This document shows, one piece after another, positions 1 through 64,000 of a stretch of 64,000 nt of DNA. Positions within the stretch are counted from its first letter, which is position 1; every line of letters begins with the position of its first letter. The DNA is taken from assembly GCA_010093605.1 (NCBI GenBank), contig MU004197.1, positions 434,001-498,000 on the forward strand. The letters run 5' to 3'. Below the pieces are notes generated by a model, which worked only from the letters and a program-made list of their open reading frames with translations, was not told where the DNA came from and ran no database searches. The translations under genes and the position numbers were made by a program. This DNA is from Lophium mytilinum. Lineage: Eukaryota.

Positions 1-190
1 ACGCATGGCCTCCCAGCCCCCTCAATACCTCCGCGCTGAAAACTCTTCCTCTCGCCCTCCCGTCCTCATGTCCTACAACCTCCTCCTCCTCAACAAACCT
101 TCGAACCCATCAACCTCATCACCGTAAATCGCGGGCGCTTTACGACCTGTACTCCCCCTCAATCCTCGAATCGCGATTCTATCCTCCATC

Positions 191-2017
191 ATGGCTCAGT
201 CTCCGGAGACTACGCCCCTCAAACCCATCGCGCGCCGCTTCCATGGCTGCTCCAAGATCGACGAGTACGATATCATGAGCAAGCTTGGCGAAGGCACCTT
301 TGGCGAAGTCCACAAGGCTCGACAAGTCCGCACCGGTGCCATTGTCGCCATGAAGAAGATTCTCATGCATAACGAGAAAGACGGCTTTCCGATCACCGCC
401 TTGCGAGAGATCAAGCTACTCAAGATGCTGTGTCACGACAACGTCCTGAAGCTGGAAGAGATGGCCGTTGAACGCAAGAAGGCAGCGGGCAGGCAGCGTG
501 CTATTCTCTACATGGTTACTCCGTATATGGATCACGACCTTTCTGGCTTGCTCGACAACCCCGAAGTCCACTTTACAGAGCCCCAGATCAAGTGCTACAT
601 GCTGCAGCTCTTCAAGGGTCTGCAGTACCTACATGACAACCATATTCTCCACCGAGACATGAAGGCTGCGAACCTGCTCATCAACAATAAGGGACGCCTC
701 CAGATTGCCGACTTTGGACTTGCTCGCCACTACGAAGAGCCTGTGCCACGCAAGGGAATGGGCAACGGAAGCGCGAAGCGGGATTACACCCAGCTAGTTG
801 TTACGAGATGGTACCGCCCACCGGAGCTTCTCCTATCACTCCGTCGATATACGCCGGCCATCGACATGTGGGGAGCTGGTTGTGTTTTTGGAGAAATGTT
901 CAAGCGCAAACCTATCCTGGCCGGTACGAGCGATCTCAATCAAGCACACATCATCTTCGACCTTGTGGGAGCTCCAAACGACGAATCCATGCCTGGATGG
1001 CGAGACCTGAACGGTTGCGAGGGTGTCAAGCAGTTCCCTCCAAATCCGAACCCCAAGCTCGCTCATGTCTTCCGGGAACTGGGACCCTATGCCATTTCCC
1101 TTCTCAAAGCCCTTCTGACACTCGATTGGCGCAAGCGAATCAATGCCATCGACGCCATCGACCATCCGTACTTCAAGATGGATCCGAAGCCGATGCGCGA
1201 GGAGGATATCCCCACATTCGCCGATTCACACGAACTTGACCGTCGCAACACTCGCGGACAGCGACCGCTCCCTCCAGCACCAGCTGGCGGCGCTGTGGGC
1301 ATGCCTGATTGGAACGGTAATGGCCCGCCACCGACCAACGGCCCCTGGATGAACGGCGACCGTCGCGGCGGTGGACCTCAGGACCGCGGACCCCCAGGCG
1401 TTGGACCACCCCCAGGAGGCTTCAATCGGGGAGGAGGACCTTATGACAACCGTCGGGGCGCGTACGACCAGCGAGGCCCTCCACCTCCACCACCACGTCA
1501 CCAGCACCAGCCATATCGACCGGACAATCGCAATCAGGGCCTTCCGTATGACGACGCTCCCCCTCGTCACGGCAACCTCCCTCCACCACCGGATGGCAGA
1601 CACCCACTCCCGCACCCTCCTCCTCATAACTACGCTGGACCTGGCAATCGTGGTCCACCTCGACATGGCGACAACGGCGACAGATACGTCCCGCGCTACG
1701 ACGGCTCGCGCGATGATCGAGACCGCCACGACCGCCGCTCTCGCGAGTCTGACGATGTGCGCTCTCGGGATGATCGACGTGGTTCTCGAGACTCAGGCAA
1801 TTCGAGGGATGCGCAGAGCATGGAGCGTGGCAGACCACCAAGCCGGGATGATAGGGGAGGGTACAGGCCACCGAGTCGTGACGATCGGGCGCAGGGAGGA
1901 TATAGACCACCGCGCGACTACGGACGAGACATCAAGAGAAGCAGGACCCGGAGTCCAGACAGAGAGCGCGAGAATCAGAGAGAACGCGAGAGGGTCAGGG
2001 ACGTCTACAGACGTTGA
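191..2017 (+). CDS. BUR1: Cyclin-dependent kinase Bur1/Sgv1 (CDK9 family), intronless, with Pro/Gly- and RD-rich low-complexity tail
   Basis: 608-aa [18 protein letters not shown] cyclin-binding helix, [24 protein letters not shown]. Confidence 0.95.
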
Positions 2018-2327
2018 TTTGGGGATGAGCAAGGAGGAATGATCTGGATATCAGATGGGGTGTCTCTTTGGTGCTTGTTGGTCAGTATTTGGCTCGGTGT
2101 TTGACGGCTGGAATCCGCTAGGGATCATGATATGGCATGTAGCAAGGCGTCCTGGCATCACGGCGGCATATCAGGACTTCTTTTGTAGGCGATCTTAGGC
2201 CTAAGATTTGTGCTTTTGAACTCGAGAAAGGTTATCAAGTCATTAGTTAATAATTCTTAACATTGTGTCAGACTTTCTGGAAGTCATGTAAGATGAAAGC
2301 TTTTCTTTTCCCTCCGCTCCTTTGTCC

Positions 2328-2839
2328 TCAAGTGCCGTATCCAGCTTCCCCATGGAGCTTCCCACAATCCGTCTTGGTGCATATGCCACGCTTCCTATGA
2401 ATCTTGCACGCCTTGTAATGGCATCGAAGACGCGCTAACTTGCAAGGATCGCAGGGAAAAGCCCCATCGCAGCCTTTGCCGAGTTGGTGGCAGCTAACGC
2501 AGCATGGCTTCCGATTGGCATAGGGTTCGAAAGCCTTCTCAACGACTGGTTGGGATTTCGGTCTGTATACGAGATCCGTACGAAGGTTATAGGCGCGAAG
2601 ATTGTCATTCTCTTCCACCACACCATTGACATCCCCGATCATCGTTTCTCGGACGTTCTTGAGGACATCGTTCTCGATGCGCTAGAAGGGAACCTATATT
2701 AGCTTGAGGAAAGTGGAATGTGTGAGAGGAACCATCTAACCATCTTCTCCACCGCCTTGCGCAGTTCTGCGTTTTCAGCGACAGCATCTTCATACTTCTT
2801 GTTGAGAGCTTGGAATTCAGAGTGGGACAAGTTGGCCAT
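2328..2839 (-). CDS. Small orphan protein (~150 aa): coiled coil + Zn2Cys6 cluster + CCCH finger; one intron 2682-2740
   Basis: ATG at 2839 (MANLSHSEFQALNKKYEDAVAENAELRKAVEKM); GTTAGA...GCTAAT...TAG intron splices in frame to RIENDVLKNVRETMIG; C-x2-C-x6-C-x5-C-x2-C-x6-C then C-x8-C-x4-C-x3-H; homologous to ORFs at 58533 and 63315. Confidence 0.7.
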
Positions 2840-3133
2840 TGTGAATGGATGGACGAGGATACTCATGGTTGTGAAAAGCTGATGTGAAGAGGAGAAGATA
2901 AGGACAAGGTCTTGAGGCTAAGTAGTTGAGATAGGGCATGTGGCCTTCTGCCAAGACTGGACCTCAGACGTGCGTCATGAATCTGTATTCCCTTCTCGTG
3001 CGTTAGCTCTGGAAGCTTCACTTTCACCTCACTTACTCTCCATATTCCACAAGTAAGTCTCACCACCAACATTGTCTATCCATATACCCTAACACGCATC
3101 CATCGACGGAAGTCTAAATCCTCATTCCTAGAC

Positions 3134-3553
3134 ATGGGGAGAAAAAGCTCCAGCTTCAACCTCGCCGAAGCGCGCAAAGGCTTCGACGAACTCCTTCGCC
3201 TGAAGCCAAACATACCCTTCGAACTGTGCGACACCTGCCAAAGCGCCGACAGCGACGAACCGCCGCATCCTCCGTGGCTATGCCTCCATCAAGACCCAAA
3301 GCAGTTTGAGCTGTCCGCTCGTGCCTACAAGGCACTGGCGAGAAAGCAAATCTGTGCCGAGTGCTCGCAGCGTCGCCACGTTCACAACCCACATTCGAGC
3401 TGCGATTGCCCGTACAAGTCTGAAGAGAAGCGCCAGCAGTTGAGAGAGAACAGAGAGAAGAGACTCGCGGCGTTAGTCAAGAAGGAGCAGGCTATCGCGA
3501 AGAGGTTCGCGGAGCGGAAGGCGAAAAAGAGAAAGCCCAGACGTAAGTCCTAA
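3134..3553 (+). CDS. Orphan protein with two C-x2-C-x9-H-x4-C putative zinc knuckles and a basic C-terminal helix/NLS
   Basis: 139-aa ORF; CDTC-x9-H-x4-C and CAEC-x9-H-x4-C; KAKKRKPRRKS end. Confidence 0.55.
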   Translation: MGRKSSSFNLAEARKGFDELLRLKPNIPFELCDTCQSADSDEPPHPPWLCLHQDPKQFELSARAYKALARKQICAECSQRRHVHNPHSSCDCPYKSEEKRQQLRENREKRLAALVKKEQAIAKRFAERKAKKRKPRRKS

Positions 3554-3785
3554 TCCAAGCAGCACATGCGTTTGTGAAGTCCATATCCTAACTTCTCTGT
3601 CTCCAGGCGGAAAGAGGAAGGGTCCTCCTTTCGAGATCGAGCCCGCTCTGAGGGGGTTTCAAGCGGTCCTCCGAGTATACCCAGACCTAGTCTTCGAATC
3701 TTGCACTCTCTGCCAGCAGGATACTCACTCCTACTCCCCCCATCCCCCGTTGCTCTGCTCGCGCCAGACACCGGAGCAATTAAAG

Positions 3786-4109
3786 ATGTCGCAACAATGC
3801 TGGAATAGATTGATGGATACGCAGCCATGTGGTCGCTGCAGAGGCAGTTACCGGGTTCAAGTGGCACACCAGTCGGCCGATTGCCCGTTCATAAGCCCAG
3901 AGGAACGTGAGCGCATCAAGTCAGACCAGAGGGCACAAAAAAATCTGCGGTTGCCGGCGGTCAAGAGCGCCCAGGCTAATGGAGAGTCTCCTCGTCAGGA
4001 AAGGGCAAGACGACGAGCGAGGAATGGAGGCGTTGATCATTCGGGTACCTTGGCAACACAACAGCAACCTGCATCCACGCAGCAACCTTTGCCGGCATCT
4101 CCCTACTAA
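3786..4109 (+). CDS. Orphan protein with one C-x2-C-x9-H-x4-C knuckle, probable tandem paralog of 3134-3553
   Basis: ATG 3786; CGRC-x9-H-QSAD-CPFISPEERERI aligns with CAEC-x9-H-SSCD-CPYKSEEKRQQL. Confidence 0.5.
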   Translation: MSQQCWNRLMDTQPCGRCRGSYRVQVAHQSADCPFISPEERERIKSDQRAQKNLRLPAVKSAQANGESPRQERARRRARNGGVDHSGTLATQQQPASTQQPLPASPY

Positions 4110-5304
4110 CCAGGCGTTCAAACACGACCAGACCATGGGAGGCGCACATCAAAAGGTGCTTCCGGAGCTGCTCTTGCCGTTTGGCGCTCTCAACATCAGC
4201 GAGCCGATCGGCATGGAGATGGAGATGGAGTTGTAGATGATCGTGAAGGCGAGGCATACCTTTGGACGAGTTCAACAATTGACATTCTTTAAAGTGGCTC
4301 TTATCATGAGCTTCAACTGTGATGCTCTCAAAGCTAGCGATCCGACCGGCATGGAGATAGGGTTCTTGGCGACGGCAATTTCGGTGCGGAGGTGGGAATG
4401 AGATGCTTGTTGCATACAGTACTGAGGTATTGGATGTCATTGCGGGTAGGACACTGGTCTCTGCCTGCGACTTTGGGCTGCATCTTAGAGCTAGGTTCTA
4501 GTTCTGAATTAAGGAAATCGGATCACATATATCATTCCAGGGCACAGGTCTTTCCAAGCTAATGTGATAGGCATTTGTTTTTCGAAAGTGGAATGCTGCG
4601 AATGATTGGGAAAAAGATGTATATGACTTATCAAGCGCAGTGTTGCTCCCAAACTACTTCTTGATGGCCTCGTATACCCTTATGCCGATACTGGTCGCAA
4701 TGTCTCCATTCCGTTCCGCCTTTTACCTTTTCCCACTTTCCGCTGCTCAACATGCGGATATCGACTGAGCGCGGGGATATTCTCATTTTCCCATCAAGCT
4801 CTTGGACAAGAGAAATTAATTGATAATTCGCGTTGCTTACTCCAGCATAGTAAGCAAGCTCATGCTACGGAAGCTTCAGCCGTCTACCTCGTCGATTTAA
4901 TGTTGCTTGTTGCGAGTGGAGGGCATGGTGTTGTAATGTTGTTAGAATAAGATCAGTATTAGCGTCGGCCAAGGCGGGGGGTTATCTGCCCGACTTGGTG
5001 GATATATAGCCCGACATCATCCTCACATCCTTCCGAAAACTTTTAGGCCTCCGGTTTTCGTCCACGACGATCAAATATGCTGTCTGAAAAGGAAATTGCA
5101 CATCCATGGCGACAGAAACCTAGGGAATTAGTAAAGTATAAAGAGAAGGATTGATTTTGCTAGGGAGGGAGTACTTTTCATATATTCGCATTCGTCGCGA
5201 CTCTTTTCTCCTCCAGAAAAGCCATATGTTTCGAATTTTTTGCCAGTTCAATACAAACAATTTCTTCGAAATACACACCCTCATCTGCGTCTCTAAGTCT
5301 CATA

Positions 5305-6188
5305 ATGACCACTACCAAACCGACCCTAGCCTTTTTCGGCGCAACAGGCGGCTGTGCAGGCGCAGCTCTATCTGCAGCCTTGCGAGACAACTATGCCGCA
5401 ACAGCGCGTACGCAACCTCACCTACAGAGCGCTCCAAACTACCTAACACATATCCCTTAGTCGCACGCACCCCCGACAAACTCCGCACATTCCTGACCAC
5501 CGCCCACTCCATCCCCGCACCAACCCTCGACACCCTCCTCACAATCCACGCCGGCAACGTCCTGAAAGAAGTAGACGTCAAAAGAGCCCTCATTTCCCCA
5601 ACCTCCCCATCCCACCTCGTCGACACCATCATCTCCGGCATAGGGGGCGGGGGAGCCCACTTCCAAGCATCGCTGCGGAAGCCCGTCGGCATCGACAACC
5701 CCCACATCTGCGAGACAGGCGTAACGACGATTCTGGCGGCACTCGCTAGCCTCGCAAACGAAGGGATTAGCACTACTGCTAGCGGTTCGAAGCCGCTGCT
5801 GGTGGCGATTAGTACGCCTGGGGGCTGTCAGTCGGGCCAGAGGGATCTGCCGATTTTGTATTGGCCGGTGTTTTATTGGCTGCTGGCGGAGCCGTATACG
5901 GATAAGAAAGCGATGGAGAGGGTGATCTATAGCGCTGCTAAGAAAGGTAATAGCATCGGTGATTTCGTGATTATACGGCCGACGATTTTGATGGACGGGC
6001 CGGCTAGGGGATTAGGGAAGGTTAGGGCGGGGTGGGTGTGGGGGATTCGGGGTGTTGAGGGGAGGGAGAAGGAGTTGGGTCCTACGATGGGCTGGGCTGT
6101 GGGAAAGACAGATGTTGGGGAGTGGATATTTGCGGAGGTTGTTACAAAAGGGGGCTGGGGCGGGAAGTGTGTTACTTTGAATTGGTAA
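5305..6188 (+). CDS. NAD(P)-binding Rossmann-fold reductase (AvfA/flavin-reductase-like); intron 5408-5460
   Basis: MTTTKPTLAFFGATGGCAG; GTACGC...CTAAC...TAG intron joins to ALARTPDKL; DKKAME and FVIIRP motifs. Confidence 0.8.
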
Positions 6189-6366
6189 GGCTTTAGACTA
6201 CTCGTGGCGGGTGTTGGGGTTTTGGCTTAATAGGTAGGTAGAGGTTTAGATTCCCAGAATAGGTGATCTAGTTGCTGAAATAGATTGACAGTAGATGAAG
6301 CGGCCTTGGAGACATAGACGCAAATCTCTTAGCACGCATCTACAATAAGTAACTCGCAAAAACATC

Positions 6367-7800
6367 CTACTCCTCAATCCCCAACCCCTTCAAAAGCTCC
6401 CCCTTTACCTGCTCCAGCACCTCGGCCACAAACCCCTTCTCATAAAAACTCTCATTAAAACTCCCCATCAACCTCAACCGCCCCCTCCACGTCCATAAAT
6501 GCACCCCGATCTCCCGCGTCAACATCTCCGTCGCCAACCACCACTCCTCAACCTCCACCTTCTCCCCCCCGCCCTCTACCCCATACTCCTCCCGCACATA
6601 CTCCTCTACCCGCCCCAAACTACTAAACCCCGGCGTCTGCATCAACGGCCACCCCTCCAGCGGCTTCATCGCAAACATCCCCACCAACCCGGGCACATAC
6701 GCCCCCATGATATCAAAATACCGCACCGCCTGCCCGTCCGCCGTCGGCAGTTTCTCCATATCAATCGTATTCCCAGCATGCAGCTCCTGCGCTACCTCCG
6801 CCCACCCCTTGCGCTCCGGCCCCGCCGCCCCATCTACCCGCACCGGGAAGCCCGTCATGAACACCCCAACCGCGTACGCGTCGGTGCTGTAGGGGGTTGG
6901 AAGCGCTTTCCGCAGGTTTTTGGGCACGAAGCTCGCGAAGGAGGTGCTGGAGGCTGCGTGCTGGGGGTAGGTGCCCGTGACGCGGACGAGGCTGGCGTGC
7001 ACGGCGGTGGTGACGCTGATGCCGCGGGCTTTGCAGGCTGCGATGACGGCGGTGGTGGTGGCGGGGGTGAGGGTGAGAGGGGTGTTGAACGTGTTCGCTG
7101 GGAGAGCTTGTTCGGAATTTGGCAGCGTAGGCAGGCCGATGCTGGGGAGGCCGCCGACGAAATGGCTTATGAGTTCTTGGGCGGCCGTTTGAAGGTGTAC
7201 GGGGAGGGGGTGCAATGTTGCGGCGGGGCCGATTATAGCGTCGAGGCCGGGATTGAGGCAGGGTTGGAGCGTAGGGGCGTAGGCGTCTAGGTCTGCGGTA
7301 GGGCCGAGGGCGAGGACGGAGGAGAGGAGGGTTAGAAAGTAGTGGGTTAGCATTTGGGTTCCTATGCCGTCCATGCGCCAGTGGGCGATGTGGAAGAGAA
7401 CTTCGCGTGTGTCAGGGAAATAGTGGCATGTGACTGTAGGTGTGACGCCGAGAGTAGGGAAAATTTCGGTAGCACTGGTGTTTGAGTGCGTGAAAAACGA
7501 GGTTGAGATCCATTCATCTGGATCTAAGGGAGGAATGCTGAGAATCGGGGTAGAAGAGTCGTCTGGTTTGAGGAGTTTGCCGCCAAGACTGGGATGCAGA
7601 CGGCGAAGGAGTAGCCATGCGCGCTGTAGACAGAGTACATGATCGGGAACGGAGGCCGGCAAGCGTAGCTGTAGTACCGCGGCGATGGCCCAGTGCTGGA
7701 GTTTTGGAGGTAAGCCGCTGGGCGTAAGAGATTCGAAGAATATCTCTGCGTTGTCAAGAGGCCGGGTGCGGGAGTTGTCCGAGGCGATACTCCACGACAT
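6367..7800 (-). CDS. CoA-dependent acyltransferase, Tri3 (15-O-acetyltransferase)-like
   Basis: 477-aa intronless ORF; HWRMDG (HxxxDG) catalytic motif; ACKARGISVTTAVHA; SSLG; C-terminal WTWRGRL...FNESFY. Confidence 0.8.
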   Translation of the reverse strand: MSWSIASDNSRTRPLDNAEIFFESLTPSGLPPKLQHWAIAAVLQLRLPASVPDHVLCLQRAWLLLRRLHPSLGGKLLKPDDSSTPILSIPPLDPDEWISTSFFTHSNTSATEIFPTLGVTPTVTCHYFPDTREVLFHIAHWRMDGIGTQMLTHYFLTLLSSVLALGPTADLDAYAPTLQPCLNPGLDAIIGPAATLHPLPVHLQTAAQELISHFVGGLPSIGLPTLPNSEQALPANTFNTPLTLTPATTTAVIAACKARGISVTTAVHASLVRVTGTYPQHAASSTSFASFVPKNLRKALPTPYSTDAYAVGVFMTGFPVRVDGAAGPERKGWAEVAQELHAGNTIDMEKLPTADGQAVRYFDIMGAYVPGLVGMFAMKPLEGWPLMQTPGFSSLGRVEEYVREEYGVEGGGEKVEVEEWWLATEMLTREIGVHLWTWRGRLRLMGSFNESFYEKGFVAEVLEQVKGELLKGLGIEE

Positions 7801-10800
7801 CGTGACAATAGTTGGGATGAAGAAAGCGGTACTTAGATGTTTAGCGTCGTAAACTGGAGCGTCTATGCAAGAGTATATATACCTGCGTATGCCGCGTTAC
7901 AACTAGGTTTTTTACTCGATAAGGATTCTATTACTTGTCGAGCGGTGGATTGATTCAGCCACAAGCTGACACTTGCTAACTATGACAAGGCCGATCGAGG
8001 CCTTATACGACCGATACGTCCCCTACCTGACCAGCGGTCAAAGGATGAGCATTAGGGCGGAGTGGATCGTGAAAATTCAGGATTAGTTAGACGAATTGAG
8101 TAGATCTGCCGCCCAGGCTGCAAAATTAGTACAGATTCATTCCTTTTGGGATAAGGAAGGTGGGAATGACAAGGAAGAGACGAAATGAGAATCAAATACG
8201 CCAGGACTGATCGAGTGAATCGTTAATAGTGAGTTCTTTTCGATTCGCCCATTAATCGGATTGAGGATGGGGACGGTTACTGACCTCTTGCGCTATATGC
8301 TGGGACTTCTTGACTTGGTACCGCCGAGGAAATCCTACAAGGATTCAGGATTTCCGGACGTTATAGCCCCGCTAAAGGGTTAGAAGGGGGGCCTGGGAGG
8401 CCTGGGTGGAATGCTCACCTATAGTAGCTCGCTTACCAGACCTAATGGTAGCCAATGCACGGGTCGACGCTAACCCCAAGGAGTTTCATTCCGCGCCACC
8501 AGAGCTTCAGCCCTGTTACTTAGGCCCTCTGCCCCACCTCTTTATCTGTACTTTTGGCCATTTTCTTCCATTCCTCACAAGCCTTCAGTGTCTCTTCGCA
8601 CGCGGCTCTATCGTATACTATTCCAGATTAGGTGTGATTCTGCGCGTCTGTAGCTTCATCCATTCACAACATTGGGCGTTGCGTAAGGAGCTGGGACAGA
8701 GATATAAGACCGGCGTTTACGTTGGGATAATCTGTGGACCAAGCAGATGAGGTGACAGCCCCGAAAAACCAATCATCCGCTCTCTAGATTCGTTCCCGTG
8801 ACAAGCGCAGAGAGTCTTCCGTTCAAGGAGATAGTTCCATAGAGGCTACTGAGCAACAGCCTAGTGCACAACAGCAATGGTTCAAAGCACTTGCTGCCCT
8901 GCCCTATGTTCGCTTGGACGGGAGAGTGAACAAAGAGTATGCTGGAGTGGCATGGAGGTCAAAATAGTCCCCCGCCTGGCGAAAGTGCTATGAATGAGCG
9001 GTGATGGATCTCTTCAACTCGACCCCATGATATCAAATCTTTAGATTCGGAGGAGAAAATATCTATACCTAGTTTCCATACACGTCAGCACAATCTGAAG
9101 TCGTAGTAGACCACCATCAAGCCTTGATGATGGCGCCCAAAACTCCCAACTCCATCGCCCACACGTCTTGATTGTTTGATCCAACCAACAACAAGCCCTC
9201 CACCATGGGCATCATGTGCGATTTATTTGGAAGTCAAGAGCGGAGGACAATCTCTCTGCCCTTCAAGTCTCCACAGGCCAGAGCTTTTATACCTGGCCAG
9301 CCGGCGACAGATCTTGAATCACATGATAAGCTGATGACCTAACCAGCGACCGCGGAGTTATGACAGCTCGCAAGACGCCCTGTGAGGAACCACGTGAGTA
9401 TCAGCTGGGACCGGGCCGAGTTAATGTCCGCTGGGGTATAAAACCTTCTCTTCCTCGGCTCTTAGAATGAGCCAGTAGGATTCAGGGTGGCTGGGTTGCA
9501 AAAAGGTCCGAACAACGAACATATGGGCGCTTGGTGTCTTCAACCCGCACCTTAAAATGATGCATGCTTGTGTAATCAGATGCCGAGCAGTTCCTCATGG
9601 AGTGCCGGTCTTTCGTTTTCTTGAGGTCTGTGGGCACCTCTGGTCCTATTGATGATCCTCGTGATACAAGGATGCTGGGTTCGATCTTTGAAAAGATGAA
9701 TGGGATTCATCTGCACTTGAACTCCATCCTCATCTGCTTGAGAAGAAGTATGCCCTGACTCCACAGACTAGAGCTGGTCGCCATTATCACCAATTGATGC
9801 AGGCTTCGACTGTCCCAACTTCCGATTTGAGGTTGTCTGGACGTTTCTGACACCACACCAACCACATTCCCCTCAGTCCAGATCTCGAGAAGGCGAACCA
9901 TGGGCTGTATCACGATACTGTTCTCAACAGCCCAGCCTCCACACACCCCAGCCATGATACTAGATGGATAGGTATTTGACTCCCATGCCCACCGCGTAAT
10001 ATCTGGGTTTTTCTCTCGCCGTCGACATTGACCCGCCGGCCATGCCACCAATGAGGCATTACCTAGGAACCAGAAGAGAACGAACATCTTATAGGCGAGG
10101 ATAGCGGAGTCGCACGTGAGGGACGTGATGGGATCCGTCAGGTGACTGCGTCACAGACGACGCCAGAGATTTGGGGGGAAAAAACTGTGTACCAGTGCCA
10201 TCGTTTTGAGAGATGAAACCGGTCCATTGAGCTGGATGAGCTAAGTTTCTGGGATTAGGAAAGGTGTCAGGTCGTGTTTGATCTTGAACCCATGGAGCGC
10301 TCTCTTTCAAGTCGATATGGCCCTGGGAAGAATAGAGTAGTAATTTTCTGTGGCCGTGATTTCTGTATGGTGTGAAGTCTAGACATGGGAATACAGGGTA
10401 TTATTTCAATTGAGGGCTTGCCATTTAGAGGCAGCGCCCCTCGAAGCCTCATTTATAACAAACTTTGAATCCCTTTCAACGTAAAAGGATGTAATGGAGA
10501 GAGAACGAAAGGGAAGAGGGATAACGACTAATAACATAGGAAAGTCTTTTGAAGTCATTTACTTGCCTACATTGATATGGAAGGTAAACGCACTCATGCG
10601 AGGTCTCACTAATCCGGGCTCCCACCCTAGACATTAAGGAATTTAATTGTCGAACGCTCCCTAGCTGTAGCAAACGATGCAGCTATAGCATACAGATGAA
10701 AATGAAGATTTGGTATACCATCCAGTTGACCGCCCGAACCAAACACCACATGTCCTTAACACCAATGCCCATTGAAACGCCAGATTCGATCGAGGACCTC

Positions 10801-10945
10801 TGCCTCTTGAAAAGACGCGACTTGAGTGTACATGCTCGCGCCTCTGGGGTTTTGTGGCTGACAATTGAAAGATGCCACGATGACACTTGAACCCCCATTC
10901 TCTTTGCGATGAAATAAGCACTGCACAGAAGACGCATCCTCATTC

Positions 10946-11579
10946 TCATCCCAGCCCTCCCCATGCACCTCTTATTCTCCGCGCCAATTGGATGTCTTTC
11001 TGCATGATCGTCACCCTTTTCGCGTGTATGGCACAGAGATTTGTGTCTTCGAAAAGATGTACGAGGAAGGCTTCGGCGGCTTCTTGCAAGGCCTGAATGG
11101 CTTGTGACTGCCATCGGTACTCTTGGTCCGGCGGTAGCAAGTCCAGCGCGATTTCGCGAACCTAACATACACGTTAGCATACTCCATCGACTACAAAGCG
11201 ACGAACAAAGAACAATTGTGTTATCGAAGGACTCGCAATGTCGACTCACCAGCCTCGAGAACGGTAATTTGAGTAGCAGCAGATCTGTACTCTTCTGGTA
11301 TCTCCGGATCTCTCGTAGGGCGAGCGTGCCGGGCTTATATCGCCGCTTCTTGGGGTAGGGTATCGGGTCCCCAGCTGTACGAACTCGTTAGCCGATATCC
11401 TCAACCTCATATTCTATGCCAGAATTGCACTGTATCAACATACGTTGTATATCCCCTCTCCTCTTTCCTACTGCTGACCCTCCGCCCCGCGCACCGCCTC
11501 TTGTCGAGCCACCTCTCCTTGCCATCATCCCCAGCCCCCCGCCGCGCGTCGGTCGTCCAGTCTGTAGTTTTGGTGGCAT
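10946..11579 (-). CDS. CSE4: Centromeric histone H3 variant CENP-A/Cse4; introns 11375-11443 and 11162-11249
   Basis: Spliced product [10 protein letters not shown]...[39 protein letters not shown]...[56 protein letters not shown]; divergent N-tail and RWQS are CenH3 traits. Confidence 0.92.
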
Positions 11580-12360
11580 TGATGTGGTATCGTAGCAGTA
11601 TGGTATTGAACGGCACGCCGCAACAACTTTCTCTTCGTGTATTGAAGACGCCTCGCGTTTCGTGGGTGGATCGAACTGCAATCGTGAGAACAGTCGCGAA
11701 AACGATTTGGTGAATGCGGTGGCTGGGACGCGCTTCGCTATGCGCCGGATGCGGTGCCGAGGCCGGGAGCTCGAATTAGACTGCGTGCGTTGAACAGGAG
11801 ATTGCTCTGAGCGCTGGGCAGTGTTTGCAGACGTGCGATCGATATTATGGATAGGTTGGTTGTGGCAGTCGGTGGATGTGGTGATAAAGACGCGGCGGGA
11901 TGTTGATTCTTTCGCGACGAGGGGCTGGGAATGGACAGGGCTGTTGGATCGCCTTAGTCATCCGCCAAGCCAAGACCAAATGCCAGGAACAGCTTGAAAG
12001 ATACTCCATAATGAATGAGCTGTCTATAAGATAGTATAGAGAGATATATACTTGATAGATGTTCCTCATGAAGGCCTTGCAATGCCCATATATATAAGTA
12101 TTAATATAGTAGCTGATTGCTGGCAACCCACAATCCATGGCCTGTGCGGGAGCACGGTGGAAGCGTCTACGTAGCCGTTCGGGAATGTCTCTATTTGTTT
12201 CACTCCACCACAGCCCGCCTCTTCTTCCTGCGACCTTTGAAACAACAAGGTGTCCTCTCGCTATTGCTTTCGTCCCAGGTCTCGTTCACTGGTATTTCTA
12301 CACTACGCCTTTGTCTCCCAACTCCCGCATCGCTCCGTACATACTTCCACTCAGTCCACC

Positions 12361-13248
12361 ATGGCGGACATGCTCGGCGGCGGCGGCGGCGTCATGGGCC
12401 AGTTTCCACTAGAGCAGTGGTTTTTCGAGATGCCCGTATGCACACGATGGTGGATGACAGCGGCGCTGGGAGCGAGCGTACTGGTGCAGTGTCACATCAT
12501 CACTCCGTTCCAGCTCTTCTACAGCTGGAAGACCGTATTCTACAGAAGCCAGGTATACCTCTATTTTTAACCGCTCCATAACTCTACATACCTCTCAAAT
12601 ACGGGTACTGACCTGATCTCCTAGTACTGGCGTCTAATTACCACATTCTTCTACTTCGGCCCCCTCAGCCTTGACCTACTATACCATATCTTCTTCCTCC
12701 AGCGCTACTCGCGCCTCCTCGAAGAATCGTCCGGCCGCTCCCCCGCCCACTTCTCTTGGCTCCTCACCTTTGCTTCCGCCCTCCTCCTCTGCATTGCGCC
12801 TATGTTCAGCATGGCCTTCCTTGGCACCGCCTTGTCCAGCACCCTCATATACATCTGGAGCCGCAAGAACCCGGACACCATGCTCAGCTTCCTGGGCCTG
12901 CTTGTGTTTCGCGCGCCATATCTTCCATGGGTACTACTGCTCTTTTCGGTAATAGTGCATGGAACTGTGCCGAAGGACGAAATGTGTGGTATTGTAGTGG
13001 GACATAGTAAGTTCTGGATCGTAAGGTTGAAGATGGCTTGGGGGCTGACAAAGGCAGTCTGGTACTTTATGAACGATGTGTACCCACCGCTACACGATGG
13101 GCATTCCCCGCTAGACCCGCCCGCATTCTGGATCCGATTGTTCGACGGAAGGCCAGAGCCGCCACCACAAATAGAAGAGGACCAAGATACAGCTCCAGAG
13201 CCGATAGACCGAGATCTGCCGGCTGTACAGGTACCAGAAGTGCATTAG
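12361..13248 (+). CDS. DER1: Derlin (Der1-like ERAD membrane protein); introns 12553-12624 and ~13007-13057
   Basis: EMPVCTRWW, QYWRLITTFFYFG, YIWSRKNP, FRAPYLPWVL, GIVVGH motifs; canonical splice sites. Confidence 0.9.
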
Positions 13249-14119
13249 CTTTGCTGAACCATTGCACGGAGTGAAAGGCGCAAGCAAAGCGAAGACATGA
13301 CTTTATATTGAGATACCCGGCGTTTGGCATCGGAAGAACGATTGTGTAGTATGAGAGCATGACGACAGTTGCATATAGGTAGGAGAATCAAAAGCATTCT
13401 TCAAAAAGGCATCTCAAGCCCCCGCAGCCCTATACTCACCCGGTGCCCGGCCCGCGAGCGAATGGAACGTGGGGACAGAGATCACGTGAGACACTGGGTA
13501 CTTCCTAACCGTAGATTCCTCTTATCATCAAATCAAAACACAGCAAAATGTTCACTACGGTCGCTTCCGATCCCTCAAGCATCAACTGAACTCACTCTAA
13601 ACGACCTCCTATACTTCTTCCCCACCACGTCATCCTATCTCCCAATACCCACCTCCCTCATCCATCTCCATCCCCGCCATACCAAGTCCCAGGCAAGTAC
13701 TCACCACCTAGCACTCTCGGAGCATTACCATCAACCAATCAAATTGCCCTCCTTGCACATGCCGGCAGTCAAAAACAGCAGTTGGATCTGCCACCATGCT
13801 AAGATTCCAGGATCGCCGCGGGAGCCAATCAGGCACGCGAAGCGGGCTTACCACTTTAGGCAGGCGGCGGCGATTGGGTTGCGATGGGAGTGCGGTTAAG
13901 CTTTCGGGATTGGAAGCTTGGAAGATGAATGCTTGTTCCTCGAAGGTGTTACTGGTGTTCGCGAAGGAGATAGGCGGGGATGAAAGAGGTATGATGTTTC
14001 AGGTAGAATCGTGTGTTGTGGTTCGTGTACTTATATCTATGAGCTCCTCCTCTTTGTTTCTGGGGATTCAACCAATCTATTCATATCTTTCAGTCGCTTT
14101 TGAAGTTCGCTCGTTCATC

Positions 14120-15187
14120 ATGGCACTCAAACACTTCTTGACCCTCCTTCTCACCACCACTCCCCTCGCTTCTGCCTGGGGCACCCTTGGTCACGACACT
14201 GTCGCCTATATCGCGCAGAACTTCGTCACCAGTGCTACAAAGTCATGGGCTCAAGGCATCCTCGACGACAATAGCTCCTCTTACCTCGCGTCTGTCGCGA
14301 CGTGGGCGGATACGTACCGGTACACTGCTGCTGGGAAATTCTCCGCGCCATATCATTTCATAGACGCAGAGGATAACCCACCAACGAGCTGCGGAGTCGA
14401 CTACACGCGTGATTGCGGGGAGAGCGGGTGTGTCGTCTCTGCCATCCAGAATTACGTACGTGCGACATCTCCCTCATCACATAGCTTATGATAATTGAAC
14501 TGCATCTAACGATCCCAACAGACATCACGCGTAGTAGACGACAGCTTGAGCACCACAGAAAGACAAATGGCCCTAAAATGGATCATCCATTTCATCGGCG
14601 ACATCCACCAGCCGCTGCACGACGAAGCCCTCGACGTCGGCGGCAACACTATCGACGTGACCTTCGAGGGCACGGACACCAATCTGCACCATATCTGGGA
14701 TAGCAATATCCCGGAGAAGCTGATCGGCGGATACTCTCTCACCCTAGCCTCGTCGTGGGCGAAGACCCTCACCGCTGAGATTAAGACAGGGGATTACAAG
14801 AGCGAGGCGAGCGGGTGGTTAGACGGCATCAGTCTTGACGATCCAGTGACCACCTCTATGAGCTGGGCGACGGAGGCTAATGCGTATGTGTGCAGCACGG
14901 TGCTCAAGGGGGGCGTGTCAGCGGTGTCGGGGAAGGAGCTGGATGGGAGTTACTACACTGCTGCGATTCCGGTGGTAGAGTTGCAGATTGCGAGGGCTGG
15001 GTACCGGCTTGCGGCGTGGTTGAATCTGATCGCGACAGGCAAGACGGGGTTGAAAGTTGCGGAGAGGCGGAGGAGTGTGAGGCCGATCCAGCCGGTGAGG
15101 GTGGAGTTGCAGGATTGGGCGAGGCCGTTGAGTGCGGCGCGGTTGGCGAGGTTGGCACACGGATATGATTGTGGGCATGAGCATTGA
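14120..15187 (+). CDS. Secreted S1/P1 nuclease; intron 14456-14521
   Basis: Signal peptide then WGTLGH; WAD, HFID, HFIGDIHQPLH, NLHHIWD zinc ligands; AGYRLAAWLN. Confidence 0.93.
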
Positions 15188-15923
15188 GTATATGATGGGT
15201 GCTTACGTTGGGGGAACACGAGGGTTTTCGACTGCACGAAGGCGGTCTTTCCTAAGTATATTTTTTGAGGGCTACGTTTCACATGAAAATCGGCAATGAT
15301 GCGCTTTGGTCATCAAATGAGTTAGCATTCGGCATATCTAAATCAAGAATTATCAGGTCTTGCCTTCTGCAGCTACCTTGTCGTTCCGAATTGCTATCTG
15401 TATATGAAGCACGTGATAAGCACCTACCACTTTCTGCTCCGATGCATCAATACCAGCCCCTTCTCCAACGTCTTCTGGAACGTTTCCTCCACAGTTTACG
15501 TATTATCCCACAGTAACGCATGGCGGGATCTTTCAGGCCGTTCGAACCACAGCATCGAGCCGGCTTCGGCCCGTCACAGTTATTAGAGGGGTAATCTCCT
15601 TATCTCATCCCACTTCCGCTGGACCCTTACTATGCAGCCCTTCAAATGATCCAACCAGGCACCAAAGTCTGCCTCAACAGTAAGTACCGTCGGGAGCGAT
15701 GTCAGGAAGCAATCGGCAGGGCATCGGTATAGCATCCGACGTCTCGCGGTCAACTCGGCTCCCTTCCGATCAGCGCGTGTAGTCGCGGAGCACGCGTCCG
15801 TCAACAAATCTTCATGAAATAATTTCGCTCTCAAATTTTACATTTCCTCGTCTTCATCTCTGTTCTCTTCTCTATCATTCTTTCTCCCCTAATTAATCGC
15901 GCATCTCCGCACCAACCTTCACA

Positions 15924-17003
15924 ATGGAAATCGGCGTCTTCATCCCCATCGGCAACAACGGCTGGCTCATCTCCACCGCCGCCCCCCAATACAAACCCTC
16001 CTTCGAACTCAACAAAGCCATCGTCCTGAAAGCCGAGAAGTACAACCTCGACTTCGCCCTCTCGATGATCAAGCTCCGCGGCTTCGGCGGCAAAACCGAG
16101 TTCTGGGACCACAACCTCGAATCCTTCACACTCATGGCCGGCCTCGCGGCCGTCACCTCCAAAATCAAGCTCTTCGCCTCCACCGCCATCCTCACGCTGC
16201 CCCCCGCGCTCGTCGCGCGCATGGCTACCACCATCGACTCCATCGCCCCCGGCCGCTTCGGCATCAACATCGTCACCGGCTGGCAGGAGGCCGAGTACAG
16301 CCAGATGGGCATCTGGCCGGGGAACGCGTACTTCGGCTACCGCTACGACTACGCGACCGAGTACGTGCAGGTGATGAAGGAGCTGTGGGCGAGCGGCGTG
16401 TCGGATTTCAAAGGGAAGCATTTCACGATGACGGATTGCAAGATGAGTCCAAGGCCTGTGCACCCGATTAGCATTGTCGCAGCCGGGCAGAGTGGGCGTG
16501 GGCTGGAGTTTGCGAGTGAGAATGCGGATTTTAATTTTGTGATGGGGCAGGGGATTAATACGCCGACGAAGGTGAGGGACGGGACGGAGAAGTTGGTGGA
16601 GGCGAGTGAGAAGGCGGGGAAGGATTGTGGTGCGTATGTGCTGTTTATGGTCATTGCGGATGAGTCGGATGAGAAGGCGCAGGCGACGTGGCAGGGCTAC
16701 CGTGAGGGTGCGGATGTGGATGCGTTGGCGTGGATGGCGGATCAGGGGAAGAAGGATGAGAAGGCGGATGGGAGCTCGACGGCGAAAACGATTAGTCTGC
16801 CGGAGGGAGCTGTCAATTTCAATATGGGAACGTTAGTAGGCAGCTATGAGACGGTAGCGGGGATGTTGGATGAGGCTGCGGAGATGCCAGGGACAAAGGG
16901 GATCATGTTGACGTTTGATGATTTTTTGGTGGGCATGGATAAGTTTGGGGAGAAGATTCAGCCGTTGATGAAGTGCCGGGCGAAGGTTGCGGGAGCTGCA
17001 TAA
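15924..17003 (+). CDS. rutA: Pyrimidine monooxygenase RutA-like (luciferase-like flavin monooxygenase), intronless
   Basis: [18 protein letters not shown]...[37 protein letters not shown]...[15 protein letters not shown] closely matches proteobacterial RutA as I recall it. Confidence 0.9.
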
Positions 17004-17348
17004 AGTATGTTCTATCTCGTTAGCCTCTAGGCATCAGTCATTTGACCAGGTGACCTCCTAGTCATTACGTGTTCCTGTGCTTTCTGTAGTATATAAGCCT
17101 ATCTCCCACCTCTTTCTTCGAACTCCAGGGAGAATCGACCGGGCTTTGAGCAAACGGAGAATGGATCAGCCTCCATGGGGTGTCTGTCTCCTAGTGTGGA
17201 GTGTCTTGACCAGGGAGATTATGGGAGCTTGGATGTGCCTCCGATCAAGAAGGCTTACAATCTCACCTCATGGAGTCCTGAGCGGTGTGGTGGACATCCG
17301 TCTATTATACCTTTTCATGATGGTTACCACCACCCCTATCTTTCTTCA

Positions 17349-18086
17349 ATGCTCTACCTCTTCTCTGCCAACGACTCCCCTTCATATCACCAATTCCTAA
17401 CCCTCCCAGCCATCCTTTAACGACAGCACTCACCATACTCCCACCCCTACCGACTACTTAGGACTAGAACCGACGAGGTCCATCATCACCCCGCAGTACT
17501 CCACCCACCACTCCGTTGCAATTCTGCCTCTATGGTTTTGATCCTCCATGCAGCTGTGCCTGGTTCTTTGCTGATCCCCTCCCCACCCACCATGTGCATC
17601 TTGTCTTTCGATTTGATCACCCAGCCACTCCTCCACATTTGTTGATCCAATGTATTGTTTTGATCCCCCAACCCATTCCCCGATGCCACTCTCAATCTCA
17701 CAATCGAGCGAGCTTAAGTACTCCACCGACAGAAGTCTCGGAAGATGTCGGGCCGGTGCTGAGATTATGTGGAAGTCTCGTGACGGATCATTCAGTGCCT
17801 AAGGTTGGAGACGAGAAAAGAATTCGAGAGGGAAGAGGAAGACTCACGTGCCATTCACGGATCTCAGCCGGGCAGCGGGTATATAAACTTTTTTTGCTCG
17901 GGCTGGAGAATGCAGCGGAGTAAGTTTGGAGCCCTCTTGAGGGCGGTGGTTGAAAACCATGATGCAAGAGAGATATGGGTGTGGCGGAGGGGTGCAAACA
18001 TACGACGCGTGAAAGCTGAATGGTGCAGTGGTGTTTGCGGGAGCGGTTGTCGGGCACTTCGGGAGCGTGGTGATGGTGGTCGGTAG
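17349..18086 (+). pseudogene. Possible decayed gene with F-box-like start
   Basis: FLTLPAIL*RQH resembles the fungal FLTLPxELRxxIY motif; C-rich to G-rich gradient like real genes here; many stops. Confidence 0.2.
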
Positions 18087-18570
18087 CGTGTAGGTCTGAT
18101 CATGGGTGGGTTGATAAGATGAGGGAGATGGATATGTCAAAATTCGGTACAAGGTGCAAGGAAATAGGTGGCTGGGTAGCCGTATTGGTTAGGCTCCTAG
18201 CCCCCTATGGCGCTGGCCATATAGCCACGGCTTCGCCCATAAATAGCTCGGAATGCAATCAATCATTATCACTTACGTCGTACCTAAGTCACGTGACCAA
18301 TTTCAACAGGATAGTACGAAAGTAGAGGTGTAGAGAAATGAGTAATATTGAGAGTGGGGATCACCATTGGTAGAGCGATGAGCTTACATGATCCGCAAGA
18401 CACGCCTCTCAGCTCCATGTAGGTGTTGGTTGACACGTTTTGCAATGCCGCCACTCTTCCCAATCCATCAGAAAAGTCCCAGGGCATCTTTGCTCAACCA
18501 AGAGACAATCTTCCCCAGAATCCATGAGGGGAAGTCATCGGATCTGTTGAACAAAATCACTGGCTTGAAA

Positions 18571-18595
18571 CCCGATCCCGATCCCGATCCCGATC
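18571..18595. repeat. (CCCGAT)4 microsatellite
   Basis: cccgatcccgatcccgatcccgatc. Confidence 0.85.
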
Positions 18596-19566
18596 TCCTG
18601 AATCGACCAAATGGTAAGTTAACGAGAGAAAGATGTTTTATATCACTTGTCTGCAGATCACGTGCCCCTCACGTGTCCTGGCAGCCTCATCTTAAGGCCA
18701 ATTATTTTCAGAGCATAGATCCCAAGGACCCTTCAGGATTGGCGAAGGATTCAGGCATCACGGAGTGTCCGGCCACGCGCTTCCAAATTCCTCGGCGAAG
18801 GTGGCGTTATGCAGGTACCCGCGGGCCATTTCGAGCACTAACAGCGAGCTAACTCTGCAAGGCTGGAAGTTCCGGACGCCTCAGTTCTGGCCCATGGGAA
18901 AGCCAAATGTAGCGGGCTGGGCCTATCGATAGTCAGATTACTGGTCCGAAATTTGGACGGTGTAGCTTGGATAGGTTTAGCTCGCCTCCTTATTTGGACC
19001 CCACTACCGGATTCCCATCCTCGCGCCAACAACACCATCGCGGTTCAGCTGCGAAGTGCAGACTAACAAGCGCCTCAACGACTTATGTGAGACCACATTT
19101 CTCCTTACCTGATGGCTATGGTCGTTTCTGCGGAAAAGTGGAGATGGAGGGTTCGCTTTCGACATCAGCGGTTCCATTCTCGCATCGCAAAAGCTTACTT
19201 GAACGGGCAAGCATGAACAGCAGCGAGATGTACCGGTACACTATAGTATTTTCCTTCTGGTGGTGCCGAGTTGCGCACCACCGTAGCCAGCCACACGTTT
19301 CTATTAGTACTTTGATAGGACTTAGATCTCACTTAGTCCTAGCCAAGACCCAAACGAGGCTTTTCGGCGTCTAGTTACGCCACAAATATTCTTCGTCCGC
19401 CTAGACTTACCGATCCCTGTTCCGCAGGCGTCATATATAACAACGCGATGCTCGCGATATCCTTCATGCTTCTCAGACCTCTGGATTCCTGACTGTCACT
19501 ACTCTTAGTCCTTCGGACAAACACGCTCGTTTCAAAATCGCACCTCAGGCGCGTTAGTCATTCATT

Positions 19567-21539
19567 ATGCCCCAATTCTCTTTCGCGCGCCTTGCAGCGC
19601 TTCTAGCTATCGTCCCGGTCTTTATTAATGCCTCTCCGACTTTCCGCAAGATCGGTCGAGCCCCTTCAACGGTGTCCTGCCCTAGCTCTGATGGTCAGAC
19701 TGTCACCATCGGCACTTCATCTTTCCAAATTACATGCGACTATGACTACTGGGGCGGAGATATCACTATGTCTTGGGAGACAACTCTGAGCAATTGTCTT
19801 GCTACTTGTAGTACCACGACTGGATGTGTTGCCATCTCATATAATGGGGGGGCCTGTTACATGAAAGATTCAGCTGATAATGGCCAATCCAACACTGGCG
19901 TTTGGGCTGCTAAAAAGGTTGCTACGCCTTCCAGCTCATCGGCTACCACTTCGTCGACCTCTTCGGCAACTACTACTTCATCTGCGTCCGTCGCGACGAC
20001 TACACCTGAGACGGTCTCTTGCCCAGAATCTGACGGGTTAGCATACACAGCGAAAGACGGCGCTACGTACTTAATCCAATGCTCAACGGACTTTTACGGA
20101 GGCGATCTGAGCGTATCATGGGAGTCAGATCTAGGCAGCTGTATTGAAGTGAGTGAGATAATCTCTGCGGGTAAGATTAGAAGCTGAATGGTGTCACAGG
20201 CCTGCGAAGCAACACCAGATTGTGTTGATGTCGCGTACCGCCCTGGTACTCCTGGTCCCTGCTATCTGAAGTCCACCTTTCGCACCCCAGTGTCGAATTC
20301 AGAGGTCTGGGGAGCAGTATTCGCGCCCGCGACGGCTTTGTCTACCATATCTTCAGCCGCATTATCGACCTCGTCAAGCAGTCCGACAACCTCTGTGTCT
20401 GCCAGTGCAACTTTGTGTCCGGTCCCAACGTGTTCTCCGCCAGCTGGACCTATTAGTCCTGGCACGATCATGGACCCAGGCTTCGAGACTCCCGGCACCA
20501 CTCCTGACTGGGCTCTTATTGATGGTCAATTGGCCGATACCGCAGGTGGATTCTACTTCGAGTATAAGAACGGCGATGTATACAGTGCCCATAGCGGTAC
20601 TCATTACGGACACCAGACCTTCGGCTCTAGGACAGACTGGGGCAAGTTTGGCACCACAATTCTAGACTTGACTCCATGCGCTCAGTACACCGTCACCTTC
20701 TGGGTCCTCAAGAATACCAACGCGCACGCTGTAATCAGCACCGAATCATGCTCACTAGATGCAGTACCTCTCGGTGGTCCGAGCTCTTACAAGCAGTACT
20801 CGTTCACTTTCACGGCGACTGGTACGACTGCCAATTTCGCTATTACGGGATCGTGCCCTGCATTTGACGGGGCTTGTGGACTTCTCTATGACGATTTCGA
20901 AATTGCTCCCGTCCAAGCCGCTGCAGCCACATCGACCACTTCAACGGCGTCGAGTACTCCCACTCCAACTCCTACTCCTACTGCAACACCGACACCTACG
21001 CCAACTCCAGTACCCAGTGGCTGCGGCCTGATCCAGGACATGGACTTCGAAACTCCCGGCACTTCTATAGACTGGACGGTGGTGCAGTCGATTCCCTCAA
21101 CCAACGGCGTCACCGTTGCCTTTGAGAACCGCGACAGCCCAGCTGGCACAGCCCAGCTGGCACAGCCCGCGGTGGCACTCACTACGGCTACCAGAGTATC
21201 TTCTCCGGCGGCGGCGGTCATTTCGGCACCACAATTACGAACCTCAACGTGAACACTCCGTACTCCGTTGCCTTCTGGGTCAAGAAGAATATCTATGCGG
21301 ACGTCTGGATCATGATCAACGGGATCAACGGGAACATCCGCATACCGCCTGCCTCTGCTGGAGGGTTGACCGATAGTACAGTTTGGTATCACCAATCATT
21401 TGTGACAATGGCCTTTAGTACTAGTGTAGTGATTGAGTTTGATACAACCTGCCCGGGGTATGATGGGCAGTGCGATGTGTATTGGGATGACTTCTCGGTG
21501 TACCCGGTGACGGGGGTGCCGGCTGGATGCCCGCACTAG
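19567..21539 (+). CDS. Secreted modular protein: two PAN/Apple-like Cys domains, S/T linkers, two CBM4/9-like beta-sandwich repeats; intron 20149-20199; second CBM-like repeat frameshifted by a 14-bp duplication
   Basis: Signal peptide; C-P-x-S-D-G...C..D..GGD...C...C.....C.AVSY...CY.K twice; DPGFETPG..DW and DMDFETPG..DW; YTVTFWV/YSVAFWV; DDF ends. Confidence 0.75.
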
Positions 21540-21905
21540 AACGTCCCTCCCATTAGTCTATTTTCTACCATTACGTTTATGAGTATTCCTATATCAGCAT
21601 ATAACACATCCTACTTGTTGTCAGCATCTTGAACCTGTTTTCTGACAGCCACTTTTTATTCTAAACCGGTCTGCCCATCTCTTGCACAGGACTATGGGAA
21701 ACCTTCGCAAATTACGATTCGTCTGGAATGTGTTTAAGATTGGACAGGTAAAGTTGCCAGTCCCAGCTTTCGAAGACGTTACACCACGTCAACTCTCTAC
21801 GTCAGTGCTCCCACTCTCTCACGACGAGAACTTCTTCATTGCCGAACCATTTGCTTGTGTTGTTTTGGACCTTAGCCCACTTCTATCTCAACTGAACTCT
21901 ACATT

Positions 21906-23414
21906 ATGCCCGGAATTACATTCTCGCAAACCGTTGCTCTTCTAGTCATTGCGTTAACCTCCGTTTCTGCGTCGCCGACTCCTCACGAAATCCTCGATCC
22001 AACAACGTCTTGCCCAGCGTCCAACGGCCAGACCGTCAACATTGGCAGTTCTTTATTCGCTATTTCATGCAATTATGACTTTTACAGCGGAGACATGAGT
22101 AAAAGCCCCCGAAATTGGACTGTTTTCCTGATACTCACATTTTGGATTGCAGGTATGTCATGGGAATCCAGCCTCACCAAATGCCTCTCTACGTGTGACA
22201 TCACGCCGGGATGCATCGTAGTTTCATACACTGGTGGCGCATGCTACATGAAGAGCCGCAACAATGGCGGACAACCTGCAGTTGGGATTTGGTCCGCTCA
22301 AAAGGTCGCCAAACTTCCTTTCAGCGCGTCAAATGCGGCTTCCACCACTTTGAGCTCCTCGGCTTCTATAGCTAAGGCAAATTCGAGCCCTTCAACGCTC
22401 TCCTGTCCTGCGTCACATGGGTCGATGTACACTTCAGCAGGCAGCATCTTCAAGATAGAGTGTTACACGGATCACTTTGGAGGCGATACTAGACTCTCGT
22501 GGGAGTATAACCTTCAGAGTTGTATTGAGGTAAGCGAATAATATGATGCGCGCGCGTTCCAAACATGCAAACTAACCAGTGTACAGAGTTGTGATGCAAC
22601 GACAGACTGCATTGATGTCTCATACCGCCCTGGCTCTCCCGGCCCCTGCTACATGAAGTCTGCGGTGCTCAGCACTGGGACGAATCCGAACATATGGGGC
22701 GCTCTACGCAGTGGAATAGCTTCGAAGGTTTCTTCAGTAACCTCCAACTCAATAGCTGTACCCTCTTCGAGCTCCTCACCTTGGCCTTCTACATCATCCT
22801 CCACCTCTCCAAACTCGACGACGGTAATAACTTCAAGTCCCGCGGCCTCAAACAGTACGACATCTCCAATTTCTTCAAGCATAGCACCATCTCCATCACT
22901 GCCCTCCCCACCACCACCTCCAATCCCTTCAATAGGCTGCGGCATAATCCCAGACCCCGACATGGAAACCCCGGGCACAACCCTCGACTGGCACATCCTC
23001 AGCAACTTCACCACTAACTCCTCAACATCCGCCGGCTTCTACCGCACCCAAGCATCCACCGAAACCAGCCACAAAGGCCTCAACGTCTTCTACACCCTCA
23101 GCACCTCCCCGGACGACAGCGTAGCCTGGGGAACCACCATTTTGCAACTCACTGCGGGCATACGCTACACTGTCAGCTTTTGGGTACGGAAGAATGCGCC
23201 TGGGACGTCGGTGGTTTTTGTGGATGGGCTGCAAAGGGGAACGGTGCCGGCAGGTGGGGATTTACTGTGGCATCAGTATGAGGTGGGGTTTGCGGCTCAG
23301 GGGGAAAGGGCAGGGCTTGTTTTTGTGTCGGCGTGTCCGGGGTATGGGGGGTTTTGTGGGCAGATATTTGATGATTTTGCGGTTATGGTGGAAGGTGGTG
23401 TGTGTACGGCGTAG
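21906..23414 (+). CDS. Tandem paralog of 19567-21539: two Apple-like domains plus one CBM-like domain; introns 22099-22152 and 22530-22586
   Basis: Shared SCIE|(intron)xCxATxDCxDVxYRPGxPGPCYxKS, DPDMETPGTTLDW, YTVSFWVRKN, CPGYGGFC...DDF. Confidence 0.8.
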
Positions 23415-23616
23415 ATTGAGGACCTGGGTATTGCTACTTGGAAAAGTTTGAAATCGAGTGTCGGTGTCGTTGCTGGGCTTCAGTCGATCTGATCATTCTT
23501 TCATGCTACTCTTGATAATTGAATTGATAGGATTGGGACCCCTACACTTCTTTTGCGATCAAAATGATCTGATATTCCCAACCTCCAGCTCCCCGCAGCT
23601 TTCCGTCCGCTGACCG

Positions 23617-24705
23617 TTACGGCATCACCACGATCTTTACCGCGTCCGGTCTTACCACCGCCCGAATCGCCTCCTCCACATCCTCCAATGCAAAACGATG
23701 CGTAATGAGCTCTTCGAATCCTAACCTCTTCCCATGCTCCTCCGCAATCTCCACCGTCCTCTTATAGTTCTCCGGCTCAATCCCCACACTCCCAATAAGA
23801 CTTAGATTAAAATTAACAATCCTCACCGCATCAATCGGATACACCGCCTTGCCTGAGAAAAGTCCCACAATCAAGAACCTTCCATTCATTCCCAGCAGCT
23901 CAAACCCCTCTGGAAACGCCGCCGGTACACCCGCCGCCTCAATAACCACATCCGCGCCCCGCCCTCCCGTAATCTCTAAGATCTTCTTTCTCCTCTCTTC
24001 AACCGTTGTACTACTAACAGACAACACACACGTCGCTCCCAACCTCTCCGCCGCTCTTAACCTCACCTCCGGATCCCCAATCACAACCACAGACCGCGCC
24101 TTCGCCAGCCCCGCCAGCACCGTCATCGCCAACCCCACGGGCCCCGACCCCTGCACAACTATATCCGCTCCTGGCTTCAGCTCCCCCAGCCGCCCAAAGG
24201 CCCGTAACGCAGTGGGCATCGCGCACCCGAACGCAATAACACTCTCGGACGTCGTCCCCTCGGGGATCCTGTAATAAAAATGCTTCTCACTTAGCGTAGC
24301 GTACGTCCGATACGCCGCCGCATTCGGGCTCCCAGCCGGCACCGGCCAATTCAGCTCAGGACACTTCATAGGCGTGCTCGCGGCGCAAGCGGGGCAGGTG
24401 GCTAAGCTGCACGGGGTTGAGGGGCCCCAGTAGACGCGGTCGCCGAGGGCAAGGGAAACGCCGGCGCGGTCGTGGGTGATGGAGGTGCCGAGGGTGGCGA
24501 TCGTGCCGACGCCTTCGTGGCCGAATGAGATGGGGGCAGGGGGTGGGGGGTAGTCGCCGGTGAGGCGGTGGAGGTCGCTGCCGCAGACGCCGGCGTGGGA
24601 GACGCGGATGAGGAGGGAGGTTGGAGGGGGGGAGGGGGTGGGTTCGGTGGTGAGGGTTGTGGGGGTGTTGGGGGAGGTGAAGACGGCGACGGTTGTGGGG
24701 AGCAT
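23617..24705 (-). CDS. Zn-dependent medium-chain alcohol dehydrogenase (MDR), intronless
   Basis: GVCGSD, GHEGVG, structural-Zn Cys cluster, GSGPVG, ITHRFALEDV. Confidence 0.9.
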   Translation of the reverse strand: MLPTTVAVFTSPNTPTTLTTEPTPSPPPTSLLIRVSHAGVCGSDLHRLTGDYPPPPAPISFGHEGVGTIATLGTSITHDRAGVSLALGDRVYWGPSTPCSLATCPACAASTPMKCPELNWPVPAGSPNAAAYRTYATLSEKHFYYRIPEGTTSESVIAFGCAMPTALRAFGRLGELKPGADIVVQGSGPVGLAMTVLAGLAKARSVVVIGDPEVRLRAAERLGATCVLSVSSTTVEERRKKILEITGGRGADVVIEAAGVPAAFPEGFELLGMNGRFLIVGLFSGKAVYPIDAVRIVNFNLSLIGSVGIEPENYKRTVEIAEEHGKRLGFEELITHRFALEDVEEAIRAVVRPDAVKIVVMP

Positions 24706-25149
24706 GGTGGTGGTTTGGAGGTTGGATGAGATGATTTGAATGAGGAATGTAGATAAATGGGATTGGACGTTAAAAAGGTGGGGAGAGAGGGGGGATTAGA
24801 TATGACACTTCTGGGACGCTCAAGTAAAAATGAGGGTTCTTTGATGATGCTTGATATTTGATGGAAAAGAGATAGAAAATCATGGCCGGAATTCTAATGT
24901 CAATTCCGAACAGCGCCGGGAATCTAGAGCCGTGGGTATTGTGATGAGTAGCATCCTAGAAGGCCCTCCCATCTGAAATACTGTTCGAATGGGACCACGT
25001 TCATACAAACTGATTGCTTTTGCACGAAGAGAGGCATGGAAGTCGCGACAGAAGCCTTGGAGGTTGATTTCCGCTAGGCCACAAGGAGTCTAGCGAACAC
25101 TTCGACCCCATTCTTACTGAACTTTAGAGCTCTGGAAGTAACACATTAT

Positions 25150-25520
25150 ACCCAGCTTCTTCTAGCGCATTAAGAACAAGGGCATTAAGATTGTCCAAGA
25201 AACAATAATTGGGGATAGTATTGCTATAGTAGAAGAGAATAACAATCTTTACGCCTATATTAGTTGTACAGAGCTTGTATATAGACTTGTATCCTAATAG
25301 GTTATTAAGAAGGCTTTTAAACCCTATGCCGATCTGAAGCTATACTGCGTAAGTTGCTACTAATATAGTAAAGGCTGCGATAGTTTTCCCTATACATGAG
25401 CGGGTCTTTTATACTAGCACAAGGTATGCAAGATTTATTAAAAGCGTGGCATATGCACTAAGAATAATTGTAGGAAGCTTTATAGGGCACGCTATATATA
25501 TAAAAAATATGTAAAGATGG
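25150..25520. other. TpA-rich, probably RIP-mutated relic
   Basis: Local AT enrichment with dense TA/TAG/TAA, no ORF. Confidence 0.45.
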
Positions 25521-27958
25521 AGGAGCGGAGAGATGAAACGCATGCATTGATCTACAAGATCCAGCGGATGGCGGAGGTGGACTGGAGGGAACTTTCGGAG
25601 ATCATCGATTACATAACCACTTCAAGGACTCAAAACGGAACCCAAGGTCACACTCACTCCACATGTGAGTGTCATGATTGGTGTGTATGAGTACACGAGC
25701 ATGGATCATATTCGTCAGCTATTTTCGACCGCGACGCCGGGGTCTAGGCTAAGATCGTGGACGGTTCGAACGAGAGGGCTCAGCCACACATGAGTGTGCC
25801 GTTTCGTGATTTTTACACTCCAGCACACAGCAACCCTTCATGGTGATGTTTGCAATGTTGTTGCTTTGAGGCCCAGTGCAACAGAACCTAATAGTTGGAA
25901 GGATAGAGTTTCTTCAAAACCAACCCCACTCGACTTGAGAGGTAATAACAACCCCGTCTCGAAATCCCACGCACAGCCGTCCTCCATGAACCATGTTAAG
26001 TCGCAGAGTTGATTTGCGGCGCTCCAGAACATGTTCTCATTTCTTTCGGTATTTTGAGACCAAACCCAACAAGCATACATCGCAAGAAGTTTTATTGTGA
26101 AATGAGTCTGAGTGTTCCGTGCATCCACTCTAGGCATCCCAACTGGGTTCCAAACTCAATATGCAATGTAAGACTCGACACAGTATACATCCGGCTACCC
26201 TTTGGCTGACCAAGGATATGACAACCGCATTTCTCCTTACAGTAGTCCTGAACGAGCAAGAGTAAAGCCTACTAGTGCAAATGAAACATCCGTGTGCAAA
26301 ACCATGGCCTAAAGTGCCAGGCCATAAGGCTTGCGCACACCAGTTTACCACTCTTTGGGGTACCGCGCAGAGTTTCCAAAGTCTAAGTGCGATGTCAAGT
26401 TTCAAGCGTTGTAAATCAAACTGCTCCTTGACTCATTAGCTACTGATCAGCTAAGCTACTCCTCCCTGTGGTGCCCAGAGAGCAAGCATGGAGCGAGCCA
26501 GGAAGTGATCATATTCGTTGCCCAAACTCAGAAGCAAATACTGTAGTAGTGTAAAGAGGTATCTCTCAACATCCTAGCCTACACACCTGTTGCACGTGTT
26601 TTGTAGAGGTAAAGGAATCTGATCTCTAAGACGCCATGACATGTCTTGAATGATATAACCGAGACCAGAACCGTCTCCCCATCATTTGAAAAGCCAGCGT
26701 AGTTTCAAAACGCTAGCTTATAGCCTTCCCCATGTGCCTTCGGGAGGATCGGGTTTTCCTATTTTCCGGATCATGTAGATGCATGATTGGCAATTCTTGA
26801 AACACCTAGACTACCCACTGATTCCATGGTGTGTCCTTGCCGACTTTTGGTCGAGCTCACAGCACCCTCCATCATACGAAGGAGTTCGTTTCTTTTGATG
26901 CACAAGTGCTAGGCGAAATCGGCCTTGGCGTTGTGCAACAAAAGAACGGAACTCCTCCGTAAGTCCAGGCCAATCCGAGCATAGCCAAATAGAATCTCGA
27001 AGTAGGTTGATTCCCCAGCCCATAACCAGTCTTCATGAAGGGTTGAAAACGAGTTCATTTGATCTCCAACCTCCCAGACCATGACTCGATGGTTCACCAC
27101 AGCATGTTGAGGACAAGACCACACACCACACATGCTACATGCTCGGCCTTCCGGCAAGACGATGAACGAATCTCCAACCCCAGTGCGCAGCCACTCCCAT
27201 AATGAATGATTTGGTCAGGATTGACAAACCGCAGACCACAGCCAAACTGTATCATGGTCAACTGTCTCTGGTTCGATCTCCACCACTCCGAAGAGAAACA
27301 TTCCTACGTTGTTCCTGGGCTTTGGAACCCAACACACCCTCCATGGGTAGATACCATCTCCTAGTTGAGTCCCCTACCCACACCAGGTCTCTCCTCCCCA
27401 GTCCTTCCAGGACTGTTCTGCTCGCACTTGACGACCCCAACCACCCACTTCCCTCTGCCGAAAAAATGTTCAAGTACGTTGGCAGACCCTTCTTATATAC
27501 CCACTTACCATTGCCGTGCCCGGCATCTCGCAAGGCCGAGGATGCGAGGAAGTGATGTGGTCATGGCGAAAACCGGAGGGGTATGTGGCACGCGGTTACA
27601 CAAAAACGCATGTGAAGACGAAGAAGAGGAGCGATGAAGAGCATTGATTGGTCTACAGAATCTAGCGGTGAGAATAAATAGGAGTCTACCGAAAAGAGTC
27701 AAGAGCGGAATGAGAAACATGATACGATACTATGTCATGAGTCTGAGAACATGGATCTCGCGTTACATGGCCTTTACTCGTGATCGCTCGACGCCACTGT
27801 CAAGAGTAGCCCACCAAGATCAGATACACTAACCAAAAGGAGGTGGACGGGAAGAGACTTCCAGAGATCATCAGTGACCTTGACTTGAAACAGAGGTTGG
27901 CACATTAGCTTGGAATAACAAGGACGGTTTAGTACGACCGAGAAGGTAAAGAAGGCAC

Positions 27959-29671
27959 TCACTTCCACGGGAACACTTTCAACCACGAAATTTTCGGGCC
28001 GTCGGCGTTTCCATCCTCGCCTTTCTCAAGATCCCTAGGGGCTGTAACTCGTGCGTGCGCCGGATGCATGTGACTTGTGCATTCCCCGAAGCACCTGTTG
28101 CATACCCACCATCTCACAGATCCGCCGCGCATATCAGTCTTACAGGTGCGGCACTCCAGCTCCCGCTCATTTTGTAATCCTACTCCTTGCGCATATTCTC
28201 TCAATTGATTTTTGTAGCGCTGCTCCCTAGCAGCTTGCAGCTCAACGTAATTTTTGTTGGCTTTTACATAGCATCCTGGGCAGATCCAGTGGTCCAGTGT
28301 TGATGCATCGGAAATCCAACATCGGCATTGCCGTTTGTCTATGGCAGTACGTCGTATCCCAGGACGAATCGATTTGAAGTAGCATTTGGTGCAGGTAGGT
28401 CTACAGAGTTGGAGATGGCGAACACCAGCTAGGCCGGGCATTTTCGCGGCTTGGGTGCAATCCTGTCAAGTGCTGATTAAGGAGCTGACTGATGAAGATT
28501 GCACGTGATCTAGAGTAACTTACGGCGCAAACTTGCTTGTTACAGTATTCGCAACAACTTTTCGTGTCCAAACTGCACGAGTATGCCTTGAGCTTGCGGA
28601 CTCGATGTTCATAGTCGCCGGCTGGGAAGACTGATTCGCGGACGCTCTTTGAAGTGAGACTTAGATTGATGAGGTCGTTGTAGTGGAGATTACTAGCAAT
28701 TGGCAGAAGCAGATGCTCGATGTTGAAGATGCTCTCAAGCTTAGGGTTTGAGATTTTGATACCGTTGTAGTTTGGAACGTACTTTAGCGGTTTCTCGAAT
28801 TCGATAGGTTTACACCCGCGGAGCTGACGTGCCACCTTTTTCGTAAGTCGATATAGAAATCGAGATCGACGGACGGCGGCACAAGCAAACCAGTACGGCG
28901 CTCCGAAGACAAACATTACGAACCACGCAAAGGGTCGATATGGGTTGAGAAGACTGTATTCGCGGATATCGCAAAAAATGCCGATATAGGCGATGAGCAT
29001 TTGGAAGACGCTGGCCTCAGTGTGAGTAAGCGATAAGGTCAACAGTCGTTGGGATACCTACATAACGACTACTCCTAGAATCCAAGGCAAAACGAAAGAG
29101 TGGCACCGATCATTGGCCGTTTCCCGAGACTTATAACTTGCTGCTAGGGCGAAGAAGCTGGGATAATCACCATGAACTTGCCAAGTATCCGCTTTTTTGC
29201 ATTTAGCCAGCGTAGCAGGCAGGTAACTCGCTTGCATGGCAGCGCCGATGATCATAACCAGAGCAAGCACTAGATCGACAAGCCCATACCAGAAAATCGC
29301 CCAACCCTTCCATACCAGGAGGAGGGTGAAGCCGAGGAAGGTCCACCCAAAAGCTGCCACACTCTTTTAAAGAATAAGTAAGAGACTTAAAAAGTGTGCT
29401 AGAGAGTTTCAGAAGATCCGAGACGAAGGACGGTCTAGTGATGACCTAGTGGATGCTAAGAAAGGAATAGGCTAGTACGTACCCCTGCGTACAGCAACTC
29501 CTGCGACAACAAGACGTTCTTGTTGTGTGGAGGCTTAGTAAGTTGATCATGTAGTTTTACCAGCTGGTAGTTATCTTTCGCAGCGAATGCTAATATCCCA
29601 ACCACAATGACTTCGCAGAACCGGAGAACGAGAATGCATCCCACCGTCCCCTTCGCACTAGCCTTGGGCAT
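27959..29671 (-). CDS. Multi-pass membrane protein (MARVEL-like N-terminus) with F-box-like segment and Cys-rich C-terminus; 3 introns (~29364-29482, ~29011-29061, ~28464-28523)
   Basis: Spliced frame ...ELLYAG|SVAAFGW...GVVI|VFQML...KQVCA|DCTQAAKMPG; LLLPIASNLHYNDLINLSLTSKSVR; multiple CxxC; start could be 29713. Confidence 0.7.
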
Positions 29672-30249
29672 CTTTGCATGCCTACGGCTACCACATTTCA
29701 TCAAGAAACTCATGATGACTTCAGATAGGCAGATGAAACTGTCAATATGGCAAAGGTGTGAGCAAGAAACGATTAGGGTAAAAATGAAGTAAGATATAGC
29801 AAAAAGGTGCGTGAAATAGTTGCGGCGTTAGGTAAAAGATAGGGAAAGCAAAAGTGCAAGGCAGCAGGAAATTGATCTGAAGACTGGCCCTATAACTCGC
29901 TAGGCAGAGGTTGGACTGCAGAAAGCGGGCGCGAGGCTGAATGAGGCCGTTGTAGGAGTCCGCATCTCAGAGTCGCTTGCTGTGTGCCGATATCCGGGAA
30001 GAAGAAGGCCAGATTTGAATTCTAAATATAATTAGGGATATTATGATGTCGTGTTCGTACCGTCCTGATCACGATGGATTCACGTCAGGCAGACATGTAT
30101 CCGTGGTTGAACATTGGGACGGCGTGGGATGACCCCGCTGATACCTTACCGCGCTAAGCCCGTACGCGAGCACGATGCTGTGATAATGTGGGAATGATGT
30201 TGAAATACAAAATGCATTCGACCTCAATTACCTTTACTAGCAATGTCCT

Positions 30250-30700
30250 ACAAAACATATGTTGTGAAAAGATGATTTTATCGGCCTAACATCAATTTGC
30301 ACCCAACATCATTTTCGCCTAAAACATCATTTTCCCGGTAAACATGCTTTCCTACCTCGCTTACATAAGCTGTATTATTTTCTATTACCTAAGCTTAAGC
30401 TTCGGCACCCTACATACTAATAGCCGGGGCACACCCTACCATGCATTTCCACCCCACCGCCCATAATATCGTGGGTATTAGACTGGTCTAGGGTAAACTT
30501 TCTAAATTAGGAATTATTAAGAAGGAATTAACCTAATAGCGTGGGTGTGGCAAAAGATACAGCATTACCGAGGGGGTAAAAGAGGGGTACCCAGGGATGC
30601 TTAGGAAATAACGCCTTAGAACATGATTTTAAGGTCGAACATGGTTTTAATTGTAACATGGTTTTCCAGCGGAACATCTATCTAGTACAACACGCTTGTG
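30250..30700. repeat. Degenerate ~18-bp period array (AACATsRTTTT) in two blocks around a TA-rich core
   Basis: Motif at ~30254, 30269, 30288, 30305, 30323, 30341 and 30620, 30638, 30655, 30673. Confidence 0.6.
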
Positions 30701-32940
30701 AAACTCTACTATTTCAACACCATAGCTGCAGCAACGTGACGCCGGTATTGGATATCATGTTTCCAAGGCAGGCTTAGGGCACCATGCGCCGAAGATAAAA
30801 TCATGTGGGCATCATGCTGGCATGATCCTCGGTGCAAAATCATCACAATACGATGCTCGCGTATAGGCTTGGCGCGGTAAGGTAGTGCTGAGCCACACCG
30901 CCACAAATGCTGCGCCCCGAGTTTTAGCCAAGCCGGAGCCACAATCATCCGTCGAGGCGTGAAAACCTTCAATCTTCATCCAGCTTCTTCCATTTATCGC
31001 GAACAATAGCTCTAGGGCGGATGAGAGATGAACTTGACGGCTATGAAGCTTTCTATCATGGCTCTGGTCTACGGTGAGGTGCCCATGAACCCTCCTGAGT
31101 ACTACAAGACATCATATGGGGAAGTATCTGCCTTAACGGTCTTCATTCTCGTTTTCATAGAATCTCTACTTCGTTATTTACACATCCTTCATTACTTAGC
31201 CCTGTCATTGCTCCAAACCCGTTGTCGAACGTTGCGAAATGAAGTTTCACACGCTCAAACGCACCCTCGACGGAGGCAGAGTTCTTCGGCACTACGAACA
31301 AGCAACTGAACCGCCTATGCTCGCCTCGTATTACATCGTTAGAAGTATCAATTTTAGATTCAATATCGTCAGGTGAGCGTTTCGTCAATGCGCGAAGCAA
31401 CTCCCCAGCGACGATGGAAGGTGAACTCCATGACCATGAGCAATCGTATTTTCTATGACTAAGACCCCTCTTGTAACCTGTCCTGTCGGATATTCGGTTG
31501 AGAGATCGACATGAAATTGCAGGATCTGAAAAGCTGGTTCAAGAGTTTCGCTTTCGATTTCGGCTTGAAACTGAACGGTGCCGTTGATTGAAGTACAACT
31601 CCACGTATGTACATTAAGTTGCCTCGGACGAGGTGTAGGTGGTGGTGCGACAGAGACGTAGTAGCCTGGCACAGTCCAGAGCAAGTCTATCGCTAGTTCG
31701 CCGCGAAATTGTCCAGCAACTTACTCATCCCGCTCATCGAAGCGTTCTTCCAGGTATCAGACAGAGGTAACCACGAAAGAGCTGCGGACGGAATTACACA
31801 GCCATGCCTTTAGAGAGCAATCCCCAGGCTTTTTCTCCCCCGTACGGCCGATTCTAGAAAACGAATGAACTACCGGAGTCGGTGTCTGCCGCCGCAATGA
31901 AGAACTTAGAGTAGATGCCGCATGTGCAACATCTAGTCTGCCGGTTTCGATGCCCGGGTGCGGATTCGCTGTCTCTTTTGGTGCAACCAGTTGGATCCAT
32001 CCGTGTATCCGAGCAGTCTTCGATGGAAAGATATCGTTCTGGAACACGAAGGAGCTGGAGTCCTGAATTTCCATGCCAGGCTCAAGATTCTCGCGGCTGC
32101 GTAAAGGAGAGCGCACGTCGAGCTTTGGATTTACTCAGACGATGCGCGGACGATCTCGAGGGCTACGTCGAGGGAATGTGGCGGGTCTCGAAAACAGGTA
32201 CAATAACAGGTCGAGCAAGCTAGTCTCAGCAATGTTACTGAACAAGAAAACGTGAACCTAGGAATACAGCGAGTATCCAATTTCAACAAAAGCAATTACG
32301 AACATAGTACGACAGTATCAACGACAATTCTCGGAGAAGGCAGTAACTCGCAACCCAGCAACAATAGGAACAACAACTAAATAATCAAAGGGGAACCGTA
32401 AAAGCAGCAGAACAGGCAAAACTCTCTCGTTACATCGTCAAAAAGCAGGTTTCCGGTCAAGAACGACGCAGCAAACACAGGATGACCAATAGGAAAGCGG
32501 CACGACATGCGTTAGTCGTAGCGCCGGCGCCTAGTGACTGTACGCTTGTACGGCCGATGCGGGCCAAATGGACCCAGGACACATAAAAGAGCGCAAGGAA
32601 TGAAGCGTTCAATGGACATTGTAATTCTGGTGAAGAGTGGATCAGCGTAAAGGTAGGAGTTTCGGGGATGGAACGGACGGGAGGGGTGTTGTGGGGGGTG
32701 GGGTAGGTATGCTTATCGGACATGGACTAGGGACGCCTGACGGCGCTCTAGGCCATAAAGCGCTTGGCGTGCATATGCTCCGCCCCGTTGTTTCCAATGG
32801 GCTCCTCCTTGCTGCGCCAGCTTCATTCATCCCGGGGATTGTATCGACGGGGACGTTCGTCAACGTTGGTGATGTTTGTGATCGAGCTGCCGAGTTCAGA
32901 CTCAGTGCGGGATCCTTCGGGCTTGTGCTGTACCTCCACT

Positions 32941-33660
32941 ATCCATCAAGATACCGACCTTACATTCAAGGACATACACGGCTTTATCGAGGCTCTCATG
33001 GCGAATATTGTGGTGTTCGAGAACCTTGCTCTTGTTCAAAAGTGTAGTAACCCAGAACGTTTCCGACTTCGCTTTTTAGTGCTCCAAGATCCATAACCTA
33101 AACATCACGAGGGTCACTTCTATCTGCGATTCACAGATCTTTCAGAGGACGAGGAAAAGTTGCCATACGTGGCGGTATCATATACCTAAGATCATGCCAA
33201 TTCACAAGGTACATAAGAATCAAACCTGACCTACCATATCACGCATTGCGAAGACGCCGCTCCGAACGACTATTCAAGCGGAAACAAACAATGGCCCATA
33301 TGTCCAGTCGATGTCCTTCATCGTGCAATGTCGTTTGCGACTAGGGAGCTTGAGCAACCTTCGTATATGGACTAAGCAGGAATTGATTTACTAGAGCAAT
33401 GCCGTGGATGTCGAAAACCAGTTCTACGTGATGCATACGATATATTCCAAAAGTGCTCATACAGTTGCTGTGTTGTCAAGTGTTGTATTGCAACAAGAGT
33501 GGATGGACGCTCTTGAAGCCCTCCACTAGCAAGAAAGATTGGCTGAATTCAGGCCGCAGGCTGGTACGCTGTGAAGATGAAGAAACTCTCTTGGGAACTA
33601 AAAAAGGAACGACGTAAGTGGTTCCATCGCGTATGTGAGAACTTTAAAGCGTGTCTCTAA
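32941..33660 (+). pseudogene. Decayed tandem paralog of the HET-domain gene
   Basis: IHQDTDLTFKDIHG vs MQRDTALTFGDIHG; FRLRFL, LRFTDLSE, PYVAVSYT*DH, CPVDVLHRAMSFA, VMHTIYSKS.HTVAVLSS; in-frame TAA/TAG and frameshifts. Confidence 0.85.
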
Positions 33661-34355
33661 CTAGTATTTGGAGAATCCGGTTCATTCAACTAGCATCTAG
33701 ACAATCGCTCAGGCTTCTATATTCAACAAGAAACCACTTCTCGGTCCTTCAAATTCTTCCTCCCGGATCGCCAACTGCTCGGCCACTTGTAACACTGTAA
33801 CAACGTCTGGGTCGAATCGGGTATCCGCTCGAGAAAGCCTCGCTCTTGGCGTGCATGAACTCCGCCACGAAGCCGTCTCAGCCTAGAACACCACGCTGCT
33901 TCAGCCTGTGTACACCAGCACCAACCTCATTACAAACGGCGTTCTTCGAGCCAGCTCACTTCTAACTCCAGTGTGTTCGCGTCTTGCTCGTGTGTCCTTC
34001 AGTGGAAGTGCGCGCACACGTGAGAAAGCCGACATCGCGAGGTGGTACCAGACGAGGCTGCAGCGCTTCCAGCCTCACGCAATCATTATTGACGCCATCT
34101 TCACACTACCAACTCTGGAGCTTTGAATCGAAAAGAAGTTGCACCCGGTTGCAGGCTCTAGTGGTATTTCGGACAGCTTCCGACCATCCCAAGGGACTAC
34201 CACTTCAGTATCTTATTAAGCGACTTGCTTCCGATATCGTGAGCTTCGCATCTCGTTGGCCGCCCTCTGACTCAACTGAGGTTCCTCGGACAGCGTCATA
34301 TCAAGCTGAAATCAAGCTATCTTGCTGTACCTGCACTTGCGACCGGATCCCAATC

Positions 34356-35900
34356 ATGCAACGAGATACGGCGCTCACGTTCGGGGACATTCATGGGTCT
34401 TTGGAGGCTTTCCAAGCTAGCGTGGACGAAATACAGAGACTTGCCATGGTTTTTGAACCTGATTCTATGGCGTCCTTTCAAGCTGGGGCCAACGGTGTCC
34501 CTAGCTTTACCCGACTCAAGGAAGCTACGAATGACCATTCGAGAAACTTTCGCCTACGTCATCTCGTCCCTCATGAAAAGCCAATGTCAATACCCGGACG
34601 CCAGGCGCCTCCTAACACTGGACGAGAGATACAGATACACCTCCGGCTTACAGATCTTTCGGAGTATGTACACTCGCAACCCTACGTTGCAGTCTCATAT
34701 ACCTGGGACCACGTCAAATCACACAAATTTGAAGACGGAGACGACCCTCTTCCGGAATACTATATTTGGACAGGAGAACACGCCTATCGCCCAGCAAAAT
34801 GCCACGTCGAAGTCCTTCATAGAGCTATGCGTTTTGCTGCTGCAAAGCTACCTCAGCCGCGAATTTGGATCGATCAAGAATGCATAGAACAGGACAATCC
34901 TGACGATCTTGAGAACCACTTGCAGATAATGCATAAGATATACTCTGAGAGTTCGTTTACTGTTGCGGTTTTGTCTTCGACAATCTCCACGCAAGGTCTC
35001 GTCGATGTTCTTGACGCATTCCTCCACCAGGATCCCGCTACTCTTCCATTTGCTTTTGGGACAATCGACCCAAACCGTCAAGCCAGGGAATTCCAATTGG
35101 CAGAGGCTAAACTGAGGGCACTCGACCCTCTCGACTTGGGACGTTGGCAAAATCTGTGCCCCGGGGTCGCACGTGACTATTTGGCCATAAGTAACCCAGA
35201 AGAGCACCAGAAGCTACTAAACACTCTTGACATATACCTTATCCTCAGACGTGTCCAGAGAACCTTCGATTATATCTCACAAGACAGATGGTTTAAGAGA
35301 ACGTGGACTTTTCAAGAGAAACACTGTGGATCACGTCTACATTTCCTGATTCCCATCGGCACGGCCATTCAATCGAAGAGACTAGAGAGAATCGGCGGAG
35401 ATATTTGCCTCGAGAAGCTTTTCCTTTCTCGGAAGATGTGGCGATGGAGCGACCACAGCTGGGAGAGCACACGAGGCCTTGCAAATCTGCTCGAAAACCA
35501 CTTCGCTCTCCCACCTTATGAACCACAGGGGACACTGCCACCACATTCACAAGCCGCATTAAGAACCGGCTCTAGTTCGAATCAGACTTTTTTCGGTGCT
35601 ATGCAAAAGACACACCAGGCTATGGAGACCTGCGATAACCTGGTTGTAGCTGATCGAATAGCCATATTTGCTAGCGTCAATAACTTCCCCACCCGACTAA
35701 AGTCTACGTTACTCAATCGAGAACGATACAGCTATAGCACGTGTATTCTGACCCTCGCTCTCAAGAACTCTGGATGGTTTGTCACCCACACCCTTGAACT
35801 GCAGCAGCCCTGGGGTCTTCTCAATATGACGCTGGAAGAGGCCCTTATCAACTTAGAATACTACTCAGGATATATGAACTGGACAGTCCCAGGTTGGTAA
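34356..35900 (+). CDS. HET (heterokaryon incompatibility, PF06985-type) domain protein, intronless
   Basis: YVAVSYTW, IWIDQECIEQD, MHKIYSES..TVAVL, WFKRTWTFQE; ATG 34356 chosen by alignment with the upstream pseudogene. Confidence 0.88.
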   Translation: MQRDTALTFGDIHGSLEAFQASVDEIQRLAMVFEPDSMASFQAGANGVPSFTRLKEATNDHSRNFRLRHLVPHEKPMSIPGRQAPPNTGREIQIHLRLTDLSEYVHSQPYVAVSYTWDHVKSHKFEDGDDPLPEYYIWTGEHAYRPAKCHVEVLHRAMRFAAAKLPQPRIWIDQECIEQDNPDDLENHLQIMHKIYSESSFTVAVLSSTISTQGLVDVLDAFLHQDPATLPFAFGTIDPNRQAREFQLAEAKLRALDPLDLGRWQNLCPGVARDYLAISNPEEHQKLLNTLDIYLILRRVQRTFDYISQDRWFKRTWTFQEKHCGSRLHFLIPIGTAIQSKRLERIGGDICLEKLFLSRKMWRWSDHSWESTRGLANLLENHFALPPYEPQGTLPPHSQAALRTGSSSNQTFFGAMQKTHQAMETCDNLVVADRIAIFASVNNFPTRLKSTLLNRERYSYSTCILTLALKNSGWFVTHTLELQQPWGLLNMTLEEALINLEYYSGYMNWTVPGW

Positions 35901-36261
35901 CCCAATCACTAGCGGCAGTACCATCTCGAGACGCGAGCTTCTGGGTACGAATGGCTTCCCACGTGGCTCTTTTGACCGAACTACATGGGCTATCACTCGA
36001 AGTTGTATACATCATCGAAACTACTATCAAGAACAGTGGGGAGTCGCAACTGTCTCGGGCCGGTTGTATTTGCGTCACTTCACCTCGCTTCAGCTTGATC
36101 CGCATCGATCACTTGCACAGAGTCAGCTGCTCTTCGCAGCCAAGTTTCCTCCATGTATACCAATCTGGCTAGCAACAGCTTGCATATGCATCTCGATCGA
36201 ACGGAAAATCTCCAAACGCCTCGTGCTTGGCATGCATGAGTCTCGCCACCGGCCTTTCAAG

Positions 36262-36909
36262 CTATGATGACAAGCTTAAGAAACCGTGCTTTCTTGGACG
36301 GCGGCGAAGGGCGTTGAAAGTTGTAATAGAGGTCAGAAGAAGACCACGACGACTTTGTCCGGCTCCACAGCACGATGGCCCATCGCTTCTTTCCTCTGCG
36401 ACTACTCCGTCACCGAAGACTGCAACGTACCGCGATTTGGGAGGATTATAGTGCGGAGAGTCTGCTGGCGCCACCGGCTGCCGGCCGCAGGTCGTGGTCG
36501 AGAGGTAGATTTCGGCGAGGAGGTAGAAACGGAGATGGTTTTTCGTGCCCTAAATGTGAGGAAGAGTTCGGAAGCTTCTCATTAGCAAGCTGCTGACATT
36601 GGTGGTAGGGGAAATCTTCTCAAGATGCTGGAAGGAGCTTCTAAGCCCGTCTGCAGCGTCACGCAAATCTAAGCTCTGCGCTCTCGATTCGTGCGACAAA
36701 CTCTGAGCATGGTGCTGTGCGCGCGAAGGCGCTTCGATGCGTTGCTCGGCGCCTCTCTGGAGACGGGATCTCAGGATGTCGTGAGGGTGCAACGACTGCG
36801 GACCGCTCCGGTAAGTGGTCGAGTGAGAATTGGGCGTCGCAAGCCAGATTGTGAACGGAGGGACGGAATGCCTAGAGAGGGATCCGCTGGAGCTCTTCAA
36901 CCAGAACAC
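36262..36909 (-). pseudogene. Possible decayed orphan ORF (two in-frame ORFs separated by one TAG)
   Basis: 36550-36909 and 36262-36474 share a frame; no recognisable domain. Confidence 0.2.
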
Positions 36910-37622
36910 GTGTCCACGGATGACATCTCCCTCAAAACTACAATCGAGGTGGACGGGCGACGAGTGTGTTTGTGCGGCTGTCGCCGCGCTTACGTTGAAA
37001 TAGTTTCAAAGCAGGCCACCGTATAGTGAAGAGGAGACTTACTGTGAGTGAAGATGAAAGATCCTGATTAATAACAATGAAGACAGTGAGGAGGACAGCA
37101 GATTAGAGCCTATCGTCGTGGGAATGATAAAGAGAATCACACATGTAAAAAGTGACGCGTCGCGAGACGCATCGACGTGAAGCCGGGTTGCTTGCTTGGG
37201 AGATCTTCACCTTCACCCTGCAAGGTTCCACGGAAGCATGTCACAGACCTTTGAGTCTTCACAAGAAAGAGATTGTTTGGAGCGACTATAAGACTATGTA
37301 CCAAGTGAAACTAGACTTCTACCCTGCTTCCCACAACAGCTCTTCACCTCCGATGCATCAAGCAGCAACCCAAAAGCCGGATACGAACCTGCGTCGCGAG
37401 TGCGTGCTGTTAGCATGGTGAAGAGTAAAGAGAAGGAAGAGACTTACCAAAGGAGTGAAGAGAGCAGGCCACCATCCTCCTGGTGTCTCGCAGCGGGTGC
37501 CAACCACCCCCCGACCCGTCCACAATTGAGAAGACTGTGTTAGCAAAGCTCGAGGGACAACATACCTAGCAGCGGGGGCATGCCACTTGGAAAAGACACC
37601 AAGATGGCGGTCTCGCCAAGGA

Positions 37623-37714
37623 GGAACTTGCCAAAGGTCAAACAACCAATGAGCGAACCAAACAAGGCTGCCAGAGAAGGGAACTTGCCAAAGGTCAAAC
37701 AACCAATGAGCGAA
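37623..37714. repeat. Direct repeat of 35 bp, period 57 bp
   Basis: ggaacttgccaaaggtcaaacaaccaatgagcgaa at 37623 and 37680. Confidence 0.85.
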
Positions 37715-39021
37715 ACCGACCCCAGCACCATCAGGCGGACAAGTCCCTTGCGCACGAGGGTACCGATGGCGAAGCCTGTGAGACCAGGGCCCATCGTTGC
37801 TGCGGTCGAGGACAGGCGAGCTGGTCCACTTTTCGGTTCCTCGTGCGCGACGCGTCGCAAGCGACGCACGACCGACTGGCTTGGTGCAGGCAAACACCAG
37901 ACACGTACCAGAAAGATCTACTGTTCTACGAGATTGAGTGGCATGCAGGGTGGAAAAAGAAGGAGAAGGATGGAGAGTCGAAGGTTGGTCCTTGGGTTGG
38001 CGAGTTGATATAGGTTTGGCCCACTAGCGCCTTGGCAGATGACTCATCAGCGTGGGCCGTTTAAGGAGGGGACAGGACGATCAACAGGACTGCTTAAAAT
38101 GCCCCCAGGCGACACGGCGAGGAGTCTGCTTGGAGTTCTGCCAGTTTCCACAACATTCCATGGTGATATGGGGCCGACCAAGATATGCACGTGACTCCAG
38201 CAAGCCAATCACCCTACTTCGAGACTTCCTTAGGTACCCCCTAGAGGTGCCCTTTAGCAATCTGGCTCTGCCATTCACTCTCGCCTCCTCCTTCATCAAG
38301 CATCTGATCGTCCCAAGAATGGTCCTGAACATCGACTCTCCCGGATCACCGTCTTCATCAGGAGATTTTCCCAAATCCATCTTACTCGCTCCATGAACCA
38401 TCCGAATGCTTGGCTCCCTGGCAACAAGACACAACAAGCTCATTCCAGGGTATTCACGGCTCCATGGAGGTCGGCGCACGCCACTCTCGATGAGATCCAA
38501 GATATTGTATGGGCCCCGGAGCGAAAAGGGCTACTGATGCGCCGCTTGGCTAGCTGTTCCTCTTAAGTCTGGATCATCCTGGGTTCTCTAAGCGGGAGCA
38601 TATAGACGGAGTAGTACGCCTCTCAGAGCATCCGGAACCGTTGTAGCACGCGACCATGTCGTACGCTCAGAAACACAACGGAAGGAGTGAATATTGGCTT
38701 GAAAAAGATTGGGTGAGGTAAGGAATGAAATTTAGGACTCTTATCGGGAAACACAAGCGGAAGATTAACGAGGCGGCAAGTGACATGGCGGGTGAAAATT
38801 CCATACTCCAGTTTCTCGATCATAATTGCTGGATTGCTTACGAGGTTGTCTTTGACTTTTGGAAGACAAAATCTTGAAAAAACCTACTGTGGAAACACAT
38901 CGAGAACCCGGAAGGGAGATGTCACGTTCTGCGCGGGAGAAAACATCGCTTTTGATAGATTCTGTCTGTCAATAGGAGAGCTCAGAGCCTTCCATTAGCT
39001 CTACTCCACATGCTCTCTTAC

Positions 39022-40170
39022 TCAGAAACCCAACAATTTCGCGAGTCCGGCCGAGTGCTCGGGCCAATTAGGCAAATCCGTCTCGAAATATTCAGCCATA
39101 ATCTTTCCTCCATCACCATTTGCGATATCATCACCGAGATCTAGATTCCGCTTAGGACCAGTAGCAATAGCTCGGCCTAGTAATAGCAATCAGTATTAGC
39201 GACAAAGAATTCAAGCAGGGTTGAATCAGCTCACCGTTGACCGTCTTATCATCAGCAAACAACAAAGCAGCATCAACAACCTGCTGTACCTGCCCTGGCG
39301 GCGCGCCAATCAGCGTAAACAACTTCACCAAATCCGTCACGAGAGGCGTCTCTATAATCCACGGCGCAATGAGATTCACTCGGATTCCCTTGGCCGAAAG
39401 AAGGGGCCGGATGACGCGGAAGAGCCCACGCGCCGCATACTTGGACGAGGTGTAGCTGGCCATCACCGGGAAATCGAGATACGCGACCAGCGACGCAACC
39501 AGGATGAGAGCCGGAGGATCTACCGCGGGCACAGAACGCGGCAGCGAGGAGTACAGCTCAAACAGCTTCGACGTGTAGTACAAGCCGATGCTGTTGATCT
39601 TATAGGCCATGATATTCGGCGCTGGAGGGTCTGTATCTAGCGTGAATGGGGGCGCGGTCGGGTCAGACCATAGGTCTCCCGCCACGCCGGCGGAAGCGAC
39701 GACAATGTCGATGGCATCGTGATTTGGGGAGAACTTGACGGTCGCTTTGAAGGCGGCAATTTGGGACTCCCAGGATGTTACGTCCGTGGCGACGAACTGG
39801 ACGCTAATGGAATCAGATCACCGGAGCTGAGGGGTTTGGATGGTGTGCGATTTCGACATACTTCAGACCCTTGTCTTGGAGCGATTTCGTGTATTCATTG
39901 CCGAGCTTTTCGTTGATATCCGCAATCGTAACATAGGCCCTGGAATGACCTCGAATTAGTGCGAGGGACTCAGGGATAGCGGTATATCTTCATTGGATTC
40001 AATAAGACGATCTCAACACACCCTTTCTCTGCATACGACAGCACAATGGCAGCGCCAAGCCCTGATGCCCCGCCGGTTATTAGAACACTCTTGCCCTTGA
40101 GTGAATCACCGGACCTGGGAACGGCGACTTCCTCTGGGCTCAGATATGCAGAAATGGGTATAGCAGACAT
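39022..40170 (-). CDS. Short-chain dehydrogenase/reductase (classical SDR); 3 introns
   Basis: VLITGGASGLG, TDVTSWESQ, VVASAGV, YTSSK catalytic YxxxK, GIRVNLIAPW; last exon GRAIATGP...LLGF*. Confidence 0.88.
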
Positions 40171-40831
40171 ATTCTCGGTGATGTGGAAAGCTGGAAGGAT
40201 GAGGATTGAAGCGCGAGGCAGCGCGCGGAAGATACGACTATATATATAGACCGCGAGGGCCAGGCGGGTGAGGCGCCTTATTATGCCGTTACGGCCAAAT
40301 ACCTTCGCAGGCCCTGAATCGGTCCGCCCGCATCACGCATTGCAGCATGCCTGCATGCCTCGCTACTGTACGTGCCGCAATGCTGCGACACGCGCCATAG
40401 GCCACCCAAACCACCGGGCGGGGCTCAGGCTACTGTCATTCGAGACTTTCGTAGCTAATGCATGATACACGTTTTGTAGTTAATGACCGAGTGCCTTATC
40501 CTTGACGACCGATTCAGGTCCCCGTTGGCTAGTTCAGGTCCTCGCTGTCTAGATCAGGACCACGTTGTCTAGTGCTATCTGCACTGACGATCTTGTCTTG
40601 TCCCGACTGCTATCACTACAGGAATTTTAAATCGTGAACCCGATATTGTCAAACACGAGCAGACCAGGCTTCCTTTCCATTGAGCTTACAGTGAGTTTCC
40701 GACTTATCCGCACAAGGCCTGCCGGTAGCGCTGCGAAGCGATTCCCTATTCCATACGGATATACATATGCCTGGACTCCGTTTTGCCTGTGACACCTGAA
40801 ACTTGACGAACGATCATGTGATTCCAACCGA

Positions 40832-42183
40832 TTATATCATTTCCTCCACTTTCCTCTCTTTCTTATCCTCCCGGTCGTTGCTCACGCTGATGTCGTATGT
40901 GACCTTGATGCCGTCCATATTCTGCCCCGGTGCGCCATGTCCTGGTGGATGATGTCCCTCAATCGCAACGCTCCGTAGCATTCTCCTCTGGCTCGCCGTA
41001 TCCTCATCGCTGATATCACTGCGCTCTCCTCCTCCATGTACTGTTGTCTCCATTCCGCCTTTCGACACGTCGCGCAATCGGTAGCTTCCAGGAAACGGCC
41101 TCGGAGTATGGTCGTTCGTGTACGGGGAAGGGTCCTTTGAGCTGCCAAAGATCTTGTTGAAAAGCGGCTTCAGCGTGGCAACGGATCCGGCGATGATGCC
41201 AAGGCCAATCTCGACAACTGACCAGATCACAAGGTCTGCCAGTCCATCTACAAGGATACTGTTAGTCAATTCCGGCGATTCCCTAAGCGTAAACATCTTA
41301 CAGAGGTAGTCGTTTGCGTTTCTATAATTCGGAATGAACTTCAAGCGGATCAGAGTCGCGGTACTCGCCCTTTACGCAGTTATTGGTTAGCAACACTGAA
41401 CCAGCACCGGAGTTCTGAGACTGAACTTACACAGCGCCCATGCCCAAAACTAAAACGATGGAGATCTTAAGCTTCGTGCGCATTTGGATGTCATAGAGGA
41501 TGAACGCTGGCAGGACCGCGCATGTCCAATCTGTGAGGATATTCGTTCCCGATACCAGATAGGTGAGAGCTATGATGACATTGATGGAGCTGCATTTTCC
41601 TCCTTTGATCGTCTTGTCCCAGGTAAATGCCATGGGGCGACAGGAAGACCAGACTCCAACGTTCGAGATAATCGCCGCAATGATTGACAGTGCTATAAGC
41701 GTCCACAGAATCATCTTGAACAATTTGTTGGTCGTGATACGTAAAAGCGAGATGCAAATGGATGCTTTTATGGGAACCGTGCTCGTGATGAAGAATATTT
41801 GCCAGAAGGAGAAATACTATTCCCCGTTAGCAAGTAGGGAGGGAAAAACTCGAGAAGGTTAACGTACCATCACTCCGTCACGCATCTCTGCAGCAGAAGC
41901 ACCGTAGTTATGAACGCCGACTCCATGATATGCGGCGACCGTTGACATAGCAATCGTTAGAGCAAATAGCACCTGGATCAACCTTAGTTCTTTTGCTCTG
42001 CTAAATTAAAGCCTGTTTTGGATTGACGAGGGTACTTACCAGACCGGCGACCAACAAGTAGTCATCTGCACCTATAGCGCTTCGAGTAGCTCGAACATAT
42101 ATCCGTAAGGCCAGTGCAAGGGCAGAAATTGGGAAGAAGACAAAGTTTATCACCACAAGCGTCAATGCCTTCTCTTTGAGCAT
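40832..42183 (-). CDS. PTH11-like (fungal rhodopsin-domain) integral membrane protein without CFEM; several introns
   Basis: ALRIYVR...GADDYL, IKASICISLLRI, CRPMAFTWDKTIKGGKC, TDWTCAVLP, WSVVEIGLGIIAGS..TLKPL. Confidence 0.88.
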
Positions 42184-44841
42184 GATTGCCGTGAGGTGGA
42201 ATTTCGAGGTTGGGTGAGATGTAAGTAAAGCGAGAAAGGAAGCGCAAATAGGACTGGAAGAGGTCGATGGAAGTAAGGAGGTCGAGAGGCATGAGCGCCT
42301 TCAGGCCTCTTTGCGGAACAGAACTCTCCTTGGCGATGCGCTCCTAGGTTTTGATGATCTCACCACCCTGTGAACGAACAGGGTGATGGAACATGAGCAT
42401 GATGTGCAGTGAGCACTTCGCTTGGAATTGAGGCTGGCCCCACAGCCCCATATGAAGACCGTTGCGTGCAAAGCTTTCCAACAGGGACTCCAGAGAGGCC
42501 CGGCCTGGCGGAGGCACAGGGTAGTTTGGTGTCGGGAAAGCCATCATATGAAGCCATACCCCGAAAAAAGTCTAAACCTCTTGCCGGAGTGAACTCTGTT
42601 TTCGAACCTAGCATCTGAGGCGTTCCCTGTCAAAACGGCGGCATATAGATTTGGACGTATCGCTGTTTTCGGTCACACCGCCCATTCTCTTATTGGCGAC
42701 AGAGGCCCGCTCTTGGACGCCAACTCTTCGGAAACCGAGTATCCAGGGAGTTGGGTTGCGAACCCATTTCCCCTGCGCAGGGTCACCCGTTTGCGATGCT
42801 GGCGCGCCACATGCCTTACAGCCGAGTTGTCCATGCCCAGGAGTCAATCTGAGACCTGCCGATCGCTCCCACAACGGGCGCCCTCCAAGGATGAATCCTG
42901 CACGCAGCGGTAGTTCGGTGAGCGAACTCTTGGACCTAGGAATAGCGTATAGGACATGTGTTGGTATTGATGCAATGCCACTACACTTACGCAAGGAAAG
43001 GGCTTCATGTATTGGAAAGAATGCTTCGTTACCAGGGATCTAAAGAAGCAATCGAATTCGTAAAGAAAGGACTCTGACAGCCGACCCGCTGTCACGCTGA
43101 CTCGCGAGCCGACCCGCTTGTGGAGACAAGGTGGTGGCGGGCGGGTCGCATTCCCTGTTCCCCGTGGTTGGGTGTGTAGAGATGGTGGCATTGCTCCCTT
43201 GTTCCCCGTCGTGAGGCTTAAGGCTAGACCCCAAAATATCGATTTTTGGGACGATCCCGTCAAGGTCCGGGTCGTGCCCGAATGCACGGTACTCGGCAGT
43301 CCGAGTGTCGGCGGCAAGCACCCGTACCCGGGACTAAGATTTCGACAGATATGTACCCGTTCTTTCCAGTTGCTCCTTCACAGCTTCACAGAAGTAAAGA
43401 CTCTGATCGTAAATATCCAACAAGTTTTGTGAGAGTTGCTTCTCAATAGTGCAAATATGTATGTCCGAGAGAAAGCCGTCCTATACAAGATGTCCGACGC
43501 GTTGAATAGTACTAGTACAGGGGTCGGTATAACTACCTAGGATCGGAGCAATATCTTCGGCAGTTGGCGACGAGAAAACCTCATTTCAGGAGGAAGGCAT
43601 GAAAAGTAGCTACTGATGATGCTAGTTACAACGCACTGCAGGATCCTCTGTATGTATGCATTGTTGTATAGGCCTGACAGTTCTGCTTATATCAAGCGTG
43701 TATGTTTAGGTTTCTCATATATATCTAGGCGTGAGCGAGAAACAACGGAATGCCCCTGCATTTCCCCCTCCAAATCACCTACTCCGCGGAGCCAAAGGAT
43801 GTGGGGAATTCGGAGGCGTTATTCATGCACTTTCAAGACTAGCAGGGTCGCTCCTAGGAGACATTGTGTACTGTGGATTCACTGCAGGCCCCCCTAGATG
43901 GAAGCGGGCTAAGCCCAAGTACCGTGTTGACTCGGTCGAACAGAAGCCCACCCTGACACGCTATCTTAACCATAACTTTCCAGCGTATCACATCAAGTCC
44001 AACGGTTTGAGGTGCGGCCCGAAAGCGTCTCAGCGAGCCTGACACCTGGGCACGCTAGTCGATCCCCGAAACCGAAGAGCGCAAAAGGATCCGATACAGA
44101 TTTGTTGATTCGGAAAGCAATGCCTTCGAGAGTGCCCAACCGCCCAACTCGGGTTCCCTGGTTTCTCGTGCGTATCCACCATAGGAGTTGTCGGGGTTGG
44201 CTTTGACTCACTCATACGTCAACTAGATTCTCTCTAGGGTAGGCTGAGCCAGCATCGGAGGGCATCTCCAGTCGATCTGTTACCATCTCCGTACATGCTC
44301 GCGATGCTGGTCTTTGGAATCTTCTTTGGAATCTTCTGAGGATACCTTTCTGGATATCTTTTACACCTTTTTAGATACTCTCTCACCGCTCCTCTCAATT
44401 ACCTCCGGTTTCGTTGTAGTGGTAGGATGAAAGTGATGCAGAAAGCTCACTTAAAACACACCGTTAGAGCTATAATACAGGGATCCTGCTGTCAACATAG
44501 CAGTTCCTAACCGTTAGGGTGTCTAGCACGTGACTAGGACCTACATTAACCATGTACCTTGTCTTCGCAAACCCAGACACCTCTCTTCACACGCGATCTT
44601 CAGCCTACTGTGTACGCGTTCCAACCTTGCAACTCACCGCCAAAGTGGGACGGTCGGCAACTAGTCGGCAATTGAAAGCTCGGAGTTTGGGCCACTATCA
44701 CGCTGACAGGTTCAAGAGATCAACAAGCGCCTCGAGAGCGACGTCCGGATTCTCTCAGAGACATCGGCAATGCCATTGCCGAAGACATCGATCTCACTTC
44801 CATGATTCGTACATGCTTATCTGCTGATTTTGCTAGCATTT

Positions 44842-44960
44842 GACTCGAACGTCTCCTGGAAGGTGACGATCCCCTCCAAATAAGCAATGCAATGGCGAGA
44901 CTCGAACGTCTCCTAGAGGCAGCCATCCCCTCCGAATAAGCAATGCGATGGCGAGACTCA
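44842..44960. repeat. ~57-bp tandem duplication just 3' of the SDR gene
   Basis: gactcgaacgtctcct...atcccctcc.aataagcaatgc.atggcga twice. Confidence 0.8.
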
Positions 44961-44973
44961 ATCCGCTCTATCA

Positions 44974-46112
44974 TCAGATGCCCAACCTCGCGCCTCCATC
45001 TACGCCCCGTTAGCCACCCATTCCAGACCATGCAGACACCAAAGAGGAACGACTCACCAATAATCACATTCTCCCCCGTCGAGTAGCTCGCCTTCGCTAA
45101 GTACAAATACGCCTCAGCGATATCCTCTGGCGTCGCTACGAAGCCCACCGGCAGCTTCGTGTTCGCAAACGTTTTCTGCTGCTGCTCCTCGCTCTGTCCT
45201 AGCTTGCCCCACAGCTCTGTCCTCACGAGTCCGGGGGTCACGACGTTGACTCGGATCCCTTTCTCGGCAAGGTCACCGGCTAGGCCTTTGGTCAACGAGA
45301 TGACGCCCCCGTTGAGCCCGCTGCCAGTCGCGGCGCCTTTGCCGGGCTTGAGGGCGGCAGTGCCGGAGGTGAGGGTTAAAGAGCCGCCGCGGTTGATGAT
45401 GTTGTGTTTCTTGACCGCTGGAACGAGACCTGTTAGCGCTGACTACCTACCTATACCTCGCGGACTGTAAGTCGGCAAAGATAGAAGAGAAGTAGAACAA
45501 AAAGGTACGATAACAAACGGAACAAGCATAGTAGCCGAAGAAGAATAAGAAGCATGGTAGAATAAGAAAGTAGAAAAGAAGTAGAAAAGCAGTAGAAGAA
45601 GAGTATGGAGAAAATCACCACCCACCCTTCCCGACCGTCACAGCCCCCCAAAACTTCACGCCAAAGAGATGTTTCGCATTCTCGAGATCCAGATCCTCTA
45701 GCGCCCCGCGGATGATTTTATCCACGCCGGAAAACACTACATGATCGACCGGCCCTAGCTTCTGCAGCAGTGCGACGAATGCGGCTTCATCGCGCACGTC
45801 ACCGACTTCACCAGAAGCATTAGGGGAGTCGAGGCGTTTGACAGCATCCTTGACGTGGTCTTGGTTGGATGAGATCACCGTGACTTTGGCGCCGGCGTCG
45901 AGGAAGGCGGAGGCGGCGCCGAAGCCGATGCTGCCTCGGGGGGTTAGTAGATATTTTGGGAGAGTTTAGGAGAAGAAATCTAAATTTGAACCACACTGAT
46001 AGGTTCTACATGGTAGATGATAAATTGATTTAGCGGCGAGAGGTACGTACCCAGATGTCCCGCCGACAACGATGACGGACTTGCCAACGAGTTTGTCTGC
46101 TGATTTGACCAT
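44974..46112 (-). CDS. Short-chain dehydrogenase/reductase; 3 introns, one with a CT-rich low-complexity expansion
   Basis: MVKSADKLVGKSVIVVGGTSG|IGFG, VKFWGAV, GSLTLTSG, IRVNVVTPGLVRTELW, YSTGENVII|DGGARLGI*. Confidence 0.88.
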
Positions 46113-46578
46113 TTTGGGCGGCGCGTTTCTGTGTTAGCTAATTGTTGGGAGTGTATATTCAGAGGGGGTGGGCCGTGAGTGCTAATTATTTATGGTCGCT
46201 GAGGTTGGTGATGGCGGAATGGGTGATCTAATTTACGCGATTGAGGTTATGGCGTCAAACCCCGCAGGGATTTGAAATCAACCATCGAGACATAGGTTGA
46301 CGATATGAAGGTGATTTATTGTGTGTTTTCTTTTTCAAAGGGAGAGGTAGGTATGTCATAGCGTAACGAAGCTGACATTCTCGTCGTTGGTGTGCTAGTC
46401 ACGTGTCTAGGGCCTGACGTAGAGCATGCAAAAGACTAATGTCTAAACAAGGCGTCATGGGCTAAAATCATCTTCTCATTCTTCTTCCTGTCCTTACGGC
46501 TGGAAATGAGGGGTTAAATCGACGTGCGGAAAGCTATTTCAAGTTACGCTTAGCACAGATAAGTCACGTGCTCTTCAT

Positions 46579-48432
46579 TCAACCCCACAGAATATTCAAC
46601 CTCCGCCATCCCCTAGCTTTAGGAACTTCTTCCTCAGGTCTGCTCACGATCTCGTCTAGCGCCGCACGTAAAGGCACATCATCTAGCGACAGTATCTTGG
46701 TCCTTTTGAGAAACTTCCAGCCGAAGTATGCTGTTAGTACAAGCGGTATATCCCTACACGGACGAGACGTGTTAGTACTGACTCCAACTTCATGCGTAGA
46801 CCAGAACTGAAACTCACAGATAGGCGGAGATGAAGGTAGCTTTATCCCAATTCCCCTTGATAAAGACCGTGAACCCTCCAGTCAGAAGGAAAATGATGCA
46901 AGACACCAGTGCAAACCAAGACGTGTAAGCTACATCATCGTCAGCATCGTTCACAAATAACGTAGAAGGAGTCTTACGAGTCCACCAATGATGCCACGGC
47001 AACTCCTCTCTCGCTATACCTTGCCGCTTCAATGCCTGGTGCAACCGAATATGATTCCAAGCAATGACGCTCCAGCTAATCAACACCGCAGACGCCGTGA
47101 GATCTAGGAACCAGTAAAAGACCGTCAGGGCGTTGTTCGAGAGACTCATGTATGCGAGGCAAGCGATCAGAGTCTGCGCGATAACAGCGACCCACGGAAT
47201 ACCCCATTTCGTAGTGAGCAAAAAGATACGCGGTGCCTGGTTCTTGAGCGCCAACCCGTATAAGATCCGGGTGCCAGCAAGCATACTCTGATTCCCAGCC
47301 GACCACGCGGAAGTGAGCACCACAGCGTTGATAATAGACGGAACAGCCTTGATCCCCGCGCGGGTCGCGGCCAATACAAAGGGACTCTGCGACGCGTTTC
47401 CAGAGTAGTTGTTCAGATCATCGTCAGTGCTCGGAACCACCATACCCACAATCAGAACCGCGAGGATATAGAAGATCGTCACCCTCGCAAAAACCCTCTT
47501 ACACGCTTTCGGAATATTCTGCCGCGGATTCTGCGTCTCAGCCGCCGCAACCGACAAGCTCTCAATCCCCGAAAATGAGTACACCGCGTTATTCATCACA
47601 GCCCAAAACCCCAGAAAGCGGCCCCAAGCCCCCGGGATCTCAAGGTACTGCGCAAACGGCCCCGGGTGGTTCCAATACCGGAACCCGATTCGTCCTTGCC
47701 CAGGAACCCCGCCGAGGTCAATCACCAAGCCCATAAGAATAATCCCCACAATCAGCATTATCTTCAAGATGGCGAGCCAGAACTCGATCTCGCCATACAC
47801 CCCAATGAAGATAATGCCCACCAGAAACGTGAGCACGATGAAGATGGTGATCCACAGCGCCGCGTACTTCTCGGTCCAGAACTGGATTAGCACGAGCGCG
47901 GCGGAGATCTCGGCGGGCACGGAGAGGTAGGCGCCGTACACGACGTTCCAGCCGACGGCGAAGCCCAACGCGGGGTCGAAGAGGAATTCGGCGTGGCGTA
48001 CGAAGGAGCCGGTGACGGGGAAGAGGGCGGAGGTCTCGCCGAGGGCGAATTGCACGGAGCAGACGACGGCGCCGATGAGGGCGTAGCCGAGGAGGGCGCC
48101 GAGGGGGCCGCCGGTTTGGAGAGCGCCGCCGAGGGAGAGGAAGAGACCTGTGCCCTGGGGGTGTGTTAAGAGGGTAGATGAGAAATTGTTTGGTTTTGCG
48201 TAATTGATGAGATAGACTTCGCACGTGACGATGTTTATATAGTGGAAGGGTAGAAAGAACTTACAATTGCGCCTGCTAGAGCTATCATCTGAATATGTCT
48301 CTGCTTCAAAGACCGCGATAGATTCTTCTCCTCTTGGTCCTCGACGATATGCTGTTTTTCGAAATCTGCATCGTCGAATTCCGCACCCCTGCTTGGCGCA
48401 AGCTCGATGCCATGATTGTCTAAATTGGCCAT
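46579..48432 (-). CDS. Amino-acid permease (APC/YAT family); 3 introns
   Basis: RSLKQRHIQMIALAGAI|GTGLF, YGEIEFW, IGFRYW, ETQNPRQNIPKA, SPFVLA, SAWSAGN; last exon ends LNILWG*. Confidence 0.93.
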
Positions 48433-48987
48433 TCTCGCGTCGGGGAAGGTTAAGACGAAACACTACAGCTTCAACATGCTGGACAGAACTTGTTGAAGTA
48501 GAGGAGGCTGAGGAAAAGAAGACGCGATGTCGTGATATCGCGGCGGAATAGCGGTGGTTCGCAGGATTATACCTTATTGCACCACCTGCCGTAGTTGGGA
48601 TAGCGTTAAGTCTAGCGAGCGATACTAGAACGACTATAGCTTACGCCCGGCAAGCCCTGCCAGAACCGGTGAAGTTAGAGTATGGCGTAGCCGTGATTGG
48701 ATGAAGTCGAGAAAATGGCTTGAATTAGTTACTCGCAATTTTTTTCGGGCGAAACGAAGGTGCGGTCAAGCTTAGTTATATGTTAAATATGCTTTCGCAC
48801 GAAAGATTTGAGAAATATATTATTGGTAAAAAGGCGAGCTCTTTTAGAGCTCTAGTGACCGAAAGCGAACCTTCCGTAAAGCTTGCGAGACTAGAAATGC
48901 GAGGATGACCGAAATGAGTAACCGTACCACGCAACTCCACACCCTCTACCACCCACTCTCTACAAAGGCAACCCCCAACAAACCCCT

Positions 48988-50847
48988 TTAAGCAGACCAA
49001 CGCCCGTCACGCCTCTCTTTGCCCTGCTTAACAACCAGCGACCCATACCCATCCGTGTTCGTGTTGAAAATAGTGGGGCAGTTCGCAGTCGCCTCAACAC
49101 TAGCCAAATTTCCCTTCACCGCGCCAGCACAATTCCCCTTCGCCTCCTTCCCGTTACTCCAGCAGAGCCACTGCCCTGCAGCCGGGATAGCTTGGCTCTT
49201 CTGTAGCTGCGTTGGGGCCTCAACCAGCGTAGCCGCCATGCCAGCCGCAAGATGCCAGTCGATGTGACAATGGAAGAACCAAACGCCAGGGTTGTCAGCT
49301 CTGAAACGCAGCACGAAGTAGCCTTTCGCGGGTACGACTGCGACGTCGCGTTTCATTGGTATAGTAGGGAAGTTCTTAGTGTTGCCATCCCAGACACCAG
49401 TGCCACGGGCAACGACTTGGTACTCGTGACCGTGCATGTGCATTGGATGAGGGTGCGACTCTGGGTTCGTGAGCACGATCTCGATGATACTGTTGGCAGC
49501 GAGGACGGAGGCGGCGGCACCGATACCGTAGGTTGCGGGGTTATTGGCATCGGGCCCGGTTGTGAGGGCTGTGTACAGAGAAGGTACTTCGGGCTCAACC
49601 CAGGGTTGTTGGGCAAGAGAGATACTGGAGGTTGTCAGTCTGGGAAGAAGTTTGGAGAGAATCAACGCATACCGTGATCCAATACCAGGATAGTTCTTCT
49701 GATTGATGTACCACTTGATTTTCTGATCCGGTGCTCCTAGTAACTTCTGGCCATCGAGTGGCTGCAGGGTAAAATCATCGAGAGTCGTGGATGGGGACAG
49801 TGAAGGATTGGAGATGACGGAGCCAAGCATCGGTAAAATGACCCCTCCCGACTTGTAGAGACATTTTCCGGTGTAGTCCGTTTTGAAGCCAGATGGAACT
49901 GAGTCGAACATATCGGTCGCCATCTTCACCAAGTACCCGACACTGTTCTTTGGGTTCGCCAAACCTTGAATCACGATATCGTAGCGTTGTCCAGCGCAGA
50001 TGGTGATGGCCGATGTTGTCTTTGGAACGACTGGGATATCGGATTAGGTTACTTGAGCCTTTTGATACACTGATGTAATGGAACTTACCGTGAACGCCGT
50101 CAATGCCAACAACCGTTATATCGTGGTTTTCTGTGAAGTTTGAGTACTTCAACCGCGTTGTTGAACAAGGGACAGCTTACGGAACTGAATGGACGAGCAG
50201 GAGAGAGCACCCATATTGACGATCCTGAGTAGGTATTTCTTGCCGGGTTCGAATGTGATATCCGGAGGCGTGGAGGAGTCATTGACCAGCATAGAGTCTG
50301 GAATGGGGAGAACGCCTGTAGGGTTATCAGGGCTCAAATACTTGTGCAGCAGCACGGGCATCTGTTCATGATACCAATCAGAGACGCTGAAATGAACTTG
50401 TTCATCAACTCCAAGGCTCTTCTCCCATGCTGGGTCGTGCACAATCATCTGGCCACGGAAACCGTCGGGGTATTGTCCTTTGTCATGGCTATGATACCAG
50501 AAGGTTCCGGCTGGGTAGGCCGTGAATTGGTATGTGTACTCGCCACCAGGTGGAATGGAGCACTGCGATACACCGACAGGGCCGTCGGAGGGACTAGTGC
50601 CAACTTGAAGCATGCCGTGGAAATGAATGGACGTGGTCTCGTTGCCGAGGAGGTTCCTGGCTTTCACAATAACGGTGTCGCCCAAGTCGGCCTCGATGAT
50701 TGGAAGGGGCCATTGCTTGTTCATGGCGATGACAGGACGCGAGAATCCATCTGGCGCAGCATTGACCCAAGTAATGTCGAAATTGTACGTGACAGTTTTA
50801 GCTAGACAGCTAACGAAGAAAGCAAAGAAGATAAGGATCGAAGACAT
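48988..50847 (-). CDS. Secreted multicopper oxidase, Fet3/Abr1-like, no C-terminal TM anchor; 3 introns
   Basis: Signal peptide; HFHG, WYHSH, HPMHMHGH, HCHIDWHLAAGM copper motifs; GQYPDGFRG. Confidence 0.92.
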
Positions 50848-52319
50848 GGTTGAAGCCAGCAAACGAGAAAAGAAAGGAACAAAACGAGGTGCGATGTGAG
50901 AAAAAACCAAGCCTACAAGATCACCATGCAATTTATACCCCATTATCCCATTCCCTCAGTCCCCCCCATCGGCGATTTCCTGGCGCCGTTGACGGCATCT
51001 CTCCGGTCGTCAAGAGGTAGAGCTGAAGAATCCACCAGCAATAGCAGGCAAGGCGTGGTTAGCAGTAAGGCCAAGTTCCATAAGAAATATCGCGGCGAGG
51101 GCGAGCAAAGCCACATCCAGGAACCGGAAGGGACTGCGGCGAAGGATATGCCATGGGGATCCGTCATAGGAAGCCCCATGTCACTAGGGCTCACAATGCG
51201 TTTCTGGTAATTGGGCCATGGGTCGAGACATGCAGGTTGGGTGCAGAGATTCAATCTCCTTGGGACGAGGTACAGCATGCATCGGAAACTGAGACCGCTG
51301 CACAGATGTCTGTGCTTCCGATGAGGATCTTGAGTTACCACGGAGAAGAAAAGAAGACGTTGGATTGGTTCCGGGAAGTTTAAATCAGTAGCCGAGAGAG
51401 CGGCAAAAGATACCTGCGTCATGTTGAGTACCACAGCACGGCCTAATGCTGCGGCTCTGATTAATTTGGGCATCCTGATGGTTTGGTAGCGAATCCTGTG
51501 TTCCGTGAAGGACCCGATGGCGGGATGGGTCATTGAGTCTACATCCTTCGATTGGTGGTGCAAGATCGAGCAACTGGATTTCCACGCAAGGAAAAAAAGG
51601 CGACAGCACAAAATCAAGCTTTGGGATAAGCCTTTCCAGGTATATGGATGAGATGGATGAGATGGCGGAGATGGCGAGGAAAGGCGTTGATTAGTTCTCG
51701 TCGCGCGTCTCGGGAGGGGCTGCGGAACCGGGCCGGTCCAGCTGCAGATGCGCTTCAGATCTCATATTCCCGAAGACCCTGACAAGTCAACCTCACGTTT
51801 TTGACGTTGTGCATCTCGCCGATTGATTTTCAAGTCGGGGCCTAGATCATAGTGGGACAGTGGATAGGGCTTGATACCCAGCCGGCGGGATTGTTGCGCG
51901 GAGGTCGCAGCCACGAGCTGAATGTGAGCATTGGAGCGGACGAGTTGCGGAAAATCCGATGCGAATCTGCAACACAGCTCTTTGGGAAGCACCGATGCAA
52001 GAGGAGTGCTCGAAAGAGTTTAGGAGATATGCCTCTGTTTACAGGCACGCGTGTACGCGTCGTGATCCCCTGCGTCATAGATCAAGTTATGTCCGCTAAT
52101 CCCGCTGCCAACTTTCCACTGAAGCAGCAACAATACCCAGGAACTATCCTTATACTATACCAGATATGGGATAGAAGCTAGGTTAGATCAACGCGTCAGA
52201 AAGCTTAGGATTCCGGCTACCGATCTTTCTGCGTTTTATCTCCTGTTCCTCTCAACCTTGTCGTATCGTACATTCTACCCTGAACCAGGGCAACCACAAC
52301 ACTCACAAGCCTCGTTACA

Positions 52320-54057
52320 ATGGTAGCCTCGCGCCACAGGGAGCTCACCTCGGCCCCTTCATATAGGAATACTGACAAGTATGACCGAGACGATGTGGAA
52401 GATGGTCGCAAAGCGTCGTCGCGACTACGCTTCCGAGATGCCATCGAAGCCACCATCGACATGCAAAGAGCGAAGGAGTTCAAGCAAAAACTCATTGATG
52501 GGATCAATCATGACGAACTAGAAAGCTATCGAAAAAGTGATGAAGAGGTTGGAGCCGTTTACATTCGGATGTCTGCGACTACTAACATAATCGCAGCTAA
52601 AAGATATCAAGAATAAGAAAGTACGCCATTTTTACGAAGACCAAAACGAACGACTTGACGATTGGATGGAAGTCGACACAGTCGTTAGGACGTTGGCGGA
52701 CGATGTTGTCGACAGCATGAACCCACGCGATCTGGATCACGACGGCGTCGCCGAGGCCGGAGGTCCGCTCCAAGGCAGCGGAGGAAACGTGGAATGTTTC
52801 TTGCCCGATGAAGTGCGCGAGAAAAGGCGGAAAGAAGCGCGGTCTGCGAGATTGGCTATCAATGTGAGACAATCTCCTTTCGGGCAGACCCACGTGACGT
52901 CCACTCACCCTTTCAGATCAATGTCGTGGCAAACATTCTTCTTCTGGCTGCCAAGTGCATTGCGGCTGGCTATTCTTCATCCCTTTCGCTCATTGCGTCT
53001 CTCGTCGACTCAGCTCTAGACCTGCTGTGCACGCTGATAATATGGAGCACGAATAAGCTGGTGGCTTGGAAATTGAAAAGCTTGAAGACCAAATTCCCGG
53101 TGCGTTGCTCATATATAACATTGACTAATAGTACACTGGATTAACGGGCGTTCAGGTTGGCCGACGTCGATTAGAACCAATAGGCATCCTAGTTTTCTCC
53201 ATCGTGAGTTCTTATTCCCGGCTTCCGAGACATGCGCTTATACCGGTTGTCAAAGATTATGGTCATTTCATTCATGCAGATTTTGGAAGAGTCTTTTGAG
53301 CAGTTACTCCCTAGTGGAAAGCACAAAGTGACTCGGCTACCGCCAGTTGCCATTGGCGCTATGGTCAGCACGATCGTTGTCAAGGGCATCATTTGGTTCG
53401 GCTGCATCCGGGTCAAGACCACCCAAGTTCAAGCACTTGCGCAAGGTAAGGACTGCCAGATCTAATATCTTTATTCGATGTTGATGATATTCCCAGATTG
53501 CAAGACCGACGTCTTCTTCAACACCCTCTCCCTTCTCTTCCCAGTGATTGGCTACCAACTCGATATATGGTGGCTTGATCCCGTGGGAGCCGCGCTATTG
53601 TCTCTCTTCATCATCTTCGATTGGGGCAAAACGTGCTTCGAGAACGTTTCGCGTCTCACTGGAGTCGCTGCACCGGAACGCATTGCTCGAAAGATGATGT
53701 TTCTGGCCTGGAGATTCGCTCCCGTGGTTGATGGCTACAAAGATGTGAAGACTTATCACGCCGGCGATGGAGTTTGGGTTGAGATGGACGTTCTGCTCGA
53801 TGAGCAAACACCGCTCAGGAAAGCGCATGACGTGGCAGAAACTTTGCAGTATTGTTGTGAAGGTCAGCGATGATATACTACTGAATTGCGACAAAGCTGA
53901 CGTGGAGTTCCTAGGTCTCGGAGAAGTAGATCGGGCGTTCGTATCTATGGATTGTATGTTCATATCATTTCCTTTCTTTTCTTACCTACGAAATCCCAAG
54001 CTTACAATTTTAGATGCATTTCAGGGCCCTTCTGGACACGCTACGGAAAATATCTAG
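52320..54057 (+). CDS. Cation diffusion facilitator, Mn-CDF (MTP8-11-like) clade; multiple introns
   Basis: FYEDQNERL, ASLVDSALDLL (TM2 DxxxD), FPVGRRRLEPIG, AQDCKTDVFFN (TM5 DxxxD), WWLDPVGA, EVDRAFVSMD. Confidence 0.92.
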
Positions 54058-54105
54058 ACACGTAGTAGTTGTAAAATATCTAGACACGTAGTAGTTGTAA
54101 AATAT
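54047..54105. repeat. 26-bp perfect tandem duplication spanning the CDF stop codon
   Basis: aaaatatctagacacgtagtagttgt x2 plus partial. Confidence 0.9.
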
Positions 54106-55623
54106 GTACTTATTACTCTTTAACCATTTATCGGGGCCCAAAAGAGAAGGCGAATTCATATTTCTTCGCTAGGATTCCACTTTTGCGCGCTGCGTTCCTG
54201 CCTTGAGATCTTTATGTGGACAAGGTGAGCTGCTCCTTCTCTAGCAAGCGCGCCTCTCCTCCTAAAATCTCCACCCTGCCCTTGGGAATACCTCGCTACG
54301 TTCCATCAACGCTCGGCCATCCTCAGCTCTTCCATCCTAGCTGCTATCGCTCAAGGCTCCTCCGAAATCAGCCTCTGGTACAGCATCACCTCCAAACCGA
54401 ATCGTTCTTGCAAATCTGAACTCCGTCCCAAACTCGCCACGATTCCGCAATGATTATACCATTTTGGTGGCGCATTCGCCTACATAGGATTACGAAACGG
54501 GAGGAAGCTTTTGCTAGGAGGAGGAGAAGGCTTCAAGTCCAGGTACGTGCATATCCAACCCGGTCAACCCTGTTTTGACTTAGATTGGCACCTGGATTAG
54601 CCTTGATTCTCAGAAAGCAATCTTAGAGATCAATCTGAAGTTCCTACAAAGCTAACTAAAACGTGTAGGCGGAATGTCACCAACGAGACAACGTTCATTA
54701 CGAACGAAACTACGGTGATCACAGGTTACGGTCGTCTCCCAAGCTGTCTGGAGAGCTCCGAGTTCGAACACGAGGCGCGGCCAACCACCGACCATCCGAG
54801 TACTTTTCTGTTTCCGCATGGTGAAATTGGGGGCCTACGTTTGCTGGCATAAGGAAGGCAACATTCTGGTCAACGACGGCTGGGATTTCTGGAAACCTGT
54901 AGTCTCATTCGATGACCTGGAGCGAGTAGGATTTTGTGGAACCCTTGCCGTTGTTTCCCTACCTAAGTTCTTCCTATACCTCATTCATTGGGTCGACTCT
55001 TCAAACCTTCAATGCAATGATTCAAAATTCCAGAAAGCATCACGTGACCAGTGTTCATGAGCGCTTAGTCATCTGAATCTCAACCTCATTCCTCAGCTCT
55101 CCGCCTTTCCTTTCATCTCAGATCCAACAACACAGCTATCATACTCCCTGGTTTGGGTAACATCTCTTCACTTGTGAACTGTCTTCTTCCCTCTGCCGGT
55201 TTCTGAGAGAAATATCTCCACATACAAGGGGTTCCAAGTGGTGAGTCACTCCCGCGATTTGTTCTCCACAAAGCGCAGCCACATTCGTATATGTACAACT
55301 TCTCTCCAGAAAGAGTTTAAAACATTCTTGAAATGCTACAAAGCATTCTGTGCATTGCGATGACTCTTCGATATCCCGGCAAGCTGAAACCCGGATCAGG
55401 AGTAGTGCCATGAACCTTGCCTAGTAAAAGTGACCTGGAATACACAATATCAGCCACGAAGCTGTCTGGTTCTCTATAAAAGCTCATAAAACATCCTCCG
55501 TTTAATATTCGTAACATCTCGTCTCCCAATCTCTAACCCTGCTTCATTTCTCAGGAATCTAAATCCTTCTTATCCACCCCATCAACCTCCCAACCCATCC
55601 CACACCTCGCCCACCCCATCAAC

Positions 55624-56697
55624 ATGGCTCCCCAAATCACAACAGCAGAGGACCTAGAATCATACATCACCGCCCTCACCGCCACCGGCATCCCAACCGA
55701 GCCCTACAAATCCATCGACCTCCTCACCGGCGGCACCGCAAACTACGTGTGGCGCCTGACGATGCACTCCGGCGGCACTGTCATCGTCAAGCACGCCGAG
55801 CCCTTCGTCGCCTCAAACCCCTCTATGGCCTTCCCCGTCAACCGCATGGACTTCGAAGCCCGCGCGCTCCACTCCCTCCCACCCCTCCTCCTCGCCGCCG
55901 GCGCCCCCGCAAGGGTCCAGCCCGTCCCCCTCATCGAGTACGTCGCAGCCGACCACATGCTGTGGATCGCCGACGGCGGCCCGCGGCACCTGAAAGACGC
56001 GTATAGCGATCCAGCACTCGATGTGCCGGCGCTGGGTCGCGATATCGGAACGTGGCTCGCGACCCTGCACCTCGCGACGGCGTCAACGGATATCGGCGAT
56101 AATCGGACGGGGAAGTTTATCTATAGACACGCGTACCGCAATCTGCACACCGCGTTTGAGAAGTTTGGGTTTGATACGGCGTTGGCGGAGAAGGTGGATG
56201 CGGAGTTTGGGGCGCTGCTTGCGAGCGATGATGAGGTGGTTTGTCATGGGGATTTCTGGCCTGGGAATGTTCTTGTTGCGGATGATGGCGGGTTGACGAT
56301 CGCGGATTGGGAGATGGTGCGGAGGGGGTGTGGGGCGACGGATGTGGGGCAGTTTGCTGCGGAGGCGTTTTTGCTAGATCGGTTTAGGGGGTGGAGGGGG
56401 TTGAGGGGGGCCTTTCTTGGGGCGTTTATGCGGGCGCGCGGAGGGAAGGTGGATAAGGGGCTTTTGAGAAGGGTAGCGGTACATTGGGGTGTGCATATTG
56501 CGTATTGGCCGACGAGGGTTGAGTGGGGAAATAAGGAGGAGACGAGGGAGCTGGTTGCGATTGGGGTTAAGGTGCTGACGCAAGTGCTCGAGGAGGATTG
56601 GGAGGGGCTGGTAAAGGGGGAACTTTTCGATGGTCTCGAGGGCGTCTCGGACTTGTTTCGAAGATCCAAAGTCGATGTTGAGGTTCAAGTGGTGTAG
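55624..56697 (+). CDS. APH/choline-kinase-like small-molecule phosphotransferase (methylthioribose kinase/PsiK-like fold), intronless
   Basis: LTGGTANYVWR, IVKHAEP, RMDFE, HGDFWPGNVL Brenner motif, DWE, DVGQF. Confidence 0.88.
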   Translation: MAPQITTAEDLESYITALTATGIPTEPYKSIDLLTGGTANYVWRLTMHSGGTVIVKHAEPFVASNPSMAFPVNRMDFEARALHSLPPLLLAAGAPARVQPVPLIEYVAADHMLWIADGGPRHLKDAYSDPALDVPALGRDIGTWLATLHLATASTDIGDNRTGKFIYRHAYRNLHTAFEKFGFDTALAEKVDAEFGALLASDDEVVCHGDFWPGNVLVADDGGLTIADWEMVRRGCGATDVGQFAAEAFLLDRFRGWRGLRGAFLGAFMRARGGKVDKGLLRRVAVHWGVHIAYWPTRVEWGNKEETRELVAIGVKVLTQVLEEDWEGLVKGELFDGLEGVSDLFRRSKVDVEVQVV

Positions 56698-56819
56698 ATC
56701 AGACTACCTCTTGACCAGATGGCTGCTCAGCAGCCAGGCTACCCCCTACGATGGCGTCAGGTGAGCAGTACTTGAGTCAATCAGTGATGAATTCGTGTGC
56801 GCAGACTTTTAGTCTTGCA
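56693..56819 (+). repeat. 127-bp direct repeat copy 1 (others at ~56920-57046 and 58194-58320)
   Basis: tgtagat..gactacctcttgacca.atggctg.tcagcagccaggcta.cccctac shared by three copies. Confidence 0.85.
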
Positions 56820-57080
56820 CTGTAGAAATAAAAAGTTTGAAGTTTACCGCTTGTCGCCACTGCTTAGGGTACCCCCACAGGAGTTCAAAGATTCAAAGGC
56901 GATGTCAAATTCTAAAAAGTGCAAATTACGCTGCCTCTTGACCAAATGGCTGGTCAGCAGCCAGGCTAGCCCCTACAGTGGTGTCGAGTGAGCAACATTA
57001 GAACCAGGTAGTGAGAGATTCCGGTGTTATGGAATATCAAAGATCTCAGGAGGTTCTTTTTTACGGAGGGTGATATAGTC

Positions 57081-58190
57081 TGCATGGCTTTTGACATCTT
57101 GTCTTAATGATTTTGCGCCTTTAGGGGCACTCAAACGGTAGCATCGGCGTTTCAGAACTAACCCTAATCGAGCGTGATCCATACCTCTATGCGATTCCAG
57201 TGTTGTAGGAAGCTGCTATGCTCCGTGACCTAATACACGATGCGAGGCTTTTGACATCATGTCTTAATAATTTTGGCCTTTGTCAGGGCACTCAAACAGT
57301 AGTATCGGCATTCCTAAACTACCCCCAATCGAGTCTAATCCGCATCTCTATGCGATTCCTGTGTTATAAGAAGCTGCAATGTTCCTCGACGTAATATACA
57401 ACTCGAGGCTTTTAACATCGTCTCTTAATGATTTTAAGGCTTGTAAGGACACTCAATAAGTTGCATCGGCGTTCCAAAACCACCCCCAATCGAGTCTAAT
57501 CCACATCTCTATGCGATTCCAGTGTTGTAGGAAGCAGCTATATTCCGCATCCTAATATACAATGCGAGGCTTATAACATCGTGTGCAATAATTTAGGGCC
57601 TTACAAGGGCATTCAAACGGTGGCATCGGCGTTCCAGAGCTGCTTGCTATGGAGTGTAATCGGCATGTCCGCCTAAGTTCAGTCCCGTAGAAAGCTACTT
57701 TTGGCCCCAAGGTGATATGCGCTGCATAGCTGCTGACTTCGTATGTCCATAATTTAGAGCTTCCTGAGGGCACTCAAACGGTAGCATTGGAGATCCAGAA
57801 CTGCATGCTATGGAGTGTAATCGGCATGTCCGCCTAAATTCAGTCCTATAGAGAGCTGATTTTAGCCGCAAAGTGATATGCGCTGCGTAGCTTTTGACTT
57901 CGTATGTCGATGATTTAGAGCTTTTTGAGGGCACTCAAACGGTAATATTGGAGTTCCAGAGCTGCATCCTATAGGGTACAAACGACAGGTCCGCGTAATT
58001 TCATTTCTGTATAAAGCTTCTTTTGGCCACAGACCCACATATGCTTTTAGCTTTTAACTTCGTGTTTCGAAAATCTGGAGCTCTTTGAGGGCACTCAAAC
58101 GGTAGCATTGGAGCTCCAGAACTGCGTTCTTTGATGTCTAATACGTATCCTGGTGTAAATGAGGTCCCCTAGATAGTCTTAAGTTTCAAG
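57081..58190 (+). repeat. Degenerate satellite, ~160-161-bp unit, 7 copies
   Basis: Core GGGCACTCAAACGGTAGCAT near 57125, 57286, 57446, 57607, 57768, 57929, 58089. Confidence 0.92.
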
Positions 58191-58193
58191 CAG

Positions 58194-58320
58194 TGTAGAT
58201 TTGACTACCTCTTGACTAATTAGCCGCTTAGCAGTCAGAGTACCCCCTATAGAGATGTTAAGTAAGCAAAATAGAAGCCGAGTATTGATAGATCTGTGTA
58301 CCTAGACTTATAGGTCAGCA
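58194..58320 (+). repeat. 127-bp direct repeat copy 3, RIP-like mutated
   Basis: Colinear with 56693-56819; CA>TA and TG>TA substitutions (gacca>gacta, ctcag>cttag, gtgag>gtaag). Confidence 0.8.
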
Positions 58321-58532
58321 GTCCATGAGTTCACCAATCAAGATTTAGTATCATTTGCATAGGATATTGGAATCATTGTTCATTTCTAGCTCAGAGAGAG
58401 GGGCTCCCTAGGCTTTTGTGCACCTGTTTAGCACCGTTTGAGGTCCTCTGGCACGTTATCAGACCCCGGAAAACAACAACATTGACACCGCTCATAGCTC
58501 ATCGGGCCACCTCAGACGTCGTCAATGCTCCA

Positions 58533-59393
58533 TCAATGCAACACCTTCTCCTTTCCGATAGACATGGCCATGCCGGCATCTCCGCAGTCGTAGCCCTCTT
58601 CGTTATGTACGAGATTGCAGTTCTTGCGCGTACAGCCATGGACGTAGTTGTGGTGAGCCTGGCATTGCTGATAGACGCAACGGCTGTTGGCTTCGGTACA
58701 GTGGCCGCATTGAACGCTACCATCGCAGACTATCCTGTCCTTGTAGCATAGGATGCACCTGAGCTTGCGGCCGGTGGGTGGTTGGCTGGCGACATTGTTG
58801 TAGTTGTCGTGAATGCTCATTGCCTCCAGCTGAGAGATAGCCTCTGGTACGAGTCTGGTGATAGCCTTGAGCTTCGCGTCTAACGCCTTGCTCTTTTCCT
58901 CCTCGGCACGAAGCTCGTTGTCGCGGGTGCCGACATACTCGGCGACGTTTCTCTGGAGCTCGTCGTGATCCTTCTGCAAGGCTTCGTACTTCTTGTGAAG
59001 CTCCATAGCCAGCTTATGTTGTTCTCTGAGCACTACAAGCTCTTTCTGCTGCGTCGAGATGCATCGCTCGCGCACTTCCGCAGTGCCTTCGGCCCAAGCG
59101 AGAAGCTCCAAAGCCTTTTTCTGTTGTTCCCTGAGCACAACAAGCTCTTTCTGCTGTGTCGAGATGCATCGCTCGCGCACTTCCTCAGTGCCTTCAACCA
59201 AAGCGAGATGGCGGCTTGCCACTTTGGCGACACATGCGTTTCGATCAGAATTGCTCTTCAGTACTTTCCACACAGGGTTCTGCATGCCGCCAATCTCTGC
59301 AACTTTCCAGAGGAGCTCCTGTTCCTCCATCGTCAAATAGTAGTGAATCTCTCCACACCCCTCGCAGTGAGTCTTGGGGTACTGATAAGTCAT
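58533..59393 (-). CDS. Orphan family member: N-terminal CxxC..H Zn site, coiled coil with 35-aa duplication, Zn2Cys6 + CCCH at C-terminus
   Basis: 286-aa intact ORF; CILC-x6-C-x5-CGHC-x6-C then C-x9-C-x4-C-x3-H-NEEGY. Confidence 0.75.
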   Translation of the reverse strand: MTYQYPKTHCEGCGEIHYYLTMEEQELLWKVAEIGGMQNPVWKVLKSNSDRNACVAKVASRHLALVEGTEEVRERCISTQQKELVVLREQQKKALELLAWAEGTAEVRERCISTQQKELVVLREQHKLAMELHKKYEALQKDHDELQRNVAEYVGTRDNELRAEEEKSKALDAKLKAITRLVPEAISQLEAMSIHDNYNNVASQPPTGRKLRCILCYKDRIVCDGSVQCGHCTEANSRCVYQQCQAHHNYVHGCTRKNCNLVHNEEGYDCGDAGMAMSIGKEKVLH

Positions 59394-59419
59394 CGCGACA
59401 GTCGGTGTTTGACTCGATG

Positions 59420-59744
59420 GTGGGTCGAGGTTGAAGTAGGCGTCGTGTGCGCGGCGACGTTGGTATTGCAGTGGGATCTCGCAGGAGTGGAGATGGAGTC
59501 CAGAAGTTTGGAGAGTGACTAGAGTGATGAGAGGAGAGTGACTTCGTAGCTGCGCGTGCTACTAGTTTGGTGTTGAAGTAAGGTACTCGCTGTGGGTCAA
59601 GGTTGAATTGGGCGGTCTTGTGTGCGGCGACGATGGTGTAGCAGTGAGGTTTCGCAGAAGAGAAGATGGAGCTTTGAAGTCTGGATACTGATGAGCGTGA
59701 TGAGAGGAGAGGGGTTTCGGAGCTGCGCGTGCAACTGCTTTGGT
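59420..59744. repeat. ~172-bp diverged tandem duplication upstream of the 58533-59393 gene
   Basis: tgggtc.aggttgaa at 59421 and 59593; tgatgagaggagag and agctgcgcgtgc in both units. Confidence 0.8.
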
Positions 59745-61200
59745 CTTGTAGTGAGGTGCTGCAAGTGGCGCGTTGAGCTCAAGAGCTTGGAGCTTGGAGC
59801 TTGACAAAGTCGGCAGGCGTTATTTCACAGGCGATCGGAATAGGCTTTTCCCGATATGACGTCACTGCTGAGAGAGTCGAGTTTTCGGTAGTGCTGATAT
59901 AGCTGGAGCTGAGCGAGGTGAAATCGTCAACGCCATAACCCTAGGCCATGGAACGTGAAGACTTACGCTTAACCTAGCAGACTCCACCTTGGCTTCTACT
60001 CAGATATGCCTGGCCTTCCCCTGTACGCCGTTTGACTTGGGAGAAACGGTTAGTTCGTGGTATAGGTGGAAGTTAACGGGATGTCACCTGAACCATCGCC
60101 AGGCACGCGCAAGTCACGTGCTCGCCAACTCTTTAGCGCCTTGGCGACAATCTACTTCCAATATTAGACTCGCCTCTCTCGCAACTCCGTCCTTCCTCCA
60201 CCCTCCTCCATCAACTTTCGACCTTCTTCCTCTCCTCGGCATGTCACATTTATGGACCTTTTTTCCTTTCTTACTTGATGCTTCATAATGGCCGGCTTAT
60301 GTAGAGATCAGAGCTCCGTCGAATGGCACCGCCTCAAAGACTGAGTGTCCCGGCACCTTGCACTGATTTGGCCCGGGTAAGGCACTCCGTACTTGGCCGA
60401 ACCATTGGAGAACTCCTCACACCTTTCACTGTTGTTTTGAAGCCTCTCAAGTTCTCGCGCAACATCATTCGGTTCTTCTCGTAAGCGGCCCATTCTTCTG
60501 TGTTTGGGGGCAACAGACACGGGAGTTTGCAGTCGCGGGATTTTCACGTTTTGCAAGGGATTGCGCATCCAGCCGGAGGCTTTCCAGTGGCATGTCTCTA
60601 CTGCCATAACGATCAGGTCGGGAGGTGGTTGATAGTCCCCTGCTGCGACACACCAGAAGGATGGTGGCGACACTAACAAGACTTTCACGTAAGTAGTAAA
60701 GGATCTGCCTTCTCTTCGTCTGCGATGTTGCTAATTTCCCCTCACTACCTTAGATCTTCAACTTGAACCAGGTAAGTGTTCCTCCAGTACATAGTTCCTC
60801 TGTCTATAATACATGCTGTTATCTTTAAACTCATTGAATCTTCTCTGCAATGTGATTGTATGCTGGCAGGCCTTCCGGTCAGTGAAACTTGTGTCTTCTC
60901 AGTTTCACTTGTTGATTCACGTCATAAACTCATAGCCGTGATCAGCATTATTGATTGACACGCACGCGCTCCAAGATTCTACCATGCGCAGCTCGACAAA
61001 GCGCGCCTTTAACAGAAAAGAATCGTTTCAAAGGTCAGTCACGAGGCTCAAAGTTGAGATATGTGGATGCATTTTGAATTTCTTAAGTCTAGTGTATAGT
61101 GTGTCATCCATGCCTTTGTCCTGTCTATCAGAATCCTGAGAAGCAGCTCAGGAACGCTGCAGGACAGCCACATCGAGAAATCTGTCCACCAACTCAGAGC

Positions 61201-62037
61201 TCATCCCAGTCTGTCAGCTATATCAGCATCAGAAGTCCTACTTCCCAGGGCTTGGGATAACATCTTGTCGGGGGCAAGAGTCTTTGGGCGAAGGCCAGCT
61301 ATGTGAGGAGCGGCCTGAGGGTAGCCTGGAGAGGCCGCTGGGGGGCGTGAGAGGGGATGGAGCGCGGACCGGACAAGAGGAGTAGAAGTAGCCTGCGCAG
61401 TGATGTTTGGCATTGCGGACAGAAGTGAAGACCGCGCGGTAGGATGGCTAGCTGGCAGAGCTGTGGGGTCGAGGCCCTGGCGGTAGTTGGCCGCAGAGAT
61501 GACGCCAGGCACAGCCAACTCTTGGAGAGATTTGATATCTTCCAGGGCAGATTGGTGAAGTTCGACAAGGGCCTGATGACCTTGGACAAGGCTCCCGAAG
61601 CTTTGGAGAAGGCTCCCGAGGCTGGATCTGAGCTCTCTGACTTGTCTCTGGTAATACTGTATCGTGGCCTCATCCTCCTCGGCTCCCCGATTGTTGTCGC
61701 GGGCCTGCTGGCGCATTGCTGATACCCTACGTGCCTCCGTCGCGGATGCGAGGTCGAATTGGTTCTCGAGGTTCTCAAGGTTCGCAAAGTGCCTGGCTTG
61801 GTTGGCCATCTCGGTGGCAAGGCCTTCCATCTCTTTCTCTCTGTATTCCGTTTCGAGGCGATCGCCACACTCGCAGAGAGTTCGATGGTTAACGAGGAGA
61901 CGCTCTTCCAGCTCGTTGGCTTCTTTGTCCGAGTTGGCTGCTCGGATTCCTTCCAAGAACTCGCCAGTGCTCGTTAGCTCAGAAAGGCGTCCATCGCAGT
62001 GCCTACACACCCCAGCTTCAGGGCGCTCGTCCGACAT
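61201..62037 (-). CDS. Orphan coiled-coil protein with N-terminal CxxC...H-x3-C-x-C putative Zn site and P/S/A-rich tail
   Basis: ATG 62037 MSDERPEAGVCRHC...HRTLCECG; long heptad-rich segment; long uninterrupted ORF. Confidence 0.55.
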   Translation of the reverse strand: MSDERPEAGVCRHCDGRLSELTSTGEFLEGIRAANSDKEANELEERLLVNHRTLCECGDRLETEYREKEMEGLATEMANQARHFANLENLENQFDLASATEARRVSAMRQQARDNNRGAEEDEATIQYYQRQVRELRSSLGSLLQSFGSLVQGHQALVELHQSALEDIKSLQELAVPGVISAANYRQGLDPTALPASHPTARSSLLSAMPNITAQATSTPLVRSALHPLSRPPAASPGYPQAAPHIAGLRPKTLAPDKMLSQALGSRTSDADIADRLG

Positions 62038-63314
62038 CTTTGGAAGAGTTGCAAGGGATTGGCTAGGTTTGCAGCCGACGAATACAGGACCTTGCCGGTG
62101 GATGGGTTCTTGAGGAGGGGAGGTGTAGAGAACCTGGAGCAAAGAGGACTTGACGGCGGGGTTACTTCACATTTTCTTTGGCGCAACCTGGTCTAGTGAA
62201 TCAACTATGCCAGGTCAGGTGACATGGCCGAGCTTTGCCGCCAGTGCCCAGCAAAATTCAATCATCGGTTCCTCATCACACCTTTCTCTCTTCTCGACCA
62301 ACTTCTTTTTGCCCCCCACGCCCTTGTTTCCTCACTTCTCTGGGGGCAGTTGATGACCTTTATAGAGTCAGCTGTTCTCCCTTCTTTGGGAACAGCTGAT
62401 GATCTTTACAGAGTCAGCTGTTCTGCTCAGCACTAGTTGCGAAGGGCAGTACGTCGATCTCCTTAACGGTTTCGAACCGGGAGAGGCGTTTCGGGGTTTG
62501 TCGATCTCTAAAACGGTAGCGAACCGGAGAGACGCGCTTTGCGTTGATCTCCTCTCGGTGGCTGGACGGAGAGGCCACTCACAGCGACGCAGATCTCCTA
62601 ACGCTCAGTCCCTTGGAACGGTCGCAGCCGGAGAGGCTCTTCTCCTGCCCGGACTTCTTTTCGCTGCCTCGCAAAACGAGTGGTCTGTGGCTATCTCCTC
62701 AATAATTGGGTTAACTTCCTTCTTTCTCTGCGCAGCGACAGACGAGGATGCAAGGGCGCCTGAGAGGTCACAGTTCCTCCTTTGCATGGGGCTAAGCTGC
62801 CTTCGTTCTTCGAAGTAGCTTTCCCGCGGCATCGCCGTGTCCTTCGAATACTGCCGCTGTGTTCAAGGTTTTTCGCTGACTAGGTAAGTCAGGTATGTTG
62901 TCCCTCCCCCCCCAGCGCCGAGTTCGCACTTCTTCGCAGTGCTGGGGACCAGTAGCCTTCGGGCAAAGCTAGGACGAACTCATCTTGTATACAATTCACA
63001 ATCAATCCTCTACGTTCAAATATATCTGCCTCCTTGAGGTGATTTGGTGATGTCGTGATGTTTTTATTACTCGACCAGCGACGCCTGTGTTTCTCAATGC
63101 CCTCTTAACTCTTCGTGCTTCTAATCTCTAATAGCGCCTTACAACTTACATACTCCGAAGCTCATCCGACCATCTCCTCAGCGCAGGCAACAAATACCCC
63201 GCAACCTTTGATACACCACCTGGGTCCACACCTTCTACGCCACGAAAGCATTCTCCATCACTCTACATCCATCTTCGGATTAAGAACGATACCTACACAA
63301 TCCTTCACCCCAAC

Positions 63315-63911
63315 ATGCTTTCCTTCTCCACCGCCTTCTGTGGCGCCTGCGGTCAAACCCACTACGACATCTCCTCAGAGGCCGAGGTGAAGCTCTGGAA
63401 AGATCTGGAAGCTGCCAATGCCTCCGCCGACTCCCGCGCCGTCTCCGCCATCATCGCCATTCTCCGCGATTGTTCCGCGGCCAAAGACTGCCATGCCAAA
63501 CACACTATCCATCATGCGATCAGGCTCGAGGGTGAACGCATGAAGCTAGAGCAAGAGACGTTCGACCTGAAGGTGGAGATCAAGGATCTAAAGAAGGGAA
63601 ACGAGCGCCTCCCCAACGAGCGGTTTGATGGGCGGATGGAAAATCGAGACTTGGGCGGGAAGAAAGAGATGCTGGTTGGCGAGAAGGAGGAGGCGTCTCT
63701 GCCACGGAAACTGGTCTGCCAGGCCTGTTGCGAGAGCTCTGGAACGCGAAACAGCTTGTGTGATGGGAGGTACCCGTGTACCGAGTGTATGGCACAGGGC
63801 TATACGTGCTTCTACAAGAAGTGCTTCAAGACACGCAGCGGTGTTAGATGTAAAAGCTCTACGTGTACAATGTGGCACGGCGAGGAGGGGTATAGACATG
63901 GCGAGTTCTAG
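63315..63911 (+). CDS. Orphan family member: N-terminal Zn site, coiled coil, Zn2Cys6-like + CCCH
   Basis: 198-aa ORF; CGACGQTHY..E..LWK; CQAC-x10-C-x5-CTEC-x6-C then C-x8-C-x4-C-x3-H-GEEGY. Confidence 0.75.
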   Translation: MLSFSTAFCGACGQTHYDISSEAEVKLWKDLEAANASADSRAVSAIIAILRDCSAAKDCHAKHTIHHAIRLEGERMKLEQETFDLKVEIKDLKKGNERLPNERFDGRMENRDLGGKKEMLVGEKEEASLPRKLVCQACCESSGTRNSLCDGRYPCTECMAQGYTCFYKKCFKTRSGVRCKSSTCTMWHGEEGYRHGEF

Positions 63912-64000
63912 ACGGGGGTAGGACGTGGTCGTTGGTACGGGGACTATACAAACTGGATGTTGGGTAATTTGCAGCCCCAAACTCTACATAGTTCCGTTCG

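Follow-up and report, generated by a model that had tools for sequence, protein, structure and literature searches.

Among fungal transcription factors, zinc cluster proteins form the largest class, and nearly all of them share one plan. The window, by which we mean the whole 64-kb stretch of DNA analysed here, encodes three small proteins that do not follow this plan, and it raises the question of what genes A, B and C are and whether they belong to ordinary or to mobile DNA. As set out below, the three proteins belong to a real and conserved protein family of Dothideomycetes that is as yet uncharacterised.

Gene copies and overall architecture

On inspection of the window, genes A, B and C were all found as intact open reading frames at the places originally predicted (Table 1). 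Their C-termini share the motif R-K-x-x-C-x2-C-x6(10)-C-D-G-x3-C-x2-C-x6-C-x-Y-x2-C-x8/9-C-x4-C-x3-H-x-E-x-G-Y, in which all ten module ligands are retained. A six-frame regular-expression scan of the whole window returned the Zn2Cys6 spacing three times, always inside A, B or C. When a family HMM was run against all stop-to-stop ORFs of at least 40 aa in the window, the same three were recovered (E 3e-19 to 7e-18) and no fourth intact member was found, the next best match having an E-value of 0.15. An N-terminal CxxCGxxHY...LWK...C module is present in B and C only. Thus, the regex and HMM searches bear out the original prediction of three intact reading frames with a common Cys/His C-terminus, the N-module HMM confirms the N-terminal module ascribed to the two longer copies, and the coil strings quoted at the time were found in the proteins.

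The original list of copies was correct as to the three intact genes and has to be amended in two respects. On the sequence, the ATG at 2866 is the more probable start of gene A, which would then span 2328-2866 with one intron and encode 159 aa. Furthermore, a fourth, degenerate copy had been missed, in which the last 7 nt of the presumed gene A intron are still present. This copy is 72% identical to gene A 2348-2688 over 341 nt, and its GC content is 36% vs 52% in the gene A counterpart; 54 of the 83 substitutions read C>T or G>A when going from gene A to the copy, as compared to 4 in the opposite direction. It is dispersed, lying 23 kb from gene A in inverted orientation. Gene B is flanked by tandem repeats.

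Table 1. Positions of genes A, B and C, their parts and the degenerate copy in the window
Feature	Position	Strand	Remarks
Gene A exon 1	2741..2866	-	42 codons; holds LNKKYEDAVAENAELRK coil; in-frame join to exon 2 computed
Gene A intron (inferred)	2682..2740	-	59 nt, GT..AG, phase 0, CTAAT branch-like site
Gene A exon 2 + stop	2328..2681	-	family HMM E 6.7e-18
Gene A composite Zn2Cys6-CCCH module	2331-2519	-	within exon 2
Gene B	58533..59393	-	286 aa, single ORF (= P0003); family HMM E 2.9e-19
Gene B N-terminal C-x2-C-x3-H-Y ... C module	59214..59375	-	~residues 7-60; N-module HMM E 8e-22
Gene B in-frame tandem duplication	58997..59206	-	105 nt (35 aa x2), in coil region; units 89% identical
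Gene B C-terminal composite Zn2Cys6-CCCH module + tail	58536..58775	-	motif, profile matches, domain model
Gene C	63315..63911	+	198 aa, single ORF (= P0001); family HMM E 9e-19; whole-protein model mean pLDDT 84.5
Gene C N-terminal C-x2-C-x3-H-Y ... C module	63330..63503	+	N-module HMM E 7.7e-27
Gene C C-terminal composite Zn2Cys6-CCCH module	63696..63908	+	first loop x10, not x6
Degenerate copy of gene A exon 2	25159..25487	+	pseudogene fragment, in-frame stops, RIP-like C>T / G>A changes

In all three proteins (159-286 aa) the cluster lies within the last 65-80 residues, with the coil upstream of it. The model of gene C has a helix at residues 40-113, whose best structural neighbours come from the coiled coils of myosin and lamin (Z 6.9-7.6); profile matches of the coil region in the PDB are SMC and GCN4 coils, and a crude heptad scan marked a heptad-like segment at residues 15-61 of gene A. 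The coiled coil predicted ahead of the module is therefore upheld as a long helix or coiled coil, and this helix probably forms a coiled-coil dimer. The N-module of gene C was modelled as a beta-hairpin plus helices (strands 6-9 and 14-17, helix 21-37, pLDDT 82-91). The overall order would thus be an optional N-terminal C-C-H-C module with one zinc, a long helix of variable length and the C-terminal Zn2Cys6-CCCH module. As predicted, no Fungal_trans-type regulatory domain was detected in A, B or C by the Pfam scan, and the canonical Gal4-type arrangement of N-terminal cluster, linker, short coil and large Fungal_trans region was not found in them.

The two halves of the C-terminal module

According to the structural models, a true, divergent Gal4-type Zn2Cys6 fold makes up the first half of the C-terminal module. 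The six-Cys spacing C-x2-C-x6-C-x5-12-C-x2-C-x6-8-C is fitted exactly by A and B, and by C with a first loop of x10. A profile of the three C-termini gave as top matches in the PDB solely Zn2Cys6 DNA-binding domains over profile positions 4-37 (Pho7 at E 6.5e-4, PUT3, LEU3). The domain model of gene B (pLDDT 86.4, pTM 0.70; pLDDT 90-97 over model residues 1-60), which contains no zinc, has helices at 8-13 and 24-28, each starting at a Cys pair. In the Foldseek search with this model, ranks 1-23 were all Zn2Cys6 domains (rmsd 0.8-2.5 A, every E >=0.07), among them PUT3 with a probability of 0.99 and an rmsd of 0.8 A over 30 columns. With VIA-align, ten of 48,161 PDB chains reached Z>=2, and all ten were Zn2Cys6 domains, with Pho7 as the best (Z 4.1, rmsd 3.3, 44 aligned). 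These scores are weak, with Foldseek E-values all above 0.001 and VIA Z-values all below 5, as is expected because the fold comprises just 30-40 residues. For residues 125-198 of gene C, the structure-atlas neighbours were Zn_clus clusters in 10/10 rows.

In a Pfam scan, A, B and C matched no family at E<=1, so that neither the Zn_clus (PF00172) nor the CCCH thresholds were reached. When 45 relatives were scanned, the full-module protein P0029 passed the Zn_clus gathering threshold of 21 bits with 22.5 bits, and P0010 (20.7), P0004 (18.3), P0017 (17.0) and P0042 (16.8) stayed below it; P0082 scored 34.9 bits but is without the CCCH half.

In Gal4-type clusters, basic residues between Cys2 and Cys3 contact CGG triplets, as seen in the Gal4 and PUT3 structures. 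Among the 28 modules parsed, this loop holds no basic residue in 3, one in 13, two in 7, three in 4 and four in 1, that is, 0-1 in 16/28; A has one, B two, and C one in a loop enlarged by a 4-residue insert. The position following Cys2 is aromatic or His in 25/28 modules. An Arg is found four residues upstream of Cys1 in 22/28, and the net charge is positive in 30 of 34 modules (median +4).

The cluster is joined to the CCCH finger by four residues, and the resulting module of ~60 residues ends in H-[DE]-E-x-G-[YFW]. The ligand pattern C-x8/9-C-x4-C-x3-H is present in A, B and C, and 21 of the 28 modules have an aromatic residue at +3, counted from the first CCCH Cys. For this half, Foldseek returned weak rows only (MBNL1, E 5.5; CPSF30, E 8.9), VIA-align gave no structural match at Z>=2 among the 48,161 PDB chains, and no PDB sequence match was obtained. 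Sequence comparison nevertheless showed the second half to be homologous to modules of relatives whose CCCH part passes a Pfam Nab2-type threshold. Some relatives carry 2-3 Zn2Cys6-CCCH modules per chain, and hhalign aligned the 34-sequence module with 19 modules of eight such proteins over 55 columns covering both halves (probability 98.5%, E 2.5e-15). The second halves of the tandem-module relatives P0011 (30.1) and P0046 (28.1) pass Pfam Nab2-zf4 (cut-off 20), and P0038 and P0103 are labelled 'C3H1-type domain-containing' by the source databases. Thus, the Zn2Cys6-CCCH module is shown to be one evolutionary unit, and the predicted succession of zinc cluster and CCCH finger at the C-terminus is substantiated by the PDB profile, the fold matches, hhalign and the Pfam matches of the relatives.

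Family and paralogues

Searching with a profile of the three C-termini, as the original prediction had proposed, yielded 97 matching proteins among 1.84 billion. Besides B and C, 25 of the 97 contain the full module, and every named one of these is from a Dothideomycete; the family extends over several orders of this class. The genes had been described as orphans, which does not hold in view of these relatives, some of which already bear source labels such as 'Zn(2)-C6 fungal-type' or 'C3H1-type domain-containing'. In an alignment of 34 sequences from many genera, with a mean column identity of 11%, all eight invariant columns are Cys, and conservation is >=90% at Cys1, at the Asp that follows Cys3 and at the His, in agreement with the Cys/His scaffold predicted to be the conserved feature.

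At least five further paralogues apparently lie on the contig of the window, giving at least eight genes together, and A, B and C are shown to sit in a local cluster among ordinary genes as paralogues that are old and have strongly diverged. Gene C alone among the three has a clear ortholog, which is 60% identical and found in Mytilinidion resinicola; identity amounts to 87% in the N-module (52/60 residues) and ~75% in the C-module, and the coil is variable with a 39-aa indel. The accession numbers suggest that the paralogue cluster is kept in both Lophium and Mytilinidion.

Function and relation to known systems

We consider, with a probability of about 0.5, that this Dothideomycete family of coil plus Zn2Cys6-CCCH proteins consists of small dimeric nucleic-acid-binding regulators, acting most likely on DNA. 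Dimerisation of the helix would place two basic zinc heads side by side, and the tandem-module relatives would reach the same valency with 2-3 modules in one chain. The heads would bind nucleic acid, most likely DNA, and since A, B and C contain no activation or regulatory domain, they may function as small repressors, competitors or adaptors in a way similar to that proposed for PacX.

It is unlikely, though worth serious consideration, that the module mainly binds RNA, with the Nab2-like finger reading single-stranded RNA and the degenerate zinc cluster serving merely as a structural platform; in that case we would be dealing with post-transcriptional regulators or RNA adaptors that derive their valency from the coiled coil or from tandem modules. 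The homology of the second half to fingers passing Nab2-type models, the aromatic residue at +3, the poorly retained DNA-contact residues and the weak MBNL1 and CPSF30 rows all point in this direction, as do the arrays of 2-3 modules, which are closer to multi-finger RNA binders than to Gal4-type factors with their one cluster per chain. However, A, B and C match no CCCH Pfam model, the second half lacks a structural match at Z>=2, and it is the Zn2Cys6 fold that is best conserved and best modelled, known members of this fold being DNA-binding according to the titles of all matched PDB entries.

Still less probable is a role of the zinc modules as protein-protein interaction sites or purely structural knots in coiled-coil scaffolds that make no direct nucleic-acid contact. 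The loss of the typical basic DNA-contact residues, the conserved acidic tail and the long coil, variable in length through in-frame duplications and indels, would suit such a role, and the Cep3 Zn2Cys6 domain sits inside a kinetochore complex (PDB titles). The positive net charge and the conserved Arg ahead of Cys1 argue against it, and each half has a fold of a class known for binding nucleic acids.

A more speculative reading, to which we attach little probability, is that the unit is a new nucleic-acid reader combining a duplex-DNA-type cluster with a single-strand-type finger, e.g. for DNA-RNA junctions, R-loops or nascent transcripts, and that the paralogue cluster functions in self/non-self or genome-defence conflict, not in ordinary gene regulation. 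Features tied to the conflict reading are the at least eight genes on one contig, their very fast divergence, coils changing by duplication and the RIP-scarred dead copy.

The original prediction itself saw in the genes a lineage-specific mobile family in accessory patches, be it as selfish-element passengers, conflict genes or accessory proteins of an element, and this we regard as very improbable. The many strongly diverged paralogues with a clear ortholog for gene C only, the dispersed, inverted RIP-like fragment, the tandem repeats beside gene B and a HET-domain gene in the window could be cited in its favour. However, none of the 107 window ORFs scanned (24 + 83) matches a transposase, reverse transcriptase or integrase, and no tRNA or Rfam match was found in the window. 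Apart from the gene A fragment, no repeat within the 64 kb links the copies and none brackets the genes; neither recombinase, terminal repeats nor a break in composition marks them as cargo, and GC is even (0.47-0.59). The neighbours are ordinary genes, those at 44-57 kb being covered by spliced RNA contigs. Because no transposon genes were found among these ORFs and base composition is even, the mobile and accessory character is unsupported, and the occurrence of the family in several orders, the gene C ortholog and the cluster apparently kept in Mytilinidion speak against it as well. The copy at 25159-25487 is clearly dead, which would fit a reading of A, B and C as functionless relics, decaying or without expression. 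This reading is hardly credible, as the three genes are intact with all ligands, these ligands are invariant across the 34 sequences, and in the gene C ortholog both zinc modules are retained at 75-87% identity and the linker has changed.

The family thus represents a zinc cluster reused in C-terminal position behind a long coil and fused to a CCCH finger as a unit, repeated 2-3 times in some relatives. As the window copies fall below the Pfam thresholds, standard transcription-factor counts in Dothideomycetes, among which are many plant pathogens, will for the most part overlook it or label it wrongly. Should the unit bind both DNA and RNA, or contact DNA in a non-Gal4 mode, the known range of the Zn2Cys6 fold would widen; otherwise this is just another small regulator family, and no long-standing question depends on it.

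With Gal4-type Zn2Cys6 domains (PF00172; Gal4, PUT3, Pho7, Hap1, Ppr1, Leu3) the family shares the C-x2-C-x6-C-x5-C-x2-C-x6-C spacing with its 'CDG..PC' core and the predicted fold, superimposing on PUT3 as given above. It differs in that the cluster of A, B and C is C-terminal, after the coil, without Fungal_trans, below the Pfam threshold and directly followed by a CCCH finger, in the aromatic or His residue instead of Arg after Cys2, and in the few basic residues before Cys3. With Nab2-type CCCH fingers (PF21803 Nab2-zf4, PF14608 zf-CCCH_2) the second half has in common the ligand order C-x(n)-C-x4-C-x3-H and the aromatic after the first Cys. Unlike these, the first spacer in A, B and C has 8-9 residues vs 6 in the tandem-module relatives, a Pfam match is lacking, and the finger stands four residues past a Zn2Cys6 cluster and not in an array of like fingers. 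A published census has a category for fungal proteins with a zinc cluster and another type of zinc finger; in the parts available to us it merges C2H2, CCHC and CCCH fingers and analyses factors with C2H2 and zinc cluster, and these parts describe no contiguous C-terminal module, coil, N-module or tandem arrays. A direct fusion of Zn2Cys6 and CCCH, and the tandem arrays of it in relatives, appear to be undescribed.

The reversed order of coil and cluster, on the other hand, had been thought unprecedented, and it is not, as PacX, Ume6p and Czf1p are cited exceptions to the usual cluster position (Bussink et al. 2015, PMC4832277). PacX of Aspergillus nidulans, whose structure was termed unusual, carries a coiled coil at its N-terminus and a zinc binuclear cluster at its C-terminus, with 221 of its 661 residues lying between the two; it is restricted to Leotiomyceta and genetically required for pacC repression (PMC4832277). 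By this described architecture A, B and C resemble PacX in having a coil followed by a C-terminal zinc cluster, and they differ from it in being 159-286 aa long, in occurring in multiple copies and in the CCCH finger after the cluster, which the passages seen on PacX do not mention (PMC4832277). None of the family proteins matched in the profile search carries the name PacX. By analogy, PacX offers the best model of the way in which a coil combined with a C-terminal cluster could work.

The Cys/His module of genes A, B and C

Three small genes of the window, A, B and C, end in the same module of about 60 residues, and their open reading frames, a six-frame scan and the family HMM bear out the original prediction of three intact copies. 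In the alignment of the three C-termini 18 positions are invariant, all ten Cys/His ligands among them. The Zn2Cys6 spacing occurs exactly three times in a six-frame scan of the 64 kb, each time inside A, B or C, and the family HMM detects these genes among the window ORFs at E ~1e-18, the next ORF following at E 0.15. Thus, the motif is not a chance match. For gene A, an in-frame join of the ATG at 2866 to exon 2 over the probable intron gives a protein of 159 aa. An N-terminal module (C-x2-C-x3-H-Y ... L-W ... C) is common to the two longer copies, B and C, as had been claimed and as was confirmed with an HMM of this module. Pfam searches of A, B and C yielded only sub-threshold coiled-coil noise, and no promoter words common to their upstream regions were found.

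Coordinates of the three genes and of the A-related fragment
Feature	Position	Strand	Remarks
Gene A, C-terminal exon	2328-2681	-	ORF
Gene A, probable intron	2682-2740	-	59 nt, GT..AG, presumed splice
Dead copy of A exon 2	25159-25487	+	repeat search
Gene B	58533-59393	-	286 aa
Gene C	63315-63911	+	198 aa

Two further ORFs were considered as family members and rejected, as neither has an N- or C-module HMM, Pfam or PDB match. BLASTP gave E 0.11. One of them, at 61201-62142 (-) between B and C, is not significantly similar to B and encodes 278-313 aa; it begins with CxxC...CxC, is helical in the middle and ends in low-complexity sequence. The other, at 3134-3553 (+), encodes 139 aa and lies divergent from A at a distance of 268 nt; it contains several pairs of Cys/His (CDTC..., CAEC...H.H...C.C), and its helical tail is very basic.

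The first half of the module is predicted to have the Zn2Cys6 fold, and its claimed identity was upheld by Foldseek, VIA-align and PDB profile searches. The top PDB matches to a profile of the three C-termini were Zn2Cys6 DNA-binding domains (Pho7 at E 6.5e-4, PUT3, LEU3), with LAC9, Cep3 and RSC3 next and all Zn2Cys6 matches confined to profile positions 4-37; a profile of the whole alignment matched mostly coiled-coil proteins, PUT3 and Pho7 recurring. The last 80 residues of B were modelled with AlphaFold2 from a 35-row alignment (mean pLDDT 86.4, pTM 0.70, pLDDT 90-97 over residues 1-60). When this model was submitted to Foldseek, ranks 1-23 were all Zn2Cys6 domains, with no E-value below 0.07; the match to PUT3 had a probability of 0.99 and an rmsd of 0.8 A over 30 columns. 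Of 48,161 representative chains compared by VIA-align, ten reached Z>=2, each of them a Zn2Cys6 domain, and the best was Pho7 (Z 4.1, with 44 residues aligned at an rmsd of 3.3 A); a repeat search agreed. For residues 125-198 of C as modelled in the ESM Atlas itself, Zn_clus clusters were found in 10/10 neighbour rows, and an Atlas search by features gave no usable match.

The CCCH identity of the second half was reached via relatives. In A, B and C themselves this half has no Pfam match and nothing at Z>=2 in VIA-align; leucocin A, its sole PDB sequence match (E 0.068), was discarded as a chance match. Eight proteins found with the profile carry two or three whole modules in tandem, and hhalign aligned the 34-sequence module with these 19 tandem modules at a probability of 98.5% and E 2.5e-15, over 55 columns across both halves. 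The second half in two of the tandem-module proteins lies above the Pfam cut-off of 20 for Nab2-type CCCH fingers (30.1 and 28.1 bits), and two single-module relatives carry the source label 'C3H1-type domain-containing'. Thus, sequence comparison argues for a unit in which only four residues separate a Zn2Cys6 cluster from a CCCH finger, in agreement with the proposed C-terminal fusion, and the unit evolves as one piece. In the tandem-unit proteins (P0011, P0016, P0021, P0022, P0033, P0040, P0046 and P0073), one of which is from Lecanosticta acicola, H-P-G-Q-[YW]-D follows each unit.

Coil, family and duplicates

In a model of the entire C protein (mean pLDDT 84.5), a beta-hairpin (6-9 / 14-17) contains the His and the first two Cys; two helices follow, at 21-37 and, some 74 residues long, at 40-113, and after them a disordered linker leads to the zinc unit. 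Foldseek found nothing at E<=0.001 for this model, and VIA-align found only long-helix look-alikes over residues 10-117, the best of which, at Z 6.9-7.6, were coiled coils of myosin and lamin. PDB profile matches to the coil part were SMC and GCN4 coils, and a crude heptad scan marked residues 15-61 of A, 120-182 of B and 66-94 of C. The coil is the changeable part of the protein: in B it contains an in-frame 105-nt tandem duplication (89% identity between units), and in C a 39-aa indel sets it apart from the ortholog. A 173-nt unit is also present twice (78% identity) at 59412-59757, from about 20 nt upstream of the B start codon, in the presumed promoter.

A HMMER search with the three-sequence profile against 1.84 billion representative proteins (E<=0.001) gave 97 matches. 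As the library has huge numbers of canonical zinc-cluster factors and only 97 proteins matched, the profile is specific to the family. By a strict regular expression the whole unit is present in 27 of the 97 (B, C and 25 others), where it is situated 6-52 residues from the C-terminus in proteins of 98-1249 aa; six more (P0005, P0013, P0023, P0034, P0041, P0050) have it with longer loops. Much of the remainder consists of Cys-rich proteins with several Zn2Cys6-like repeats. A separate short group (P0006, P0009, P0012, P0014, P0020, P0036 and others; 180-450 aa, 8-13% Cys) has four to seven canonical-looking Zn2Cys6 motifs in tandem per chain, which is unusual, since this domain normally occurs once per protein. 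A word-index search with a 32-sequence alignment gave three matches, fewer than HMMER, with Coniosporium uncinatum also appearing; with B it returned only B itself.

Organism names were looked up for 30 of the 97 proteins and fell into Mytilinidion, Lophium, Glonium, Diplodia, Aplosporella, Phyllosticta, Massariosphaeria, Didymella, Melanomma, Lophiostoma, Amniculicola, Alternaria, Coniosporium and Lecanosticta. All relatives named among these 30 are Dothideomycetes, three lineages having been checked in the taxonomy. With relatives in many Dothideomycete genera, the family is not the orphan it was thought to be. The HMM of the three C-termini supplied protein matches and a range among the 30 looked up, and copy number and flanks beyond the 64 kb come from protein records alone. 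According to these, five more Lophium mytilinum members (P0023, P0013, P0005, P0050 and P0010, whose accessions end in 299, 301, 302, 320 and 337) are on one contig of 1,605,038 bp; to judge from accession order, a stretch of a few dozen genes would hold at least eight intact members. In Mytilinidion resinicola a single 1.99-Mb contig carries four (P0002 and three with accessions that end in 216, 227 and 235).

The paralogues are mutually 24-46% identical, and a clear ortholog was found only for C, namely P0002 (60%). Between these two the N-terminal module is 87% and the C-terminal module about 75% identical, the coil being much less conserved. In an alignment of 34 sequences, where column identity averages 11%, eight columns are invariant and all eight are Cys. 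Paralogue divergence, module conservation and the Cys-only invariant columns therefore point to old duplicates whose zinc scaffold is under selection rather than recent mobile copies; such selection on the Cys/His residues had been predicted. In a tree of the 64-column module only C with P0002 is well supported (98), so that with these few columns the order of duplication is unreadable.

The A-related fragment matches A exon 2 and the adjoining 7 nt of the intron at 72% identity over 341 nt and contains in-frame stops. As the intron end is kept, it is a DNA-level duplicate of A. From A to the copy, 54 of the 83 substitutions are C>T or G>A, against 4 in the opposite direction; GC is 52% in A and 36% in the copy, and the TpA/ApT ratio is 1.36 in the surrounding 500-nt bin. 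The copy was inactivated through RIP-like mutation. It sits at the left edge of a stretch of about 9.5 kb (24800-34300) in which no ORF >=90 aa has a Pfam match and GC is slightly lower (0.44-0.51) than elsewhere in the window.

Surroundings of the genes

The window is ordinary gene-dense fungal DNA with genes for a CDK-like kinase, an S1/P1 nuclease, a luciferase-like monooxygenase, an alcohol dehydrogenase, a HET-domain protein, short-chain dehydrogenases, an amino-acid permease, a laccase, an APH-family kinase, a histone, Der1 and a cation-efflux protein. GC is even (0.47-0.59 per 2 kb), Pfam detected no transposase, reverse transcriptase or integrase in 107 window ORFs (24 + 83), and no repeats bracket A, B or C, the dead A fragment being the sole inter-copy repeat. 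The description of the genes as mobile and accessory is thus not sustained. Searches of the window gave no tRNA or Rfam family. The HET (heterokaryon incompatibility) domain gene (34356-35900, +; E 1.5e-19) shares the window with the paralogues.

Contigs of a single RNA run (X1), whose kind was guessed, were compared with 44001-64000, a range outside which gene A lies. At neighbouring genes (44-57 kb) they match perfectly, without a single differing letter, and leave out stretches bounded by GT..AG; X1 is therefore spliced RNA of the same organism. The bins 58675-60008, which take in most of B, and 63344-64000, at C, are without cover, which is uninformative either way on expression; depth is 18.7 in bin 58008-58674. 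Introns confirmed in neighbouring genes include 44167-44227, 44999-45058, 52545-52595 and 55239-55399 (ends GT..AG or CT..AC). A tandem array (57117-58176) lies between the gene of the APH family and B, on the side of the B 3' end; its unit of about 161 nt occurs about 6.6 times, with 60-84% identity between units. Several odd joints and loose ends of the RNA contigs fall at 56743-56999 and 58185-58234.

Proposed function and known systems

A, B and C have a long helix before a basic Zn2Cys6-CCCH unit and, as predicted, no regulatory domain; net charge is positive in 30 of 34 modules (median +4). The helix may form a parallel dimer presenting two zinc units together, and relatives with two or three units per chain might reach equal valency another way. 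The zinc units would bind nucleic acid, and as an activation domain is lacking the proteins could be small repressors, competitors or adaptors. We put the probability of a DNA-binding small regulator at roughly one half. Three observations count against a Gal4-like DNA contact: the Cys2-Cys3 loop has only 0-1 basic residues in 16 of 28 parsed modules, Cys2 is followed by an aromatic residue or His in 25 of the 28, and copy C has four extra residues in this loop. A serious rival is an RNA binder, for which the Nab2-like finger and the tandem arrays speak and which we regard as possible, if rather unlikely. A scaffold that makes no nucleic-acid contact at all is doubtful, next to the positive charge of most modules. 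Mobile or conflict cargo is highly improbable in these surroundings, and a relic, beside the selection suggested for the zinc scaffold, still more so.

No description of a conserved module made up of contiguous Zn2Cys6 and CCCH parts, of its C-terminal placement after a coil, of the tandem arrays or of the N-terminal C-C-H-C module was found in the literature (subscription journals aside) or in Pfam. The family is of moderate interest to fungal transcription factor research. Both module halves are known kinds of domain, and a census lists a merged class of 'Zn cluster + C2H2/CCHC/CCCH' proteins (PMC5415576). The reversed order that was pointed out originally has precedents: according to the PacX study, a zinc cluster nearly always stands at the N-terminus, and besides PacX the exceptions include Ume6p and Czf1p (PMC4832277). 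In PacX of Aspergillus nidulans, as described there, the coiled coil is N-terminal and the zinc cluster C-terminal, each is struck by loss-of-function mutations, and pacC repression needs PacX (PMC4832277). PacX is the nearest worked example for the coil and C-terminal zinc cluster seen in A, B and C.
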